This document shows positions 1 through 64,000 of a stretch of 64,000 bases of DNA, in pieces; position 1 is the first letter of the stretch; the number at the start of each line of letters is the position of its first letter. A model generated the notes under the pieces. It saw only the letters and a program-made list of their open reading frames with translations. It ran no database searches and was not told the origin of the DNA. Both the position numbers and the translations under genes were made by a program. Origin of the DNA: Candidatus Melainabacteria bacterium 17Bon1m (GTDB lineage Bacteria > Cyanobacteriota > Vampirovibrionia > Obscuribacterales > Obscuribacteraceae); the NCBI GenBank assembly GCA_032128875.1, contig JAVLKG010000002.1:864001-928000 (forward strand), given 5' to 3'.

Positions 1-399
1 TCCGCGATTATCGACCGGCAGACAGAGGGCTGGGGGATCAAGGTCAATTCAGTAGAAGTGAAGGACGTGGAAATTCCAGAGGGGATGCAGCGCGCAATGG
101 CTCGGCAGGCGGAAGCCGAAAGAGAAAGACGAGCCAAGGTTGTCGCTGCTGAGGGTGAACACCAGGCTGCGGAAAAACTTGCGCAAGCCGCCAAGCTTAT
201 TGCTGCACAACCCGGTGCAATGCAATTGCGACAACTTCAAACAATGGTGGAAGTTTCTGCAGAGAAAAATTCCACACTTATATTTCCGATTCCCATCGAG
301 TTTATGTCCGGCATTCAAACTACTCAAAGCCAGCCGACAGATGGTGAAAGCCTTGACGTGTCCGCGGCAAATAGACAGATTGAAAACGAGCCGCGGTAA
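1..399 (+). CDS. SPFH/band-7 (stomatin/slipin) family protein, 5'-truncated by the window edge
   Basis: Frame open from base 1: [45 protein letters not shown]...AMQLRQLQT...STLIFPIP, a typical stomatin C-terminal half. Confidence 0.92.
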
Positions 400-444
400 G
401 ACGTTCGCTTGAGCGTACTTTTTATTGGCTGGGTAAAAAGAGGG

Positions 445-1017
445 CTATTTGTCTTTGAGAAACTCGACGAGAGTAGTTTCCTTTGGCCTCGTCATAATCC
501 ACACACAGGCCTCTGTGATTGCCTCTTTGAGCGGCGCGTCATGGGCTTCGCTGACATCTGCCTCAAATATCAGTTTGTAAGGCGCAATGTTCTCGCCGTA
601 CCAAACGAATACCTTTGGCTGATTTCCACGGCTAAAGTTAATTAGTAAGTGATCTAGGTCCTGAGGAGGTGTAACATCAAAACCTCGCTTGAACTCTGTC
701 ACCGTGTCTACTGCAAAAGGAACATCGAGTCCGGCGTTCCATTTAGCAAACAGTCCACCTTGCGAACATGCCCGACCGCGCAGAATTACTAGCCCGCAGT
801 TCGATTTTCCACCTTGTGAGTCGGAAGCGTCTTTGCGTCTGTACGAGAGCCAACCTTTCCAATCCTTTGGAATTGGGTCAGTCAGCTTTATACCTACTTC
901 TTGTTCAATTGCTTGCAGGCAAAGTTCGCATTCGTACGGTAAATCAGTAAGTCCGGCCGCGCACTCTTGCTTAGCTAAAAGTTCTGATTCTAATTCTAAT
1001 AATTTGTGATTGAACAT
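445..1017 (-). CDS. Hypothetical protein (190 aa)
   Basis: Longest ORF in the interval, co-oriented and 43 bp downstream of the TauE gene; no family recognised. Confidence 0.65.
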   Translation of the reverse strand: MFNHKLLELESELLAKQECAAGLTDLPYECELCLQAIEQEVGIKLTDPIPKDWKGWLSYRRKDASDSQGGKSNCGLVILRGRACSQGGLFAKWNAGLDVPFAVDTVTEFKRGFDVTPPQDLDHLLINFSRGNQPKVFVWYGENIAPYKLIFEADVSEAHDAPLKEAITEACVWIMTRPKETTLVEFLKDK

Positions 1018-1060
1018 TCTTTCTTCGACTGCCTGTGCGCCTGCGATCTATATGCCCAAC

Positions 1061-1897
1061 TTAGAACGGTGTGGCAGGCAGCAACTCGCGCATCGCCAAA
1101 ACAACTGACATTATTAGCATTATCACTCCAAAGCCGCGCCGCAGAAATGAGTCCTTCAGCTTGAGTGCTAGAGCGCTTCCTAGAAGAGAGCCAGGAATTG
1201 AGCCTGCGATCATCAGCAAAGCAAGTGTCAGGTTTACATGCATAAGAGCAAAGTGCGATAGTGTGCCTGGAATGGAAACAGCTGCAATAACGATAAGTGA
1301 TGTTCCAAAAGCTGCTTTGACGCTGAAACGATAGAAATAGAGCAGGCAAGGGACCATTAGAAATCCACCGCCCACTCCGAAGAAACCTGCAAACAGCCCG
1401 GCCGCCAGTCCGACTGCGAATGGACCGATGCCTTTAGCCGGCACCGGCTCGGAATTGGGCTTCGCAGCAGCATCCCCGCCTTCCTTTTCGCGAGACTCTT
1501 TCTCTCTTTGTCTTTTTAGATTCTCACCAATTGAAAACGAAAGGTCGATGCCTGCAATACACACAAGCAGTGCAAATAGCAGCATTAGAATCTGCCCTTC
1601 CACCCATTGAGTGGCGGCGGCACCGGCTATGGTGCCTAGAACCGCAGTTGGTGCTAATTTGGCCGCCATATCTCGGTCGAACTGTTTTCTTTTGATGTAG
1701 TTAAGCGCGCCCGCTACGGATGTGGGAATAATCAGCGCCATTGTGGTTCCGACTGCCACATGCGGGTCTATGTCGAGAAACATGCGCACCAGAGGTGTGC
1801 AGAGGATGCCGCCTCCTACGCCGAAACAACCCGACATTAGTCCGGTTAAAAAACCAATGACGACAGCTTTTGCAATGAAAGCGAGTTCTACGATCAC
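1061..1897 (-). CDS. Sulfite exporter TauE/SafE family membrane protein
   Basis: Duplicated G-x-FGVGGG motif (SGCFGVGGG, AGFFGVGGG), AVGTT/AFGTSL, about 8 TM helices. Confidence 0.92.
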   Translation of the reverse strand: MIVELAFIAKAVVIGFLTGLMSGCFGVGGGILCTPLVRMFLDIDPHVAVGTTMALIIPTSVAGALNYIKRKQFDRDMAAKLAPTAVLGTIAGAAATQWVEGQILMLLFALLVCIAGIDLSFSIGENLKRQREKESREKEGGDAAAKPNSEPVPAKGIGPFAVGLAAGLFAGFFGVGGGFLMVPCLLYFYRFSVKAAFGTSLIVIAAVSIPGTLSHFALMHVNLTLALLMIAGSIPGSLLGSALALKLKDSFLRRGFGVIMLIMSVVLAMRELLPATPF

Positions 1898-2442
1898 ATG
1901 TAAGTCGAGAGCAATTTCCCTAAATCAGGATTCTCGCCTATCATGCGGTGAAACATCGGATTGCGAGCCAAAAGTTTGGAAATCTTACGGTCTCTTTTGA
2001 CCGCACGGTAGATCCCTTCAGGGTCACGTGCGATAACTTTGTCGCACTGCGGGTTGAGCGCAAGCCTGCGGGCAACGTCTTTCCATCGTGTCAGCCGTCT
2101 GCACAGATAGTGATCCGCTTCGGCAATTTCTCCAAGGCGCGGATGTTTAGCCAAAAGCATTGCGGCCGCGTGAAAATCGGTGATTGACTCAATCAAATCC
2201 GGGTTGGACATTGCAGCACGATCGAGCCAGTGATATTTAGCCATTGCAATGGCTGCGCTTCTGTCTCTTCTGATTCGATTTGGTCTGATTGACTTTGCCG
2301 AATTGTTTGTTGCTAGGCCCGGACGCAGTTGCGTATTCGGGTCATTAGACGAAACGTCTGCAAAAGAAGCTGAAGCGCAGGCAAAAAGGACAGGCGTGAC
2401 TAGCGATATTGCCTTAAAAAACGACGATCTGCTGTAAATCAT
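1894..2442 (-). CDS. Exported hypothetical protein with ~30-aa helical repeats
   Basis: Signal peptide ending ASFA; repeated LA-x-[HN]P motif; 4-bp overlap with the TauE start; GAGG upstream. Confidence 0.8.
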   Translation of the reverse strand: MIYSRSSFFKAISLVTPVLFACASASFADVSSNDPNTQLRPGLATNNSAKSIRPNRIRRDRSAAIAMAKYHWLDRAAMSNPDLIESITDFHAAAMLLAKHPRLGEIAEADHYLCRRLTRWKDVARRLALNPQCDKVIARDPEGIYRAVKRDRKISKLLARNPMFHRMIGENPDLGKLLSTYM

Positions 2443-2733
2443 CTCAACCTCAAGGGGTTTTTAGAATCCGACTTACTGACCGGTTGAGGCAAGTAAGCCA
2501 TCAATATTTTAACCATTTGTCGACCTATAGGGGATAGTAATTTGGCTCTAAATCACGCGCAGATCTGCGCTTCGACCCTTCAAAGCCCCCGCTGCGGGCA
2601 CCTTTGGGTACAATACCTTAGGGAAGGATCTTGCAAAACTAGAATTTATGAGACTTTCCGTTGCGCGTAATTGCTAGCAAAGCATATGCAACAGGCATCC
2701 CCAGCTCATTTGACCCTCAGGAGACCGGCAGCG

Positions 2734-4557
2734 GTGAGTACGGTGAGCAACCAGGGACCTACAGGCAGTCAGCCTGAGAAGGTCGAAAACAAGGGACAAC
2801 CGGAGGTCGCCCGAGATAAGCCGGACGATGGGCTTTCGCTTGGGGATATGGTCGCTCGTGGTGATCGTTTGCAGGCTGCCCAACAAGGTCAAATAAGGGA
2901 CCATGGTATTACCGAAGAGCAAAAACTTGAACAGCTGAATAACCAGCTTACTCCTCATATTTCAGGCAAACCGGGCAGGGGGGCACTTTCCCGGGGCTTG
3001 GGGCTGTCTGAGGAATTAGGGCGGGAGCTTTCTCGAGAGGCTGGTTCGCAGCCATACAGGGACAGAGTTTTGAAGGGCGAGACAAATTTGCCTGTGCGCG
3101 AGTTTACGTGGTCAAATCAGCGCCAGATGGACCAGTCTGCCAATGCAGGGCTCGGTATACCGCTGGGTTTAAAACAGTTTTTCCAGTTGCGAAAGTCGGA
3201 ATATCAAACTCCGCCTGAAAAATCGGACTCGCAGACAAATGTCAAGGTTGAGAATTTTTTGAACCAAACTCCTGTTAAGGATAACGATAAACGCTCACCG
3301 GCTGAAGAGAAGGAGCTGGAGCAGTCTAGAGAAGCTTTGAAGTCCGCCGTCAGCCCCGAAGACACACTATCAAAAGCGCTTCATCTAGCAAGGCTTTATC
3401 AGCATTTGCGCTATATTGATGAGGCTAAAAAAGCCACTGAATTAGCTCTGGGAATTGATCCCGACAATATGGTGGCACGACAAATGTTCAAGGAACTAGA
3501 ACGGATGCATCCAGTAGATATAGGCGTCGCCACACTTCCAATCACTGTGCCAAATGCTGTGACTAAGTCGGCATTGCGCAAGCGAATTCTCGGACTTTCT
3601 GGCGGTAAAGTTGCTGTCGTCGGTGATCTGCTTATCGACGAATTGATGGAAGGTAAGCCTGAGAGAATTTCGCGCGAAGCTCCAGTTCTGATTCTCGAGC
3701 ATGTCGATACCGTTCATATTCCAGGTGGTGCAGCCAACACGGCGAGCAACGTTGTTGCGCTCGGTGGTGAGTGCATGGCGGTTGGAGTATGCGGAGCCGA
3801 TGAGTATTGCGAGAAATTGTCGAATATGCTCGACAGATATCGCATTCGACACAGTTTGGTAAAAGACATAACCAGACCCACGACAGTAAAGACAAGAATT
3901 TTGTCCAAGTCGCATTCATTGATGCAGCAGCTTCTGCGCCTTGATCGAATCTCTCACAATCCGATTAGCTCGATTATCGAAAAGATATTGATTCAACAAA
4001 TTGAAGAAGCTGTTGTCGGATATAAGGCTGTCATTCTTTCGGATTACAAAGCTGGCGTCATCACCGATGGTGTCATCAAGTCATTGCGTGCTTATGCTGA
4101 AAGAGAAAAGGTTTTGCTTATAGTTGATGCTCAGGGGGATTTCACTCGCTTCCAGGGTGCCACGTTGTTGACTCCCAATCAGCCTGACACAGAGGGCTTC
4201 TTAGGCTATCGCATTGATTCCGATTCGGTTGAAAAGGCGGGCAAAGAAATGCTCGAAAAAACTGGAGCTGAAGCTGTTTTGATAACTCGCGGTGCAGAAG
4301 GCATGGCGCTTTTCGAAAGAGGCAAGCAATATGCTGAAATGCCTGTATTCAATCGCAGCGATGTATTTGATGTGACTGGTGCGGGTGATACCGTAGTTGC
4401 CACTATGGCTCTTGCTCTGGTATCCGGGGCCAGCTACGTTGAAGCCACTGCCCTGGGCAATCTTGCTGCAGGCATCGTAGTTAGAAAATCAGGAACGGCA
4501 ACGACCAACCAGAAAGAAATGCTCGAAACACTTGAGCAGCTGAATATACCTGAGTAA
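2734..4557 (+). CDS. RfaE/HldE-type heptose-7-phosphate kinase (PfkB family) with long N-terminal extension and TPR-like motif
   Basis: VVGDLLIDE...ERISREAPV, PGGAANTASN, RPTTVKTR, ILSDYKAG, TPNQ, VFDVTGAGDTV. Start placed at GTG 2734 after AGGAG; the ORF is open from 2671. Confidence 0.88.
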   Translation: MSTVSNQGPTGSQPEKVENKGQPEVARDKPDDGLSLGDMVARGDRLQAAQQGQIRDHGITEEQKLEQLNNQLTPHISGKPGRGALSRGLGLSEELGRELSREAGSQPYRDRVLKGETNLPVREFTWSNQRQMDQSANAGLGIPLGLKQFFQLRKSEYQTPPEKSDSQTNVKVENFLNQTPVKDNDKRSPAEEKELEQSREALKSAVSPEDTLSKALHLARLYQHLRYIDEAKKATELALGIDPDNMVARQMFKELERMHPVDIGVATLPITVPNAVTKSALRKRILGLSGGKVAVVGDLLIDELMEGKPERISREAPVLILEHVDTVHIPGGAANTASNVVALGGECMAVGVCGADEYCEKLSNMLDRYRIRHSLVKDITRPTTVKTRILSKSHSLMQQLLRLDRISHNPISSIIEKILIQQIEEAVVGYKAVILSDYKAGVITDGVIKSLRAYAEREKVLLIVDAQGDFTRFQGATLLTPNQPDTEGFLGYRIDSDSVEKAGKEMLEKTGAEAVLITRGAEGMALFERGKQYAEMPVFNRSDVFDVTGAGDTVVATMALALVSGASYVEATALGNLAAGIVVRKSGTATTNQKEMLETLEQLNIPE

Positions 4558-4566
4558 GACTGAGAA

Positions 4567-4636
4567 AAACGTCGAAACGTCGAAACGTCGAAACGAAGAT
4601 ACAGAGAATCATAGAAACGTAGAAACGTAGAAACGT
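4567..4636. repeat. Two short arrays of an 8-bp tandem repeat GAAACGT(C/A)
   Basis: (AAACGTCG)x3 at 4567-4590 and (TAGAAACG)x3 at 4612-4635, between convergent genes. Confidence 0.85.
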
Positions 4637-4678
4637 GGAACTGCCGGCGAGCTAAGAGTTCGTGGGGACGAAAACAGG

Positions 4679-5071
4679 CTACGCCAGCGAGCTCTTCACT
4701 ATTTGAGCAAATAACGGGAATTGTCCGTGTTTTGGTTGCAGGTTCAGAGATTCAAGAACGCTTGCGCGCATTTCTTCCGGCAAACCACTGAGCTTTAGTT
4801 GGAAGTGACTGACGAGTTCTTCTTGGGCTTTCAAGAAAGATTCATCGATTGCACATGCCGACAATTCGTTGTGGCTGACGTTCATGATTTCTGTTGCTTG
4901 CATTACTGAGTGAAGCTCCGGATTTTTGTGGCTGATGGAAAACGAGTCGTTTTGCTCGATAGGTTTCGATTCACCTAATGAATAGCTTTGCAAACCTTCG
5001 GCTTGGTCTTGCGCGAAATCCTCAACGGTCTCGAAATCATTTGAATTAGTAACGTTCTCGAAAGGTGGCAT
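4679..5071 (-). CDS. Hypothetical acidic protein (130 aa)
   Basis: ATG with GGAG upstream; fills the gap without overlap. Confidence 0.6.
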   Translation of the reverse strand: MPPFENVTNSNDFETVEDFAQDQAEGLQSYSLGESKPIEQNDSFSISHKNPELHSVMQATEIMNVSHNELSACAIDESFLKAQEELVSHFQLKLSGLPEEMRASVLESLNLQPKHGQFPLFAQIVKSSLA

Positions 5072-5209
5072 GTTCGACTCCGAGGTTTGTGGTTCGCGTG
5101 TTTGTGTCTATCTGTTTGCCGACACTTTTGGACAAGGGTCTTCGTATTTCCCGCAGTATGATTTAATTGCTCAAACGCCCGTGTCCGAATCCGCCAAGAG
5201 GTATATACA

Positions 5210-5725
5210 GTGGCTCTCCTGCCGCGCGCTCGCGCCAATTTCATCGACTTTACCGCCATAGCCTTGCTTTGCGCCGCCGGACTTGGTTTCGGTCTTGCGA
5301 AAGCCGGTCACGCTGGAGTTAATCAGGTGATCACAGGTACACCTGATGTAGAGATAGACGTATATATCACTGGATTAAAAACCAAGGATCTCAACCTGTT
5401 TAAGGTGGGAGAACCCTCAGCGATCACTATCCGCAACCAGCCAGTCAAACCGCCGATGACAATCACAAAGGTAGAGCACACACCAAAACAAGTTGCTTTT
5501 CTTGCTCAGGACGGAAAGAAAGCCGTTTCATTCGACGATCCAGCCAACCCAATCGCTCACGATTTCACCGTTACTGTAAAAGACAAGGCTGAAGAAACCG
5601 ACGATGGATATGTGATTCGCGGAAACAAGATTAAGGTCGGTAATCAGATTGAGCTTGAATGGAAGAAATATAGAGTGCAAGGCGTTGTTGTAGACGTTCG
5701 TCCGATCGCTCCAGCTGCGAAGTAA
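5210..5725 (+). CDS. DUF4330 family protein
   Basis: N-terminal NFID + TM anchor; AITIRNQP; C-terminal GNKIKVGNQIELE...YRVQGVVVDV; AGAGG RBS. Confidence 0.75.
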   Translation: MALLPRARANFIDFTAIALLCAAGLGFGLAKAGHAGVNQVITGTPDVEIDVYITGLKTKDLNLFKVGEPSAITIRNQPVKPPMTITKVEHTPKQVAFLAQDGKKAVSFDDPANPIAHDFTVTVKDKAEETDDGYVIRGNKIKVGNQIELEWKKYRVQGVVVDVRPIAPAAK

Positions 5726-5733
5726 TTTCATCG

Positions 5734-7170
5734 ATGCAACACGTTCTTGATTCCATTTCTTGCGCGCTTTCTCTTGAGCCGCAAGACAGTAAATTGAGAA
5801 AGGCTCTTCAGGAGTCGTTTCTCGCCAATTTAATTGCGATGCCGTTTCGGCTTGCTGCTCAAACGTTTTCTAAAGTGGCAAACATGGCCAAGGTCGGAAG
5901 CTTGCTTCAATTGTTGGCTTTCGTTTTCACAGCCGTGATGATTTTTAGCCTCTGGTTGCCGATGTTTGCGTCTGACAAAGAGACTCTGGCATACATATCA
6001 CTCGGCTCGCTAATTCTATATATAGGTGGAAGTCTGCTGGGCGGAAAAGAAAAACGGCAAGCCTCCGCTGTAGATGCACTTGTAGTGCTATTTCTCGGGA
6101 TCAATCTGGTAGCTGCCTGTGCTTCAAGGTATTTCAGCGAAAGTTTGCCCGGTCTGGCGAAGCTAGTTATCTATGTCTCCAGCTACTTCTTATTTTCTGC
6201 CGTAGCGAATACTCCCCGTCGCCGATTGATCTTGATGTGTGCTGCAGTGGCTGGCGGTCTTGTTGCTGCGACCTACGGACTTTACCAATACAAAATAGGC
6301 GTTGCTCCGTTGGCCACATGGGAAGATCCTTCGGTCGAATCGCAAGCGACACGAATCTACTCGACTCTGGGAAACCCGAATTTGCTGGCTGGTTACTTGA
6401 TTCCGTTGGTTGCGGTTTCGTCGGCCATGTTCATCGGGGCAATTGAGAGCAAAAGGTGGCTGTTCGCTCTTTTGGCGGGACCTTCAGCCCTAATTCTCAT
6501 TGCAGCTACTGTGTTGACCGGCAGTAGAGGTGGATTTATGGGAATAGCTGCCGCACTTGCAGCCTTATTCCTGCTCTCGGCCGGATGGTGTTGGGCCAAA
6601 TATCCAAAAGCTCGCCCGGCAATTGTTGTTTTGGCAATCGCATTGCCGGTAATTGCTGTTGCCTGCGTCTTTCTTGTGCCTAGTATGCAGCAACGAGTCC
6701 TTTCGATATTTGCCGGCTGGCAGCATTCATCAAATGCTTTCCGCTTGCATGTTTATCAATCTTCGCTTGAGATGTTCAAAGACAACTGGTGGATCGGAGT
6801 CGGTCCCGGCAATAAAGCTTTTCGCCTCGCTTACGGTCTATATATGAATAGTCGATTTGACGCTTTGGGCACTTATTGTGTCCCGCTCGAGATCGCCGTC
6901 GAAGCCGGAATTTTCGCGCTTATTGTATTTGCTGCATTTTTTGTCTCTCTTCTTGGACGAGCTCATATTGCCTTCTACAGTCGAACCATCGGCTGGGAGC
7001 GCTGGCTTTGCGCCGGAATGGCTGCTGCTCTTTTCGGAATAGCAATGATGGGTATGGTCGACACCGTCTTTTATAGACCCCAGGTCCACTTCATCTTCTG
7101 GCTGCTTGCTGGATGCCTTGTCTCCGCCGCCCTCCAGGCCCGTTCTCGCGACAATCAGGCAATTTCATAA
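5734..7170 (+). CDS. ictB: IctB family / O-antigen ligase-like membrane protein
   Basis: APLATWEDP, TRIYSTLGNPNLLAGYL, LTGSRGG, SSNAFR, IGVGPGNKAF, DTVFYRPQV match cyanobacterial IctB motifs. Confidence 0.85.
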   Translation: MQHVLDSISCALSLEPQDSKLRKALQESFLANLIAMPFRLAAQTFSKVANMAKVGSLLQLLAFVFTAVMIFSLWLPMFASDKETLAYISLGSLILYIGGSLLGGKEKRQASAVDALVVLFLGINLVAACASRYFSESLPGLAKLVIYVSSYFLFSAVANTPRRRLILMCAAVAGGLVAATYGLYQYKIGVAPLATWEDPSVESQATRIYSTLGNPNLLAGYLIPLVAVSSAMFIGAIESKRWLFALLAGPSALILIAATVLTGSRGGFMGIAAALAALFLLSAGWCWAKYPKARPAIVVLAIALPVIAVACVFLVPSMQQRVLSIFAGWQHSSNAFRLHVYQSSLEMFKDNWWIGVGPGNKAFRLAYGLYMNSRFDALGTYCVPLEIAVEAGIFALIVFAAFFVSLLGRAHIAFYSRTIGWERWLCAGMAAALFGIAMMGMVDTVFYRPQVHFIFWLLAGCLVSAALQARSRDNQAIS

Positions 7171-7176
7171 CGGTTT

Positions 7177-7206
7177 AGAAGGTTAACGGTTATCGATTAA
7201 CCTTCT
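7177..7206. other. Perfect 10-bp inverted repeat after ictB (hairpin or operator)
   Basis: AGAAGGTTAA-N10-TTAACCTTCT; AT-rich, no U-tract. Confidence 0.5.
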
Positions 7207-7497
7207 GAGATTGAATGGGTAGACAAGCAGATTAGCCTCGGTTAATCCAATTCCGGGTACATCTATATATAGGCGAGCGGGTTGACTTGATATCGTTAGA
7301 TACAAAACAGCCAGATGAAGCCTGAAGATTAAATCCTAAGAAAAATTCATTAAGCAGCGCTTATTTTATATTGTTTCTTGACCTCAAGGGTAAGAAATAT
7401 GAGGTAGCGCTAATGTACCTGTGTCCAGTTCCCGGTCTTTGCTAGTTACGCAAAACACCAGCTAATGATTCGGTGAGCCCTGTAAAGAGACGAAACC

Positions 7498-7526
7498 TTG
7501 ACAGCCTAGCAACATTAACGGACAAT
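7498..7526 (+). promoter_or_regulatory. Putative sigma70 promoter of the Tad-like gene
   Basis: TTGACA (7498-7503), 17-bp spacer, GACAAT (7521-7526). Confidence 0.55.
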
Positions 7527-7651
7527 AATGAATAGGATTTTACTATTTCGCCAGGGTCAGTCGAAACCCCAACAATCCAAAAATCGGCTGGTCCAACTAA
7601 AAAACACTTACCGGCTATGCTGCCGGTCCTTCTTCGGAGGAGAACAAAGCA

Positions 7652-9961
7652 ATGAAATTACGTAGACGACGAGGAGCTACGTTAGGGTTGGTGGCAGTCA
7701 TCGTACTGTTCATCGCCATTCTAGGAATCGGCTTCTTCTTCCTGTCCAAAATCATGGGCGGTGGAAGAGAAGTTGCTAACGCTACCGACGCCGGCGCCAT
7801 GAACGTTGCTAAGCGCGCTTTGATGGAACCAACCGTCAATGCTCCCGCTAACGACGAATTCGATGGTCTCGGTGTCGACACCGCAACCGGTATTCCTAAC
7901 AACTCCGGACAAATCAACTTGCTCGCGTACAACCGCGCAGTAGGCAGAGCTCTCTTGGTTGCTCTTAACGCAAGAGCGATCGGACCTGCTTCCAGCAAGC
8001 TCGCCGGTGATGTTATCGATAAATTGGAAACACTCGGTAAGAACCTGCAAACCCAATTGAACGGCGGCGGTATGTTGCCCGGTTACTTTGACACCATGGC
8101 TAAAGCCCAGAACGTCAAAATGATGGGACCGACCTCGGACGTCAAATTGAGCATGAACATTCAACCGGCTTGGATGATCACCCAAGACGGCGATGGCATG
8201 CAAAAGACCAACGTCTACATCAATAAGCAAGTTGTAGACATGATGGGCAACCCGACGGTGAGCAACCTCTACACTGCCACCACCGTCAATTCTGCTCAGA
8301 TCAAGTCGAAAGGTTCTTGGCCACAAGGCGCTTTCTCAAGCTCGAGTGGACACAACTTCATCAGAGCTTATGACAAGAACATGACCCTCAGCAATTACCT
8401 TGATAAAGCGATTCTTGGTGCTGCTGTAGGTCCTCAAGACAGAGCCCACTTGGTGCACCTCGGACAGTTCGATAACTGCTCGAATGCAATCGGATACGCT
8501 CCCCCCAATTCCTGGAAGACTCAATCGCAGTCTCAAAATACAAACAAAGGTCAAGGCAACTTCGGTGGTGCAGTAGCATGCGCAGTCGTAGGCTCCTTGA
8601 ACGCAGAGTACGAAGCCGCCATTCCGCGTGGCTACGTAAGAATCTTGAACTATGTTTCCGCAGCTAACTTGCCTGGTGCAGTTCCTGTATCTGGACAAGA
8701 CGTTAACGGTGGCACAAGCATTTTCAATAACGAATTCTGGAATGGTACCGGCGGCTCTGGACCAACATCCTATGCAGCCAATGGTGCTCTTTTCACTGAC
8801 AGAAACGGTGCAGGTAATCTTGCTGACTGGCAAGCTTATGTAGCAACCATCAACTCATCCTTGGCAGTGTCACCTCCGCAAAATACCGGATCTAACACCG
8901 ATAGAGATGAATTGGGTGGATTGCGCTCAGCTTGGCCGTCGGGTTTTAACGGCACCACCGCTGAATTGGGTCAAATGACTCAAATCAGATACAACAAACC
9001 ATCGCCTGCTCTCAACCAGTTCGCAACCAAAGGTCAAGTTATCAGCGAACTTAAGAACGGCGGTAGATCTGGAACTTGCGATCAAAACAACTTCGCTTCC
9101 GATTCCGACGGCGCTACTGCTGCAGATCTCTTCTGCCGTGCTAGCAATGACGGTGGTAGTGGATTCGTTACTGACGCATCGGTCAACTATGGACGCGGTA
9201 TCGCAGGTGGCGGCGGCGGTGGAAACATGGCCCAAGGCATGAACGGTATCGAGTACCTCAAAGCCAGAGTTGTTGAAGCCTTCGGTTCCGGTGCACGTTG
9301 CGCACGTAACGTCACTGTAGCTGGCGACAAGAAAGCCGGTATGAAAGTGTACGACCGTCCGAGAGAAACTCCGAGCAAGGCATACAACACACCTGCGGTT
9401 GATGTTCAGTTCGCTAACGTAGGCAGCCCGTACGAACTCTTGATGCACACCACCAAGAGCGGAACGAACGGATACTGCAATGGTACAAACGACGTAATTG
9501 GTTACATCCATCAACGTGCTAAGGAAATTCTCCCTACCGTTGAACGTGCTGAAGTAGAAGCTCTGATGAAGAGCCAAGATCTCCCACCAGGTGCGACGAT
9601 GTTTATCTTCTTGCCGCAAGGCAGTAACAAACTCGCTATGCAGCCTACAGTGCCGAAGACACATGCAGGCTCGGAAGATCCGTTCAACATCAAAGCTGAA
9701 GGAACAATGCCTAACTACTGCGCTTCCACTCCTGACAACCAAATCCGTAACTACGATTTGAACTCCAAGGACGGCGTAGCAGGCAACGGAAAAGGTGACA
9801 CTGGTATTCACGACCAACCGTACACCCAATTCAAAGGAACCGATTTCAGCTCGACTGACATCGTTGAATGGAAACCAAGTTGTGGTGCTCATAACTTCCT
9901 CGGCGAACTCTCGTTCCGCAACGAGACAACCGGTGGTGGTGAGTTCTGCAAACCTAACTAG
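7652..9961 (+). CDS. Large Tad/TadG-like pseudopilin-type surface protein (769 aa)
   Basis: Basic leader RRRRG|A, then a hydrophobic helix and ANATDAGAMNVA (Tad-domain-like A-x-DA-x-A); Gly/Asn/Thr-rich body with several Cys; GGAGGAG RBS. Confidence 0.7.
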   Translation: MKLRRRRGATLGLVAVIVLFIAILGIGFFFLSKIMGGGREVANATDAGAMNVAKRALMEPTVNAPANDEFDGLGVDTATGIPNNSGQINLLAYNRAVGRALLVALNARAIGPASSKLAGDVIDKLETLGKNLQTQLNGGGMLPGYFDTMAKAQNVKMMGPTSDVKLSMNIQPAWMITQDGDGMQKTNVYINKQVVDMMGNPTVSNLYTATTVNSAQIKSKGSWPQGAFSSSSGHNFIRAYDKNMTLSNYLDKAILGAAVGPQDRAHLVHLGQFDNCSNAIGYAPPNSWKTQSQSQNTNKGQGNFGGAVACAVVGSLNAEYEAAIPRGYVRILNYVSAANLPGAVPVSGQDVNGGTSIFNNEFWNGTGGSGPTSYAANGALFTDRNGAGNLADWQAYVATINSSLAVSPPQNTGSNTDRDELGGLRSAWPSGFNGTTAELGQMTQIRYNKPSPALNQFATKGQVISELKNGGRSGTCDQNNFASDSDGATAADLFCRASNDGGSGFVTDASVNYGRGIAGGGGGGNMAQGMNGIEYLKARVVEAFGSGARCARNVTVAGDKKAGMKVYDRPRETPSKAYNTPAVDVQFANVGSPYELLMHTTKSGTNGYCNGTNDVIGYIHQRAKEILPTVERAEVEALMKSQDLPPGATMFIFLPQGSNKLAMQPTVPKTHAGSEDPFNIKAEGTMPNYCASTPDNQIRNYDLNSKDGVAGNGKGDTGIHDQPYTQFKGTDFSSTDIVEWKPSCGAHNFLGELSFRNETTGGGEFCKPN

Positions 9962-10010
9962 AACGCAAACCAACTGGACTGATTGAGCTGGACTCGATCA
10001 CCCGATAGAT

Positions 10011-10064
10011 AAAGCGCCCACCCTCTTGAATCGTGTAAGATTCTAATTGGGTGGGCACTTCTTT
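10011..10064 (+). terminator. Putative intrinsic terminator
   Basis: GCCCACCC (10016-23) / GGGTGGGC (10049-56) with inner GAATC/GATTC stem, followed by CTTCTTT. Confidence 0.6.
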
Positions 10065-10138
10065 ATATGTAGTGCGTCATTTCGCCTATTCAATTAATAG
10101 CGGTTTTCTATCATTTAGTTCGAGGGGAGGATAATGTC

Positions 10139-10642
10139 GTGTCTGTAGAAACATGCAAGCCCAGACGAGCTTGGAGTCTTCTGATTGCCTCTGCCCTTTT
10201 GCTTTCTTTTGCCGTCGGACAGCAGATTTCAAGTGCGCAAAACACGGCGCCGGCGTATCGCACCAAGCCATACCAACTCAATCCCGAGGACAATCACAAA
10301 CTCGATCAACTGAAAGATAAGGTTGATCTGCCGGACCTACCTTCCTTCACCGGCAAAGCCAAATTCGTAACCGGAACTGTAGAGCAGGGCTCCAAAGGCG
10401 GACCGCGCTACTCAATGGTGTTTGAGGCGGAAGAGCCTCAGAATCAAGTAATTGACTGGTACGACAACGTTTTTCGCATGTATAAATGGAACAACATTCA
10501 GAAAGCGACCAGCTCTGTATCAGCTTCTCACAAAGATGGTCACTTCGCTTCGGTAAGTACAGATGCTGTGGTTAAGACTGGTGCTAGTAATGCCAGAATC
10601 CACAGCAGTTTTACAGTACATTATCAGATGGCGGTTCGCTAA
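10139..10642 (+). CDS. Exported hypothetical protein (167 aa)
   Basis: GGAGG upstream of GTG; hydrophobic signal peptide ending SSA. Confidence 0.75.
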   Translation: MSVETCKPRRAWSLLIASALLLSFAVGQQISSAQNTAPAYRTKPYQLNPEDNHKLDQLKDKVDLPDLPSFTGKAKFVTGTVEQGSKGGPRYSMVFEAEEPQNQVIDWYDNVFRMYKWNNIQKATSSVSASHKDGHFASVSTDAVVKTGASNARIHSSFTVHYQMAVR

Positions 10643-10651
10643 AGCGCTTGT

Positions 10652-11599
10652 TTGCGACGCTTGAGTTACCCAGCGAGTGGTTTGAATTCTAGACCTGTGA
10701 ATTGGTCTATTGCACTTGCATTGGCCGCGATGTTTTTCTTCTATAGCTCCATCGATCAGTGCGCTAGAGCCAGTACAAATTCTCTCAAGCTTGGTCCGCT
10801 GGCGGTAATGCCTGACGGTTCTCCGCTTTATCTCAATCGCACCCAGGCTTTCAATTATTTGTCTAAAGAAGATGTACTAAGACAGCGCATTAACGCGGTC
10901 ATGTCCGTGTCGTCACTCGTCAACACTCCGTATACGCCTACGTCCGCTGTATTTGATGAAATAGTTGACGGCAAGCCGTGGTGGGGAATGGCAGGTCAAT
11001 ACATCTGGGGCGAAGGCCAACGAAGTATTGAGGGACCATCAGAAGAGTCGCGTTTCATTCTCAATCCGTATCTCCTGGTTGCTGCAAACCCATGGACGGC
11101 TAAGATTTGGAATCAAGAACAAATCACTGAAGACGATTTGAACAATCAAGACTTTCCGTATACTTGGACGCCGCAAGAACTCCGCTATTGGCCTCGTAAG
11201 AAGATGGCACAGGTGATTTATGATGTCACCGCATTTAATGGCAAACTGAAGTCGATGAGTAATAAATTGGACAGCACAGAACCAAACTTGCGCTTTGGTC
11301 TGGTGGCATATAATGCGCGAGACTTTGGATACGGTTTTCTCTTCCTCTCGCCTCAACATTCGCTGAATGTTGAAAATTCCTACAGGGGAAATTATCCGAT
11401 TGAGATCAAGCAATACATCCATAGCGGAGACAGTTCCAAATTTCCGGGCGGCTGCAACAATATGAGCCCTGCTATGGACGAGATAGACAAGCTGACGATA
11501 AAGCAGTTGCCCGCGCGCGCCGTTGTCTATCTCTGGAAAACTAGACCGCCGCTAGCAACTGATCCAGCCGACTTCACTTTTGTTCTGGATTTCAAATAA
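10652..11599 (+). CDS. Exported hypothetical protein (315 aa)
   Basis: Signal-like N-terminus; 9 bp after the previous gene; start codon uncertain. Confidence 0.75.
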   Translation: MRRLSYPASGLNSRPVNWSIALALAAMFFFYSSIDQCARASTNSLKLGPLAVMPDGSPLYLNRTQAFNYLSKEDVLRQRINAVMSVSSLVNTPYTPTSAVFDEIVDGKPWWGMAGQYIWGEGQRSIEGPSEESRFILNPYLLVAANPWTAKIWNQEQITEDDLNNQDFPYTWTPQELRYWPRKKMAQVIYDVTAFNGKLKSMSNKLDSTEPNLRFGLVAYNARDFGYGFLFLSPQHSLNVENSYRGNYPIEIKQYIHSGDSSKFPGGCNNMSPAMDEIDKLTIKQLPARAVVYLWKTRPPLATDPADFTFVLDFK

Positions 11600-11753
11600 C
11601 CTGGTATCAGATACAGTGCGCGTGCATTATCGGATACCGGACTTGGAAATTTGCCTTTTGGAGTTTCATTTTCAGGTTACTGAGGTTTTCAGTAAGAAGA
11701 CTTCAGGGTTAACCCTAGGGCGAACGATTATCTCTTGACGCTATTCTGATTCT

Positions 11754-11867
11754 ACTGACCGTTGGACTCGTTGCGTCCCGAGAAAGATTAACCAATCACC
11801 GACGGTTAGTTGCCGAAACAAATCAAAAGAGGGGATGAGCCGCAAGCGAGTCCCTTCTTTAGTTTTT
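11754..11867 (+). ncRNA. Candidate orphan structured small RNA (family not recognised)
   Basis: 12-bp stem 11754-65/11799-810 with 2 G-U pairs enclosing two small hairpins, followed by a terminator-like hairpin; TATTCT -10 at 11742-47. Confidence 0.45.
11826..11867 (+). terminator. Intrinsic terminator-like hairpin, possibly bidirectional
   Basis: AAAGAGGGGAT / GTCCCTTCTTT stem then AGTTTTT; lies between convergent genes. Confidence 0.6.
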
Positions 11868-11907
11868 AATGCTTGCAGCTTGGCGATCGGCCGGATAATT
11901 CTCGGTC

Positions 11908-12696
11908 TTAAACAAAGGCCACAACCCTGGCCGGCGCGGCACTTGCACCTACCAGAGGAATCGGGAAAAACGCTACCTTAAACCCATGTGGGGGAAGCTT
12001 ATCCAAATTGGCCAATTGCTGGATGACATACACCTCGACATCCCTATAAGCAAAATGGGCGTCCCAGATTTGCGATTTGTCTTTGGTCTCTTGGTAGGCC
12101 TCGACCATTTTAGGAAACGGTCTGTCCCATCCCAACGCATCTGTGCCACCAATTTTGGCACCACGCTCTGCTAAAAACAGCGCTGACTCGCGAATCATTC
12201 CAGGATAGTTATAGCGAACAGGGTCAGTAAGCGGAAACTTGTCGTGATCGGTGCGAATAAGCACAGCATCACCGCCTTTAATTTGATATTGAACTTTATC
12301 GAGCGCTCGTTTTATATCGTCGACAGTAATGGCTTCCCCGGTGCCTTTCTTATGAGTCATATCCAGCACGACTGCATCGCAATAGAGGTCTTCCAACGGA
12401 ATCTGATCGACTGTTTTTGCTGGGGCACCACCGCAGGTGCTGCCGTAATGCAATGGCGCATCCACATGAGTTCCCAGGTGACTTGATAAAGTGACCATCT
12501 CCTCAGCCCAGCCTTCTCCGTTTGGCAGGTCACTTTTTGGACAAGCAAACAGCTCGCACATGATATCGGCGCCACGATCGTTTCCGACGAAATCAACTTC
12601 TGGCGAAATAATTCTGAAAAGTGGTTGCAGCGGCGGCGGAAATGCGTTTTTGTCTATAGTGACAAGCGGTCTGGTCAAGTCGATGAGTTTTGCCAT
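11908..12696 (-). CDS. Cyclase family metal-dependent hydrolase (kynurenine formamidase-like)
   Basis: IDLT, HLGTHVDAPLH, GDAVLIRT, GTDALGWD, LANLDKLP, GASAAPARVVA. Confidence 0.92.
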   Translation of the reverse strand: MAKLIDLTRPLVTIDKNAFPPPLQPLFRIISPEVDFVGNDRGADIMCELFACPKSDLPNGEGWAEEMVTLSSHLGTHVDAPLHYGSTCGGAPAKTVDQIPLEDLYCDAVVLDMTHKKGTGEAITVDDIKRALDKVQYQIKGGDAVLIRTDHDKFPLTDPVRYNYPGMIRESALFLAERGAKIGGTDALGWDRPFPKMVEAYQETKDKSQIWDAHFAYRDVEVYVIQQLANLDKLPPHGFKVAFFPIPLVGASAAPARVVAFV

Positions 12697-12904
12697 CAGA
12701 AAATCGTTTCCTGGTTAAGGAGCTGGACAACTTGGAAAACCGAAAAAATCGGAAATTCAAACAAGAAGCAGATTTTCGCACTCCTACACATAGCCAGTCA
12801 GCGCTGTTTAATTAAGTTAGACTAGCTGTTGGAATCTATTCCAGCGCAATTCCTGTCCCACCGGCATTTGTCCAGTGCTTGACGACTTTTATCGGTTCAG
12901 ATTT

Positions 12905-13384
12905 ATGTCAAATTCCTCCACATTCTCCCTCTCACAGGCTCAGGCATTGCTTCCTCGCTTGCGCGAGCAACTCTCCAAAGCCAATGACGAACTCGACTCC
13001 ATTAGCATTAAGATTGCGGCTGCCTCTCAAGAGTGTGAAGAAGCCGAAATAGCTCTCATGGCGGTTAAAACGAAAAACGGAGAGGTCGCAGACCTGACTG
13101 CCTTGCGAGACGCAAGACAGCGTTATGAGTCTTCAATTGATAGCCTTACGTCGGCTAAACGTGAGTATCTAGAGTGTTTCGAGCGCTGGATGGTCGAGAT
13201 TACGGAGTGCGGCGTCATTCTTCGCGATATCCGCTCAGGTTTACTCGATTTTCCCGCCAAGAAGGGCGCCGTCGACTACTTCCTTTGCTGGCGATTAGGC
13301 GAGCGCGATATTGACTATTGGCATCTTGAAAATGACGGATTTCAGGGGCGTCGCCCGCTTGCCGTTTTAGATGAGTACTTCTAA
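12905..13384 (+). CDS. DUF2203 family protein
   Basis: FSLSQAQALLP...LRDIRSGLLDFP...FLCWRLGE..IDYWH....GFQGRRPL. Confidence 0.88.
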   Translation: MSNSSTFSLSQAQALLPRLREQLSKANDELDSISIKIAAASQECEEAEIALMAVKTKNGEVADLTALRDARQRYESSIDSLTSAKREYLECFERWMVEITECGVILRDIRSGLLDFPAKKGAVDYFLCWRLGERDIDYWHLENDGFQGRRPLAVLDEYF

Positions 13385-13482
13385 TTCGGAATGGCATATG
13401 ATCTGTATGTCTGATGCGTGACCCTGGGCTATCGGTTGTGGTGTTGTCCGGGCATAATTAAATACGCTTTGAGATATTCACG

Positions 13483-16400
13483 ATGCCTCCTGACGAAGAG
13501 CCGGAAACACGCGAACCAAAAGAAAAGGAGCCGCAGGCGAATGACGGCAGTCCGAAAGAGTCTGCGCGTCGAATGACTTTTCATCTGTTTGGCGCAGGTA
13601 AGTCTGGTTCGGAAGTTGTCGTTGAGCGCGATAGCGACACAACGGAAAAGGATTTGAGAAACAGCAAGGCATCAGCTTCTTCTGCCAGCAGACGAAAGTT
13701 GATTTCAATCGACGAGCTGAAACAACTTGCAGAGAGTGGTGGCACCGACGCTCGCTTTGCTCAAGACCTTCTTGCAAATGTCGTCCACTGGCAGAAAATG
13801 CCTGAAGGTGAAGACAAAAACGCATACGCAAAAAAACAGCAAATCACAGCAATGGGTATGCTTGGTCGCGCGATTCTAGAGTTAGAGCCGCAAGAAGAAT
13901 CTCAACAACAGTCGCAAGCAAACCAACAGCAGCAACAACTTCAGAGGAAACAGCAGGAAAAGCTGCCGGACAAAACTGCGGACACAACTGCGGAAAAATC
14001 GGCGGAGAAACCTGCATCAGCAGTGAATCCGAACATTGTTGAGACAAAGGCAGTATTTCTCGAGACGGCAGATTTACGAGCTCTTCGAGAAGAAGATCTG
14101 GCTCTCGGACGAAAGGGCGGTCCGGCAGAACACTTCCTTGCATTGCTGGACAACTTCAGAAAGATTTTGAAACCAGGACAAGAGCAAGATGCCGCAGTTC
14201 GGCGCGTCAAGCGAATGGCAATTTCACTTCTATCCGGGCGATTGAAAGAGCTGCAGACCAAGAAAGTCACCGCAGGTGATACTGGAGCTGTTAATCAGTA
14301 TGCGGCTGGGTCCGACGAAGATAAACAGTTCATCCTCGCTCTCAAGGAAAAGGTGCGTGGTGAAACTCATCAACACAAAATTCCAGCTCAATTTTATGAA
14401 CGGCGCCAAACTGTTCAAGAATGGGCTAAGGAATTAGAGTCACATGTTGAAAAATTGAACGAGCTCAATCGCTCTGCTGATGTTGCTGAGCACCAAGAGC
14501 AGCCAGTCGGTCTCAATGCTGCTATGAGTCGTGCCAATTCAAAGAAGAAGGCGGTTATACATAGCGAAACCGAGATTCGAAAAGCATTGGCCATGATGCC
14601 GGAAAGAGAAATCAAAGATCTGCAAAGCAAAGACGAGTATAAGCAAATTGTCAGTGACCTCCTGTACAGCGCCAATATTTCTTCCGCAACAAGGCAAGCT
14701 GCGCAGATTTTCTTGACTCCGGGGTGGCAAAAGTCTCCGGAGTCGGTTCGACAGTTAGCTGTAATTGCACTTAAGGACAATAGTTTTGAACTGCTTAAAT
14801 CTACGTGCAGATATTGCACTGCTGACGTACGCCAAGGTTTTCGCCAAACCGCTGAAGCAGCAGAAGCTCATAAGGTTTTTTCGATGTATGGGAAGCACCT
14901 CAACGAAGTTCTCCAGTATGGCCAAGAATCACTGACTACCCAGCTTGGAACAGCTGAAGGATTTGCTTATGGCTGGTTTGGTCTGGCGAACAAAGAGGAG
15001 ATCAAGAAATTCGTTGATAAGGCTTCTTCGGAGGATCGCCACCGCTATCTGCTGGGCGAAAAGCTCGCTGAGCGTGCGAACCTTGACGCGGAAGAAAAGC
15101 AAGCAGTTAGCTTTTACAAGGAAGTAGATGCGGCTTTACGCGCGGCAACCAATCCAGTTATAAATTCGAAGCAATACGATTTGCTGCGCAATAAGTTGGT
15201 TGGGGGCGAGGAGATTTACGCTGCCCTCAGAGAGCTGCATAAAGACGAATACTTTGGTCTTGTTCGCTCGAATGATATGAAGGGCATGAGACGTGCCGTA
15301 GAACTGCTGTCACTTAAGGACTGGACAAGTTTGCGCGACAATCCCGGGCGATTTGCCGATCTCGATATGCGACTCAGGAAGTTCCTCAACAAACAAGAGC
15401 ACCATGAAATTATGGGCATGCTCAGGGCGAAGGTTGGCGATAAGGACAAGGATAATCTTACTTTTGAAGAATCGCAGAAGCGAGGCAGAGTGCCGATCGA
15501 GATTTCGCTACTCGGTTCTGACCCGGAAAAGTGGAATTTCGTTTGGACCACACAAAACACAAATCAATTCGAGAAGCTTCAGACAATCTTGCAGATGTCG
15601 CAATTAGAACTGAATTCATATTTGAAAGACAAGGGCAATCCAAAATATTTGGATACGCTCGTCGACGCCCAGTTGGATGGTGACTGCAAGTTGATTGCTG
15701 AACGCACCTTGAAACTTGCATTGCAAACAGCAAAGCTGGAATTAGACGAAATCAGCAGTGCGCTTATTGCAAGACTCTCCGGCGAGCCAATGTCAGAGCA
15801 AATGAAAAAGTTCGAGCTGATTTTGACGCGACCGGGCGTAATGGCTCGACTCCGATCTCCTCAAGACGCAGAGACTAAATCCTTGCGCAGCGCTCTAGAT
15901 TTTATGGTTAAGGAATTCGTTGAAGCAATGAAACGCCTTGATCTGAACGTTGGCAAAGTCAATTCTCTCACTGCTGCCGAGTATTCTAAAAGGATTTTTG
16001 AGAGTGGAGCGCTACCGATTGATTTGCGCCTTCTCCTTTCTGATGATTGCAGTCTATCGTTAAGTGAATTGATGAGACTCACTCCTGAGGAAAAAAAAAT
16101 TCTCACTGCGGAGCCTCAAGCCGGAGGCAACGCGTTTTTGCAAAAAAAGGTGTTTACCACCTACGAGCAACAGAAGTTCGCTGTCCATCTATTCTCCTCT
16201 TCAAGGAAGGAGCCTTCTGAGGTCGATTTTATGCGCGCTGCCATAATCGGTTTTTCCGAGGACAAAGGCAAGCTCATTTTACGTCTTTCATCAATGAGCC
16301 CTTCCGAGCTGACCAAGACAACCAAGGCCTACCATGAAGAGTACAATTCTTCACTGGCGCATGATTTCTTTGTTGCAGCGGTTGGTCGTCATCGCACACA

Positions 16401-17754
16401 AGTGCAAGAAATTTTTGCGCAAGAGCTAACCGGTATGATGGTCCCTTCGGGTGCGCTGAAAGCATCTGCGGCACTTCGTGAGTTTTGCAAATCACAGCGA
16501 ACAGCGTTAGCTGAGCTGCCTGATGAAGAGCAGGAAATATTTGAAGAGCTGGCTTTCAATTATGCGTTGTGTCGAGAGATCAATTTGCTTTCGGTAAAGT
16601 CAGGGTTTTCCAGCTTAACTGCGGTCGTTCCATTGCGCGAAGCGATCACACTTTTGTCAGCTAGTCTGGCTGGACAGACCAATCTGACGGGGGCGGCTGG
16701 TCGGTCTCCTCGTCCTTCGGCACCAGCGAAAAACACAAAACTGTCACTTGTAAAATCGATAATGGGCGAAGATTTTGATCATTCCCTCTTCGTTGATGTA
16801 GCAGCAAAACGTCCTATTCAACTCGATCTATTAGCCCTCAATGAATCAATCTCATGCAATTTGCTGTGTTTGAAAATTCAAGAGCACGCATGTAAACATT
16901 TTGATGAGGGTAAGGGAAAGCGATTCTTGCAGATGATGGACGTACTACAAAAGCGGATAGCTAACACACCCGCAAGACTGTCATTCTGGAATGAATTTAG
17001 GTTGTTGTTCTTAGGGGACGAAAAGACACAGGCTTCAAGTTCGGCTGTCACCACATCAGATCGACTCTGGCTTGCTGAGCAGGTCTTATGTGATTGCGCA
17101 TTTCCGAATAATGTGAAGCCGGGAATTGGCAACGATACAAATACACTGGCCATTGCGTGCAATCTTCTTTGCGATAACAAGCCTTCCACGTATGTTTCTC
17201 TGATCACCAAGTCGGCGATTGATGACTACTTTGAGACCAACGACGGCACGGCGGTGATACCAAGCGATTATGGTAGTTTCTGTGATGATCTTGACGTAAT
17301 TGAGTTGAGAGCGCGAGCCTGCGCCAGTGATTATAGTGATCTGGTTGGAACAACCGATAGACCTCTGCGGAATTTGGCTGGGAAAATTGCTCAGACAGTA
17401 TTGGCAAACATATATTGGAAGCGGCACGCAGTCTCGATACCAGTAATTGAGGAAAACGGTGTTTGGAGATTGTCACCTGACGATGAGCAATATCCTGCCA
17501 CCCAGTTTAATGCTGGTGAGGTCTCATTTATGTCCACTGAAAGTGGGCACGAGCTGCACATTTTACGGGGCAGCGAGAAGAAGATTCTGCATGAGTACAT
17601 GAATGACAGAACACCGGTTTTAGTGCCCAGTCGCAGCCCGAGAATCGACCCGGATTTTCTTCCGGATATCTACAATCAAGTTGCTTTAAACCAGAGAGCC
17701 GAACCTCAATTACTGAATACTGTAGACAATTCGGAGGCGACTCGTGCTTTTTAA
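13483..17754 (+). CDS. Giant alpha-helical hypothetical protein (1423 aa) with an annexin-like repeat
   Basis: Uninterrupted 4.3-kb ORF; charged/poly-Q N-terminus; annexin-like segment near aa 914-978; no Sec signal. Confidence 0.8.
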   Translation: MPPDEEPETREPKEKEPQANDGSPKESARRMTFHLFGAGKSGSEVVVERDSDTTEKDLRNSKASASSASRRKLISIDELKQLAESGGTDARFAQDLLANVVHWQKMPEGEDKNAYAKKQQITAMGMLGRAILELEPQEESQQQSQANQQQQQLQRKQQEKLPDKTADTTAEKSAEKPASAVNPNIVETKAVFLETADLRALREEDLALGRKGGPAEHFLALLDNFRKILKPGQEQDAAVRRVKRMAISLLSGRLKELQTKKVTAGDTGAVNQYAAGSDEDKQFILALKEKVRGETHQHKIPAQFYERRQTVQEWAKELESHVEKLNELNRSADVAEHQEQPVGLNAAMSRANSKKKAVIHSETEIRKALAMMPEREIKDLQSKDEYKQIVSDLLYSANISSATRQAAQIFLTPGWQKSPESVRQLAVIALKDNSFELLKSTCRYCTADVRQGFRQTAEAAEAHKVFSMYGKHLNEVLQYGQESLTTQLGTAEGFAYGWFGLANKEEIKKFVDKASSEDRHRYLLGEKLAERANLDAEEKQAVSFYKEVDAALRAATNPVINSKQYDLLRNKLVGGEEIYAALRELHKDEYFGLVRSNDMKGMRRAVELLSLKDWTSLRDNPGRFADLDMRLRKFLNKQEHHEIMGMLRAKVGDKDKDNLTFEESQKRGRVPIEISLLGSDPEKWNFVWTTQNTNQFEKLQTILQMSQLELNSYLKDKGNPKYLDTLVDAQLDGDCKLIAERTLKLALQTAKLELDEISSALIARLSGEPMSEQMKKFELILTRPGVMARLRSPQDAETKSLRSALDFMVKEFVEAMKRLDLNVGKVNSLTAAEYSKRIFESGALPIDLRLLLSDDCSLSLSELMRLTPEEKKILTAEPQAGGNAFLQKKVFTTYEQQKFAVHLFSSSRKEPSEVDFMRAAIIGFSEDKGKLILRLSSMSPSELTKTTKAYHEEYNSSLAHDFFVAAVGRHRTQVQEIFAQELTGMMVPSGALKASAALREFCKSQRTALAELPDEEQEIFEELAFNYALCREINLLSVKSGFSSLTAVVPLREAITLLSASLAGQTNLTGAAGRSPRPSAPAKNTKLSLVKSIMGEDFDHSLFVDVAAKRPIQLDLLALNESISCNLLCLKIQEHACKHFDEGKGKRFLQMMDVLQKRIANTPARLSFWNEFRLLFLGDEKTQASSSAVTTSDRLWLAEQVLCDCAFPNNVKPGIGNDTNTLAIACNLLCDNKPSTYVSLITKSAIDDYFETNDGTAVIPSDYGSFCDDLDVIELRARACASDYSDLVGTTDRPLRNLAGKIAQTVLANIYWKRHAVSIPVIEENGVWRLSPDDEQYPATQFNAGEVSFMSTESGHELHILRGSEKKILHEYMNDRTPVLVPSRSPRIDPDFLPDIYNQVALNQRAEPQLLNTVDNSEATRAF

Positions 17755-18331
17755 AACAAACGGCGCTTTGGAAAGAATGCATGTTTTTGGCGCATGGCGC
17801 CCGGTTTTTATCATCAATGACTCCAGGCGGATGAACAGCGTCTGGGGAACTGAGACATCGTTCTTGTTGCCGCATGAAGAGCATGATGACGTTTTTATGG
17901 GAGTTTACTTTTCGGGCGATTGCAGCGACGAAAGTTTGGGCTCGTTGCGTCGAACAGAAATTTATGACCGCGCTTTGCACTTGCGCGGTGACGGCAAAGA
18001 GCTTAAGCGAATTCTTGTATTAGCCGGACGCCAGCTCATCGCTCACTCTCACATTCAGTGTAATTCGCTTTCAACTGCTGATTTCAACGGACGAAGGGCG
18101 GTCATCGTTGAACAAGAATGGCTGTCGACTCGACAGACCTCATATCAGATGTTCGTCGACACCTTAGGCGATGGACGAGTCATCTACAACCTCACGTACG
18201 TGGCGCCTAAGAATGTTTACTCTAAGTTTTTCGAACAAGCCAAAGCTTCTTTCGAGACATCTTTGTGGCGTACTGATTTCAATTCACGCGACGCATTGCG
18301 CTTGCTTCAGGATGGTTCGACAGACGATTGA
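17744..18331 (+). CDS. Hypothetical protein, PsbP/Mog1/DUF1795-like C-terminal pattern
   Basis: FNGRRAVIVE...GRVIYNLTYVAPKNVYSKFFEQAKASFET; overlaps the stop of the giant ORF; GGAGG upstream. Confidence 0.65.
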   Translation: MLFKTNGALERMHVFGAWRPVFIINDSRRMNSVWGTETSFLLPHEEHDDVFMGVYFSGDCSDESLGSLRRTEIYDRALHLRGDGKELKRILVLAGRQLIAHSHIQCNSLSTADFNGRRAVIVEQEWLSTRQTSYQMFVDTLGDGRVIYNLTYVAPKNVYSKFFEQAKASFETSLWRTDFNSRDALRLLQDGSTDD

Positions 18332-19656
18332 ACCTGAAATTCCATAGACGGCATCAAATGCGCGCTCCGGTAATACCAGACAAGGATGCCCATGAGGCAG
18401 CAGTTCAGAATGAAAAATCCTACTCCAAGAATTTCATGACCAAATGGAATGAATGCAGGAATTTCAGTCAATAAATAAATACAAAAACTAATTAGAGGAT
18501 AGAGCACCATGATGCGGCTCCAAACAATTGCAGCCGCCGGCAACCCTGTGGTCTCGAAAAAGCTTCTCATTGGCACTACCGCGACTGCGGCGGCGAATAT
18601 CACGAGGTCATAAATATGCGTATGCGGGCTGCTCAGAATGCACATCATTAGCGTCATGGCTATGGCGATGCGAATCTTTGTTTGCGATGCTTTTGATTCC
18701 TTTGATTGCTTTGATTCTTTAGCGACAAATTTGAGCCAGAGGACTAGCATTGCTAAAAACGTAATCGCAAAAACAATCGTGGAAATGTTTAAAGCCAAAT
18801 CGAGGTCCATCAATAGGCTGAGCGGACCTCTGATTGAAACCATCCAGGTTGGGAAAACGGCCGGGTCTGTTTTCTCTGTCTGATGCAAAAGGGCAGGATA
18901 ATCCATTATTGTTTTTACGCCAAATATGAGCGCCGAAACCACTACAAGCAACGCACCACCTACAGCGGCGGAAATAAGAACTTTCCACCGTTGCATTGCA
19001 ATCACTGGTATGACGAGAAAAACAGCATACTGGGGTTTGATTGACATCAGCGCAAGTCCGACACCGCAGGCTGCATCGTTGCCGCGAAACCAACTGTAGA
19101 GCATGAATGCGGCCGCCGCCAAAATGAAGGCGCTGTTTTGCCCGTCGTCCATGAGGTGCTCATATGGATAACTGCCGCCAACACCAAGCAAAAAGAGCAC
19201 GCAAAACAATGTGGAGTACCCATTTTGCTTGAGTATTTTCCACAACCAGAAGCCACTTAACGAGAGCCCAGCAAGACACCAGGCGATGTAAGAAATCAAA
19301 ATCGGCATAGTGGAAAAAGGCGCAAGCATGGCAAAAAACCACGGCACTGATTGTCCCAAAGGAATATGATCGACGCTTATCTTGGCACCAAGAGTCTCGG
19401 TAAGCGTCTTGTTGTAAGCAGCTAGTTGAGTCGCAAATTGATAGATCTGAGAGCGCGCATCAGAAAGAACAATCTTTCCGGCTGAATAAAAGGCTACGTA
19501 GTCGATGAATGAGAACGAATTTTGACCATTGGCTCGAAAGAAGTGGATATTCAGGGATATCTTGAGAACAATGCGGTAGAGAAAACCGATTGCAATGCAC
19601 GCGACAAGCGACAGATAGCCAAAGCAGAGCCGGTTTCGCATTGGTTTACTTAACAT
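18307..19656 (-). CDS. Glycosyltransferase family 87 (DUF2029, GT-C) membrane protein
   Basis: IDYVAFYSAG, DGQNS, SIKPQ, SPHTHIYD; many TM helices. Confidence 0.85.
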   Translation of the reverse strand: MLSKPMRNRLCFGYLSLVACIAIGFLYRIVLKISLNIHFFRANGQNSFSFIDYVAFYSAGKIVLSDARSQIYQFATQLAAYNKTLTETLGAKISVDHIPLGQSVPWFFAMLAPFSTMPILISYIAWCLAGLSLSGFWLWKILKQNGYSTLFCVLFLLGVGGSYPYEHLMDDGQNSAFILAAAAFMLYSWFRGNDAACGVGLALMSIKPQYAVFLVIPVIAMQRWKVLISAAVGGALLVVVSALIFGVKTIMDYPALLHQTEKTDPAVFPTWMVSIRGPLSLLMDLDLALNISTIVFAITFLAMLVLWLKFVAKESKQSKESKASQTKIRIAIAMTLMMCILSSPHTHIYDLVIFAAAVAVVPMRSFFETTGLPAAAIVWSRIMVLYPLISFCIYLLTEIPAFIPFGHEILGVGFFILNCCLMGILVWYYRSAHLMPSMEFQVQSSVEPS

Positions 19657-19821
19657 CGCACCGCCCTTTCAGTCATTTATCAGCCTGCCGGTCGCTGTTT
19701 CGACACTTGGCTTGCCCCGTCACTGCTATTATTTAGAGGATTAGACAGCAGTTGTCTATCAGGCTTGGCAACCCGGTCGCTATTACGAATACTGGCCGCC
19801 GAATCCCCTATTGCGGTTTTT

Positions 19822-22251
19822 ATGAAAGCAAACAAGTACGTCTACAGCGGCATCTTTTTGGCATCACTTGCCACATTGATGTACGAGTTGTTGCTCACTC
19901 GAATCTTCAGCGTTACCACGTGGTATCACTTCGCCTTCCTCGCAATTTCAATGGCGATGTTCGGTACCACAATGGGCGCGATTATCGTTTATCTTGCTCC
20001 CAATAAGTTCACGCCTGAGAACACGAGTAAGTATCAAGCGCAATCGATTCTCGCATTCGCCATAAGCTGTATCCTCGCGATCGTCATCCATATTTCAGTC
20101 CCAGCTTTTCTGCCGCTCGATCCTTCTATAGTCATCGTAGCTTCGCTGTTCATCGCTGTTCCATTTCTTCTTGTTGCTTTCACCCTCAGCAGCATTTGTA
20201 TTTCGCTCACCCTGACGAGATACCCAGAGCAAACTCACAAGCTTTACGCTGCAGACTTTATTGGTGCAGCTGTGGGATGCGTACTTCTAGTTGTTAGTTT
20301 GAATGTAATTGACGGTATCACTGCTGTTTATCTGATAGGCTTTGTTGCCGCTTTATCTGCAATCTGTTTTTCTCTCAATGCCGAGAATCAGAAACTCAAA
20401 TTGATTGCCGCAGCCGTTGCTCTTGCAACTGCCGGATATGTTGGTGTCAATGCATATCTTGCCAATCAAGAGAAGCCGGTAATCAGTTTGACCTGGTCAA
20501 AAGGCGAAAAGGAAAAACTCGTACATTTTGAAAAGTGGAATACGTTTTCACGTATTCGAGTTTTCGGAGAGCCTGATGCTTATCGACGCCCTTTGGAGTT
20601 CGGCTACAGCAAACTTTTGCCAGATGTGAAAATCCGTCAACTCTGGCTGGATATGGACGGTTGCGCTGCTGCGATTCTTTATAAATTCAACGGCAATCTC
20701 AAAGAATTCGAATTCTTCAAATATGATATTTCCAACTTTGCTTATGAATTGATTCATGACGGTAATGCACTGGTCATCGGTGTAGGCGGCGGAAAAGATA
20801 TTCTTGCTGCTCTGGCGCTGGGACAGAAGACAGTTACCGGCGTCGAAATCAATAACAACACCGTTGCCACTATAACAGGCAGGTACGGCGATTACATCGG
20901 GCACTTGGACAACATGCCCGGGGTGAAACTCGTGTGCGATGAAGCACGCAGTTACATTACGCGCTCGAAAGAAAAATACGATTCAATACAAGCGACTCTA
21001 GTTGATACTTGGGCGGCAAGTTCAAGCGGTGCCTATGCACTCACCGAAAGCTCGCTATACACGGTTGATGCTTGGGAAACATTCATAAATCATCTCAGCG
21101 ATCGTGGCATTCTGACGATGACTCGATGGTACAGCCATTATGTACCGTCTGAGATTTACCGCCTTGTCGGTGTCGGCAATGCAGCTCTGAAAGGGGTCGG
21201 TATAGAGAATCCGAGAGCTCACATTGTGCTTGTTCGCTTGATGAACTCAGAACTTGGTGACTCTCTCCATGCCGAAGACGGTTTGGGCACCATCTTGGTC
21301 AGTCGTAGCCCGTTTACTGACGAGCAGCTCGCTTTGGTTGAAGCGCGCTGTAAGGAACTTGGATTTGAGGTTGCTCTAACACCCAAGTTTGCTATCGATC
21401 CAAATCTTGCACTTGCTGCGGAAGGTAAAACTGGTGAGATTGAAAAAACAGTTCCGTATAACTTGAAGCCATCGACCGATGATTGTCCGTTCTTCTTCCA
21501 AACACTCAATCCTTCGCAAGTCTTCAACAAAACCATCTATGCAGGCGGCAGAACGGCGAACAACATCAATTCTGCTGTTGCGCTTTTGTTGGTTTTAGTA
21601 ACTGTCACATTCTTTACCTTCTACTGCTTCCGCCTCCCGATTTTGAGAACCAAAGACAAATCGCAGCTCAAAGGTTCGCTGCCGATATTCGCTTATTTCT
21701 TCTCGATTGGTATCGGCTTTATGCTAATCGAATTGTCGCAAGTTCAGCGCTTTTCGATTACTCTGGGACACCCGATTTACGCACTGGCGGTTGTTCTTTT
21801 CACCCTCTTCCTTGCCACTGGTTTGGGAAGTGTATCCTTCGGCAAACTGTGTGAACTGACTAATAACCGTTTGCATTTACTTCTTGCTTCTGTTCTCGTC
21901 GTTACGGCAATTTTTGGTTTGGCGACTCCCGCACTCGTTCATGCGCTCGCGCCAGAGTCCACTCCTGTGCGAATTGCAGCCAGTATCGCCAGCCTCTTTC
22001 CGGTTGGTTTCGTGCTCGGACTGGGTTTTCCGGCCGGGATGCGTTTAGGTTTCAAACACAGCCAGGTTTTGACACCATGGCTGTGGGGGATCAATGGAGC
22101 CGCGTCTGTTCTCGGTTCGGTACTATCAGTGGTGATTTCGATGTTCCTTGGAATATCAGTAAGTTACTGGTGCGGATTCATTTTCTATGCAATAGCACTT
22201 TACTGCTGCATGCAATTGGAAAAGAGAGAGTCTACTGAGTCTGCCGGGTAA
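19822..22251 (+). CDS. Membrane-bound spermidine-synthase-like / class I SAM-dependent transferase fusion
   Basis: YELLLTRIFS, LYAADFIGAAVG, LVIGVGGGKD, GVEIN, DEARSYI, SLYTVDA, STDDCPFF, WGINGAASVLG; the ORF is open from 19765. Confidence 0.85.
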   Translation: MKANKYVYSGIFLASLATLMYELLLTRIFSVTTWYHFAFLAISMAMFGTTMGAIIVYLAPNKFTPENTSKYQAQSILAFAISCILAIVIHISVPAFLPLDPSIVIVASLFIAVPFLLVAFTLSSICISLTLTRYPEQTHKLYAADFIGAAVGCVLLVVSLNVIDGITAVYLIGFVAALSAICFSLNAENQKLKLIAAAVALATAGYVGVNAYLANQEKPVISLTWSKGEKEKLVHFEKWNTFSRIRVFGEPDAYRRPLEFGYSKLLPDVKIRQLWLDMDGCAAAILYKFNGNLKEFEFFKYDISNFAYELIHDGNALVIGVGGGKDILAALALGQKTVTGVEINNNTVATITGRYGDYIGHLDNMPGVKLVCDEARSYITRSKEKYDSIQATLVDTWAASSSGAYALTESSLYTVDAWETFINHLSDRGILTMTRWYSHYVPSEIYRLVGVGNAALKGVGIENPRAHIVLVRLMNSELGDSLHAEDGLGTILVSRSPFTDEQLALVEARCKELGFEVALTPKFAIDPNLALAAEGKTGEIEKTVPYNLKPSTDDCPFFFQTLNPSQVFNKTIYAGGRTANNINSAVALLLVLVTVTFFTFYCFRLPILRTKDKSQLKGSLPIFAYFFSIGIGFMLIELSQVQRFSITLGHPIYALAVVLFTLFLATGLGSVSFGKLCELTNNRLHLLLASVLVVTAIFGLATPALVHALAPESTPVRIAASIASLFPVGFVLGLGFPAGMRLGFKHSQVLTPWLWGINGAASVLGSVLSVVISMFLGISVSYWCGFIFYAIALYCCMQLEKRESTESAG

Positions 22252-22253
22252 TT

Positions 22254-24455
22254 CTATTTCTCGCTGCCGCCACCGAGCTTCGCGTCAAATTCATTGGCGA
22301 TGCCTTTTTCGTTATGTACTGCATCTGAGTTGGTCCATGGACCCTTCCAGGGAAATTCCGGAATTGCAACAGACAGATCTTCTCTCACATGTTCATCCCA
22401 AAATATTTTCACATTAGGCTTGCGCTTTTTAAGTTTGGCTTCGAAGGCACGCTGCTGCGCGTCTGTCCATTGAACTTTCACTATTTCCAATTCTTTCAAG
22501 TCCGTAATTTCGCAGAGCGCATCGACGCACTTTGGCGTAATGCTGGTTCCTCGAAGAACAATGACTTGCAGCTGCTTCATCTGCTTCAAATGTTCGATAC
22601 CAGCATCTGTAACTTTGGTGTTGCAGGCTACATTCAAGATTTTCAGCGATTTGTTTCTGCTCAAAACGGCAAGGTCATCATCGGTAACATCACAACTGTC
22701 CGCCACCAGCATTCTCAGGTTGTTTAGATTGGCCGCCTCACGAACTACGAGTCGCCCGTTCTTTATATCGATGATGTCGAGAAAATTGAGATTCGGAAGA
22801 CACTTCAATGTAAGTATGTCTTGACCCTTTACCCTCTCGCAAAAGCCAAAAGTAATTCCCCGCAAGGCTGGTAGTGAATCGATGTATTTAAGCTCATCCG
22901 AGCTAAATGTGGATTTCCCAACGTTCAAAAACTTAAGCCCGGTAAAACGAGGAATCACAGAAAAAACTTCTGCCCCACCCTTATTGCGCACGCCACCAAA
23001 ATCAAGTAACCCAAAGTCATTAGGGCCAAAACCATTCCAATACCGCGGGTTTGCAATCAAGTCTTCGCCGGCTTGAAAGCCGATCAAACGTCCCGGCGGA
23101 ATTGCAACCTTAAGCCAGGTCTTTCGCTCGTACCTCTCGTCAAAAGCGAGTAAGCCGAGTTTTTTCATGCCCGCAGGAAAATGGAAATAGCGCGTAGTTC
23201 CGTTGGATTTAAGAAACGGCTCTATGTGTTCTACTACCGGAGCGATCTTTTCTTTATTAGAAGGCTTGGTTACTGTTTCTGTTTCTGGCTTCCTCGTCAA
23301 CGAATTTGTTGCAAAACCAAGTGAGAAACAGACGATTGCTGTGCCTGCCAAAATCGCTATGTTTCGACCTGTTTGTTTTTTCGCTGGAGCCGCGCTCTCG
23401 CGTGGCAAAAACTGCGTTGTTTGTCCTTGCTTGCTGAGAGCAGCCCTTTGAATCTCAAGTTGCTGGGTCTTTGGATCGTCGAGGCTCTGTGACAATGGAA
23501 TCAAATCCAACGCTAATGCATTGCCGGTTTGATATCTGCGATTAGGATCTTTCTCTAAAAGCTTCGCGACGATTTGTTCCACTTCCGGCGGAAAGTTCGC
23601 TCCCAGAGATGCTTCTTTCAACGAAAGCGGTATTTCAGTCTGATGTTTCATCATTGTGCTTAGCGCATTTTCGCCTATGAAAGGCGGAGCGCCCGTGAGC
23701 AAGTCGTAAAATACACATCCAATGGAGTAAAGGTCTGATCGGTGATCGACCATGGTGCCTGTGCACTGTTCAGGACTCATGTACAAAGGGCTGCCAAAAA
23801 TTTCACCGGTCTTCGTTAATGTCTGCTGATTAAACTCATCAATACCAGTCAGTTTTGCAATACCGAAATCGACAAGTTTGATGCCTTCCTTTCCACCTTC
23901 CGTTTCCGGCGGCGTCACCATAATGTTGGTCGGCTTCAAATCTCGGTGAATAATGCCTTGGTCATGTGCGTACTGAATTGCAAATGCAACCTGGATCATA
24001 ATTTCGATGACTCTTTTAACAGGCAAAGATCCTGTGCTTTTGGTCAGATCTGAAAGAGTAGTTCCTTCCACAAGGTCCATGAGAATGAATGGACGACCGT
24101 CCGGCATCAAATCAAATTCATGCACTTTGATCAGATTAGGATGGTCCAGCTTGCTGGCGGCCTTTGCTTCATTTTGAAAACGGCGCCAACTGACGTCGTT
24201 TGCCTGCTGCTTGTTAAGGCACTTCAAAGCAAATTGCCTGCCTAGAAATAAGTGGTCAACACGGTAGACGCTGCCCATTCCGCCCGATCCGAGCAAATCG
24301 ACGATTTTGAACTTTCCCATGATTGTTTCGCCGGGATGCATCGCCAGCGGTGCATCCGTCGATGCAGACTGTGCCGAGACATCTTCTTTTGTGTGGTCGA
24401 AGTCGGTCATATGAAACATTAACGGGGACAATATCCATTTTAGGCCAAAAATCAT
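22254..24455 (-). CDS. Ser/Thr protein kinase with TM helix and C-terminal leucine-rich repeats
   Basis: GSGGMG, ALK, HRDLKPTN, DFG, GSPLYMSPEQ; TM IAILAGTAIVCFSLGF; LRRs (LKILNVACNTKVTDAGIEHL). Start may be ATG 24410. Confidence 0.92.
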   Translation of the reverse strand: MIFGLKWILSPLMFHMTDFDHTKEDVSAQSASTDAPLAMHPGETIMGKFKIVDLLGSGGMGSVYRVDHLFLGRQFALKCLNKQQANDVSWRRFQNEAKAASKLDHPNLIKVHEFDLMPDGRPFILMDLVEGTTLSDLTKSTGSLPVKRVIEIMIQVAFAIQYAHDQGIIHRDLKPTNIMVTPPETEGGKEGIKLVDFGIAKLTGIDEFNQQTLTKTGEIFGSPLYMSPEQCTGTMVDHRSDLYSIGCVFYDLLTGAPPFIGENALSTMMKHQTEIPLSLKEASLGANFPPEVEQIVAKLLEKDPNRRYQTGNALALDLIPLSQSLDDPKTQQLEIQRAALSKQGQTTQFLPRESAAPAKKQTGRNIAILAGTAIVCFSLGFATNSLTRKPETETVTKPSNKEKIAPVVEHIEPFLKSNGTTRYFHFPAGMKKLGLLAFDERYERKTWLKVAIPPGRLIGFQAGEDLIANPRYWNGFGPNDFGLLDFGGVRNKGGAEVFSVIPRFTGLKFLNVGKSTFSSDELKYIDSLPALRGITFGFCERVKGQDILTLKCLPNLNFLDIIDIKNGRLVVREAANLNNLRMLVADSCDVTDDDLAVLSRNKSLKILNVACNTKVTDAGIEHLKQMKQLQVIVLRGTSITPKCVDALCEITDLKELEIVKVQWTDAQQRAFEAKLKKRKPNVKIFWDEHVREDLSVAIPEFPWKGPWTNSDAVHNEKGIANEFDAKLGGGSEK

Positions 24456-24577
24456 GCCGCCAAACCGAAAGCCGTTTATCTGCCGTCAATTCCGGTGTAT
24501 TCTGCCCCGCGAAATGGCCAGAGTCGCCAATTTTGCGTTTCCGCATCCTTGGCGACCCAGCATCCCCAGTCTACACT

Positions 24578-25231
24578 TTATGCGTTTCGTCCGCCCCATC
24601 TGAGCGCTTGTTGGTCGCTCTGACTCAGTTTATTGTTGTTTGCGGCGACTCTCACTTCTGTCATGGTGATTCTTCCGTCGTGGTTGCGGTCTATAAGCTT
24701 GCGGTTTCTTTCTACCGCTTGGTCAAATTGTGCCAGGTGTTCTTGCTGTTCCCCCGCTCTGCGCTCACCTCTGACTCGGCCTTCAATGTCGCCACGGCTT
24801 ACGCGACCATTGCCGTCCCAATCCATTGTCGAAAAGTTTTGGTAAATGTCTTTCAGTGCTCGCGCTTCATTGCTGCTCAATTTCGTGCCTAATCTGTTTG
24901 CGATTTCGTCTCTAGAGAGTCGATTGTCATTGTTGGCGTCGGCTCTGTCGACCAGTCCACGAACTCCACCATCAAGCTCAATTTCGCTCTGTGATTGTCC
25001 TTCTTCTTTCATTGCGACGATTTTCTTCGCCTTGATTACTTTGTCGTCTTTGCTAGAGCTGGCGATTTCGATAGCTGGCAGATAGGACGCTGAGGTGTCT
25101 GAAACGCACATTGCATAAGCAGGTTTGCTTCCTTCGTGTTGAAGAATGTTTTGAATTGACGTGCGCAGTTCAGCTGCGTCCATACGGGAACTTTGGTTCT
25201 CTCTGATTACGTATGCATCACGTTCGCTCAT
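24578..25231 (-). CDS. EF-hand calcium-binding protein
   Basis: Three loops: DANNDNRLSRDE, DWDGNGRVSRGD, DRNHDGRITMTE; AGAGG RBS. Confidence 0.85.
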   Translation of the reverse strand: MSERDAYVIRENQSSRMDAAELRTSIQNILQHEGSKPAYAMCVSDTSASYLPAIEIASSSKDDKVIKAKKIVAMKEEGQSQSEIELDGGVRGLVDRADANNDNRLSRDEIANRLGTKLSSNEARALKDIYQNFSTMDWDGNGRVSRGDIEGRVRGERRAGEQQEHLAQFDQAVERNRKLIDRNHDGRITMTEVRVAANNNKLSQSDQQALRWGGRNA

Positions 25232-25298
25232 GGGTGTCGGGCCTCTCTAGTAAGAATCTGGGGGTGTAAGAGGCGAATTGCGCTGCCTCGTGACTCCT

Positions 25299-25354
25299 AC
25301 TTTAGGGGGCACCTGTGATAGAGAGGCGACGAAACGGTGACAGAACTGTGACAG
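25299..25354 (-). promoter_or_regulatory. Pho-box/OmpR-family-like direct-repeat array plus -10 element
   Basis: Minus strand reads CTGTCAC-agtt-CTGTCAC-cgtt-TCGTCGC-ctct-CTATCAC (11-bp period), 10 bp, then TAAAGT. Confidence 0.65.
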
Positions 25355-25397
25355 CCCCCAAGAGCGGCTGAAAGTGTTTTATTCTTACACAAAGGAG

Positions 25398-27677
25398 CTA
25401 TGGAGCAGTTGTTTTCTCTGGACCGACAGTTAATCCTGAGTCCATATGGAAATTGACTCCACCCTCGCTGCGGAAACCCGTGATTGAGAAGCCATTGGAT
25501 GTTTTCTTCAATCCGAAGTCTGCCTTACCACGTCCGGTGGGAAGCGATTTTATATTGACCTGATGGATAAAACTCGGCATAAACGGTCGTTTTATATTGA
25601 GCTGCCCTTGAGCACCTTCGACGTCAATTCCTATGCATGCTTCTAGCATTTGAAACAAACAGCCGGACGCCCATGCCTGGGGCACACAAGATACAGGATA
25701 TGAAACTGGAGGGGCTCCTTTAGCCCGCGTGAATCCGCAGAAGAGTTCTGGTAAGCGATTGTCCCCGAACGCCGTCCCTGCATCGAAGAGTCCAGAGAAA
25801 ATGCGTCCGGCGTCTTCTTTGTGGTCGTTTTCTGCAAGCCCGGAGGCGATGATCGCATTGTCGTGGGGCCAGATAGAGCCGTTGTGATAGCTAACAGGAT
25901 TGTAGGCAACTTCATTGCTTGAAAGAGTGCGGATACCCCAACCGTTGAAAAGGTGGCTTTCCATCAAGGTTTTGCAAACAGCTTCCTTCTTGTCGTCAGC
26001 TACTATTCCACTTATTAAAAGCTGACCTGGGTTTGATGCTACGACATCACATTGCTTTCCGCCAGCTGATAAAGCCATCGCATAATAGTTTTTGCTAGGC
26101 ATCCAGAATGCGGCATTAAAGTCCTGCTTCAGCTTTTGCGCGCTTGCTTCCAATTGTTTGTGTTTGTCCACCTTGCCAAACATTCCGTAAATAAACCCAG
26201 CGTCTACAAGAGCTTTGTATAAATAGCCCTGGACTTCACAGGCTGCAATTGGTGCGTTCGCGAGCTTGCCGTCAGAGTACATCATTGAGTTGCCGGAGTC
26301 TTTCCAACACTGGTTAGCTAGTGCTCCTTCGCCACCATAAGTCAGAAAGCCTTTGCTGGAAGCATCGAGCAAATAAGCGACAGCGCGATCTAAATTAGGC
26401 AATAGTTTGTTGACTGTATCCATGTCTCCAGTGCACTGCAAATACTTGCGCATAAGCATTACCCAAAGCGGAGTGGCGTCGATCGTTCCGTAGTAAGGAT
26501 GGAATGGAACTATGCCCTTGGTAGCAAGTTCGCCCGTCCTCAATTCGTGCATGATCTTGCCTGGCGCCTCATCTGTTTCTGCATTCCTTTTTGAACCTTG
26601 ATATGCAGCTAACATCAACAAGATTTCTTTGGATGTATTTGGCATAAATAAAACTGTCTGCAATCCGGTAATCGCTTGGTCTCGCCCGAACGGCACCGCG
26701 TACCATGGAAGTCCGGCAGTAAGAGCGGTTCCGCCCTTTACGGGCTGGCGCAAGAGATAAAGATCAAGATATGCCTGATTCAGCATTTTGTTGAATTCAA
26801 TATTGTCGGTCGTGATTTGTCCGCAATCAGAAAACCACTTCTGAAACGAGTTGTTTGCCTGTTCGAGCCTTGCATCATAAGACCAGGTTTGGCACTCTTT
26901 CTCACTTACACTAGAATCTTTTGAGAGAGAGGAAATTGTCAGCTCTGACGAACTTGATTGTCCAGGCTTCAATTTCACAGTCCAATTAAAACCGCCTGTG
27001 GACATGACTGCAGCTGGCTGAGATGCCAAATTCAGTTCGGTATAAACATTATCCACCGGGTATCCATAACGTAGATAGGCACCGATTGTGGTATCAATGC
27101 TTCTAGGTTTTTCCTTTGACTGAAATCCCCTGACTTCAAACATATCTTTGAAGTCTGCATTTGTGCAAATTGAAATTACTGCACTGATTTCTTCTGTTGA
27201 ATAATTTGTAATTGTGATGCGTTCACTAACTCCTTGATACATAGCTACTTCGCGCCGCAGCACAATTGATCGGTCTGCATCTTTTTTATTTTGCCTAATT
27301 CCATAGATGAAAGTTCCACAAAAACCTTTCACATCTTTGGATAACAATTCCGGAGCCTGACCATTCAAAACATATCTGAGTTTGCTAAGCGTTCTTGTGT
27401 CATCTCGGTAGAGTCCATAGGCCGAGTTATCACCTCCAGGAATCATTCCTGATTCGTCTAGAACATACATGAGCGCATCGTGCTTCATTACTATGCGTGG
27501 CTCACTCAGCGGATCAAGGGTTTTCTCCGGATCCTTTCCACAAGCGCTTTCATGTATTTGAACTGTGGTCTTTTGTACTGAATTATCTGCGAATGCAGGT
27601 TGACGCCACGTAATCAACGCTGTGAAGATCAAAATGATGGCAAACACTTGTCGGAAAAAATAAGACTCTCTATGCAA
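25398..27677 (-). CDS. Amylo-alpha-1,6-glucosidase / glycogen-debranching-like enzyme with N-terminal signal peptide
   Basis: GLYRDDTRTLS, ADFKDMFEVRG, AGLPWYAVPFGRD, PGKIMHELR, YYGTIDATPL, NQCWKDS, SYHNGSIWPHDN, RLPELFCG, PQAWA. Start moved to TTG 27677, which overlaps the kinase stop. Confidence 0.88.
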   Translation of the reverse strand: MHRESYFFRQVFAIILIFTALITWRQPAFADNSVQKTTVQIHESACGKDPEKTLDPLSEPRIVMKHDALMYVLDESGMIPGGDNSAYGLYRDDTRTLSKLRYVLNGQAPELLSKDVKGFCGTFIYGIRQNKKDADRSIVLRREVAMYQGVSERITITNYSTEEISAVISICTNADFKDMFEVRGFQSKEKPRSIDTTIGAYLRYGYPVDNVYTELNLASQPAAVMSTGGFNWTVKLKPGQSSSSELTISSLSKDSSVSEKECQTWSYDARLEQANNSFQKWFSDCGQITTDNIEFNKMLNQAYLDLYLLRQPVKGGTALTAGLPWYAVPFGRDQAITGLQTVLFMPNTSKEILLMLAAYQGSKRNAETDEAPGKIMHELRTGELATKGIVPFHPYYGTIDATPLWVMLMRKYLQCTGDMDTVNKLLPNLDRAVAYLLDASSKGFLTYGGEGALANQCWKDSGNSMMYSDGKLANAPIAACEVQGYLYKALVDAGFIYGMFGKVDKHKQLEASAQKLKQDFNAAFWMPSKNYYAMALSAGGKQCDVVASNPGQLLISGIVADDKKEAVCKTLMESHLFNGWGIRTLSSNEVAYNPVSYHNGSIWPHDNAIIASGLAENDHKEDAGRIFSGLFDAGTAFGDNRLPELFCGFTRAKGAPPVSYPVSCVPQAWASGCLFQMLEACIGIDVEGAQGQLNIKRPFMPSFIHQVNIKSLPTGRGKADFGLKKTSNGFSITGFRSEGGVNFHMDSGLTVGPEKTTAP

Positions 27678-29493
27678 GAGGAAGTGTGAATTTGAATATG
27701 CTGCCTTCACCAATTTTGCTCTCCACCCAAATTTTGCCGCCATGTAGTTGAACAAAGGCTCTGCAAATTGCCAATCCCAAACCGGAGCCTTTCTCCTGGT
27801 TGTTTTCAGAACGACGTTCAACTTGTTGGAACTTTTCAAAAATATTCTCCAGCTTGTCTTCCGGAATGCCTTCGCCTTCGTCTCGGACGGCAATCACTGC
27901 AAAATTACCATCTCCAGTTTGACTGTCCTTATTTGCCGAAAGCGTTATTTTTCCGCCTTTAGGCGAGAATTTTACGGCATTGCCGACCAGATTATTGAGT
28001 ATACGATCTATTCGCTCCTCATCTCCCATCACAATCAGATCTGTTTCAACAAAATCCAGTTTTACGTCCTTTGATTCGGCAAAGACTGTAAGACTGGCGA
28101 CACAGGCATCAAAACACTCGTTAAGTGAAACTTTTGCCTTCTCAATATGCATCTGACCACTGTCAGCTTTTTCAACGTCCAGCAGATCATTCACGAGAGT
28201 AAGGAGACGATCTACATTTCGACCGCCCGCGTTTATGAAGTCATTGCCCTTTTCATCAAGCTTGCCGTGTTTTCCAGTTTCTAAGAACGTAAAAATGTGC
28301 CGAAGAGTCGATAGCGGCGTGCGCAAGTCATGAGTGACCATAGCCATAACTTCCTGCTTCAGAGTCTCTGCTTTTCGACGCTCTGTAATGTCGTGAATCA
28401 CACAGAAAGTTGCATCTTCTTCTTTTGAGAAGTGCGCTGAGAGCAGCACGTGGACAATGGTCCCGTCATCCCGTTTCATTCTTAGCTCAACCGGACTTGA
28501 ATCACCTTGTGTTTTCAAATTTGCAAATAGTTGAAGAACATTTTCGCGACTATCGGCAACGTAATCAGCAAAGTGTGTACCTAGTAAGTTTTCTGGCGCG
28601 CGATGTAAAACTGCTTGGCTGGCTGGATTCGCGGCAGAGAATTTTCCATTCGAATCAATTGAACAAATGAAATCTCTGGCATTGTCTATGATTGCTCTCT
28701 CTTTCTTCGCCGCTTCTTTTAGTGTCGTTGCCATACTGTGAAAAGTTTTGTCTACTGCTGCAATTTCGTCGTTGCCACCGATAGGAGTATGCAATGGTAC
28801 ATCAGCAGCCAGTCTGAAACTATTCTCGTTAAGGATGCTCAGTCGATTTGCGATCGTTCTCGTCAAGTAAATTGCCACTGCGATGGCAATAATGGTGTCA
28901 GCAACGGCGATCAGAATCATCAACTGTTTCGACAACTCTCTCAATCTCGCCTGCTCTACAGCATCGATTTCGGCAAGTTTCTTTTGTTGCGCTGCGTGCT
29001 CCAAAAGCCCGCCACCAAGAATTGATTTGACGTCTTTGCGTACGTCTTTCCAAAGTTTCTTACGTAGTTTTTGAATTTGCTCCGGACCATCTTCGGGTAT
29101 TTCCTCGAGACGTCTGATAAGCCCAAAAGTCTTATACGCTGCTTGCTCGGATGCAACAACACATTCGTAGAGCTTCGCATCATGCTGAACACTGTCTTTC
29201 AGTTGTTTGTAATGAACCTCATGCCGGCGATGCAGACTCTGCAGTTTTTCATCGCCAGTTGTTACATGGCGCAGCGGATTGTCGCGCCCAAATTCGCCGA
29301 TGTACTCATAAACATCCTGTGAAAGAACATTAATTGCGTCCGATATCTTTTTCGCGTTGATAGACTCGAGAAGGAGCACTTCGGCATCATTCTCCAGTTT
29401 CGCGACCCAGAACAAAGTGGCCAACTGCAGCACCAACGGCACAAGAACCAGGGCCAGTACCTTTGTCGATAGCGATAATCGTGGACGTCGCAT
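27670..29493 (-). CDS. Membrane sensor histidine kinase (periplasmic helical sensor-HAMP-PAS-HisKA-HATPase)
   Basis: Two TMs, GNDEI, HDITERR, THDLRTPL, NLVGNAVKF, DEGEGI, GSGLGL. Start moved to ATG 29493 to avoid overlapping the divergent regulator. Confidence 0.93.
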   Translation of the reverse strand: MRRPRLSLSTKVLALVLVPLVLQLATLFWVAKLENDAEVLLLESINAKKISDAINVLSQDVYEYIGEFGRDNPLRHVTTGDEKLQSLHRRHEVHYKQLKDSVQHDAKLYECVVASEQAAYKTFGLIRRLEEIPEDGPEQIQKLRKKLWKDVRKDVKSILGGGLLEHAAQQKKLAEIDAVEQARLRELSKQLMILIAVADTIIAIAVAIYLTRTIANRLSILNENSFRLAADVPLHTPIGGNDEIAAVDKTFHSMATTLKEAAKKERAIIDNARDFICSIDSNGKFSAANPASQAVLHRAPENLLGTHFADYVADSRENVLQLFANLKTQGDSSPVELRMKRDDGTIVHVLLSAHFSKEEDATFCVIHDITERRKAETLKQEVMAMVTHDLRTPLSTLRHIFTFLETGKHGKLDEKGNDFINAGGRNVDRLLTLVNDLLDVEKADSGQMHIEKAKVSLNECFDACVASLTVFAESKDVKLDFVETDLIVMGDEERIDRILNNLVGNAVKFSPKGGKITLSANKDSQTGDGNFAVIAVRDEGEGIPEDKLENIFEKFQQVERRSENNQEKGSGLGLAICRAFVQLHGGKIWVESKIGEGSIFKFTLPLA

Positions 29494-29514
29494 GCGAAGT
29501 AGCGGATCACAATG

Positions 29515-29543
29515 GGTATACTCAGTATTATTACCATTGTCAA
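29515..29543 (-). promoter_or_regulatory. Putative sigma70 promoter in the 63-bp divergent kinase/regulator gap
   Basis: Minus strand TTGACA-17 bp-TATACC; overlapped by inverted repeat ACAATGG (29509-15) / CCATTGT (29534-40). Confidence 0.4.
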
Positions 29544-29556
29544 TGTATGCGAAACG

Positions 29557-30249
29557 ATGGCAAAGATACTGCTTGTCGAAGACGATCAAGATCTCTCCAT
29601 GATGGTGAAAGCCGGACTGGAAGGGGAAAGGCACGTAGTTGAATGCGCTTTTGACGGCGATGAAGCTATGCATCTGTTGCAGAGCGAAGAATATGATCTT
29701 GTAGTCCTTGATTGGCAATTGCCAAAGCTTTCCGGGATCGATGTCCTGAAAAAACTTCGTCAGATGGGAAAATCTGTTTCAGTGATAATGCTCACCGGAA
29801 AGTCTGCAATCGACCACAAAGAAGAAGGCATTGATACCGGCGCTGATGATTATCTGACCAAGCCTTTTGATATGAGGGAACTCCATGCGCGCCTGCGAGC
29901 ACTACTGCGACGTCCAGGTGGCGCTACTGGAGTGACCGGAAACACTCTAGTCGCGGGTGATTTGGAGCTTGACCCAGTTAAGTATCGCCTCAAAAGAAGC
30001 GGGAAGGATGTGCACCTCACCCCTAAAGATTTTGCCCTGCTCGAGTTTTTCCTGCGCAACCCCGATCATGTTTTCAGTGTGCAGACAATTCTTTCTCGTG
30101 TTTGGAGCTATGAATCCGATGCTTCACCTGAAGGACTACGAGCGGCAATCCGTCGAATTCGCAAAGCTGTGGATATCACCGACGATCCGAATGAGTCGAT
30201 AATTGAAAACGTTGCAAGAGTCGGCTACAGACTGCGAAAACCAAATTAG
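29557..30249 (+). CDS. OmpR/PhoB family response regulator
   Basis: KILLVEDD, VLDWQLP, MLTG, GADDYLTKPF; winged helix LTPKDFALL...ENVARVGYRL. Confidence 0.95.
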   Translation: MAKILLVEDDQDLSMMVKAGLEGERHVVECAFDGDEAMHLLQSEEYDLVVLDWQLPKLSGIDVLKKLRQMGKSVSVIMLTGKSAIDHKEEGIDTGADDYLTKPFDMRELHARLRALLRRPGGATGVTGNTLVAGDLELDPVKYRLKRSGKDVHLTPKDFALLEFFLRNPDHVFSVQTILSRVWSYESDASPEGLRAAIRRIRKAVDITDDPNESIIENVARVGYRLRKPN

Positions 30250-31782
30250 TTATTTACTTGGGTTGTAGTCGTATGCAATTGACTGCTGCAAGCGGAGTTT
30301 TGATTCTTCAGTCTGACCGAGCGCACCAAGGGCCTTGCCGAGCCAATAATAGGCAGAACCTGTCGTCTCTTCCAGTGCGATTGATTTGCGAGCTGCTTCT
30401 ACGGCATCGGCATGTCGGCCCAGTCTTTCGTATATCTCGGCAAGACGGCTATAGTAAAAGGTATTTTTGTCGGGAATTGTTTTGCATTCGTTTAAGGCAG
30501 TTTGAAAATCACCTACAGCTAAGGACGCATCGATAAGGCCGTTCGTAACAGATGATTTGTTTTCTTTATTCTTGATTGCAGTAAAGCATCTTATGGCACT
30601 GGCGTAGTCTTTCATTCCCAGATAGCTGTACGCGCGCTCTTTCTGCAATGTCATATCACCAGGCTTCTTCTTCAGCTTTTGTTCTACTGCGGCAATTTCC
30701 TGCGCGTAAATGTCTTTTGCTTTAGCTGCTTGGCCTGCCTCTTCGTAAACGCTTGCGAGCCAATTATTGATCCAGGCTGATTTTCTCTTTTTGAGTTTTT
30801 CAATGACGAATTCAAAGTCATTCATCGCTTTTACTCTATCATTCAGATCCAGATAAATGCGTGCGCGCGATAATCGCCAGTCTTCTTCTTCCGGTTCTTG
30901 TGCAATCAGTTCATCCAGATAAGCGATGTGTTTCTTCTGCGCATCTGCCAAACCAGCACTATCACCTAGTGCCCTTGCAGTCGATGCTGAATAGTCGTAT
31001 GCACTTTCTTCTTTTGATGTGTCATTTAACCAGGCATTCGCTGCATCATTGGCTTCTCTAATTCTTCCTTTTGCAATCAAAAGATCAATCAAATCGGAAA
31101 ACGGTGACTCTTCTGCTGAGTCGTTCGCATTTGAAGAAAATGAACTACTCTCCTCTGGATATTTTGTGGATTCTTGAAACTCAAAGATTGCCTTGTCCAG
31201 CTCTTTCCTTTTCTTAAGCACCCGGCCAAGGGCATTGTGTACCCGACGTTTGTCGTAATCAAAGGTCAGCGATTTTTCATAGTCTTTTTGAGCTTCTGAA
31301 AGTTTGTCTTTCCAGTGGTATGCAATTCCCCGCTGGTAGTACAAACTTCCATCATTTTTCTCAAGTTCGATAGCTTTATCTAAATCGCGGATCGCATCAT
31401 CATATTCATTCTTGTGAGTGTGTAGCTGCCCGCGATAGCTGAGGCACAGATAGTCTTTTGGGTCCAACTCAATTGCTTTGTTGAAATCAGACATCGCCTC
31501 ATCTTTTCTGTCCAGCCACCAGCGAATGAGACCCCTCTCTCTGTACAAGTTTGCACGGTGAGGGTACTTCTTTATCTGTGCTGTAAAAAGTTTTTCTGAC
31601 GCCTTCCAGGCGTCTTCACTTGAAAATTTAGGATGTGCCCAACTAGGTATGAGCTTGTCCATGTCCTTCGGAGGACTTTTGGACAGCTGAAAGCAAATCG
31701 CCGTTATACCGCCGATCACGATAAATATGGCGCAGCCTAGCCAGACACCGAGCTTCTGGCCGAAGGTTAGCTTTGAAAACAT
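30250..31782 (-). CDS. Membrane-anchored tetratricopeptide repeat protein
   Basis: N-terminal TM; multiple TPRs (AMSDFNKAIELDPK, AIRDLDKAIELEKN, AYYWLGKAL). Confidence 0.88.
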   Translation of the reverse strand: MFSKLTFGQKLGVWLGCAIFIVIGGITAICFQLSKSPPKDMDKLIPSWAHPKFSSEDAWKASEKLFTAQIKKYPHRANLYRERGLIRWWLDRKDEAMSDFNKAIELDPKDYLCLSYRGQLHTHKNEYDDAIRDLDKAIELEKNDGSLYYQRGIAYHWKDKLSEAQKDYEKSLTFDYDKRRVHNALGRVLKKRKELDKAIFEFQESTKYPEESSSFSSNANDSAEESPFSDLIDLLIAKGRIREANDAANAWLNDTSKEESAYDYSASTARALGDSAGLADAQKKHIAYLDELIAQEPEEEDWRLSRARIYLDLNDRVKAMNDFEFVIEKLKKRKSAWINNWLASVYEEAGQAAKAKDIYAQEIAAVEQKLKKKPGDMTLQKERAYSYLGMKDYASAIRCFTAIKNKENKSSVTNGLIDASLAVGDFQTALNECKTIPDKNTFYYSRLAEIYERLGRHADAVEAARKSIALEETTGSAYYWLGKALGALGQTEESKLRLQQSIAYDYNPSK

Positions 31783-31794
31783 CAGCTATCCGAA

Positions 31795-31920
31795 TTAGAA
31801 TTCGGCGACAAGTCCGAAACAGGCGATCATGATGATGAAACCGAAGTAGAGCAGAAGGAACCACATCCAGCGAATGTTCAGCTCGATGTCGGACATTTTC
31901 TCTTTCTTTTCTACTGCCAT
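31795..31920 (-). CDS. 41-aa single-TM peptide, last small gene of the respiratory operon
   Basis: MAVEKKEKMSDIELNIRWMWFLLLYFGFIIMIACFGLVAEF; AGGA upstream; operon-like codon bias (TTC/ATC/TAC); fits between mvhD and the TPR gene. Confidence 0.65.
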   Translation of the reverse strand: MAVEKKEKMSDIELNIRWMWFLLLYFGFIIMIACFGLVAEF

Positions 31921-31964
31921 GACTTCAATCCTTTGATTCTTTGATTCTGAGACCTTGGGAGCTG

Positions 31965-32369
31965 TTATTTGGCTTCCGGTGCGGCGAGATTGTTCAATGT
32001 CGCGATGAATTCTTTCGACTCTGAGATAAAGCGCTGACGTTGCGGTTTTGCCAGCCAGAGAGCCAGAATGCGACGTCTGTCGGTGCCTTTCTTGAGGGTC
32101 GGAGGACGATCGCCGAGAAGGCGTTCGCGAATCATGCGGTTGCCTTCGCGATAGTAGCAATCGCCGATTTGGCAGCCAGTAACAACAACACCGTCGGCAC
32201 CAGCCTTGATGGCATTTTCAATCATCAGTGGTTGAATCATGCCTGAGCAAGGGAATTTGACTACTTTCATGCCGGGCACTTCAGTGCAGCTGCCTGAATC
32301 GTCAACGATGCCGCTTAAGTCGCAGGCGCGTTCGCAGATAAGTGTGATTACTTTCTTAGCATCAGACAT
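31965..32369 (-). CDS. mvhD: MvhD/FlpD family [2Fe-2S] protein (hydrogenase iron-sulfur subunit D)
   Basis: LICER, VVKFPCSGMI, GADGVVVTGCQIGDCYYREGN: four Cys in MvhD spacing. Confidence 0.88.
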   Translation of the reverse strand: MSDAKKVITLICERACDLSGIVDDSGSCTEVPGMKVVKFPCSGMIQPLMIENAIKAGADGVVVTGCQIGDCYYREGNRMIRERLLGDRPPTLKKGTDRRRILALWLAKPQRQRFISESKEFIATLNNLAAPEAK

Positions 32370-32374
32370 TGGTG

Positions 32375-33553
32375 TTACCCTTTCGCCTCCAGAAGAGCCT
32401 TAATCTTCGCGTTCACTTCCGCATCCGGAAGATCTGGCAAATCGATTGCATCAAACGCGCAAGCGCCGACGCATACGCCGCAGCCTGAGCAGCGGAAATC
32501 TTTTACTGTCGCCAACAATTTGAATCTGGAACCAGCTGGTGCAGGCACCATTTCAATCGCTTGGTACGGGCAGTCTTTGTAGCAGAGTGAGCAGCCTGTG
32601 CACTTGTTAAGCACAACTTCAGCTGTTTCGATCGCTGGTTGTTTCGGAATCATCAACCACGGTGCAGCCGTGATTGCGACGGTGCCGAGAATCATCACTG
32701 CCCAGTAACCCATGACCGGCATTTGGCTGAGCATGGCGTATGGGAACAAGAAGAACCAGTCGATGTCGAACGATGTCGGCTGTTGGTTGAGGTCAGCCAT
32801 GCTGCCACTGCTCAACGGCCAGATGAATACGCAGACGAGCACCAATGCGGTCAAAATGTAGTTCACTGCCGGTGGTGGCGTGAGTACTGGTCTGGTCATG
32901 CGCAGGTAGTGAACCCACAGACCGAAGAGCAGGAAGAATGAAAGACCGATGTGGATGAAAAGGAAGTTGGAGAGAGTCAGGTTTGTAATCTGATCTCCGT
33001 TCAAGAACCAGGTCTTGAGTCCAGGTCCAATTACCGGCAGTGCTTCGAAAGCGCTGGCAGTCATTCTTGTGAGCAAGAGCGAGCGGTCATCCCAAACCAG
33101 GTAGAAACCGGTTTGACCAATGAAGAGTACGAAGATTGCCAGAACAATACCGGAAACCCATTGGAGCCAGCGGTATTGACGGTAGCGATCTGTGAACCAT
33201 ACGCGCAGAGCGTGCAGCAAGATGGTGATAACCATCGCGTCGCCTGCATAACGGTGGATACCGCGGATGACACCACCAAAAGGAAGAGACTTGGTGATGT
33301 AATCAACTGAGGTCCAAGCGTTGGTCAGAAGCTTCGAGTTGTAAGCGTTGTCGATGGTCGGGATGTAGTATGCGAAAAGCAGCAGCCCGGAGAGGTACAG
33401 CACCCACAGGTAGTACTGGGGAAGAGCTCCGTGATAGTAGAACGGATTGTATTTACTGGTCATGAACGCGTTGATTGCGTTTTCAATGGCCAGCGTCAAA
33501 CCGTTGAAGGCTTTTAGCGGGTGATTATCGACAATCTTTTGCACTGGGGTCAT
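32375..33553 (-). CDS. Cytochrome b/b6-like protein #2 fused to a C-terminal 2x[4Fe-4S] ferredoxin
   Basis: H100/H114 and H201/H215 pairs; IDWFF at the PEWY position; CTGCSLCYKDCP and CSGCGVCVGACA. Confidence 0.9.
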   Translation of the reverse strand: MTPVQKIVDNHPLKAFNGLTLAIENAINAFMTSKYNPFYYHGALPQYYLWVLYLSGLLLFAYYIPTIDNAYNSKLLTNAWTSVDYITKSLPFGGVIRGIHRYAGDAMVITILLHALRVWFTDRYRQYRWLQWVSGIVLAIFVLFIGQTGFYLVWDDRSLLLTRMTASAFEALPVIGPGLKTWFLNGDQITNLTLSNFLFIHIGLSFFLLFGLWVHYLRMTRPVLTPPPAVNYILTALVLVCVFIWPLSSGSMADLNQQPTSFDIDWFFLFPYAMLSQMPVMGYWAVMILGTVAITAAPWLMIPKQPAIETAEVVLNKCTGCSLCYKDCPYQAIEMVPAPAGSRFKLLATVKDFRCSGCGVCVGACAFDAIDLPDLPDAEVNAKIKALLEAKG

Positions 33554-33589
33554 CCTCTTCTATGCGTCTTCGCTAAAACTTCTTGCTGC

Positions 33590-33973
33590 CTATTTCTTTA
33601 CCGGTAAAACTGTCTTCTCTTCAGCATCTTCTCTGCCGATAATCATGATGGCGATACCGCCAATTGTCAGAGCTACCCCCATAAAGAGAATGTAGCCATA
33701 GTCTCCGAGGCTGGCAGTCGACTTCGGATTTACCGAGACGCCTTTGCCTTGCAAATACTTCGTCAAATCTTCACCCAAACTAGGTGTGAGTGAATTGAAG
33801 AAACCAGCGATTGCGCCGTGCAGACCAATTCGTGAGGTCAGGTCGGTCAGCCAGTCAGGTGTAGTTCCGGTAAAACCTAACTCAGACCATGCCATAAGAA
33901 CACTGACGGCGACAACGGCGCCGGCGAATGCCAGGAGTATGATGCCCTTCGGTGAAAGTATGTACTTAATCAC
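33590..33973 (-). CDS. Small 2-TM membrane protein of the respiratory operon
   Basis: Two hydrophobic helices; AAGGA upstream of GTG; tight operon spacing. Confidence 0.75.
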   Translation of the reverse strand: MIKYILSPKGIILLAFAGAVVAVSVLMAWSELGFTGTTPDWLTDLTSRIGLHGAIAGFFNSLTPSLGEDLTKYLQGKGVSVNPKSTASLGDYGYILFMGVALTIGGIAIMIIGREDAEEKTVLPVKK

Positions 33974-33985
33974 TATGAATTCCTT

Positions 33986-34357
33986 TTACCTGGTTCCGTT
34001 TCGTTCTGCGAGTTTTGCTTCGATTTTGTCGAACAATTTGACCTTGCGTACCAACTTCCCTGTCGACTTTTCTTCGATGTAGATCCAGTAGCCTTGGACT
34101 GCTAGAAGCAGCATGGTTAGTGTGGTACCGAAGAAGAGATAGGCACAAGGAATGAGACCCGGCTCTTTTTGAACTTCACGCCAACCCTCGAAAAACCAGG
34201 AGAGCGTGATTACAGTCAGAGTGAAAGCGAACAGCCTTAAGGGCAGTTTGACTTTCGTGGGCTTGACCAGGGCTTTGGTTTCCACAGCCACGCTAGCATC
34301 ACCGGTGGTGACGTTAGTGTTGATTGCGCGTGGGTCCTTTTTCCCGGTCAAGATCAT
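33986..34357 (-). CDS. Small 2-TM membrane protein of the respiratory operon
   Basis: Two TMs; start moved to ATG 34357 (GGGGA upstream), 7 bp after the cytochrome b #1 stop. Confidence 0.75.
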   Translation of the reverse strand: MILTGKKDPRAINTNVTTGDASVAVETKALVKPTKVKLPLRLFAFTLTVITLSWFFEGWREVQKEPGLIPCAYLFFGTTLTMLLLAVQGYWIYIEEKSTGKLVRKVKLFDKIEAKLAERNGTR

Positions 34358-34364
34358 TCCCCGA

Positions 34365-36155
34365 TTAAGTTGATGCAGATGCCGGTTGAGCAGGTGCTGG
34401 TTTAGGAGCAGCCTGAGCACCAGACTTGAAGTTCCATACCATGTAGGCGCCTACGACTGCAAAGACAGCTCCTGCAATCATCCATGTCCAATCCCAGAAA
34501 GGAATATCTAGGGGATAGAAAACGCCTTTGGTGGTCGTTTCGATGTTCGACGCGCGATTCATTCTGTCGCAGAAAACGACATAGTCGTAAGCCCAGCGGT
34601 TGGTGACCAGATAGTCAACCATGCCCAAGTATTTGGGGTGATCCGGTGTAAATGTCGGGATCCAATTAACGACCCAGTCTACTGGTGACGTCATCTTGCA
34701 ATGTTCAAGAATCTGGTTGAATGCTGCATGAACTTCCGGACCGCCTTTGGCCACATAGTTGTCCTTGAGCCAATCTTGCCAGTCATTCTTATATGTAGAT
34801 GCGAAATACGTGGAGGTTGGTTGAACCTTTCGCATAGCTGCTTCGAGCTTGTCCGCTTCCGGAAGGAATGGACGCATCACACCGTAGAACCACTGTTGGA
34901 ACATGGGTCCGCGGAACATTTCCACTTTCGCCATGTAGTAATAGACGAATCCCCAGAATGCTTGCGAAGCACCGATGACTGCTATTACAAGCGCACCCTT
35001 CCATTGTTTTGCACGTTGGACTGCGTCTTTGTTTTGCCACATGAGCCAGAGCTGCAGACCCATACCTACGTTGACTGTGAGGTATGTGAAGGCTCTCCAA
35101 TACGGAGGATCGGTGTGGATGTTGGCGATGTTAGCGATGATGAGCAGTGAGAATACGATCCAGCTCACGAGAGCCATGATCACTACCCAGAATATGAATG
35201 GTCTCTTGTTGATGTCTTTCTCTGCGCCGGTCAGCCAGACATCCATGAATGGCAAGCCGACAACGATTAGAGGCAACACAATAGTGATTTCTGTTGCTAC
35301 GACAGGCTCCAGGTATTTGTACATTTGGTACAAGCCAAGGAAGTACCAGTCAGACAAAATCGGAAGCGGTGTGACGTCCGGATCTGACCGTTTACCTTGC
35401 GCAGCAGGAAGAACTATAGCTACAACAACCAACATCAGGGTGATGATGGTGCGCTTTGCCCAGCTAAGTGGAACGCGCTTATAAGCGTTTTTGTAGAAGT
35501 AGAGTTCTACAAAGATCAAAGGAATGAGAGAGAAAGCGAGGTGGATAGAGAAGAATCGTGTGATTGTCTCCTGCGTGATAGCCGCTCCGCCGCCCAGGAG
35601 AACTTCGGCTGTATTCCATCCCATGTGAATCGACTTTACGAGCGGCTGATAGAAGTCGCCCATGACCGGGAATTGGTCCATGTAAGTCGGGAATGTCGCG
35701 AATACCTTTGTCGCCCAAAACGCGCGCTGGTTCCAGATCAATAGATATCCAGTCAGACCGGAATACATTGATAGCAGAAGCGCTACAAGAGCGATTGCAA
35801 TGTTGAACTCTTTACCCGGTTTGTAATCGGCACAGATGAACATGCGATACATGCGCATCGTCGCCGCAATGATCATGGCGTCGGCACCGTACTTGTGCAT
35901 GCCCCGCATGAGACCGCCGAAAGGAATACCGTTCTGAATGTGGAGAATAGAATCAAATGCCTGCGCTTTCGTAGGTACGTACCACATGATGAGTACGCAG
36001 CCTGTGAACATAACGAGGAACCAGACCATGTAGAAGATTGGCCCTAGAGAATACCAAGGGTTTGTCTTCGCTTCCTCGCGGTGATGCTCATCGAATATAT
36101 CGATGTTGTTGATCCGCGTCTTTACCCAGTCTATGGTTGCATTTACCGCTGACAT
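34365..36155 (-). CDS. Cytochrome b #1 (fused PetB/PetD-like) with extra C-terminal TMs and a soluble insert; lacks bH ligands
   Basis: RGMHKYGA, TGYLLIWNQRAFWA, TITRFFSIH, TPLPILSDWYF; H87 and H205 present, R101 and Y219 at the second ligand positions. Confidence 0.9.
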   Translation of the reverse strand: MSAVNATIDWVKTRINNIDIFDEHHREEAKTNPWYSLGPIFYMVWFLVMFTGCVLIMWYVPTKAQAFDSILHIQNGIPFGGLMRGMHKYGADAMIIAATMRMYRMFICADYKPGKEFNIAIALVALLLSMYSGLTGYLLIWNQRAFWATKVFATFPTYMDQFPVMGDFYQPLVKSIHMGWNTAEVLLGGGAAITQETITRFFSIHLAFSLIPLIFVELYFYKNAYKRVPLSWAKRTIITLMLVVVAIVLPAAQGKRSDPDVTPLPILSDWYFLGLYQMYKYLEPVVATEITIVLPLIVVGLPFMDVWLTGAEKDINKRPFIFWVVIMALVSWIVFSLLIIANIANIHTDPPYWRAFTYLTVNVGMGLQLWLMWQNKDAVQRAKQWKGALVIAVIGASQAFWGFVYYYMAKVEMFRGPMFQQWFYGVMRPFLPEADKLEAAMRKVQPTSTYFASTYKNDWQDWLKDNYVAKGGPEVHAAFNQILEHCKMTSPVDWVVNWIPTFTPDHPKYLGMVDYLVTNRWAYDYVVFCDRMNRASNIETTTKGVFYPLDIPFWDWTWMIAGAVFAVVGAYMVWNFKSGAQAAPKPAPAQPASAST

Positions 36156-36172
36156 GTTATCGATTGACTCCC

Positions 36173-36736
36173 TCAGGCGATTGAACCGGCTTCCAAACCA
36201 ACGATCTTATACGCATTGCCCTCTTTCTTGAGGTCAAACTTACGCGGCGGGCGCGGCGCAGGCCCAGAAACTACTTTGCCGTTTTGGGCAATGTCGTAAA
36301 CGCTCAAGTGGCAAGGGCATGCAAAAACGGGACCTTGTGGTTTGAAGTTGTAACCCTTGGCACATTCCGAAGGGTCTTTGACAAAGTTGAACACACAACC
36401 AAGGTGCGGGCAAATGCGGCTGTAGGCGACCACATCACCGGACGGCAATTTGACAATGAATCCGGGGATTTCGCGGACTTCTTTACCTTCAGGGTTGTAC
36501 TCGACATATTTCTGCTTGAACATGAAGTCAATGCATGTCCACTCTGACGGGAAGTCCGAATCGCTGAAGGAAACGTCTTCTTCAGGTCCGGGTTGATCGG
36601 AAGGTCCAAAAACGTCCAGAGGCTTCAGCGTTGGACGCATGTACCTCAGCAACGGCGATATGACCAGACCAAACGTGGCGGCGAGCGGAATAGCTGCCAG
36701 AGTCTTCAGAATAATTCTTCTATTTGTGCCTTCCAT
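36173..36736 (-). CDS. Rieske [2Fe-2S] subunit of a bc-type complex
   Basis: Tat-like NRRIILK + TM; CPHLGC and CPCHLSVY; GPAPRP; start ATG 36736 after GGAG. Confidence 0.93.
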   Translation of the reverse strand: MEGTNRRIILKTLAAIPLAATFGLVISPLLRYMRPTLKPLDVFGPSDQPGPEEDVSFSDSDFPSEWTCIDFMFKQKYVEYNPEGKEVREIPGFIVKLPSGDVVAYSRICPHLGCVFNFVKDPSECAKGYNFKPQGPVFACPCHLSVYDIAQNGKVVSGPAPRPPRKFDLKKEGNAYKIVGLEAGSIA

Positions 36737-36749
36737 TTTTCGAACTCCG

Positions 36750-37688
36750 TTACTTTGTCTCGCCCTGAGGCTTAGCTTCTTCGGGTTTAGCATCAGCGGG
36801 TTTGTCTTCCGCCGGCTTAGCATCTTTGGTCTTGGCGCCTTCTTTGGTGTTATCGATTGGAGCGCCTACCGTTGGCGAGCCTATATTTGCCTCGGCGATT
36901 TGTTTGTTGGTTGAGTGGAATGCACGCACGTAGGCTACGAGCTTCCAAATATAAGCCTCATCGAATTTAACTTCTTTGGCTTTGTCCTCCTTGCCGAGGA
37001 AATTGGGCATCCCTTCCCACTTTATGCCATTTGCGATGTGATCCCATAGGATATCGTCGGTTCTGTCGTAAAAACGCTTATAGTTTTGGAAGTTGGCTGG
37101 GTTGGGCTCGAGTACGTTGTACTTGTTGAGCGGACCGTCGCCATAACCCTTAGGACCGTGACAGACTGCGCAATTCGCGCCGTATACAGGGGTGACTTTG
37201 GAGTATTCCTTCGCATCCAAAAGCGGTGCTGAGAGAGAGCGAACGTAATAAACAAGGTTCCAAGTCTTCTGGCTGGAGATGTCAGCCAAGGTCGTTGGGT
37301 GCTTGACGCCGTCTTTGCCGAATGCGAGGAACATATATTGATCGATCGGCTTTTGTTTGTGACCGTACTCAGGCGAGGTGAGGTCGATTGCCGATTTGCC
37401 GCTGACGCCTTTTCCGCCCGTGCCGTGGCACTCAGCGCAAGAAAGCTTTTCATAGACTACTTTGCCGTCCGGCTCGGATGGTTTGTCATCCGGGTAAATG
37501 GCCTCTCTTCCACCCTTGGTTACGTCTTTGGAAACCAGTTGTGAATCGTCACCTTTGACGGTGACTTGATTGCCGCATCCTGTAACTAGTGTCACCGCAG
37601 GTAACACCACTAGCAAAAGTGCCAGCAAGGATGTCGACAACCCGGCGAATGTTTCAAACGTAAAAACTGGTTTTTTGGAACGTGTCAT
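36750..37688 (-). CDS. Dihaem cytochrome c lipoprotein
   Basis: Lipobox LVTG-C; CAECH and CAVCH; GMP in domain 2. Confidence 0.9.
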   Translation of the reverse strand: MTRSKKPVFTFETFAGLSTSLLALLLVVLPAVTLVTGCGNQVTVKGDDSQLVSKDVTKGGREAIYPDDKPSEPDGKVVYEKLSCAECHGTGGKGVSGKSAIDLTSPEYGHKQKPIDQYMFLAFGKDGVKHPTTLADISSQKTWNLVYYVRSLSAPLLDAKEYSKVTPVYGANCAVCHGPKGYGDGPLNKYNVLEPNPANFQNYKRFYDRTDDILWDHIANGIKWEGMPNFLGKEDKAKEVKFDEAYIWKLVAYVRAFHSTNKQIAEANIGSPTVGAPIDNTKEGAKTKDAKPAEDKPADAKPEEAKPQGETK

Positions 37689-37695
37689 AACTCAC

Positions 37696-37941
37696 TCAGT
37701 AACCGAAGAAAGGAATCCAGGAGAACATTGCCCAAAGAACAATGAAGAAGAAGCACACAATGAGAAACAGGGGAGGCGGACCTTCACCAATACGGTATTC
37801 AGAAACTACTTCATAATGTTCATCTGCCGAGGGCGCGGCTGCGGCAGCTTTAGCAACTGCTGCGGGTTTGGCGGCAGGTTTTTCTTCAGCAGATTTCTCC
37901 GCCTTAACCTCGTCCCCGTTGTTTTTCACTTCTTCAGCCAT
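37696..37941 (-). CDS. Small single-TM protein resembling the CcoP N-terminal helix
   Basis: HYEVVSEY...PPPLFLIVCFFFIVLWAM; GAGG RBS. Confidence 0.7.
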   Translation of the reverse strand: MAEEVKNNGDEVKAEKSAEEKPAAKPAAVAKAAAAAPSADEHYEVVSEYRIGEGPPPLFLIVCFFFIVLWAMFSWIPFFGY

Positions 37942-37967
37942 TTCCTACCTCTTTGTGCGCAAATTTT

Positions 37968-38216
37968 TTACTTGTTGGCCGTCGATGCACTGAGCCTGAT
38001 CCTTTCAACTGCTGCCAGCGCTTTTTGGCCAGTAGTGTTGTCGTCGCCGTCGTCAAGCATGTCGAACTTTACGTCCTCCATGTTTTCAAACTCACCGTTT
38101 TTGAAGGCCCACAAAATTGCTGCAATAGCCATTACAAAAAACAGGATGCAAATGAAGAAGGCGACGTATATTCCCGAGCTCAGACCTTGCTGGTTGAGAA
38201 TGCAATTAGGACACAT
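37968..38216 (-). CDS. ccoS: cbb3-type oxidase assembly protein CcoS
   Basis: TM followed by LWAFKNGEFENME (CcoS W-A-x-x-x-G-Q/E-F-D/E pattern); GGAGG RBS. Confidence 0.8.
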   Translation of the reverse strand: MCPNCILNQQGLSSGIYVAFFICILFFVMAIAAILWAFKNGEFENMEDVKFDMLDDGDDNTTGQKALAAVERIRLSASTANK

Positions 38217-39295
38217 TAGTGGCCTCCTTCTTTTGTGGACGTGCCGCTGGTTGTGGTACCAGTACTGGTGCCTTCAGGAGATGAAGGTGTTGAAGGTTGC
38301 GGCATTTTGTGTTCGGATGGGCTCATGTTGTCACCTTCCGCCTGATGTCCGTGTCCGCCGTGGTGAGGTTCGTACTGCTGGTTAGACAACTTAGGCAGAT
38401 GGATATCTTCAACTTTGTTGATCTGACCGATACTGTTGATAGTTACCTCTTGGTCTTGAGGGATCGTCTTCAAGTATGCAACCAGGTACCAGCGTTGCTC
38501 TTCGGTAAGCGTTTCGGCCCAACGCGGCATCCGCGTTCCTACAATACCTTCTGAGATTCTGTAGAACCAGAATTCGTCGGAGTATTGCTTGTAGTATGGG
38601 CGGCTGAAATTTGGCGGTTTCTTTTCTAGAGAAAGTGAATTCGGACCTTCTCCGTAGCCGTTCAAACCGTGGCAAACAGCACAGTTCTGCGTATAAATAC
38701 CTCTGCCAGCATTAGCGTTGGCACTGGCATTGGTGTCAACTGTTTTACGGTTGTGCAATGCCACACCGGCTGGTGTAGTAGTTCTGTATTCGTCAGGAGC
38801 TTCGACGAATTCTTTCACCTGGCGACCGTTGCCCAAGCACTGTACATACGCGACCAGGTCGTTCATGTCCCGCTCGGACAGGTAGCTGAAGCTAGGCATG
38901 ATCGAGCCGGGTTTGACAGCGCGTGGTTGGATCAAGTGAGCTTTCTGCCACTCTGAAGCCATGCGTCCGCCTTCATTGGTCAAGTCCGGACCGGTACGGG
39001 CAGTGCCCAATTGGTGCGGTGTTTCCCAGATGAAGTCGCCCGCTTTGACGAGTGGACCATAACCTCTGTCTTGCAGACGGGTGAATTGAGTATGGCAATA
39101 GAAGCAGCCTTCCCTTACATATATTTTCCTTCCGCGAGCTGCATCTGCGACATTGGAAGCGACTTTGGTGTAGTCGTTGCTTCTGTGCTCTTTATCCGTT
39201 GGATTGAACAGCACCATCGGCAGAAGAACCGTGGAGAAAATGATGATGAAGAAAGTGGTGACGATACCGATTGCACCTAAACGATAGCTGTGCAT
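38216..39295 (-). CDS. ccoO: cbb3-type oxidase subunit II fused to a second cytochrome c domain
   Basis: GRKIYVREGCFYCHTQ, GTARTGPDL, HLIQPR, GSIMPSF; second CAVCH...GTRMP; His-rich tail. Confidence 0.92.
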   Translation of the reverse strand: MHSYRLGAIGIVTTFFIIIFSTVLLPMVLFNPTDKEHRSNDYTKVASNVADAARGRKIYVREGCFYCHTQFTRLQDRGYGPLVKAGDFIWETPHQLGTARTGPDLTNEGGRMASEWQKAHLIQPRAVKPGSIMPSFSYLSERDMNDLVAYVQCLGNGRQVKEFVEAPDEYRTTTPAGVALHNRKTVDTNASANANAGRGIYTQNCAVCHGLNGYGEGPNSLSLEKKPPNFSRPYYKQYSDEFWFYRISEGIVGTRMPRWAETLTEEQRWYLVAYLKTIPQDQEVTINSIGQINKVEDIHLPKLSNQQYEPHHGGHGHQAEGDNMSPSEHKMPQPSTPSSPEGTSTGTTTSGTSTKEGGH

Positions 39296-40701
39296 TACGC
39301 TTTCACCTCCGCTGCCTTAGCTGCAGGTGCAACTGATGCGGCAGGTTTTGTGTAAAGCGTCTTCCAGACGTTGTACGCAAACAGAAGTTGTCCCAAGACA
39401 ATCATGATTCCACTAATGCCTCTAAAGAACCAATAAGGTCTGATCTGCAATCCCCACTGATCGACAGGCATACCCATAGCCCAGCCAGCTGATTGAATCA
39501 AACCGGCAATGGTGAGCGATGTCATCATCAGGAGGAAGCCCAGGAATTTCAGCCAGTAGTGAGCGCGGATCAAACCTTGGCTGTAAAACTCTCTTCCGGT
39601 CAATTTCGGCAACGAATAATAAATTGCCGAAGTGAGGATAAAGGAGAAGGTTCCCAGAAGAGCAAGGTGGGCATGGCCTACAACCCATTGGGTGAAGTGT
39701 AAGTACCAGTTGACCCAGCGTGTCGCCTGGAACGGACCCTGTATGCAGGTGACCAGATAGAACATGCAGGATGTCACTGCAAAACGCAGTGGCAAATCGG
39801 TGACTGCCTGCCCCCAGCGACCCTTCATTGTCATGAAGAAGTTCGTCAATACGGTGAGTACAGGAACTAAAAGGAATATCGATGAAATGATTGCAATCGC
39901 TTTGAGCCATTCCGGTACAGGCGATTGGGTGATGTGGTGAGTACCGGTCGGAGCATAGAACAGAGCGATTCCCCAGAAACCCAACATTGACAAGCCATGG
40001 CTGTAGAGTGGCGCTTGGGTCAATCTGGGAAGCAGGTAATACATCATGCCTACGCCGACTGTGGTGAACCACATGCCCAGAATGTTGTGTCCGTAGAACC
40101 AACCGACGATCGCGTCGTTGAGCCCGGGCAAGGCAACGAAAGTTCTCTGTCCGATGATCCACACTAGCGGGAACCAGAACAGAGAACCGAGGAAATACCA
40201 GAGAGTCACATACAGTTTTTTGACTCTTCTGTTGAGGATGGTCATGTAGATGTTCAGCGCTACAGACACCAGAGCGACTGCTACGAGTACGTCGAGGATC
40301 GCTCCGAGTTCCGCATATTCCCGACCTTCGGTGTTGCCATTGAGCAGAGTGCAGAAGGCGGCGACAATCACCAGGTTCCAGGCCCACATGGTCATGTTCC
40401 CGAGCCTCTCTGACCAAAGCTTGGTCTTACAGAGATTTGGAACCATGTAGAAGATGGAGCCTACATATCCCATCGATAGCCAACCTACCGCTACAGCGTT
40501 GACGTGGAACATTCGCATATGCGGAAATGCCAACTGCGGCACGTTTTTAACCAGGTCGGGCATGGAAAACTCCAACCCGCCGATCATTCCTGCCCCCATG
40601 CCCCACAGTGACCACCACAGAGCGGATAGGAAGAAATTACGACTGGCGCTGCCCTCTTTATTGCTGAAAAGCTTGTCTGCAACAGAACTCAACTTGGACA
40701 C
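39295..40701 (-). CDS. ccoN: cbb3-type (C-family) haem-copper oxidase subunit I
   Basis: RMFHVNAV, EGREYAE, WFYGHNILG, LYS, FY...GTHH, WVVGHAHLALLG. Confidence 0.95.
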   Translation of the reverse strand: MSKLSSVADKLFSNKEGSASRNFFLSALWWSLWGMGAGMIGGLEFSMPDLVKNVPQLAFPHMRMFHVNAVAVGWLSMGYVGSIFYMVPNLCKTKLWSERLGNMTMWAWNLVIVAAFCTLLNGNTEGREYAELGAILDVLVAVALVSVALNIYMTILNRRVKKLYVTLWYFLGSLFWFPLVWIIGQRTFVALPGLNDAIVGWFYGHNILGMWFTTVGVGMMYYLLPRLTQAPLYSHGLSMLGFWGIALFYAPTGTHHITQSPVPEWLKAIAIISSIFLLVPVLTVLTNFFMTMKGRWGQAVTDLPLRFAVTSCMFYLVTCIQGPFQATRWVNWYLHFTQWVVGHAHLALLGTFSFILTSAIYYSLPKLTGREFYSQGLIRAHYWLKFLGFLLMMTSLTIAGLIQSAGWAMGMPVDQWGLQIRPYWFFRGISGIMIVLGQLLFAYNVWKTLYTKPAASVAPAAKAAEVKA

Positions 40702-41171
40702 CCCATATAGGCGCTAGGCCGATAGCGAAAATCCCATCAGAGCGCCCCAAGGGCTGCCGATTTGGCAAAAGCAGGTTTTTTGGGAAACCACTCTTAAAAG
40801 AGATCTTCATGACGCAGCGCCAATTTTAGATTAATGACATCCGCCTGAAAGGTCCGTTGTTTGATGATTTTTCACACACTTTTTCTTTAACCTACGAAAT
40901 AACGTCGTTAAAAACGAACCGAAAAAGATCTTTCATTCGATACAAACCGTAATGTGTTTGCCAAGTTGCCGTGAAGCTTTCAGTCACTTACAACCGCGAT
41001 GCAACTTAGGACATCTTTGACACCTACATTCGATATCGAATGAGAAAGACCCCACTACCTTATGTAGAGGCTGATTTTCGACGTAATTTTTTCGCTCTTG
41101 TAAAGCTTCGAATTTTGTCGATGTCAGTGTCCAATTACCGCAGCAAGATGTCTTGCTGCGCCATCTTTTTA

Positions 41172-41924
41172 TTAGGCGCCGCCTGATTGTTTTTCCGTCT
41201 TGAAGTTTTCTTCCTTGATTCTTTCTTTTTCCAGCCGCTCGGCTTCGAGCTTTTCTTTGCGCGCTTGAGCCGCCTGCTCTTTTTTGCGTTTCTTTTCCTC
41301 TGCTTCGGCAATAGCTTCCGGGCGCAGATCAATAGAGTTGTACTGGTTCATCGCTTTTAGCGTGCCTTCGTTTATCCAGGTAAACAAGCACTTCTTCGCA
41401 AGGTCTTGAGTTTGAGCAAGCAAATCTTGCTGCGCCTCTGGAATCCGGGAAAGTACAAACGAAGCGCGTTTGTCGCCGCCAGGATCGGGACCTACACCGA
41501 ATTTCAAACGAACTATCGATGTGTCTCCTCCCAGGCATTGAATTATGGATTCGACTCCATGCTGCCCCCCGGCACCCCCTCCGTTCTGCACCCGGAGTTT
41601 GCCAAGCGGCAAGGCGACGTCGTCATGGACGACTATGAAAGAGGAAACCGGCAGTTTGAACCATTGCTTAACCGCTACCAGACATTCTCCAGACAGGTTC
41701 ATATATGTCATGGGTTTGACCAGCATTATCGTTTTGCCGCGGTAGGAAAACTTCGAAAAGTCGCATTTCAGGCGGCTGTTGCTGGCGGGCTCCGCACCAT
41801 TTGCAGTACCAATGGCATCTACAACCATGAATCCCATGTTATGACGGGTACGCGCGTATTCTGCACCTGGGTTGCCGAGCCCCACAATCACTCTGGTTTC
41901 GTTGTCGTTATTTTGGTCAGCCAT
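41172..41924 (-). CDS. pth: Peptidyl-tRNA hydrolase with charged C-terminal tail
   Basis: IVGLGNPG.EY..TRHNMGF, KPMTYMNLSG, VVHDD, RLKFGVG; start ATG 41924. Confidence 0.93.
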   Translation of the reverse strand: MADQNNDNETRVIVGLGNPGAEYARTRHNMGFMVVDAIGTANGAEPASNSRLKCDFSKFSYRGKTIMLVKPMTYMNLSGECLVAVKQWFKLPVSSFIVVHDDVALPLGKLRVQNGGGAGGQHGVESIIQCLGGDTSIVRLKFGVGPDPGGDKRASFVLSRIPEAQQDLLAQTQDLAKKCLFTWINEGTLKAMNQYNSIDLRPEAIAEAEEKKRKKEQAAQARKEKLEAERLEKERIKEENFKTEKQSGGA

Positions 41925-42190
41925 CTTTAATCTGTGTAATGCATTGCTTTTGAAATTCACTGTTGCCGCCTCTATTTGCACGGACGGACGGCCGGGCACC
42001 CGGGCTTATGAGAAACAATATTAATAGATAGAACGCACTTCAAGTTTGGGCAACGTTTAAACTATAAAATTGTTTGGCGCACACACGTTATTGCGCTATT
42101 TAGACAGCGTTCTTCAATGCGCGCGGTTCCAGCAATAACCTATTACGTGCTTGAAAACAATCACTCCCACTCAGACATAGAGTTAAAGGC

Positions 42191-43609
42191 ATGACTGAAA
42201 GCGAAGCCAATTTCCCCTATTTGCCGCATACCGACGCAGAGCGCAAAGAGATGCTCAAGACAATCGGTGTTGCGTCCTTCGAAGAGCTCGTCAAGCACAT
42301 TCCCGAAAAGCTGAGAGCGAAGGCACTCAACTTGCGAAGCGGAATGAGCGAGCAAGAATTGGCGAAAGAAGTTCAGGCGATATCCAATCGCAATATGCCT
42401 GCCTCACGCCAAGCCAGTTTCCTTGGTGGCGGCTCTTATCGCAGATATGTTCCGGCAATTGTCGGCAATATTCTCTCGCGTGGTGAGTTCTCTACCGCTT
42501 ACACGCCCTACCAACCTGAAGTCAGCCAGGGCACTCTACAAGCCATTTACGAGTTTCAAACTGCAATTTGTCTTTTGACCGGAATGGAAGTCGCCAATGC
42601 TTCCATGTACGACGGACCGACAGCACTAGCGGAAGCATGCTTGATGTCCAGCCGTTTGAGCACGAAAGAAAAAATCGTCGTTGCTTCTTGCGTCAATCCG
42701 GAATACAGAGAAGTCGTCCGCACCTACTGCGATTCCTGTGGGCTCGAGTATCAAGAAGCAGCGCTTTCGGGTGGCGAAGCTGATTTGTCGAAATTGCCTA
42801 TTGATGACAAGACCAGCTGCGTTGTCGTTCAATATCCAAATTACTTCGGTGTTCTTGAAGATCTCGAAGGACTTTCGCAAAAAGTGCATGCTGTTGGAGC
42901 GCACTTGATTGTTGTGTCCGAGCCCATCTCGCTTGGTTTGCTTACTGCGCCTGGTGAATTCGGCGCCGACATTGTTGTTGGTGACGCGCAGCCTTGCGGT
43001 AACTCGCTCTCGTTCGGCGGACCTTCGGCCGGATACATGGCTACCAAAAAGGAATTTATCCGCCAACTTCCGGGACGTCTTTGCGGCGTCACTGTCGACA
43101 ATCGCGGACAGAGAGCCTTTACTCTCACATTGCAGACACGCGAACAACACATTCGCCGCGCTAAAGCGACGTCGAATATTTGCACCAACCAAGCTTTGAA
43201 CGCTCTGGCTATGCTGGTTTATATCGTCAGTGTCGGACCGGTTGGATTGAAGGAGCTCGCTAATATCAGCTTGCAACGCGCACACAGTCTCAAAGAAAGA
43301 CTTACTGCAATCAGCGGAATCGAAGCACCTTTCTCGCAACCGTTCTTCAATGAATTCGTGATCAAGACCAGCCAGCCTGCAGCTCAGGTTCTTGATGAAT
43401 TGAAGGCAGAAGGAATTTTGGGCGGTATTGATCTTTCGTTCTTTTATCCGGAACTGAAGAATCACTTGCTCGTCTCAGTCACTGAAATGAACTCCCCCGA
43501 AGATCTCGATCGATATGTTTCGGCGATGGAGCGCATCGTAAAAGGTGGCTTGAAAACCCGCGATAAGGAAGCTGTGGGCAGCGCTGCGGCAAAAACCGGC
43601 GGCAGATAA
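42191..43609 (+). CDS. gcvPA: Glycine dehydrogenase (decarboxylating) subunit 1
   Basis: YLPHT, TAYTPYQPEVSQGTLQAIYEFQ, ANASMYDG, LQTREQHIRRAKATSNICTNQ. Confidence 0.96.
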   Translation: MTESEANFPYLPHTDAERKEMLKTIGVASFEELVKHIPEKLRAKALNLRSGMSEQELAKEVQAISNRNMPASRQASFLGGGSYRRYVPAIVGNILSRGEFSTAYTPYQPEVSQGTLQAIYEFQTAICLLTGMEVANASMYDGPTALAEACLMSSRLSTKEKIVVASCVNPEYREVVRTYCDSCGLEYQEAALSGGEADLSKLPIDDKTSCVVVQYPNYFGVLEDLEGLSQKVHAVGAHLIVVSEPISLGLLTAPGEFGADIVVGDAQPCGNSLSFGGPSAGYMATKKEFIRQLPGRLCGVTVDNRGQRAFTLTLQTREQHIRRAKATSNICTNQALNALAMLVYIVSVGPVGLKELANISLQRAHSLKERLTAISGIEAPFSQPFFNEFVIKTSQPAAQVLDELKAEGILGGIDLSFFYPELKNHLLVSVTEMNSPEDLDRYVSAMERIVKGGLKTRDKEAVGSAAAKTGGR

Positions 43610-43682
43610 AAGCCAGTCTTTACTGAAGCCTGTATAATCGACACTGTCTAATTATTTCGAGATCGAGGCAAAAACCGACTCC

Positions 43683-44582
43683 ATGGAGCCACCTGAAACA
43701 GTCACTTCGAAGCGCGCTGAAACGCTTTATGATTCGAGCGAAGCTCAGCAAGAAGGGCTCAATGCCGTGGAGCCGGCGGTGACCTCGTCCAACGGAAATT
43801 CTCCTTCAACACCTCCAACAAATTCATCACCTTCACCAACCTCGGGCTCGCAAGACGTGTCGAATTCAGCCAGCAATAGTGAATCGTCAGGATCGCCAGT
43901 CATCTCGGTTGTGAAAGAGATTGTCGAGCTTGTTGTCGTTACGCTTATTCTTCTTATCGTCATTAGATTTGCGCTTGCAGAGGCTCGTTATATTCCGTCG
44001 AGTTCGATGGAGCCGACATTGCAGATCAACGACCGACTGCTTGTAGAGAAGGTTTCGCATCACATTGGCAAACCCATCGAGCGCGGCGATATTCTCGTTT
44101 TCTATCCACCGCCGATTGAAATGGGTGGACAGGACTTGAAAAATGATCCTTTGACCGTTCTGGGGCGTTTGACCGGATTGCCCTTCTTGCCTTACGAACC
44201 AGCTTTCATCAAGCGTGTAGTCGGCCTTCCTGGCGATCACATTCGTATTCAGAAAGGCGAAGGCGTCTACATCAACGGGCAATTGCTCGATGAAAATAGC
44301 TATGCCAAAGAAGCTCCTAACTATGACAGGAACGTCCTGGGCGATATTGGTGGACCATCTTCTACAGGCAAAATGATTAGACCTTTCGGTGATGAAGCCA
44401 GAGCCAATGACCCGATCATTGTGCCGGCCGGTCATCTCTTTATGATGGGCGACAATCGCAACAATTCCGAAGACAGCCATGTATGGGGTTTCTTGCCTCA
44501 AGACAGAGTTATCGGCAGAGCCTGCTTGCTTTTCTGGCGTTGGATTTCCCCACCCAGATTTCCTCATATCCCAGAAGAATAA
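43683..44582 (+). CDS. lepB: Signal peptidase I
   Basis: YIPSSSMEPTL, FIKRVVGLPGD, MMGDNRNNSEDSH. Confidence 0.95.
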   Translation: MEPPETVTSKRAETLYDSSEAQQEGLNAVEPAVTSSNGNSPSTPPTNSSPSPTSGSQDVSNSASNSESSGSPVISVVKEIVELVVVTLILLIVIRFALAEARYIPSSSMEPTLQINDRLLVEKVSHHIGKPIERGDILVFYPPPIEMGGQDLKNDPLTVLGRLTGLPFLPYEPAFIKRVVGLPGDHIRIQKGEGVYINGQLLDENSYAKEAPNYDRNVLGDIGGPSSTGKMIRPFGDEARANDPIIVPAGHLFMMGDNRNNSEDSHVWGFLPQDRVIGRACLLFWRWISPPRFPHIPEE

Positions 44583-44815
44583 GCTAAGCCTCTACTGAGC
44601 CTTCAAAACGCGCTTTTTGTCACCTATTTTTGACGAAGGCTGATCGCTCTATAAATGCTCAATATTTAGCCAATATCTGTCTTTTAAATATGCAAGTGGG
44701 TATATTGGTCTAGGCTCTAGCCCCCAAGTCTTCCCAAAAGCGCCACGGCGAACAAATTCCGGGGTTCTGCGGAGTAATAAAAGTAACGGCAACTAAGGCT
44801 GAGGTAGCGTGACAA

Positions 44816-46336
44816 ATGGCGAAGGACCCAAAAGGGAAAGCATCAAAACCGGCAAAAACGCAGTCTGCCGATAAATCGAAGAAAAGCGCTAAAGCCCCTG
44901 TGGTGCACGAACATGTCGCCGGTGATTGTGTCTTGGCAACAGGCGTGCCCGGTCATGATGACGCAGAGTCGCGCACTGATGCCCTCAACAAATTTGAAGC
45001 CGAACTCAATAAGCGCGAAGTCGACTTGATCGAGCGTGAAATCAAGTCGCTCAGGCAGCAGGAAGAATTAGATCGTTTGCGTCCGCTCTCGGGTCTTTAT
45101 CGAGTCGTGAGAGCCATGGCGAGCGAACGCCGTCTCGACTCTCTGCTTGATGTAATTACCCGCGAAACGCAGGTGATGCTCAAATGCGATCGCTGTTCGG
45201 TTTTTGTTTTAGATGCTCAAGCTGCAGAACTGTGGACACAGGTCGCACAGGGTCTGGTTGGACATCGCATGATTCGTATTCCCGTAGGCGGCAACAGTAT
45301 TGTCGCTGAATGCGCTCGCACCGGTCGAATGATCAACATTCCCGACGCGTACCAAGATCCTCGCTTCGATCCTGCCGTCGATCGCAACACTGGATATCAG
45401 ACATCCAGCGTACTTTGTGTTCCAATGCTTGCTCGTGGCGGCGAAGTAATCGGCGTCTTCCAGGTGCTCAATAAATTCGATGGACCTTTCACTAATGAGG
45501 ATGAAGACTGGCTTGAGGGCTTAACCGCCGTAGCGGCCGGATTGATTGAACAAGCTCAGGCTTACGGTGAAATTGAAAGGTTCGTCGACAAGACACTTGA
45601 AACGCTTGCCCAGACAATCGACCAACGCGACCCGCTCACTGCAGGTCATTCGATTCGAGTTACCAATTACAGCTTGCTTGTCGGACAGGCAATGAATGTA
45701 CCCGATGACGATATCGATGTGCTTCGCTACTCTGCGATGATGCACGACTACGGCAAAATCGGCGTGCCTGAGAAGATCCTCTGGAAAGACGGCAGACTTA
45801 CTCCTGATGAGTACGCTACCGTACAGAAGCACGCCAGCATCACATATGACTTGCTTTCCAATTTGCCTTTTACTCGTCGCTTGCAAGATGTACCTTTTGT
45901 CGCCTCCTGTCACCACGAAAAGGTAGATGGTTCTGGCTATTACAGAGGTCTTAAAGGCGACGACATTCCTTTCCTTTCAAGAATTATTGCTGTTGCCGAT
46001 GTGTTCGACGCGTTGACTTCAAAGCGTCACTATCGCAATCGTATGCCGATCGAGAAAGTTTCTGAAATTATGTACAACGGCAGAGACAACCACTTCGACT
46101 CGACATGCGTCGATGCATTTTTCCAATTGCCTTCCGCTCGCGTAATTGCTGTTCTCGAATCGGAAAGAGAGCGGGCAGCAAACTTCGACGCTGAGCTGTT
46201 TAAAAATCTGAGCTGGCAGCGGCTCGTGGAGCTCGTTTCTGGTGGTCATCCAAAACGCGGCGAAGAAGGTATCGCAGAAGTATTCGATCGTATCTACAAT
46301 GCCGGACTACCAGCCGACTATCAATCGTTGGATTAG
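44816..46336 (+). CDS. GAF + HD-GYP domain phosphodiesterase
   Basis: GAF (NIPDAYQDPRF, GVFQVLNK, FTNEDE); GHSIRV, MHDYGKIG, HHEKVDGSGYY, VADVFDALTSKRHY. Confidence 0.92.
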   Translation: MAKDPKGKASKPAKTQSADKSKKSAKAPVVHEHVAGDCVLATGVPGHDDAESRTDALNKFEAELNKREVDLIEREIKSLRQQEELDRLRPLSGLYRVVRAMASERRLDSLLDVITRETQVMLKCDRCSVFVLDAQAAELWTQVAQGLVGHRMIRIPVGGNSIVAECARTGRMINIPDAYQDPRFDPAVDRNTGYQTSSVLCVPMLARGGEVIGVFQVLNKFDGPFTNEDEDWLEGLTAVAAGLIEQAQAYGEIERFVDKTLETLAQTIDQRDPLTAGHSIRVTNYSLLVGQAMNVPDDDIDVLRYSAMMHDYGKIGVPEKILWKDGRLTPDEYATVQKHASITYDLLSNLPFTRRLQDVPFVASCHHEKVDGSGYYRGLKGDDIPFLSRIIAVADVFDALTSKRHYRNRMPIEKVSEIMYNGRDNHFDSTCVDAFFQLPSARVIAVLESERERAANFDAELFKNLSWQRLVELVSGGHPKRGEEGIAEVFDRIYNAGLPADYQSLD

Positions 46337-46379
46337 CCTGGATTGTAGAATCCCAGATTGTTTGTCCGTCGTTTCACTA

Positions 46380-49211
46380 TCAATAAACGACAACCTTGCC
46401 ACGTCCTAAGTCCGGCCAGGAAAGTTGCCGCACTGATAATTCTGCATCTTCCAATTTCATTGCTTTGCCTTGCGGCATGGGAATCAGTTCGATTGTCAGA
46501 TGATTGCCGCGCCCACTGACGACATCGAGTGGATAGTTCGACTTTATGTTGATGGATGACGGCTCCTTGCCGTTGAGCATAACCATTTGTGTGGCTGTTG
46601 GGAAACACACAGATTGTGGCTTTGGCTGACCCTTACTATCTAAATATAGGTCGTGTTCACCCGGATTCGTTTTGCCGTCGGTACCGTTTAGGCTGATGCG
46701 AACCACTGCCTGAGAGCGTTCTGCGTCCAGCCCGCTAAGCTTGCCTTTGAGTTCAATCACAGCGTGTGTTGTTTGAGGCTGAAGTTCTAATGGGACGTCT
46801 GCAAGACAAGCGCTATTGAATTTCAAAACTGCACTCGCATCGCTTTTCTCTTTTGCATGATTCTCTTTGCCCTGTTCGCTCATTGGTCTGAAATTAAGGG
46901 TATTCAGCGCTATTGAAGCCTCTTGCGATTTGAATTCAGTGGGATTTCCATTCGCTGAAAAACCCACTGCCAAAAGCATGCGTAGTCGACCATTTTGAAC
47001 ACCCGGTGCTGAGGATAAATCTGGATTAGGTGGAAAAGGATATTTTCTTTCATTTGATTCGATCAATGATTGAGATGGTGCTTGTGTTATAAACCCCACC
47101 CTGGGTCGCCATTCCATTGATGACGCATTAACGAAGATAAGACCATGACTGAGATACTCATACGAAGGTGCCCTTCCGCTCATAGTCTCTTTGTAGTCAC
47201 CATATATGGTTAATGGGTGCGCTGTTGAACCGGAGATTGTGATTTTGTTCTTGCCTGAGAGATTCACATAATCAATGGGAATCGGCACTGCTCGCCATTG
47301 TCTGACGTCATCTGCCGGTACTTTTATGTCAGCTGCGAATTCCTCCATAAAAGCTACAAGATCGAATTTCTTTTGATAAAAGTGATAAACGTTCTTAGGG
47401 ATCTCGTGAATTTTGTGCTCATTCAGAGTTATATGCGACTGCGCAATTTCCTTTTCACTATCAATCAGAAGTAGCGCCCAGATTGGTTTTTCAGATTGCT
47501 GCCAGGGCTTGTGTACGCCTGTGAGGTCGACTTCTCTTGTCGCCATCACTTCACTCGATAATTTTGCGGCTAATTCTGCGGCTTCTACTTCTTTGAGCAA
47601 AGATAAAGTTATAGTGATGCCGAATGCGATAAACATCATCATGCAGGAGATCTTCATTGCCCTACTGGAAATGCGATTTCGATAATCTGCTTTTGCCAGG
47701 CAGTAGAGAAGCCATGCCGTCAATGCAATGTATGTTGCGCCTAGAATAACTCCTGCAATAATTGGATTTCCTATCCATTGCAAAACCGTTTGCACTCGGG
47801 CAAAGTTTGCAATCAGAGTCAATAGTAATGCTGGCAGAAGGAAGTTTATCGCTGCGAATTTTGTCTGCCTCGAGTCGACAACTTTGAAAACAAACCACGC
47901 CAAAGCAACAAAATAAAGCGGCGCCGCCGTAAATCCGTATCTGGGAATTCCTTCGAAAGCCGCATAAATAAGATGTCCCAATAGAGCTAGCCAGATAAGG
48001 ACAATCAAGTGATCTCGTTTGTCTTCGACGAAATCTTCATCGTTCTTCTTGAACAGATGAATAACTGAATGGATTGTTACAGCTAAGGCAGACGCAAGCG
48101 CGGCGAGCGCAAGTGAAACCAGAAGCTGGTGCGCAATCCTGATGCTGGGCGCGTCACGCAAAACTGCAGCGCGACGGAAATCGTTCCATGGCTCTGCAAA
48201 TATGCGCGGCAGTTTTCGGATGTCCAGGTCGATATGCGCCAGCGGATCTTCTTTGAAATAAGCCAATTGAACTTCCGCAACGCTCTTCATCGCCCCGATT
48301 CCTGATTGGAGCGGAGCTGTCGGCAAACAGCCTAATCCATCGTTTATCAGATTATTCGTCACGATGGCGTTTAAAACAGGCATTCTTTGCGGCAGCCAAC
48401 AAATTGATCCTGTTGCCTGTTTTGTGAAAACCCAGAAAGGCGCTAATGCGATTGCAGTTGTGCATGAGAAGGCGAGAAGCCCTGCTGCTGCGCGTTTTGC
48501 CTTGTAGCGAGCGAGCGCAAATACAGTCGCAAGTAAGACGCAAAACATTAAAACTGGTTTTGTCAACAATAGAAAAGCAAAGAAAATTCCGGCGTAAGCA
48601 AAAGGAACCAGGTGCCATAAGCCCTTTTCATCAGCTTTTGCCGTTGCGGATAAACATAGCAGTGTAGTCAAAAGAAATACTGCTGCGATTGATTCTGTAC
48701 CCAACCTCTGGGCCGCAGTCAGTGCAGGAGGGTAAAGCGACCACGCAAGAGCCGCTAAGAAAGCCAAGGATCTGCAAGCGGTAGCGCGCCAGCTAAGAAT
48801 GAAAACCAAGCCGCATACAACTGCTTGCAGCAAGCTCATAAGCATTGCTACCGAATTCAAATCTGTAAGGCGAAACCCGTTTCCCAATTTGATTGCTTTT
48901 GCCGCAACAGTCGGAAGCACAGGACCATCAAGAATCAGCATATAAGCAAGTTCTTTCATTCTTGCTTTGGAACTGCTTGCTTGGCTTTCTGATGTTTTAT
49001 CTTCTTTGATCTTGAGTATTGTGCGCGCGCTGTTCAAATATACGCCAGAGTCGAAGAGCTGCATCAGCCTGTCGTCACCGCGTTTAAAAGCTCTGTCGGT
49101 GGTTGCGGTTGTGATGGCAAAGGAAAAAAGAACCACCAGAGAGCAAAGCGCGATCAGAATAACGCTGCCGATTTTCGATGTTTTTTCTCTGTGTGTATTA
49201 GCTTGTTGCAT
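46380..49211 (-). CDS. Large polytopic membrane protein, GT-C (ArnT/PMT-like) glycosyltransferase with C-terminal soluble domain
   Basis: FDSGVY in first loop, LYPP...GTES, LLTKP, PRY; many TMs then ~400-aa beta-rich region. Confidence 0.65.
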   Translation of the reverse strand: MQQANTHREKTSKIGSVILIALCSLVVLFSFAITTATTDRAFKRGDDRLMQLFDSGVYLNSARTILKIKEDKTSESQASSSKARMKELAYMLILDGPVLPTVAAKAIKLGNGFRLTDLNSVAMLMSLLQAVVCGLVFILSWRATACRSLAFLAALAWSLYPPALTAAQRLGTESIAAVFLLTTLLCLSATAKADEKGLWHLVPFAYAGIFFAFLLLTKPVLMFCVLLATVFALARYKAKRAAAGLLAFSCTTAIALAPFWVFTKQATGSICWLPQRMPVLNAIVTNNLINDGLGCLPTAPLQSGIGAMKSVAEVQLAYFKEDPLAHIDLDIRKLPRIFAEPWNDFRRAAVLRDAPSIRIAHQLLVSLALAALASALAVTIHSVIHLFKKNDEDFVEDKRDHLIVLIWLALLGHLIYAAFEGIPRYGFTAAPLYFVALAWFVFKVVDSRQTKFAAINFLLPALLLTLIANFARVQTVLQWIGNPIIAGVILGATYIALTAWLLYCLAKADYRNRISSRAMKISCMMMFIAFGITITLSLLKEVEAAELAAKLSSEVMATREVDLTGVHKPWQQSEKPIWALLLIDSEKEIAQSHITLNEHKIHEIPKNVYHFYQKKFDLVAFMEEFAADIKVPADDVRQWRAVPIPIDYVNLSGKNKITISGSTAHPLTIYGDYKETMSGRAPSYEYLSHGLIFVNASSMEWRPRVGFITQAPSQSLIESNERKYPFPPNPDLSSAPGVQNGRLRMLLAVGFSANGNPTEFKSQEASIALNTLNFRPMSEQGKENHAKEKSDASAVLKFNSACLADVPLELQPQTTHAVIELKGKLSGLDAERSQAVVRISLNGTDGKTNPGEHDLYLDSKGQPKPQSVCFPTATQMVMLNGKEPSSINIKSNYPLDVVSGRGNHLTIELIPMPQGKAMKLEDAELSVRQLSWPDLGRGKVVVY

Positions 49212-49324
49212 AAAGTCTGGGGCGATGCGAAGCGTCCTTAAGGCGCTTCACACGTAAGCTTGCCGAATCTGTGAGCAAAAAACATGATATGCGCTCAATC
49301 CATTGATAGTAATCAAGTCTTACA

Positions 49325-50323
49325 ATGGCAACCTATATTGACGGAGCTCGAATTTCCTTGTTCAAATTTCCAGAAAAGTGGTCGCTCAAGGCTTTTGCCG
49401 TTGTACAGGCACTTACCCTGACCTTTGCCTTAAATACGTGCGCACACGCTCAAACAGCGAAGACTTCGGAATCACGAGGAACTGTGGCTTCCGTCGTCAG
49501 CCAGAACAGAGTTCAAAAGGGTGCCGCGTCCGCAGAAAGGGCGCCAGCAGCGCCCGCTTCCAAGCCAGCTCAAGAACCGGCGGCTCCGCAAGAGAACGAC
49601 GTTTCCATCGAAGGACCCGACGAGCAACCGGCCGACGATGGTAGTCAAGACATGAATTCGCCTCTTCCGGAAGGCGAAGCACAGTTGCGGGTACGTATTT
49701 CTGTGCCTCACCAGGTTCGCCCGATGAGCATGATCACGTTGTATCCGTATCCACCTAGACCTCCCAAGCAAATCAGAAACATAGCCAAAATCGACGACTC
49801 TCCAAAGGCGATACGTACACAATTATTGAGTTTGGGTTACAGTCAAAGATCTTCTGATACGAGATTATTTCCGCCCGCGGGATGGCGCTGGAAGTACATC
49901 ATTAAAGCCGCCCTCGAAAAGAGCGGCACCCGCCAGCCGACCAACATCGTCACTATGTATCCGTGGACATTTAAGATGGTGCCGTATGTCAAAGCTGAAA
50001 TCAAGCGCGTCAACGACATAGAATCTGACCGAAAAGCAAGGTATGCGTCTGCAATGAAAGACTTCGAAGAAAATGGAGTCGACCTGGAGAACGAAGCTGC
50101 GCAAAAGGGCTTGGCGCCTATCGAAATCAACCTGAGACGCGGTTCCACCAAGCTTCTCTCTGGTGAAGCAACTGTTGCACCAGGCACCTGGTATGTGGTG
50201 GCAGCGCACAAAACATCAAACTTGAAATTCTACTGGCAGATGCCAATCAGTATTTCTGCCGGCGAGCGTCAAACAGTTCAACTCACGCAGACGAATGCTC
50301 TCGTTATTGAGGGCGGCTGGTAG
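49325..50323 (+). CDS. Exported hypothetical protein (332 aa)
   Basis: Signal ending AHA; Pro/Ala linker; beta-rich C-terminus (VAPGTWYV...FYWQMPISI). Confidence 0.75.
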   Translation: MATYIDGARISLFKFPEKWSLKAFAVVQALTLTFALNTCAHAQTAKTSESRGTVASVVSQNRVQKGAASAERAPAAPASKPAQEPAAPQENDVSIEGPDEQPADDGSQDMNSPLPEGEAQLRVRISVPHQVRPMSMITLYPYPPRPPKQIRNIAKIDDSPKAIRTQLLSLGYSQRSSDTRLFPPAGWRWKYIIKAALEKSGTRQPTNIVTMYPWTFKMVPYVKAEIKRVNDIESDRKARYASAMKDFEENGVDLENEAAQKGLAPIEINLRRGSTKLLSGEATVAPGTWYVVAAHKTSNLKFYWQMPISISAGERQTVQLTQTNALVIEGGW

Positions 50324-50326
50324 TCG

Positions 50327-52054
50327 CTATACCGTCTTTGCCAGCTCGTGAATAATCACTTGCACAGTTGGTTTTGCTTGCAATTTTGCTCTCAGTGATT
50401 TAGATACTGAGTCGCGGATTTGCGAGCGCAATTGCGCAACATCTATGGGAGGCGCATCTTTTCTTGCACGGGCAAGAAGTTCATGGATATTGCCTTTCAA
50501 CTCATCCTGCATTTCTTCCCACTCTCTGGAGAGAAGGAAGCCAGAAGCTCCGGATTCGATTGATGGACCGCTTAATAACTCACCGACAGTGTTGACCACG
50601 AGTGATACCGTAACTACCCCTTCCAGGCTCAGGGAGCGCCTTTCATTGACGGAGAAAGTGGTGACTCGCTCGCCTTGATCTCGATTGAATAAAACTGCTT
50701 GGGCTTCAATTGTTCCAATCATTGATGCTACGCCATTGTCTACTTCCAAAATCTCGCCGTTCTTGAGTGGGAAAACATTGGCTTGAGCAATCCCCCAGTC
50801 CATGGCTAATTGCGCATGGTGCATGATATGCCGCCCTTCGCCGATTGCCGGCACAAAATATTTGGGCTTGGTTATCGACAACATCAATTTCAATTCTTCG
50901 CGGCTGGCGTGCTTTGGCATATGAACGCCTTCATGCTTGCCGTAAACGACCTGAACACCGCGTGAGAGGAATTGGTCTAGAATTACCGACATCTGGCGAA
51001 CCCGCCCAGGAATAATATCTGCGCTGTAGATGACCGTATCGCCTTCTTTGACTGTCAGGTCTTCATTGCGACCAGAAGATAGCTCCCGCATCACTTCCAT
51101 TGCATCGCCTTCGCAGCCGGTTGCCACTACGAGAATTTCCTTGTCTTTTAGTTTTCCAAGGTCTTCGAGCGTTGCTTCGATCGAACGGTCGTAGTTAAGG
51201 TTGCCTGTGAGGGCACCGGACAAGGCAGTTCTAATCAGGGTTTCACCTATGATTATTACTTTTCGATCGTTGGCCTTGGCTAAATCGCAAAGGATTTGTA
51301 GCCTGTGAGTGCTGGTGCCAGGAATTACAACGATGACTCGCGAAGGCGCACTGGCAATGTGTTTGCTGAGCCCTGCCAGTACGGATCTTTCCGAAGGTGT
51401 GTAGCCGTGACTTTCAACGCCAGCCGAATCACTAATTAGAAGCAGAGTTCCCTGATCACCAATTTGCGCCAATCGTCCGACATCAAGAAGGCGCTTGTCG
51501 ACTGGAGTTTGGTCTAATTTAAAACTCGAAGTGTAAATGATGTCGCCTTCAGGGGTGCCAATTCTCAGGGCCGCAGCATCGGCAATGGCATCGTTTACTT
51601 TTATCCATTCGACTTCAAAAGGACCAATCTGATAGGGATAGCGCCACTCTATCGTGTCTACTTCCGGGAAGCGCTTGCCGGTTTTTTCTTTTTCTTCGCG
51701 CTCTAAAAGAGACTGAGTCAGCATTGCCGAGACAAATTGGGGTGCCATAATCCTCGGCACTTTCAGGTGGTTTAGCAGGTAAAATACTCCGCCCGAATGC
51801 TCTTCGTGTCCATTGGTCAAAAGCAGTGCAAGAATTTTGTCGCCGTTTGCTTCTAAGAAATTTGTATTGGGCAGTAACAAATCAACGCCCGGCAAACCTT
51901 CCGGCGGGTAAGCGACGCCCGCATCAACAATCAAAATTTCGCCGCCATAGGTGATTACCCATAACACCTGCCCCAGCTCGCTCTGCCCGCCAAGAGGAAT
52001 GACTGAAAGACTGTCGTATTTAAGATCTGCGCCGCCGGTTACTATGTGTGCCAC
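50327..52054 (-). CDS. rnj: Ribonuclease J homologue with degenerate metal-binding motifs
   Basis: IPLGGQSELG, VDAG, PGVDLLLP, FKLDQTPVD, ITKPKYFVP, ERRSLSLEG, KPTVQVII; NGHEEH replaces HxHxDH. Confidence 0.88.
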   Translation of the reverse strand: MAHIVTGGADLKYDSLSVIPLGGQSELGQVLWVITYGGEILIVDAGVAYPPEGLPGVDLLLPNTNFLEANGDKILALLLTNGHEEHSGGVFYLLNHLKVPRIMAPQFVSAMLTQSLLEREEKEKTGKRFPEVDTIEWRYPYQIGPFEVEWIKVNDAIADAAALRIGTPEGDIIYTSSFKLDQTPVDKRLLDVGRLAQIGDQGTLLLISDSAGVESHGYTPSERSVLAGLSKHIASAPSRVIVVIPGTSTHRLQILCDLAKANDRKVIIIGETLIRTALSGALTGNLNYDRSIEATLEDLGKLKDKEILVVATGCEGDAMEVMRELSSGRNEDLTVKEGDTVIYSADIIPGRVRQMSVILDQFLSRGVQVVYGKHEGVHMPKHASREELKLMLSITKPKYFVPAIGEGRHIMHHAQLAMDWGIAQANVFPLKNGEILEVDNGVASMIGTIEAQAVLFNRDQGERVTTFSVNERRSLSLEGVVTVSLVVNTVGELLSGPSIESGASGFLLSREWEEMQDELKGNIHELLARARKDAPPIDVAQLRSQIRDSVSKSLRAKLQAKPTVQVIIHELAKTV

Positions 52055-52409
52055 TTTGCATCCATTGATTGGTAACGAATATATCTGTCGAACTGGACAG
52101 GCTCAGCCGTTAGAAGCGGCTGACCCATAAGGGAGCCTCGCAAGGAGGGGAACTATTTGGTTTTTTCCTGTCTATATGATTGTACGCGCTTCCAGCGCTG
52201 TATGCATCTATAAATGAGCGCATATCGTCAAAACCGGACATTTGAGACCTGAATCAAAAAGCAGCGGACTTGAATTTGAATAATGCGATCACTTTATCGA
52301 ATGTTGGCTTTATTATCCTTTCGCTCACCAAGAGCGTAAAATCAGTCATTGAACCGAGATCGAAATCCGAGACGGAAAGTTTATCGCAGCACTAGTTGGT
52401 AATAGGCAG

Positions 52410-53999
52410 ATGGAAAATCCAATCACTTCTCTCAATTGTTTGCTCTATCCCATTGCAAATCACGCCGACAGGGCAGAGCTGCCGGCTATTGTCGAGACTG
52501 ATGTCGACACTCCTGGTGAAAGCGGGACAAATCATAAGACCTACAGTTATGCGCAGATGCAATCTCTTATAGATGCTGCTCAAGAAGAATTTTTGGCGCG
52601 CAATGTATGCAAAGGCGAGCGGGTCATGATGTCGGCTCCGAATTCGGCACGGCTATTTGCTGCTATTTTGGCTTTGTGGAGGATAGGGGCGGTTGCTGTT
52701 CTTGTTGATGCTCGTGTTACGGTTCAAGAAGTCCAAAACGTAGCCAAAAGGCTCAAAGTAAAACTCTTGTGCGGTTCTGTCAGACACAATCCCAATTTTC
52801 TGACTGCAAATTCGAGCATCGAAGAGGAGAAAATCGGTTTGCTGGATATTTCAGCCGTCCCGGAAGAACCGAAGGATGCCTCAGCGTTGCCCAAGTTTGA
52901 GAGAAGCGAAGCTGAATTGAAAGAGCCGGCGTTCATCATTTTGACTTCCGGGACGACTGGTACACCGAAAGGCGCAGTCCATGAGCTTCATTCACTGATG
53001 ATCAATCTGGAAGAGCTGGGCGCAATGGCTTCCATTAAGCGGGAAATGCGTGGCATTCTGCCGCTGCCATTAAGCCACATTTTCGGACTGGAAGTAATGT
53101 TGATTTGCTTCCTTTTCGGCGCAAAAGTTGTCTTTTGCGATCTGACGAAGAGCGGATTTTTTGCTTGCATCAATAAATATGATCCTCATATTCTGGTCGG
53201 CGTGCCGACAGTCTATGCGGCGATGCTCAACATTCCAAACGGCTTAATCAATATGAATTCCGCTCATATTTTGCTTTCTGGTGGTGCACCGCTGCCGGTA
53301 TCATTGGCGGAAGACTTCCAGGGCAGATTTGGCAAAAAGCTCAACAATGGATACGGCTCTACCGAATCAAAAATCATTGCTCTCAATTTGATTGGGCCTC
53401 ATGAGTCAGTCGGCAAGCCGATTCCCTCGGTGAAGGTTGAAATCATGGGCGATAACGATGAACCTGTTGCCGATGGACAAACAGGAGAAATTGCCATCTC
53501 CGGATCGAATTTGATGCTTAGTTATGTAGACAATCCGGAAGCGACGGAGAAAGCGGTTAGAAACGGGCGGTATTACACTGGCGACCTTGGACACATCAAA
53601 GATCAGCAAATCTTCATTTCCGGTCGCGCCAAAGAGATGATCGTTGTCGCCGGCAATAAAGTGTTTCCTGCAGAAGTGGAAGGTGTTTTGCTCAATCATC
53701 CAAACGCTGCTGAAGTTGCGGTTATTGGTGTTCCCCACAAAAGCCTGGGGCAGACAGTAAAAGCGGTCATAGTCATCAAAGACCAAAAACTGAGCGATCA
53801 GTTGAAAGCAGGCGGCGATGCAAAGAAAGCGGCGCGACAAGAGTTGATCGGACAGTTTAAAGACTTCTCCAAAGACAATTTAAAACGCGAATTGCGTCCT
53901 ATGGAATGGGATTTTAGAGCCGCTGGTGACTTTCTGCCCAAGACTCTTTCCGGCAAAGTGGACAAAAAACAATTAGACGCGGTGGGTGCGACGACCTAG
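52410..53999 (+). CDS. AMP-binding enzyme, long-chain acyl-CoA synthetase-like
   Basis: TSGTTGTPKG, LPLSHIFG, GYGSTE, TGDLG, GRAKE, LPKTLSGKVDK. Confidence 0.92.
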   Translation: MENPITSLNCLLYPIANHADRAELPAIVETDVDTPGESGTNHKTYSYAQMQSLIDAAQEEFLARNVCKGERVMMSAPNSARLFAAILALWRIGAVAVLVDARVTVQEVQNVAKRLKVKLLCGSVRHNPNFLTANSSIEEEKIGLLDISAVPEEPKDASALPKFERSEAELKEPAFIILTSGTTGTPKGAVHELHSLMINLEELGAMASIKREMRGILPLPLSHIFGLEVMLICFLFGAKVVFCDLTKSGFFACINKYDPHILVGVPTVYAAMLNIPNGLINMNSAHILLSGGAPLPVSLAEDFQGRFGKKLNNGYGSTESKIIALNLIGPHESVGKPIPSVKVEIMGDNDEPVADGQTGEIAISGSNLMLSYVDNPEATEKAVRNGRYYTGDLGHIKDQQIFISGRAKEMIVVAGNKVFPAEVEGVLLNHPNAAEVAVIGVPHKSLGQTVKAVIVIKDQKLSDQLKAGGDAKKAARQELIGQFKDFSKDNLKRELRPMEWDFRAAGDFLPKTLSGKVDKKQLDAVGATT

Positions 54000-55129
54000 G
54001 ACATCGTCTTTCTTTTGCGAGAGGGTTCTTTCAAGGCCATCTCGATTGCTTCTTCAAATTCTTTTGCGGTCTGGTAGCGGTCGTCAGGCTCTTTAGCGAG
54101 CGCTTTTTCAACAACGAGTTCAATCGGTGACCCGGCCGGTATGTCCTCTCTTTGCGAGGATAGAGGCGGCGGTGGTTCGAACAACTGTTTGGTGAGGATA
54201 GACTCGGCCGTCTCTCCTTCGAATGGAACTTTTCCCGTGAGTAGTTCGAAGAGCATTACGCCGACCGCATAGAGATCTGCGCGTGCATCGATTTTTCTGT
54301 CTTTCAGTTGCTCAGGCGCTATGTAAGCAGGTGTGCCGATCAACTTGCCTGTCTGAGTCAGGCGATGTGCGCCAGCGACCAAGTAGGCAATACCGAAATC
54401 CAAAATTTTGATGTGCTGCGAGGAGCCTTTCACCGCTTCGACCAGCACATTGTCCGGTTTTAAATCGCGGTGAATAATGCCAGCTGCATGAGCTTCTCCA
54501 AGTCCGCGACAAATTTGAATGACAATTGCAGCAGCCGTTTTGAGATGCACCGGACCATGGCGATCCAATGCGCGGCGCAAAGATTCGCCGGCAACATATT
54601 CCATGACCAGATAAGGCTCGTTGTTATTGAGCAACCCGCCATCATATACTCTGATGATATTTGGGTGATGCAGTTGGGCTGTGAGTTGGCACTCGCGCTT
54701 GAACCTTTCATTGGCACGCTCGTCGTGGGCTAACCATGACTGCATGACCTTGATCACAACCGGTCGTTCGATCAAATTGTCGAACGCCTGATAAACAACT
54801 GCCATACCCCCATGACCGATGACTGATTGAATTGTGTATTTGCCGCCTACAGTTTTTCCCAGGAGGCGGGACGCTTCTGCCATTTGAACGCGTGGTCTCA
54901 TTTTTGGCTCGGCGCTTTGCGGCAGTCGAGAGCCGTCGATCATGCAGAAATTCGCTTCTTCCGGGTATTGCCGACCACAATTGCCGCAGCGTTTAATCTC
55001 TGGAATTATGTCTACGCTGGTCGTCGCGCCGCGAGCCTCGCCTTCATAATTGAAGGCGCAACCGTCAAACGGGCAATGCGTGGCGCCTTGAGGCAAAAGG
55101 CGATTACATAAAACGCAGCGACGAGTCAC
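53996..55129 (-). CDS. Cytoplasmic Ser/Thr kinase with two N-terminal zinc-ribbon motifs
   Basis: CVLC...CPFDG and CGNC...CMIDG; GHGGMA, HRDLKPDN, DFG, GTPAYIAPEQ. Start moved to GTG 55129 to avoid overlapping the divergent gene. Confidence 0.9.
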   Translation of the reverse strand: MTRRCVLCNRLLPQGATHCPFDGCAFNYEGEARGATTSVDIIPEIKRCGNCGRQYPEEANFCMIDGSRLPQSAEPKMRPRVQMAEASRLLGKTVGGKYTIQSVIGHGGMAVVYQAFDNLIERPVVIKVMQSWLAHDERANERFKRECQLTAQLHHPNIIRVYDGGLLNNNEPYLVMEYVAGESLRRALDRHGPVHLKTAAAIVIQICRGLGEAHAAGIIHRDLKPDNVLVEAVKGSSQHIKILDFGIAYLVAGAHRLTQTGKLIGTPAYIAPEQLKDRKIDARADLYAVGVMLFELLTGKVPFEGETAESILTKQLFEPPPPLSSQREDIPAGSPIELVVEKALAKEPDDRYQTAKEFEEAIEMALKEPSRKRKTMS

Positions 55130-55293
55130 TGTTGGCCCCCCGGGCCTGATTGGTATAAACCGAGCACATTGGGCCGGGGCGGAAACCGACGACCCTATAT
55201 ACCATATGTATCTTACCCAGAGAGGTCTGACGTCCTTCGACAGGGTGAGTAAGCTTTGGGATACTGGTATTAAAGCAAGAATGGGCTCTCGTA

Positions 55294-56481
55294 ATGCCAA
55301 AATTAAACCGCAAAATACTGGGAGGAAGACTGTGCAGGGCTGCACACCATCAGCTTTTCGCTTGCTTTTCTGCGTTTGTTTTGTTTGCACTGAGTTCTGC
55401 AAATGCTCAAAATTATTCGGGACCCGGACAGTCCGATCCAGGTGCTCAAAGCGAGCAAAGTACCGATGCCGCGGGAGGTTCACCTTCGTCTGATCCAAAT
55501 GGCCTGTCCGGTCAATCTGAGTCAGGTGTTTCTTCTGGTTCGCAGAGTGCAGATGGCGTGCCTTCAGATGCGATGCAGGATGAATCGACTTCTAAAGAAG
55601 CATCCTCAAACGCACCTCTGCCGGAGGCTCCGCCCCCGGAAGTGCCGGGGGCATCTAATGGCGGACCAACACCAATTCCAAATGCCGATTCAATTCCGAA
55701 TTCTACAAACACATTTGGAGCCGTCGAAATTCCAGGCTATACAGAAGCGATGAACGCGGCAAAAAATTCAGGACAAACGAAAGGCAATAAACAACTGATT
55801 GAGAGTTTGCGTGATGTTTTTCCGGTCAATGGAAATCCGCTCAAAGACTTGTTTACGCCGCAACCACAATTTGTGACGCCGCAAACTCTTTTGAATCCGC
55901 AACCTCAGGCGCCGAGAGCAGGCGAAGCAAATCCATTGAAAGGTCTTTTCACGCCGCAACCGCAGTATGTAACTCCACAGACGCTGTTGAACCCGGAGCC
56001 CACCCCTGCTGCCGGCGAGCTTAATCACTTCAAGGGCGTTTTTACGGCGCAGCCGCAGTATCCAACACCTCAGACATTGATGAATCCACATCCCCTACCG
56101 CGTTACTATGTGAAAGAACGCATGCCTGACCATTTTTTCGAAAAGAGCACCGGTGGTAAAAAAGCCCCCCTGGATCAGGCTGAAACGGCTTTAGGTCCGT
56201 CCAAACCCTCGCAGAGCATTGCGGCAAACAATAACCACCCGCTCAGGCAGGCGATGTTATTGATTAACAGTGCCCATGAAGAAGATGCTGTTGGATTGAT
56301 GGATAGATTTCTTGTGCAGTATCCAGGCAATATGCAAGCTCGCTATGTGAAAGCTGTTGCGCTTGTCAGATTGCGACGTTTGGGCGATGCGCGTCAGGAA
56401 TACAAAACAATAATGCAGTTTTCCAATGACGTAGCGCTTAAAAAACTTGCTCAGGAAGGCATAAGCAAGTTGGATGAGTGA
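55294..56481 (+). CDS. Exported Pro/Ser-rich protein with three internal repeats and C-terminal TPR-like domain
   Basis: Signal ending ANA; 3x N-P/H-x-K-x-x-FT-x-QPQ-x-x-TPQTL-x-NP; ARYVKAVALVRLRRLGDARQEY. Confidence 0.8.
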   Translation: MPKLNRKILGGRLCRAAHHQLFACFSAFVLFALSSANAQNYSGPGQSDPGAQSEQSTDAAGGSPSSDPNGLSGQSESGVSSGSQSADGVPSDAMQDESTSKEASSNAPLPEAPPPEVPGASNGGPTPIPNADSIPNSTNTFGAVEIPGYTEAMNAAKNSGQTKGNKQLIESLRDVFPVNGNPLKDLFTPQPQFVTPQTLLNPQPQAPRAGEANPLKGLFTPQPQYVTPQTLLNPEPTPAAGELNHFKGVFTAQPQYPTPQTLMNPHPLPRYYVKERMPDHFFEKSTGGKKAPLDQAETALGPSKPSQSIAANNNHPLRQAMLLINSAHEEDAVGLMDRFLVQYPGNMQARYVKAVALVRLRRLGDARQEYKTIMQFSNDVALKKLAQEGISKLDE

Positions 56482-56622
56482 AATGCGCACTTTCTTGTTG
56501 CCAATTGGCGATGTTTTTTTTGTGCTGCGCGATGCCCAAAACTGGCGCAAATCTTAAGAACCTGGCTGTTGTCATTGGAAAAGGGTATGCTGGGATTAGC
56601 TGCCAGTTTCTAAGGTAACCCA

Positions 56623-57186
56623 GTGAATCAGATTAGTAACGGCACTTCTGACACCAATCCATTGTCCAAAGAGCGAATCCTCAACTTCAGCGTTGCGGCC
56701 GGTTCGCTTTGGATTACTCGGCACTTGCTTTTCGGCATGGTTTTCTATTTCATGATTTGCCAGATTCCGGGCATCATGGTCAAAGCTGATTTGTTCAGAT
56801 GTGTCGGTATTTCACTTTTGCTGTCGATGACATTTTTCCTCGTGACGACAGCTCTTGCACTCTTGGGCAGTCTTTCCTACGTGACCTACAAGTTGATGAA
56901 AAACTCGCAAGAGTTTTTGCAAAATGACAATTCACCCAATCTCGAATGGATAAAAGACAAACGTTTTATCGTGCCTTCCTACGTTCTTGGAGTCATTTTC
57001 AACGCGATTCTTTTGAAAGCGTTTTCGAGCTTCTACCCCAATTTGATTTTGGTAGAAGGTTGGATGCCTGCTGTAATGGCGGCGATCATTATTGTGATCG
57101 CCAATCGTTGCCTGCACGCGCTGCAGAAAAACGTCGTTAAGCTTTCGCTCAGCGAAGAAATCAAAACCGCTGCCGGACGAATTTAG
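56623..57186 (+). CDS. Small membrane protein, weakly YvlD/DUF360 (4-TM holin-like) family
   Basis: Four hydrophobic segments; VIFNAILLK...LVEGWMPAVMAAIII resembles the family C-terminus. Confidence 0.55.
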   Translation: MNQISNGTSDTNPLSKERILNFSVAAGSLWITRHLLFGMVFYFMICQIPGIMVKADLFRCVGISLLLSMTFFLVTTALALLGSLSYVTYKLMKNSQEFLQNDNSPNLEWIKDKRFIVPSYVLGVIFNAILLKAFSSFYPNLILVEGWMPAVMAAIIIVIANRCLHALQKNVVKLSLSEEIKTAAGRI

Positions 57187-58799
57187 AGAACTGCTGTTTC
57201 TCTGTAGGCGCCATGCACTTCGCGCATAGCGTCGCAAACTTCACCCATGGTGGCGTATGTTTTCACTGCCTCCAAAATCAACGGGAAGCTGTTGCCGCCG
57301 TTGCGGAGCGCTTCTTTCAATTTCTCGAGCGATTCGGTTACTTTTGCCTGATCGCGTCTTGCTTTCAGTTTTTCCAGTCTCGCCACTTGTCTGTCTTGAT
57401 ACTGGCGGCCGATTTTAAGAATTTCGATTCCAGGTCCTTCAGCCTCTTCAGTGAAGCCGTTCAAGCCAACGAAGATGCGGTCTTTGGAGTCGAGTTTTTG
57501 TTGGAATTGATATGCAGAGTCGGCAATTTCTTTCATGAAGTAGCCTTTCTCGATACCGGATATGACACCACCGATTTCTTCGATTTGTTTGAAGTATTCT
57601 TCGGCTTGGCGCTCTAATTCATCAGTCAGCCATTCAACGTAATACGAGCCGGCAAGGGGATCGGCGACGTTGGTCACACCGGTTTCGAAGGCGATGATTT
57701 GCTGCGTACGCAATGCGATGTGCGCCGCTTTTTCGGTCGGCAGTCCAAGCACTTCATCCATTGAATTGGTGTGCAGTGATTGCGTTCCGCCCAGCACTCC
57801 AGCGAGCGCTTCGATTGCTGTGCGCACGATGTTGTTTTCTGGCTGGGGAGCGGTCAAGCTGCATCCTGCAGTTTGCGTGTGGAATCGCAGTTTGAGGGAT
57901 CGCTCATCCTTAGCGCCATATTTGTCGCGCATGCGGCGAGCCCAAATTCTTCTTGCTGCGCGGTATTTTGCAATCTCTTCAAAGAAGTCGATGTGAGCAT
58001 TGAAGAAGAATGAAAGACGCGGAACGAAGTCGTCGATGTTGAGACCTGCTTCTATACCGGCGTCTACATAAGCAAAACCATCCGCTAGAGTAAATGCAAG
58101 TTCTTGCGCTGCAGTCGCGCCTGCTTCACGAATGTGATATCCAGAGACTGAAATGTGGTTCCACTTCGGCACTTCGTTTGTGCAGAAAACCATCATGTCT
58201 TTGATCAATTGCACAGCCGGACGCGGTGGCAAAAGGTATGTCTTCTGAGCGATGTACTCTTTGAAGATGTCGTTTTGCAATGTGCCGTTCAGCTGTTTTA
58301 GATCGAAACCACGCTTTTGAGCATTAGCGAGGAACATCGCAAAGATAATTACGGCCGGACCATTGATGGTCATCGAGGTGGAAACTTTGTCCAACGGCAG
58401 ATCTTGATAGAGGATTTCCATATCTTCGAGGCTGTCGATTGCAACACCGCAAACTCCAACTTCGCCGTTAGATACTGGATTGTCCGAGTCATAGCCCATC
58501 AATGTCGGCAGGTCGAAAGCGGTCGAAAGCCCTGTCTGACCTTGAGAAAGCAAATATTTGAAACGGGCATTTGTCTCTTCAGGACCGCCAAAACCGGCAA
58601 ACTGACGCATTGTCCAGACTTTGCCGCGATACATGTTGTTGTGAATGCCGCGTGTGTACGGGAAAACACCCGGATCATTCAGCTTTTCGTCATACTTCCA
58701 ATCTTTAAGATCTTCTTTCGTGTAGACCGGCTTGAGCGGAATGCCCGAAATTGTTTCGAAGGTCTTCTCCACTTTCGGCTTTGTCAGTTCTTTGACCAT
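57183..58799 (-). CDS. B12-dependent acyl-CoA mutase large subunit, isobutyryl-CoA mutase (IcmA)-type signature
   Basis: PGVFPYTRG, WTMRQFAGFG, AFDLPT, QNDIFKEYIAQ, SGYHIREAG, HTQTAG, QSLHTNSMDE; no DxH B12-binding domain. Confidence 0.92.
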   Translation of the reverse strand: MVKELTKPKVEKTFETISGIPLKPVYTKEDLKDWKYDEKLNDPGVFPYTRGIHNNMYRGKVWTMRQFAGFGGPEETNARFKYLLSQGQTGLSTAFDLPTLMGYDSDNPVSNGEVGVCGVAIDSLEDMEILYQDLPLDKVSTSMTINGPAVIIFAMFLANAQKRGFDLKQLNGTLQNDIFKEYIAQKTYLLPPRPAVQLIKDMMVFCTNEVPKWNHISVSGYHIREAGATAAQELAFTLADGFAYVDAGIEAGLNIDDFVPRLSFFFNAHIDFFEEIAKYRAARRIWARRMRDKYGAKDERSLKLRFHTQTAGCSLTAPQPENNIVRTAIEALAGVLGGTQSLHTNSMDEVLGLPTEKAAHIALRTQQIIAFETGVTNVADPLAGSYYVEWLTDELERQAEEYFKQIEEIGGVISGIEKGYFMKEIADSAYQFQQKLDSKDRIFVGLNGFTEEAEGPGIEILKIGRQYQDRQVARLEKLKARRDQAKVTESLEKLKEALRNGGNSFPLILEAVKTYATMGEVCDAMREVHGAYRETAVL

Positions 58800-58929
58800 T
58801 TGTCCGCTCCTGGTAGTCTTTGAATTTCGCGAGTAATTCTAATACGCGCGAATGAGTTATGATCTCCACTTGTCAGTCTACAACACAGATCTGACAGTGT
58901 AATAATTTCATAATCGAGGTGCTTTTGTC

Positions 58930-60663
58930 ATGACATCGGCGGCGTCGGCTAAATCGGCACAGACAACAAAATCCGGACCCGAGCTCATAAAAGCCATTTT
59001 GCAGAGCAAAGAGGCTATCCAGGTTCAGGCTCCCAGAGGCTCTGCGCTGAATGCCAAAGGCTGGGTTCAAGAAGCGGCGCTACGCATGCTCTTGAACAAT
59101 CTCGATAAGGAAGTAGCTGAGCGACCTGAAGACCTCGTTGTTTACGGTGGCTCCGGCAAAGCAGCGCGCAACTGGAGCTGTTTCAAGGCGATCGTTAAAG
59201 AACTGGTCGATCTCGAGAATGATGAAACATTGCTGGTTCAATCCGGCAAACCGGTCGGCAAATTCCGCACCCATGAAGACGCTCCTAGAGTTTTGATTGC
59301 CAATTCCAACCTGGTCGGAAATTGGGCAAACTGGAACTATTTCCGTGATCTGGAGCAGAAGGGCTTGATCATGTTTGGTCAAATGACAGCCGGCTCCTGG
59401 ATTTACATCGGTACTCAGGGCATTTTGCAGGGGACTTATGAAACATTTGCAGCGCTTGCTCGCAAACATTTCGACGGCTCGCTGAAAGGAAAAGTTGTGC
59501 TCACAGCCGGTCTCGGCGGTATGGGTGGAGCTCAGCCGTTGGCTGTAACCATGAACGATGGAATCGCCATCTGCGTCGAAGTTGACGAAAGCCGCATCGA
59601 TAGACGATTAGAAACGAAATATCTAGATGTGAAAGCCTTTAACCTCGAACACGCTCTGAAGCTCGCTAAAGAGGCGAAGGAAAAAGGAAATCCCTTGTCC
59701 ATCGGACTCTTGGGCAATGCGGCAGAAGTTCTTCCGGAGCTCTTGAAACAAGGTTTTTTGCCGGATGCGCTCACTGATCAAACTTCCGCACACGATCCCC
59801 TGACTGGTTATGTACCTAAGGGCTACTCACTAGAAATGGCTGCCGAACTGCGTTCTAGCGATCCGAAGAAATATGTGGAGTTGTCGACGCAGTCGATTGT
59901 TGAGCATGTGGAAGCAATGCTCGAGTTTCAAAAACGTGGCGCAATCACATTTGACTACGGCAACAATATTCGCCAGGTCGCTTTTGATAAGGGCGTCGCA
60001 AACGCTTTCGATTTCCCGGGATTTGTTCCGGCGTACATCAGACCGCTGTTCTGCGAAGGCAAGGGACCTTTCAGATGGGCTGCTCTGTCAGGCGATCCGA
60101 AAGACATAGACAGAATTGATAAAGCAATTTTGGAGAATTTTGCAGACAATAAGGCGCTCTGCAAGTGGATCAAGATGGCCAACGAAAAGGTCGCCTTTCA
60201 GGGCCTGCCTGCTCGCATTTGCTGGCTCGGCTACGGAGATCGCGCCAAATTGGGGCTGATTATCAATAAGCTGGTTGCAGCGGGTGAAGTTTCTGCTCCG
60301 ATAGTAATCGGCCGTGACCACCTTGATGCCGGCTCAGTAGCCTCACCCAATCGCGAAACCGAATCGATGAAAGACGGCTCGGACGCAATTGCCGATTGGG
60401 TTTATCTGAACGCGATGATTAACGCAGTCGGCGGCGCTAGCTGGGTTTCGCTCCACCATGGTGGTGGTGTCGGCATCGGTTATTCCCTGCACGCCGGTCA
60501 GGTGATTGTTGCTGATGGCACTATTGATGCCGATCGCCGCTTGAAGAGAGTGCTCACTACCGACCCGGGAATGGGTGTGATTCGACATGTCGACGCTGGA
60601 TACGATGAAGCGATTGATTTCGCTAAGAAAGCGGGAGTTCATATCCCAATGAATAACGACTAG
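58930..60663 (+). CDS. hutU: Urocanate hydratase
   Basis: [60 protein letters not shown]. Confidence 0.97.
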
Positions 60664-61016
60664 TCGACCGTTTGACGTTTTGCAAACGAGTCCTTGACAA
60701 GTGGAACCGGCCAAGTGCCCCTTCTGTCTTTGATTTTGCGCGGGCAGAAATTGAAGCTTTTGCTCGGGTCTAATATTTGCCTTGCAAAAGTCAAACAGCT
60801 ATCGAAGAGATGAAAGGCAGATGAGCGATTGTGCCCTTTTAGAAAGGCTCTCGATATAACCTCAGGTTTGAGATATCAAGGGTTTTACCTCCTATTAAAT
60901 TACTTTTTGCCTGCCACTTCACTTCCTTTTGCCCAAGCGTTATATGATCGGTATCGTCAGGGAAAGTTTCTTCAAATCCACACTGGTTCTAGCTTTTAGC
61001 AATTTGGTATATCCAC

Positions 61017-62270
61017 ATGGGGCGTCTTGTTCAAAAGTTCGGTGGCACGTCGGTAGCAGACGTCAAAAAAATCCGCAAAGCTGCTGAAATTGCAGTAAAG
61101 AGCGCTTCAGAAGGCAATGAAGTCGCCGTTGTGGTTTCTGCGATGGGCCACACGACAGACCACCTGATCACGATGGCTGAAGAAATTTCCGATAGTCCTG
61201 ATGCCCGTGAGATGGACATGCTCATGTCCACCGGAGAGCAAGTCTCCATTGCACTGATGTCGATGGCAATTCAGTCTTTGGGCTGGCAGTCACGCTCCTT
61301 CACTGGGCACCAAGCAGGCATTATCACCGGCTCTAGCCATGGCACGGCTAAGATCAGAGAAGTTCGCCCTGATAAAGTAGAGTCTAGTTTGAAACGCGGC
61401 GAAATTGCAGTTGTGGCTGGGTTTCAAGGCATCACCGATAGCAATGACATAACCACTCTTGGTCGTGGCGGTTCCGATACGACAGCCGTAGCCCTTGCAG
61501 GCGCGCTGTCCGCCGAACGTTGTGACATCTACACTGATGTTGCCGGCGTTTATACCTGCGACCCGCGAATCGTTCCGGAAGCCCGCAAACTCTCGGCTAT
61601 AAGCTATGAAGAGATGCTCGAATTGGCTGCTACCGGTGCTCAAGTTATGCAGGCGCGTTCCATTGAAATGGCGATGGATAACCATGTCCCGATTCGAGTG
61701 CGTTCGACTTTCAAGCCCGAAGACTCCGGCACGCTCATTACAAATCGCCTGGCAGCGCCCGAGTATACGGTCTGCGGCTTATCGCTGGATTTGAATCAGG
61801 CTTCCGTAACACTTAAGTGTCCTGCTCAGGACAATGATGCTAAGCGGGTTGAGGGTGTCTCCTCACTTTTTACTCGCCTGCAAGAACTCAATATCGCTAC
61901 CGACATGGTCATGCTTCTTGCCCGTGAAGATGAGCCTTGCCAGGAATTTGCATTTACTGTGGAAAAGCGCTCAGTACCACGTGTTCTTTCTATAATCGAG
62001 TCTCTGGGCAAGACACTGGGCTCGCCGCATATCCATTGCGACACAGACATTGCTCGGATTTCTGTTGTGGGCCGGCGTTTGACCAGCCGTCCTGAGGTGG
62101 TCGCCACTGTCTTCGACCAGTTGAGCAGTGCGGCAATTCCTGTTCTGATGGTCACTTCCGCCGATCTGCGAGTGAGCATTGTCGTGCCGGCTTCCTATGC
62201 AAAAGAAGCTGTGAGGCTGGTTCACGAACGATTCAATCTGGCTGAAGTAGGCATGGACTTTGCCCCCTGA
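61017..62270 (+). CDS. lysC: Aspartate kinase (two ACT domains)
   Basis: VQKFGGTSV, VVSAMG, TLGRGGSDTTA, YTDVAGVYTCDPR, EMLELA. Confidence 0.95.
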   Translation: MGRLVQKFGGTSVADVKKIRKAAEIAVKSASEGNEVAVVVSAMGHTTDHLITMAEEISDSPDAREMDMLMSTGEQVSIALMSMAIQSLGWQSRSFTGHQAGIITGSSHGTAKIREVRPDKVESSLKRGEIAVVAGFQGITDSNDITTLGRGGSDTTAVALAGALSAERCDIYTDVAGVYTCDPRIVPEARKLSAISYEEMLELAATGAQVMQARSIEMAMDNHVPIRVRSTFKPEDSGTLITNRLAAPEYTVCGLSLDLNQASVTLKCPAQDNDAKRVEGVSSLFTRLQELNIATDMVMLLAREDEPCQEFAFTVEKRSVPRVLSIIESLGKTLGSPHIHCDTDIARISVVGRRLTSRPEVVATVFDQLSSAAIPVLMVTSADLRVSIVVPASYAKEAVRLVHERFNLAEVGMDFAP

Positions 62271-62367
62271 TTTTCAATACAAAACTTCGCTGAAAGAGAT
62301 TTGCTGAGGGCCGCCGTTTAGAATAAATAGTTTCTCAAACGACGTACTAACGCCAGAGGTGACGAAA

Positions 62368-62718
62368 ATGCCATCATTCGACAACTTTTTCAGCAAGGTC
62401 AAAGACGTAGCCAAAGATGCGGCTGACAAGACCGGTAAACAAGCAAAGATTGCCAAGCTCAAAATCAATATCAAAACCCTTGATATGGAAAAGAACAGAC
62501 ATTTCCAGACCATTGGTTTGCGCACATTTATTCTCTGGACAGAATCGAGATCGCTTGATGGTCTGGTCGATCGAGTCCATGATGAATTGACTCAGATTGA
62601 CAGAGCTGAAGCCAGAATCAAAGAATTGGAAGAAGAAATCGCAGAAATTCAAGCAGGCTCTTTGGACGTCAATGACGTAACCGAAGAGGAAGAAAAAGAA
62701 GAGAAAGAAGACAAATAG
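62368..62718 (+). CDS. Hypothetical coiled-coil protein
   Basis: GAGGTG RBS before ATG 62368; helical, acidic tail. Confidence 0.7.
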   Translation: MPSFDNFFSKVKDVAKDAADKTGKQAKIAKLKINIKTLDMEKNRHFQTIGLRTFILWTESRSLDGLVDRVHDELTQIDRAEARIKELEEEIAEIQAGSLDVNDVTEEEEKEEKEDK

Positions 62719-62767
62719 AGCTCGGTGGTTGCGCGCTTCAACTGCTGATCCTCGACAATGAGGCCAC

Positions 62768-63475
62768 ATGCAAGAACAAAAGCAAGTCCGCAAAAGTTGC
62801 TGTTCAATTCTGAGACCTAACAGGAAACTTGCTTTATTCCTCGCTTTTGCACCTCTTTTGTTGTCAGAGTCTTTCCATCCTGTATTAGCCGACGCAATTT
62901 CACCTCACATCACATCTGGTGGCAAGGTGTATTCGGAAGAAAGACCGAATAGAGAATTCTTCGGCAATGGGATGAGCGGCAGATTGAGCGAAGCATCGCA
63001 TCTTAGATTCACTGGCGAGCAGGCCTATGATGATGGCGATTTGCCGCTCGCATTGAAGAAATTGAGCAAGGCTGTGCAGCTCGATCCTGGTGATCCGACC
63101 GGGCATTTTATGTATGCTCGTGCAATGACGGCAAAGATAAATCGCGATTTGAAAAAGGGTGTACCGATCGATCAAGAGATGATGACCGATTGCATTGATG
63201 AGTGGAAGTTGATCGCACTTCACGATGCAGATAATTTTGAGCAGGCTGAAGCAAAATCGCAGTGGCGTCGTTTGGCGAGAATAGCCAAAGAGATGAACAT
63301 GCCGGAAGAGGAAAAACCTTCTAGATTCGCCAGATTGATGGGCCGAGGACGCAGTAAAGTAGCTTCGAAAGAGAAGCCGAAATTGGCGCAAAGAGATACT
63401 GACGATTTCAAAGAAAAAGAAAATCCCGGAAGACCGCTAAGCGAAATAGAGCGGCCTTTCAAAGAATATCAATAA
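62768..63475 (+). CDS. Exported TPR-like hypothetical protein
   Basis: Signal ending VLA; ALKKLSKAVQLDPGDPTGHFMYARA; GAGG RBS. Confidence 0.75.
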   Translation: MQEQKQVRKSCCSILRPNRKLALFLAFAPLLLSESFHPVLADAISPHITSGGKVYSEERPNREFFGNGMSGRLSEASHLRFTGEQAYDDGDLPLALKKLSKAVQLDPGDPTGHFMYARAMTAKINRDLKKGVPIDQEMMTDCIDEWKLIALHDADNFEQAEAKSQWRRLARIAKEMNMPEEEKPSRFARLMGRGRSKVASKEKPKLAQRDTDDFKEKENPGRPLSEIERPFKEYQ

Positions 63476-63529
63476 GGCTGCCGCTTTAAGAGTAAGCGAC
63501 AGCCCTATTAAGAGTTAGCTCTAGCGTGA

Positions 63530-64000
63530 TTACGACTTGGCGGCAGCCTTTTCTTTGGTGCCCGACTTATCACCAGTGCCATACACCGGTGTAAGCCAGT
63601 GCATGTATTTTTTCTGCTCGCCTCTGCACATTGATGTGTAGAATTCGCGAATTTTGCCGGTCATCTCTCCGCACTTACCACCCGAAATTTCGCGCTTGTC
63701 GATTTCGATGATTGGTGCAATCTGAGCTCCAGTTCCGCAGAAGAAGAGCTCGTCAGCTGTGTACAGTTCGCTTCTGTCTACTGTGCGAGAAATTGTTTCG
63801 TAGCCGAACTCTGCTTGTGCAAATTCCATAATGCTACTGCGCGTGATGCCTTCGAGAATGTTTTCCGAAATTGGCGTTGTTATCAACTTTCCATTCTTCA
63901 CCATAAAGATGTTCATGGCGCTGCCTTCGGAGACGTGTCCGTTTTCCGAAAGAACAATGCACTCGTCAAAACCTGCCAGAATCGCATCTGTTTTTGCCAG
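63530..64000 (-). CDS. ilvE: Branched-chain amino acid aminotransferase, 5'-truncated by the window edge
   Basis: GFDECIVLSENGHVSEGSAMNIF, ILEGITR, ELYTADELFFCGTGAQIAPI. Confidence 0.93.
   Translation of the reverse strand: MAKTDAILAGFDECIVLSENGHVSEGSAMNIFMVKNGKLITTPISENILEGITRSSIMEFAQAEFGYETISRTVDRSELYTADELFFCGTGAQIAPIIEIDKREISGGKCGEMTGKIREFYTSMCRGEQKKYMHWLTPVYGTGDKSGTKEKAAAKS

Follow-up and report, generated by a model that had tools for sequence, protein, structure and literature searches.

The window, that is, the whole stretch of 64,000 nucleotides from Candidatus Melainabacteria bacterium 17Bon1m analyzed here, carries on its minus strand one tight row of genes running from a CcoN-like oxidase subunit to MvhD, with Pfam assignments that agree. 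Listed from the last gene of this operon to the first, its features are:

31965..32369, minus strand: mvhD/flpD, the last gene of the operon, encoding a 134-residue adaptor of the [2Fe-2S] type (Pfam FlpD, 8.5e-20)
32375..32641, minus strand: 2x[4Fe-4S] ferredoxin domain forming the C-terminal tail of cytochrome b #2, which ends in a helix-like extension (Fer4_7, 4.6e-9)
32375..33553, minus strand: cytochrome b #2-ferredoxin, 392 residues, with four haem histidines, an IDWF motif (xDWF, Qo-type) and about six membrane helices
33590..33973, minus strand: two-helix membrane protein of 127 residues, according to hydropathy; present in most related loci, no Pfam or NCBIfam family
33986..34420, minus strand: conserved ORF of 144 residues, overlapping the end of cytochrome b #1; no Pfam or NCBIfam family
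34365..36155, minus strand: cytochrome b #1, on the Rieske side, 596 residues (Pfam, 6.2e-22), with an SDWY motif and with Arg and Tyr replacing the inner-haem histidines
36173..36823, minus strand: Rieske iron-sulfur protein (Pfam Rieske, 7.3e-10)
36750..37688, minus strand: dihaem cytochrome c (Cytochrome_CBB3, 4e-15, two stretches)
37696..37941, minus strand: conserved ORF of 81 residues, no family
37968..38216, minus strand: FixS/CcoS-like maturation protein (Pfam FixS, 1.1e-6)
38216..39295, minus strand: CcoO-like subunit with a fused cytochrome c domain (FixO, 9.4e-31; Cytochrom_C, 2.5e-20)
39295..40701, minus strand: CcoN-like subunit I of a cbb3-type haem-copper oxidase (COX1, 4.1e-80)

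The CcoN-like subunit reaches 284 bits with the NCBIfam model TIGR00780, under its cut-off of 583. The two small conserved ORFs located between cytochromes b #1 and #2 (hereafter b1 and b2) are membrane ORFs. At the junction of the last two genes, the TAA stop codon of b2 is followed by five bases and the ATG of mvhD. A preliminary description of the locus had reported an iron-sulfur tail on b2 with mvhD starting 5 bp further on, and both ORFs, as well as the C-terminus that it quoted, are confirmed. Its statement that the window is devoid of hydrogenase, Hdr and flavoprotein genes also holds, with no match in the 12 + 12 ORFs around the operon nor in 25 further ORFs scanned at a family threshold of E<=1e-12. 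A weak terminator-like site lies downstream of mvhD, at 31818-31801. Four sequencing runs filed as RNA-Seq cover the region with contigs of 19-65 kb that are of flat depth and identical to the window, a DNA-like pattern that may stem from the source sample.

Cytochrome b #2, MvhD and the C-terminal end of HdrA

Pfam analysis divides b2 into a Cytochrome_B domain (6e-23, residues 29-219) and the Fer4_7 domain of the tail (residues 317-369), and its best match in the PDB is cytochrome b6 (8.7e-24, residues 24-221). The haem histidines H100, H114, H201 and H215 are invariant in 29 out of 29 aligned relatives and are also kept in 25/25 members of the family and in 82/82 of its fused copies. The same 29 relatives preserve all eight cysteines of the two CxxCxxCxxxC motifs (C318..C328 and C355..C365). 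Helix D is followed by two hydrophobic segments (residues 229-247 and 278-296), between which the IDWF motif is found (residues 264-267), and then by the iron-sulfur tail; Pfam reports no Cytochrom_B_C match that would correspond to helices E to H or to the subunit IV region. The membrane topology of cytochrome b is established, and the tail is expected on the N-terminal, cytoplasmic side because the helix count is even. The p-side motif has diverged from that of b6 (LVWDDRSLLL vs LPWDQVGYWA), and b2-type proteins conserve acidic p-side residues of their own, equivalent to D155 and D265. Alignment with cytochrome b6 indicates that the CxGG cysteine of haem ci is absent from both b1 and b2.

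The tail had been described as HdrA-like and as forming a true pair with MvhD, a proposal borne out by a search of 18,950 NCBIfam models in which HdrA2 is the best iron-sulfur family for both parts. The tail (residues 310-391) matches positions 571-644 out of 777 of the HdrA2 model NF040770 with 49.2 bits, ahead of PorD (36.2), NuoI (34.2) and RnfB (33.5 bits), and MvhD matches positions 650-774 of the same model with 61.8 bits, ahead of VhuD (39.6). NF040770 represents a natural HdrA-MvhD fusion; therefore, the tail and MvhD of the window are collinear with its C-terminal end, covering the last ~200 positions. Indeed, four out of four fused relatives, in which both parts belong to one chain, match positions ~570-770 in a single stretch with 80-115 bits. 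The homology does not extend to the remainder of HdrA: the 49.2 bits of the tail compare with a cut-off of 1100, its match is confined to positions 571-644, and positions 1-570, which comprise the flavin-binding thioredoxin-reductase-like core and the N-terminal and inserted iron-sulfur domains, are unmatched. MvhD itself is assigned to FlpD with 71.4 bits against a Pfam cut-off of 22.3, and its matches in the PDB (5odc_D, 7.9e-16; 8rvu_F; 9sw2_D; 7bkb_F) range from 1e-12 to 1e-16. Its residues C12, C41, C66 and C71 are invariant among 28 relatives, and the C16 of the window protein is not conserved. These four cysteines would suit one [2Fe-2S] cluster, of which they are the putative ligands.

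Comparison with the PDB is less discriminating. Taken singly, the tail finds the C-terminal ferredoxin of HdrA (9sfi_A, residues 581-652, 44.9 bits) above FwdG and PsaC. A profile built from 38 tails matches the C-terminal ferredoxin domain in five out of five distinct HdrA sequences of the PDB, with 42-63 bits and with alignments that reach profile position 81-84 out of 85. FwdG (51.7 bits) and RnfB (47-49 bits) score as well as HdrA with this profile, and the PDB alone does not separate them; polyferredoxins head the list only because several domains add up, none of which exceeds 33 bits. The comparison of the tail with HdrA C-termini and free ferredoxins suggested in the preliminary description thus came out in favor of HdrA2 with NCBIfam and level with FwdG and RnfB with the PDB profile. 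Taking the collinear match to the HdrA-MvhD fusion into account, the ferredoxin-MvhD pair is homologous, at the level of sequence, to the C-terminus of heterodisulfide reductases of the HdrA2 type. As compared with HdrA and MvhD of known structure (PDB 5odc, 7bkb, 9sfi and 8rvu), the window retains both domains in unchanged order, but they hang on a membrane cytochrome b, with no HdrBC and no Mvh hydrogenase.

Conservation of the operon and the fused family

The adjacency of the two genes noticed in the window was surveyed in 79 loci, taken from contigs of one genome per species, each count below being given over the loci that comprise enough DNA. mvhD starts at most 150 nt after the cytochrome b-ferredoxin gene in all 75 loci having at least 450 nt of downstream DNA, so that its synteny in relatives holds throughout. 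The gene directly upstream is b1 in 69/69 loci, with the Rieske gene further upstream in 64/64 and CcoN in 61/61. Recurrence of the cytochrome b-ferredoxin/mvhD pair is far above chance. Close relatives are named, for example, Candidatus Obscuribacter or Obscuribacterales, and a locus titled Vampirovibrionales (L080) displays the same arrangement at 45% identity. A CcoN-like gene is found in all 61 sampled genomes of the order and FlpD in 59 of them, including 39 out of 39 good ones, each time as one copy on the CcoN contig. Among 201 genomes drawn from the whole phylum, only the own genome and two genomes of the same class (48% identity) match over the full length; oxygenic cyanobacteria match in the cytochrome b6 part only, and 73 small genomes of the same class return no match at all. 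The presence of the module inside a Rieske/cytochrome b-cbb3 operon, in Obscuribacterales and in the Vampirovibrionales locus, is new: we found no description in the literature of the Melainabacterial split form, of its MvhD or of the loss of haem ligands described below, although supplements may list the genes.

The family extends well beyond this phylum, with 301 proteins retrieved at E<=1e-30 among 1.84 billion representatives. Of the best 150 rows, 145 were usable; in 115 of these, MvhD belongs to the same chain, and these natural cytochrome b-ferredoxin-MvhD fusions show that the tail and MvhD work together. All 19 longer relatives listed combine PF00033, Fer4 and PF02662; many fused forms add one helix and a periplasmic domain of ~150 residues, and two of the 19 carry a periplasmic cytochrome c at their end, behind the extra helix. 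One representative (P0155) is a SCO1-cytochrome b-ferredoxin fusion with SCO1 at its N-terminus. Named members, from Thermodesulfobacteriota, Nitrospinota and Methylomirabilota, are annotated as 'hydrogenase iron-sulfur subunit'. A FastTree phylogeny rooted on b1 places the window among 13 rows that form a clade of unfused proteins, beside a 132-row clade of mostly fused ones (SH-like supports of 91 and 88). Cytochromes b with 4Fe-4S and MvhD parts had been placed by Kao & Hunte (2014, PMC4122944) in a 'PDWF-FeS' branch for Magnetospirillum magneticum and Turneriella parva, and that survey reports gene clusters devoid of a Rieske protein.

The neighborhoods of the fused relatives were examined in 79 metagenome loci (L084-L162). 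SCO1/SenC is located directly upstream in 55/68 loci, and COX1 lies upstream on the same strand in 40/50, most of the others having COX1 elsewhere in the locus. A CuA subunit II is present in 38/48 loci, hemerythrin follows downstream in 30/55, and several loci encode a UbiA-type haem O synthase. No Rieske gene occurs in any of the 79 loci, nor among 36 neighbors scanned with Pfam. The neighboring haem-copper enzyme exhibits a Gln four residues after the CuB histidine and a CuA motif in its subunit II; this Gln is given as the mark of eNOR in PMC8756737. Assignment to the sNOR operon norSY-senC-orf1 was considered and rejected, orf1 being a six-helix protein of ~190 residues in the Bacillus paper and the neighbors having Gln, not Asn; an eNOR-like operon fits the sequences better. 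The extra helix and its periplasmic β-rich domain occur in 66/79 fused loci and in none of the window or Melainabacteria loci. This domain contains no invariant Cys or His, and a metal site in it was discarded; the ESM Atlas returned only unnamed clusters for it.

The fused proteins belong to the same family (33-41% identity) and keep all cofactor ligands, but SCO1 and the CuA Tyr-to-Gln enzyme are their neighbors, whereas the enzyme of the window is CcoN/CcoO-like. Likewise, the PDWF-FeS clade possesses the same xDWF cytochrome b with 4Fe-4S and MvhD parts, while the window has a separate MvhD, a Rieske protein, a second cytochrome b and a cbb3-type neighbor. The idea of a docking pair grafted locally onto complex III is not supported: the combination is old and family-wide (Kao & Hunte 2014), normally found beside eNOR-type enzymes without Rieske, and the window represents an unfused, split PDWF-FeS member.

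Haem ligands of cytochrome b #1

Aligned with cytochrome b6 (2zt9_A), b1 has an Arg at b6 His100 and a Tyr at b6 His202, the two ligands of the inner haem, while it keeps the outer-haem pair (b6 His86 and His187). No further histidine is present in the b1 helices at the inner-haem positions. The same Arg/Tyr pattern is found in 72 out of 72 true b1 orthologues, including that of the Vampirovibrionales locus; 75 rows were examined, three of which were b2 caught in short loci and were left out. The p-side motif remains b6-like (LIWNQRAFWA vs LPWDQVGYWA) and SDWY is kept. Substitution of both histidines makes it likely, without being a proof, that b1 has lost its inner haem. According to Kao & Hunte (PMC4122944), the Q cycle would be disrupted if either haem were missing; sequences of this kind were excluded from their survey, one case being noted, a Pyrobaculum cytochrome b without the second bH ligand. 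Both that protein and b1 are affected at the inner haem, but b1 loses both ligands and always has a complete cytochrome b alongside. The own genome also encodes, on another contig, a separate canonical pair of a Rieske protein and a four-His, PEWY-type cytochrome b; therefore, the operon of the window need not carry the main flux.

Possible electron routes through the module

The preliminary description had assumed that the partner of the module is encoded elsewhere. The genome searched for it comprises 7.55 Mb and is 93% complete. It contains one FlpD, no NuoF-type flavoprotein, one GlcF/HdrD-like protein with two CCG domains, 535 kb away from the module, and one [NiFe] hydrogenase cluster, which we take to be group 3b-like and which has iron-sulfur and NAD-binding subunits of its own. 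No HdrA, HdrBC or hydrogenase of the Mvh/Vhu type is found in the window or in this genome, and none of 75 loci has a donor gene adjoining the module. The outside partner proposed there did not come up in this search.

The explanation that best accommodates these data, which we put forward tentatively and at slightly less than an even chance, is a b1/b2 heterodimer in which an iron-sulfur wire would deliver a low-potential electron to the cytoplasm. In the bc1 dimer, electrons are known to pass from one bL haem to the other. If b1 and b2 associate in the manner of the monomers in a bc dimer, quinol would be oxidized at the Qo site of b1, and its first electron would pass through the Rieske protein, the c haems and the cbb3 enzyme to O2. 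The second electron would move from bL of b1 to bL of b2 and on to bH of b2, then through the two [4Fe-4S] clusters and the MvhD cluster to a soluble cytoplasmic acceptor not encoded nearby, the wire taking the place of the Qi site. This pairing is proposed because b1 would have only bL, the partner's bL being the one nearby exit for the second electron of Qo. We infer the pairing, the direction of the flow and the acceptor from the gene composition, ligands, conservation and synteny presented above. Several observations stand against it. The fused relatives function with neither a Rieske protein nor another cytochrome b, so that proteins of the b2 type have a role independent of b1. An electron moving inward against the membrane potential would leave little drive for ferredoxin-type clusters. 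Finally, the genome and window scans returned neither an acceptor nor a donor gene.

The opposite direction has also to be weighed. As in the input option of the preliminary description, a cytoplasmic reductant, be it ferredoxin, a hydrogenase or a different enzyme, would reduce MvhD, and electrons would run through the iron-sulfur clusters to bH and bL of b2, and from there to quinone, the c haems or the haem-copper enzyme. Such an input port would agree with the tie of the family to haem-copper operons (COX1 in 40/50 and CuA subunit II in 38/48 fused loci) and with the two longer relatives out of 19 that end in a periplasmic cytochrome c. It appears unlikely, since no donor gene has been found in the 75 loci or the window, the sole [NiFe] hydrogenase cluster being equipped with its own iron-sulfur and NAD-binding subunits. 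Furthermore, outward flow would probably spend membrane potential, and the loss of bH in b1 would be unexplained, leaving a Rieske Qo site without an exit for its second electron. This loss favors, from the ligands conserved in the alignments, an output over an input port.

With a similarly low probability, b2-ferredoxin and MvhD may constitute a quinol-linked complex of their own that serves the oxidase, like their counterparts in eNOR operons, b1 being a one-haem cytochrome working with the Rieske protein and no heterodimer being formed. Stand-alone fused relatives exist, tandem copies all keep the four histidines, and the Pyrobaculum protein lacking an inner-haem ligand offers a precedent (PMC4122944). 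Yet b1 and b2 are never found apart in 69/69 loci, and no working example is known of a Rieske-type Qo site devoid of a second-electron route (PMC4122944).

Quite improbable in our view is a maturation factor that provides electrons when a metal or cofactor is inserted into the oxidase and might, for example, replace CcoG/FixG. CcoG is a cupric reductase. No ccoG (TIGR02745) exceeds the cut-off in any of the 61 genomes of the order, all of which have a CcoN-like gene, and the own genome matches neither TIGR02745 nor FixG_C. The SCO1/SenC gene directly upstream in 55/68 fused loci, the SCO1 fusion P0155, the UbiA-type haem O synthase of several loci and the FixS-like gene of the window operon would fit this role. 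The two haems, the conserved Qo-type motif and the cytochrome c fusions resemble respiratory electron transfer instead, no copper-binding motif is seen, and the accompanying loss of bH in b1 suggests a structural partner. Regarding b2 itself, TIGR02745 is not among its best 25 of 47 NCBIfam families. A haem a synthase role of the module was rejected, since cbb3 enzymes need no haem a.

Returning to the b1/b2 heterodimer, its core would resemble cytochromes b6f and bc1 in the four-helix haem bundle, the Rieske partner and the Qo-type motif, but it would combine two unlike cytochromes b, of which b2 is cut after about six helices and extended by iron-sulfur clusters. For the Rieske/cytochrome b complexes of anammox bacteria, which have extra iron-sulfur/flavin subunits, a bifurcation of quinol electrons toward NAD(P)+ has been proposed. 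The idea of a low-potential cytoplasmic branch is common to both, while the added subunits differ and the window has no flavoprotein. A further step, which we regard as a long shot, is that this heterodimeric complex III operates without a Q cycle, quinol oxidation at the Qo site of the one-haem b1 sending the high-potential electron to cbb3 and the low-potential electron across the dimer and along the HdrA-type wire to soluble ferredoxin. From there it would reach the ferredoxin-type NDH-1 of these bacteria, which is without NuoEFG and would reduce quinone and pump protons. For the sister lineage of Cyanobacteria, this would amount, if true, to a hard-wired and reversed counterpart of the long-debated cyclic route from ferredoxin to cytochrome b6f.

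The haem ligands of cytochrome b, four in number, are regarded as invariable, and here a whole order appears to possess a Rieske-side cytochrome b without the inner haem, always paired with a complete cytochrome b that ends in iron-sulfur domains. Such an order would provide a natural counterpart to the cross-dimer electron-transfer experiments made on bc1 mutants, and a case in which quinone-based electron bifurcation could be put to the test. The family, known from operons for eNOR-type nitric oxide reductases, now extends to an oxygen reductase of the cbb3 type, an argument for cytochrome b-ferredoxin-MvhD proteins serving haem-copper enzymes in general. The finding is also relevant to the way in which the non-photosynthetic sisters of Cyanobacteria put together their aerobic respiration.

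Other respiratory and hydrogenase loci of the genome

Besides the cytochrome genes of the window, its own genome (G000; contigs C1 and C2) carries the following loci.

G000:C1:309932-311527 (L171:4932-6527), plus strand: second Rieske and cytochrome b pair, outside the window
G000:C2:713446-716181 (L172:4446-7181), plus strand: 912-residue ORF, a fusion of CcoN-, CcoO- and dihaem c-like parts
G000:C1:437353-445064 (L083): [NiFe] hydrogenase cluster

The L171 pair comprises a Rieske protein of 167 residues and a cytochrome b of 360 residues (Pfam, 1.2e-50), the latter displaying four histidines with b6-type spacing and an EWY motif; the two ORFs on either side of the pair were not assigned to any family. 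Long ORFs resembling the L172 fusion occur in 15 other genomes of the Obscuribacterales. Upstream of it lie a molybdoenzyme resembling sulfite oxidase and a protein with a rhodanese/beta-lactamase fold. The L083 cluster encodes a Fer4_22 subunit, an NAD-binding subunit, the small and large subunits, HycI, HypA and HypB; three genes for universal stress proteins come before it.

Fused relatives of the cytochrome b-ferredoxin

Approximately half of the fused relatives, in which cytochrome b, ferredoxin and MvhD form one chain, possess an 11-residue insert directly behind the last cysteine of the second cluster motif (columns 65-75 of alignment A5), which is absent from the tail encoded in the window and from other Melainabacteria. 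Loci L092, L098, L099 and L101 each contain the fused gene twice in tandem, and all these copies retain the four haem histidines. The family representative P0155 joins SCO1, cytochrome b and ferredoxin in one chain, and a neighbour of the fused family (L125:7244-8941) joins UbiA and SCO1.

Libraries filed as RNA-Seq

Over window positions 29500-42500, the four runs X1-X4, filed as transcriptomic RNA-Seq, yield contigs of 19-65 kb that match the window identically at flat depth. Therefore, these libraries contain DNA or are the source of the assembly.

Cytochrome b #1 and the adjacent small ORFs

Window 34365-36155, minus strand: cytochrome b #1, adjoining the Rieske gene
Window 33986-34420, minus strand: conserved small membrane ORF
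Window 33590-33973, minus strand: conserved small membrane ORF

Cytochrome b #1 and cytochrome b #2 have both small ORFs between them; the ORF at 33986-34420 shares 56 nt with the end of cytochrome b #1, and neither returned a family match in Pfam or NCBIfam. In cytochrome b #1, both inner-haem histidine ligands are replaced, by Arg and Tyr, a replacement kept in all 72 of 72 orthologues. This ligand loss is central to the reading of the operon.

Follow-up and report, generated by a model that had tools for sequence, protein, structure and literature searches.

A cbb3 oxidase operon with two unlike cytochromes b in a melainabacterium points to a respiratory complex III that is asymmetric by nature

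Why does a single respiratory operon hold two cytochromes b, one with histidines for only one of the two b haems and the other with all four histidines and an iron-sulfur tail? The question is raised by positions 32,375 to 36,155 of a stretch of 64,000 nucleotides from contig JAVLKG010000002.1 of Candidatus Melainabacteria bacterium 17Bon1m, the whole of which is called here the window. Pfam matches in the window show an operon that pairs cbb3-type oxidase genes with a Rieske gene and two unlike cytochromes b, named here b#1 and b#2. Judged from the sequences, the operon of this non-photosynthetic relative of the cyanobacteria suggests a complex III whose asymmetry is natural and lies in its two cytochrome b paralogues.

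All genes of the operon lie on the reverse strand. In 19 of 20 related loci the conserved order opens with the gene of a CcoN-like subunit (468 aa, 39295..40701; PF00115 COX1, 270 bits), the catalytic subunit of a haem-copper oxidase of the C family (cbb3 type). It is followed by a CcoO/P-like protein (359 aa, 38216..39295; PF02433 FixO, 107 bits, and two stretches matched by PF00034 and PF13442), in which CcoO carries two fused cytochrome c domains. The combination of CcoN with a monohaem CcoO (FixO), as read from these matches, assigns the oxidase to the C-family (cbb3). The dihaem cytochrome c (312 aa, 36750..37688; two stretches matched by PF13442 and PF00034), which is kept at the same position in 20/20 loci, is likely the carrier linking the Rieske protein to the oxidase. 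The Rieske [2Fe-2S] protein (PF00355, 39 bits) is listed as an ORF of 216 aa at 36173..36823, and its true start may be M30 at 36736, immediately upstream of the twin-arginine stretch NRRIILK. It carries the boxes CPHLGC and CPCHLSVYD; CPHLGC and CPCHLS are found in the window and in all 20 related loci, where the Rieske gene also shares the operon with the cytochrome b genes.

Cytochrome b#1 (596 aa, 34365..36155), which has a C-terminal extension after the Qo region, and cytochrome b#2 (392 aa, 32375..33553), which is fused to a 2x[4Fe-4S] ferredoxin domain, reach 78.8 and 82.1 bits respectively with PF00033, the cytochrome b N-terminal four-helix haem domain, whose cut-off is 27.2 bits. Between them are two small membrane-protein ORFs that match no Pfam family and are putative extra subunits. 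For the ORF at 33986..34420, BLAST shows weak relatives in the corresponding place of 4/20 class loci and of 2 close relatives; its listed GTG start overlaps b#1, and the real start is probably internal. The other (127 aa, 33590..33973) has relatives at the same place in loci L016, L018, L025 and L026. The MvhD/FlpD-like iron-sulfur protein (134 aa, 31965..32369; PF02662, 71.4 bits against a cut-off of 22.3) follows b#2, and the gene order is unchanged in 19/20 of the related loci fetched.

Cytochrome b#1, whose gene comes next after the Rieske gene, keeps the bL ligands H87 (35895-35897) and H205 (35541-35543), and its bH ligand positions are occupied by R101 (35853-35855) and Y219 (35499-35501). 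Alignment by phmmer to solved structures sets H87 and R101 against the first and second helix-B histidines of cytochrome b6 and H205 against the first helix-D histidine. The second helix-D histidine falls opposite Y219 in 2 of the 3 alignments and opposite Y221 in the remaining one. As the stretch 219-221 reads Y-F-Y, there is no histidine at this site in either register. The Qo motif TPLPILSDWYF, which contains SDWY, occupies residues 262-272 (35340-35372) and is identical in 21/21 b#1 sequences. The AF2 model of b#1 has a mean pLDDT of 82.6, and its best Foldseek matches are bc1 cytochromes b. The ligand pattern, the motif and the place of the gene behind the Rieske gene had been reported in the initial annotation, and all were recovered in the translation and the ORF order, the ligand pattern also by phmmer and in the homologues.

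The same annotation had called for a check on the conservation of R101 and Y219. H87, R101, H205 and Y219 are all unchanged in 121/121 b#1 homologues of at least 58% identity, so the ligand loss is neither chance nor a sequencing error. In a wider alignment of 63 b#1 sequences, position 101 is Arg in 56 and Lys in 7 and Y219 is present in every one, which marks the loss of the bH histidines as ancient; H87 and H205 are the only invariant histidines. The bH side of the haem pocket appears relaxed as well: the Gly of helix-C column 122, which packs on haem bH in bc1 and b6f structures, is present in 78/78 four-His representatives, and its conservation is gone in the b#1 family (27 G, 24 A, 6 C, 5 S and 1 T among 63). 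Both bL glycines (G52 and G136) are invariant in b#1. Counting against the loss of haem bH, b#1 retains G38 and R104, which serve this haem in normal cytochromes b, the equivalent of R104 presumably binding a haem propionate in canonical enzymes. G38, R104, E217 and Y219 are invariant and position 101 is always basic (R/K); since Y219, E217 and the basic residue do not vary, the inner site seems to be under selection and might hold something. From its sequence family as a whole, haem bH is very probably absent from b#1.

Cytochrome b#2 has all four ligands, H100, H114, H201 and H215, which are kept in 20/20 and in 56/56 sequences, and an additional invariant histidine, H41 (56/56). Its ferredoxin domain (residues about 305-392, 32378-32641) is matched by Pfam Fer4 families and holds eight cysteines in two CxxCxxCxxxC(P) motifs, all eight kept in 56/56. 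In the AF2 model this domain is preceded by six membrane helices, which puts the Fe-S arm on the cytoplasmic side; the arm continues into MvhD. The MvhD gene, the sole copy in the genome, stands directly after b#2 in every fetched locus with b#2, and C12, C41, C66 and C71 of its product are invariant (21/21 sequences); by the Mvh-Hdr structures, its cluster is presumably [2Fe-2S]. All of the longer b#2-like homologues (19/19) are fusions of cytochrome b, Fer4 and FlpD. After H215, R218 is invariant and R221 nearly so, and the CxGG-motif cysteine for haem ci was found in neither b#1 nor b#2 in sequence and structure-database alignments.

The four histidines of b#2, its IDWFF motif and its 2x[4Fe-4S] tail had likewise been noted from the letters and agree with the translation and the Fer4 matches. 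The initial annotation had gone further and restricted quinol oxidation to b#1. The Qo-like motif of b#2 is indeed eroded and its ef-loop variable, but D265, the only invariant residue of IDWF, is present in 56/56 sequences, and an invariant Asp in such a motif may mean that b#2 has a quinone site of its own.

The two genes are distributed together. Among 151 genomes of the window's class, the b#1 type occurs in 89, the b#2 type in 89 and both in 88; 90 genomes have either gene, so 88/90 hold both, and both exceptions are at contig ends. A b#1-type gene without a b#2-type gene was not seen wherever enough sequence was present. Outside the class, the b#2 type accompanies the b#1 type in loci L029, L110, L112, L113 and L115 and in genomes G151 and G152. 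Genome G086 has b#2-MvhD on another contig than the operon. The cytochromes b with the His-to-Arg change form one clade, with members also in one genome of the Holophagaceae and one of the Caldisericia. The tree sets the 28 Arg-type rows on one side of a branch with SH-aLRT 99, and the 12 ferredoxin-fused rows on one side of another, again with SH-aLRT 99. Both groups divide alike, into a Caldisericia type and the rest, and these matching splits suggest a common history of the b#1 and b#2 types. Across the Arg-type clade the helix-D bH position holds Y, H, R, F, W or I, and one sub-clade with five representatives retains the His.

The Caldisericia-type clusters (4 complete ones and L029) have the order Rieske, b#2-ferredoxin, MvhD, two Fe-S proteins, NAD_binding_1/2Fe-2S flavoprotein and b#1 type. 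An NAD(P)H-flavoprotein/Fe-S module, made of a protein with NAD_binding_1 and DHODB_Fe-S_bind and two Fer4 proteins, thus sits between the two cytochrome b genes. Pfam finds no NAD(P)/FAD-binding Fe-S subunit in the window's operon, and the only Fer4_22/NAD-binding pair of the genome is part of a NiFe hydrogenase cluster.

The complementary losses, taken with the 88/90 pairing and the order kept in 19/20 loci, favour the view that the two cytochromes b share out one job. Direct support exists for the ligand pattern, its conservation, the gene pairing and the b#2-ferredoxin-MvhD link. From these we infer the loss of haem bH, a b#1:b#2 heterodimer, a bL-to-bL step and a direction of flow. The heterodimer is probable on the sequence evidence, and the whole path from quinol at b#1 through the Fe-S arm to the cytoplasmic side is more tentative, falling just short of probable. 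The cytochrome b core of the Rieske complex would consist of the two paralogues as a heterodimer. Cytochrome b#1 would give the quinol-oxidising Qo site and a single haem, bL, with Arg/Lys101 and Tyr219 closing the inner-haem site, and b#2 would give a bL, the sole bH and two cytoplasmic [4Fe-4S] clusters extended by MvhD. Quinol, probably menaquinol, would be oxidised at b#1; the first electron would pass through the Rieske protein and the c cytochromes to the cbb3 oxidase and O2, and the second from bL of b#1 to the bL and then the bH of b#2, from where the Fe-S clusters would carry it on to MvhD. This second electron would exit on the cytoplasmic side, and no quinone would be reduced with it at a Qi site in b#1. 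The outcome would be a quinol-based electron bifurcation giving a low-potential cytoplasmic electron, which in the Caldisericia-type relatives would go to the NAD(P)-binding flavoprotein module.

The bL-to-bL step across the dimer would be feasible because engineered, cross-inactivated bc1 dimers, in which one monomer has lost its Qo function and the other its bH side, can sustain growth according to the available text of PMC4152375 and PMC4330944. The energetics of the proposal may draw on the Ser and Tyr H-bond donors of the Rieske protein (CPCHLSVYD), on two MqnA/MqnD-family genes of the genome, which belong to the futalosine route to menaquinone, and on the Asp-type Qo motif, which Kao and Hunte tie to menaquinol in the portion of their paper available. 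The accessible part of PMC12954380 argues likewise for a bL of very low potential in anammox complexes. Counting against the proposed path, no cytoplasmic acceptor is encoded in the window's operon, and in G086 b#2-MvhD is unlinked. In addition, an electron that crosses from the outer side inward has to do so against the membrane potential, and the potentials typical of ferredoxin-type clusters are far lower than those typical of bH. In principle b#2 needs no partner, since b#2-like proteins work elsewhere without b#1 or Rieske, as far as the available sections of PMC4122944 describe them.

The same heterodimer could be run with the Fe-S arm as an entry, by which a cytoplasmic reductant, such as NAD(P)H via a flavoprotein, ferredoxin or hydrogenase, would deliver electrons to MvhD and, through the Fe-S clusters, to the bH of b#2. 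There they would either be used, joined by the b#1 electron, to reduce quinone in a Qi-like site of that protein or go outward to the oxidase branch. For an electron, the step from a low-potential Fe-S cluster to a haem runs downhill, and the Arg pair R218 and R221 sits where the putative Qi site of b#2 would be; the passages available also discuss cytochrome b6f as accepting ferredoxin electrons at the N side (PMC5600118) and describe stand-alone cytochrome b-Fe-S-MvhD fusions without Rieske, which therefore cannot bifurcate (PMC4122944). The operon in the window encodes no electron donor, however, and NAD(P)H refilling of the quinol pool in this way is presented for anammox as wasteful of energy in the accessible part of PMC12954380; an entry of this kind is considered unlikely. 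Equally unlikely are two separate homodimers that are only co-expressed, in which b#1 with the Rieske protein would be a quinol:cytochrome c oxidoreductase with one haem. Both electrons would enter the high-potential chain, bL would serve only to store an electron for a short time, and there would be no Q cycle; b#2-Fd-MvhD would be an independent, NarI-like transmembrane wire from a quinone site to cytoplasmic Fe-S proteins. Fusions like b#2 do occur on their own, b#2-MvhD is not linked to b#1 in G086, D265 is invariant, and the invariant H41 lies near what may correspond to the place of an extra haem between identical monomers in an anammox AlphaFold3 model (PMC12954380, in the part available). 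Separate dimers leave the b#1 type never being seen without the b#2 type and the same deep tree split in both families to be accounted for, and the invariant bL ligands, G52 and G136 of b#1 suit a through-route better than a dead end. In normal bc1, moreover, the high-potential chain receives both electrons only in a slow bypass reaction, which also speaks against such an enzyme.

Less probable than either is that b#1 keeps its inner haem via unusual ligands (Tyr219, with Lys/Arg101 nearby) and runs a near-normal Q cycle as a homodimer. Arg is not a haem ligand, and it occupies position 101 in 56/63 sequences; the helix-C Gly conservation is lost, the helix-D residue varies across the Arg-type clade in a manner unlike a ligand, and no reason would be given for why b#1 is so strictly paired with b#2. 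What speaks for such a haem is the invariance of Y219, the retention of G38 and R104, the Lys at 101 in 7/63, the His at the helix-D position of the five-representative sub-clade, and bc1 haem-ligand mutants that still assemble haems with altered potentials, as the available text of PMC4807273 reports.

The heterodimer of b#1 and b#2 with the Fe-S arm as an exit is close to the interpretation first offered for this locus; the complementary losses, the pairing and the gene order support that interpretation in part, and it is amended as regards the quinone site of b#2 and points of literature. One of these was the statement that a Melainabacteria complex III-IV operon with two cytochrome b genes was in print: the fused operon is (PMC6349859), and the available part of that source does not mention two cytochrome b genes. 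Also in print, in the text available, is cytochrome b fused to Fe-S and MvhD domains (Kao and Hunte 2014). The literature search found no published account of a bH-less cytochrome b partner or of the two-gene ligand asymmetry. If the proposed reading is true, the operon encodes a respiratory complex III that is naturally asymmetric, with a quinol-oxidising half and an Fe-S-wired half, a form undescribed as far as found.

Among known systems, both proteins share the fold and PF00033 with the cytochrome b of bc1 and b6f complexes (PDB 6rqf, 2zt9, 2fyn, 8smr), and their best solved relatives are cytochrome b6 and cytochrome b. The likeness extends to the adjacent Rieske partner, the Qo motif of b#1 (SDWY, a PEWY variant), the four histidines of b#2 and the c cytochromes and oxidase downstream. 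The bc1/b6f complexes are homodimers of one cytochrome b with two b haems each, whereas here b#1 has only the bL pair of the two His pairs and b#2, which has both, carries cytoplasmic Fe-S clusters. The 'PDWF-FeS clade' of Kao and Hunte 2014 (PMC4122944), in which cytochrome b is joined to 4Fe-4S and MvhD domains, resembles b#2 in its xDWF-type motif, and b#2 with MvhD corresponds to a split form of its fusion; in the available text the clusters of that clade are without Rieske and a bH-less partner is not described, whereas the operon here always has Rieske and b#1.

The anammox complexes Kuste4569-4574 and Kustd1480-1485 combine Rieske/cytochrome b with an N-side Fe-S/flavin NAD(P) oxidoreductase, and quinol bifurcation is proposed there to make NAD(P)H in place of N-side quinone reduction, a function that is still a proposal (PMC12954380, accessible part). 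Their NAD(P) module is comparable to the one that accompanies the b#1 and b#2 relatives of the Caldisericia type, but they are modelled as homodimers with full haem sets including haem cN. The subunit that handles NAD(P) in them is a large protein of its own, and that part describes no MvhD or ferredoxin fusion. The melainabacterial complex III/complex IV fused operon of Obscuribacter phosphatis and others (PMC6349859, citing Soo et al.) likewise has petB-/petC-like genes by a C-family oxidase in non-photosynthetic cyanobacterial relatives; the text available labels the genes as b6f subunits, with no word on two cytochrome b genes, ligand loss or an Fe-S arm. A precedent for a cytochrome b paralogue with a lost haem histidine is the cyanobacterial subfamily K of Dibrova et al. 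2017 (PMC5600118), in which, by the passages available, a haem-binding His of helix 2 is replaced by Glu/Gln and the Gly that accommodates haem bn is missing; its members are short four-helix proteins of photosynthetic cyanobacteria with no function assigned, and those passages describe no Rieske link or ferredoxin-fused partner.

A parallel to the proposed path is found in the engineered Rhodobacter bc1 with a cytochrome b-b fusion, in which the Qo site and the N-side path lie in opposite monomers and are joined only by the bL-to-bL step (PMC4152375 and PMC4330944, in their available text). These constructs were made in the laboratory from an ordinary bc1 and have kept its quinone reduction at Qi, whereas the asymmetry of the melainabacterial operon would be a natural one of ancient origin, obligatory for the complex and provided with an Fe-S outlet.

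Two cytochromes b with unequal sets of haem ligands are encoded in one operon of the window, and translation bears out the initial annotation, which had described b#1 (34365-36155, minus strand) as retaining His87 and His205 with Arg101 and Tyr219 at the bH-ligand positions, and b#2 (32375-33553, minus strand) as a four-His cytochrome b fused to a 2x[4Fe-4S] ferredoxin domain (b#2-Fd). A phmmer search of all solved chains places cytochrome b6 and cytochrome b nearest to both proteins (E ~1e-22). The first His of each of helices B and D is matched by His87 and His205 of b#1, respectively, and the second helix-B His by Arg101. For the second helix-D His, two printed alignments give Tyr219 and a third gives Tyr221, because HMMER shifts a one-residue gap; the His spacing of this helix is one residue longer in cytochrome b6 than in bc1 cytochrome b. 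Residues 219-221 of b#1 are Y-F-Y, so His is absent in any register. In b#2, His100/His114 and His201/His215 are 14 residues apart in each pair, eight Cys are matched by Fer4 families, and the next gene encodes an MvhD/FlpD protein (31965-32369, minus strand).

The operon is read from the minus strand and begins with a CcoN-like subunit (39295-40701), followed by CcoO fused to two cytochrome c domains (38216-39295), a dihaem cytochrome c (36750-37688), a Rieske protein (36173-36823), b#1 and b#2-Fd, with MvhD as its last gene. Two small membrane-protein ORFs stand in the interval between b#1 and b#2 (33590-34420, minus strand) and have BLAST relatives in closer relatives only; in other families the same interval is a gap of 450-800 bases. 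The 121-aa ORF at 31795-32160, which overlaps mvhD and matches no Pfam family at E ≤0.001, and the TPR gene at 30250-31782, which adjoins the operon in close relatives only, are not counted as operon members. Just past the TPR gene are found a PAS-domain histidine kinase (minus strand, within 27670-30249) and an OmpR-type response regulator (plus strand, 29512-30249), which are possible regulators of the operon.

The genome (7.55 Mb, 35 contigs, 93% complete) also contains an ordinary cluster elsewhere (7932-10906 of the fetched locus L024, about 309.9-312.9 kb of contig C1), composed of a Rieske protein of 167 aa, a four-His-type cytochrome b of 360 aa (PF00033, 172 bits) and a membrane protein that includes a cytochrome c domain, so the b#1/b#2 complex is an addition to a standard one. 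Near-identical proteins are recorded under Candidatus Melainabacteria or Obscuribacterales. Three public runs labelled as transcriptomic RNA-Seq (X2-X4) were set aside as proof of transcription: their contigs of 19-59 kb are identical to positions 29500-41500, cover genes of both strands and behave like source-sample DNA. From the operon and its flank, a lake-water metatranscriptome of another study (X19) contributes just seven pieces (151-294 bases; five at least 99% identical), too few to establish expression or co-transcription.

The ligand replacement is kept in orthologues, with His87, Arg101, His205 and Tyr219 intact in 121 of 121 sequences (the query and its 120 best b#1 homologues, 58-96% identity). 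Across 151 genomes of the class, the best E-values for b#1 leave a gap from 1.6e-53 to 7.3e-24, with 89 genomes on the strong side, and b#2 is present at E ≤1e-30 in 89 genomes; 88 genomes have both. G129 (76% complete) has b#1 without b#2 and G066 (86% complete) has b#2 without b#1, and their matches sit at the extreme start of a contig. Gene order was compared in 20 loci covering eight family codes, and the succession CcoN, CcoO(P), cytochrome c, Rieske, b#1, b#2-Fd and MvhD is found in 19 of them; in the 20th, from G086, the operon stops after b#1, and b#2-Fd and MvhD lie side by side on a separate contig.

Among the fetched loci of the class, position 101 of b#1 is Arg in 15 sequences and Lys in 6, and Tyr219 and the TPLPILSDWYF motif are present in all 21. 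The four His and eight Cys of b#2 are kept in 20 of 20, and its ef-loop varies between DWFF, DWFY and DLLY. In a wider alignment of 63 sequences, His87 and His205 are the sole invariant His of b#1, and Glu217 and Tyr219 are invariant too; b#2 has five invariant His in 56 sequences, the four ligands and His41. A Rosetta-stone test finds no b#1-b#2 fusion among 19 longer b#2 homologues, a blank of a kind that is weak evidence.

A full HMMER pass over 1.84 billion representatives recovers 33 proteins at E ≤1e-30, and, beyond the orthologues, more distant cytochromes b also have Arg where the second helix-B His would be (Arg-type). In these distant proteins the helix-D position is Tyr, His, Arg, Phe, Trp or Ile, and the Glu two residues upstream is retained. 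Column 122, in helix C, is Gly in 78 of the 78 four-His representatives of the HMMER list, and the 27 rows with Arg or Lys have Ala (19), Ser (4), Gly (2), Cys (1) or Thr (1); the b#1 alignment (n=63) has Gly in 27, Ala in 24, Cys in 6, Ser in 5 and Thr in 1. The species genomes that were scanned yield Arg-type genes in three Melainabacteria records, one unclassified bacterium, and one MAG each of Holophagaceae and Caldisericia. The Holophagaceae gene is preceded by CcoN, CcoO(P), cytochrome c and Rieske; this genome and that of the unclassified bacterium also have adjacent b#2-Fd and MvhD genes, in that order. Over residues 10-167, the partial Holophagaceae b#1 shares 55% identity with the protein P0137.

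A quick maximum-likelihood tree, unrooted and built from 87 sequences and 374 columns that include the trait's own two, with four-His rows from the top-150 list only, separates the 28 Arg-type rows from the remainder by one branch and the 12 ferredoxin-fused rows by a second, both with SH-aLRT 99. The two groups divide alike, into a Caldisericia type and the rest. Five proteins (P0133, P0137, P0138, P0140 and P0143) form an Arg-type sub-clade that retains the helix-D His (E-[LV]-H-F), with one of the two bH ligands replaced. A Rieske-adjacent cytochrome b of a Candidatus Binatia MAG (L103, 5794-6840, minus strand) has Phe for the second helix-B His and keeps the helix-D His and the helix-C Gly; in the tree it falls on a long branch among ordinary cytochromes b, so it looks like an independent case.

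The Caldisericia-type cluster, found in the locus L029 and in four metagenome contigs (L110, L112, L113 and L115), has the order Rieske, b#2-Fd, MvhD, a Fer4 protein, a Fer4_22 protein, a flavoprotein (NAD_binding_1 and DHODB_Fe-S_bind) and an Arg-type cytochrome b. Its b#2-Fd has 331-335 aa and four His, and in two shorter contigs the flavoprotein gene immediately precedes the Arg-type cytochrome b. The three-protein module together with MvhD presumably resembles FlxABCD and the beta and gamma subunits of sulfhydrogenase. Each of the 19 b#2 homologues above 686 aa combines cytochrome b, Fer4 and FlpD in a single chain, so b#2-Fd and MvhD very probably form one physical unit, which in at least one lineage connects to an NAD(P)-binding flavoprotein. 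Fusions of cytochrome b, 4Fe-4S and MvhD correspond to the PDWF-FeS clade, in clusters without Rieske, in the available text of Kao and Hunte (2014, PMC4122944); b#2-MvhD is thus a member of an already noted, uncharacterised family. In the genome of the window no Flx-like partner of MvhD can be named, and the sole Fer4_22/NAD-binding pair belongs to a NiFe hydrogenase cluster. This cluster (L108, 5929-12065, about 438.9-445.1 kb of contig C1) contains maturation genes, a Fer4_22 subunit, an NAD-binding/2Fe-2S subunit and small and large subunits in a sulfhydrogenase-like layout, with three universal stress protein genes upstream.

Other residues of the two proteins are also conserved. His41 of b#2 (33431-33433), present in 56 of 56 sequences, is located at the N-side start of helix A, one residue past the haem-ci Cys position of cytochrome b6; Caldisericia-type b#2 and the fused cytochrome b-Fe-S-MvhD proteins instead carry Leu, Phe, Thr or Ala there. 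His41 may bind an additional haem located between bH and the first cluster, or form part of the lining of a quinone site. Asp19, Asp22 and Glu23 of b#1 (36087-36101), in an acidic D-x-F-D-E stretch of the cytoplasmic N-terminal segment, are invariant in 63 of 63 sequences and kept even in distant Arg-type cytochromes b; the Fe-S module might dock on this stretch. Past the eight-helix core, b#1 has a C-terminal extension (residues ~385-596, 34368-35003), modelled by AF2 as two further membrane helices, a helical domain (~415-545) that would sit on the outer side, and a final membrane helix. Neither a haem c motif nor a Pfam match was found in the extension, which the class's other families lack or have in shorter form, their b#1 being 441-532 aa long.

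Haem bH is very likely absent from b#1, to judge from the residues around its site. His is missing at and near both ligand positions, Arg is not known to serve as an axial haem ligand, the helix-C Gly that is invariant in normal cytochromes b is variable in the b#1 family, and the helix-D residue is unconserved across the wider Arg-type clade. Against this, b#1 keeps Gly38 and Arg104, and Arg/Lys101, Glu217 and Tyr219 are strongly selected within the oxidase-linked family, so the inner site has some role; it may support the bundle without haem or aid docking of the cytoplasmic module. An inner haem with unusual ligation would also occupy this site, and we consider it highly improbable. With bH lost, a dimer of two b#1 chains would oxidise quinol at Qo, and electrons on bL would have no exit; the sole route onward, through bH and then the clusters, would be that of b#2, whose Qo loop is poorly conserved. 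The simplest working machine would thus be a b#1:b#2 dimer connected by the bL-to-bL bridge. Separate homodimers of b#1 and b#2, with b#2 as a NarI-like wire, are unlikely; a doubtful variant of the mixed dimer takes the Fe-S arm as the point of electron entry. The boldest reading, which is less likely than not, is a natural, obligate heterodimer with a compulsory bL-to-bL step, in which quinol-based bifurcation would be pulled by O2 reduction at the co-encoded cbb3 oxidase and the second electron would pass via bH, the two [4Fe-4S] clusters and MvhD to a low-potential cytoplasmic reductant at the level of ferredoxin or NAD(P)H, with no Q cycle. The family would be ancient and multi-phylum, and its original form would be the NAD(P)-linked one of the Caldisericia-type clusters.

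In the AF2 model of b#2, six membrane helices come ahead of the ferredoxin domain, which has low pLDDT (40-62) in this single-chain model. To our knowledge the N-terminus of cytochrome b is on the cytoplasmic (N) side in all known cases, so the clusters of b#2, on the same side, would be cytoplasmic. The bL-to-bL bridge can carry full catalytic flux in engineered Rhodobacter enzymes, according to the available parts of two reports (PMC4152375, PMC4330944). The Rieske protein of the window has the Ser and Tyr whose role in raising the potential is stated in the accessible text of PMC12954380. The quinone is probably menaquinone, since the genome has two MqnA/MqnD-family genes and no match to MenD above the cut-off, and the Qo motif is of the Asp type. 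Like reasoning for anammox bacteria, in the same portion of PMC12954380, estimates a bL potential low enough for the NAD(P)H level, by inference and not by measurement. The b#1:b#2 interpretation is reasonable but unproven.

A fusion of complexes III and IV in Melainabacteria is in print, with the genes annotated as petB and petC in the text available (PMC6349859), and loss of haem ligands is described for a different, short subfamily of cyanobacterial cytochromes b in the part available of PMC5600118. The accessible sections of the eNOR paper (PMC11214002) and of Soo et al. 2014 (PMC4040986) contain nothing on cytochromes b like b#1 or b#2. No description of a Rieske-linked cytochrome b without bH ligands paired with a ferredoxin-fused one was found in the accessible sections of these papers, of PMC4122944 or of PMC12954380. 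The anammox proposal, as given in the available text of PMC12954380, has Rieske/cytochrome b complexes drive the reduction of a low-potential cytoplasmic carrier.

The unequal ligand pattern is genuine, conserved and not trivial. In the non-photosynthetic sister lineages of cyanobacteria these genes carry the annotation of standard b6f subunits, and the respiratory chain there needs rereading in arguments on the origin of aerobic respiration. Electron transfer between the halves of complex III has a long-debated role, approached via engineered mutants, and every characterised complex III and b6f known to us is a symmetric dimer. If the heterodimer is real, the quinol site and the inner haem lie on different subunits, evolution uses the inter-monomer bridge as the main road, and a natural asymmetric enzyme offers a clean system in which to measure the bL-to-bL step. 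The cytoplasmic Fe-S outlet would then add an independent second example for a proposal confined until now to anammox bacteria.
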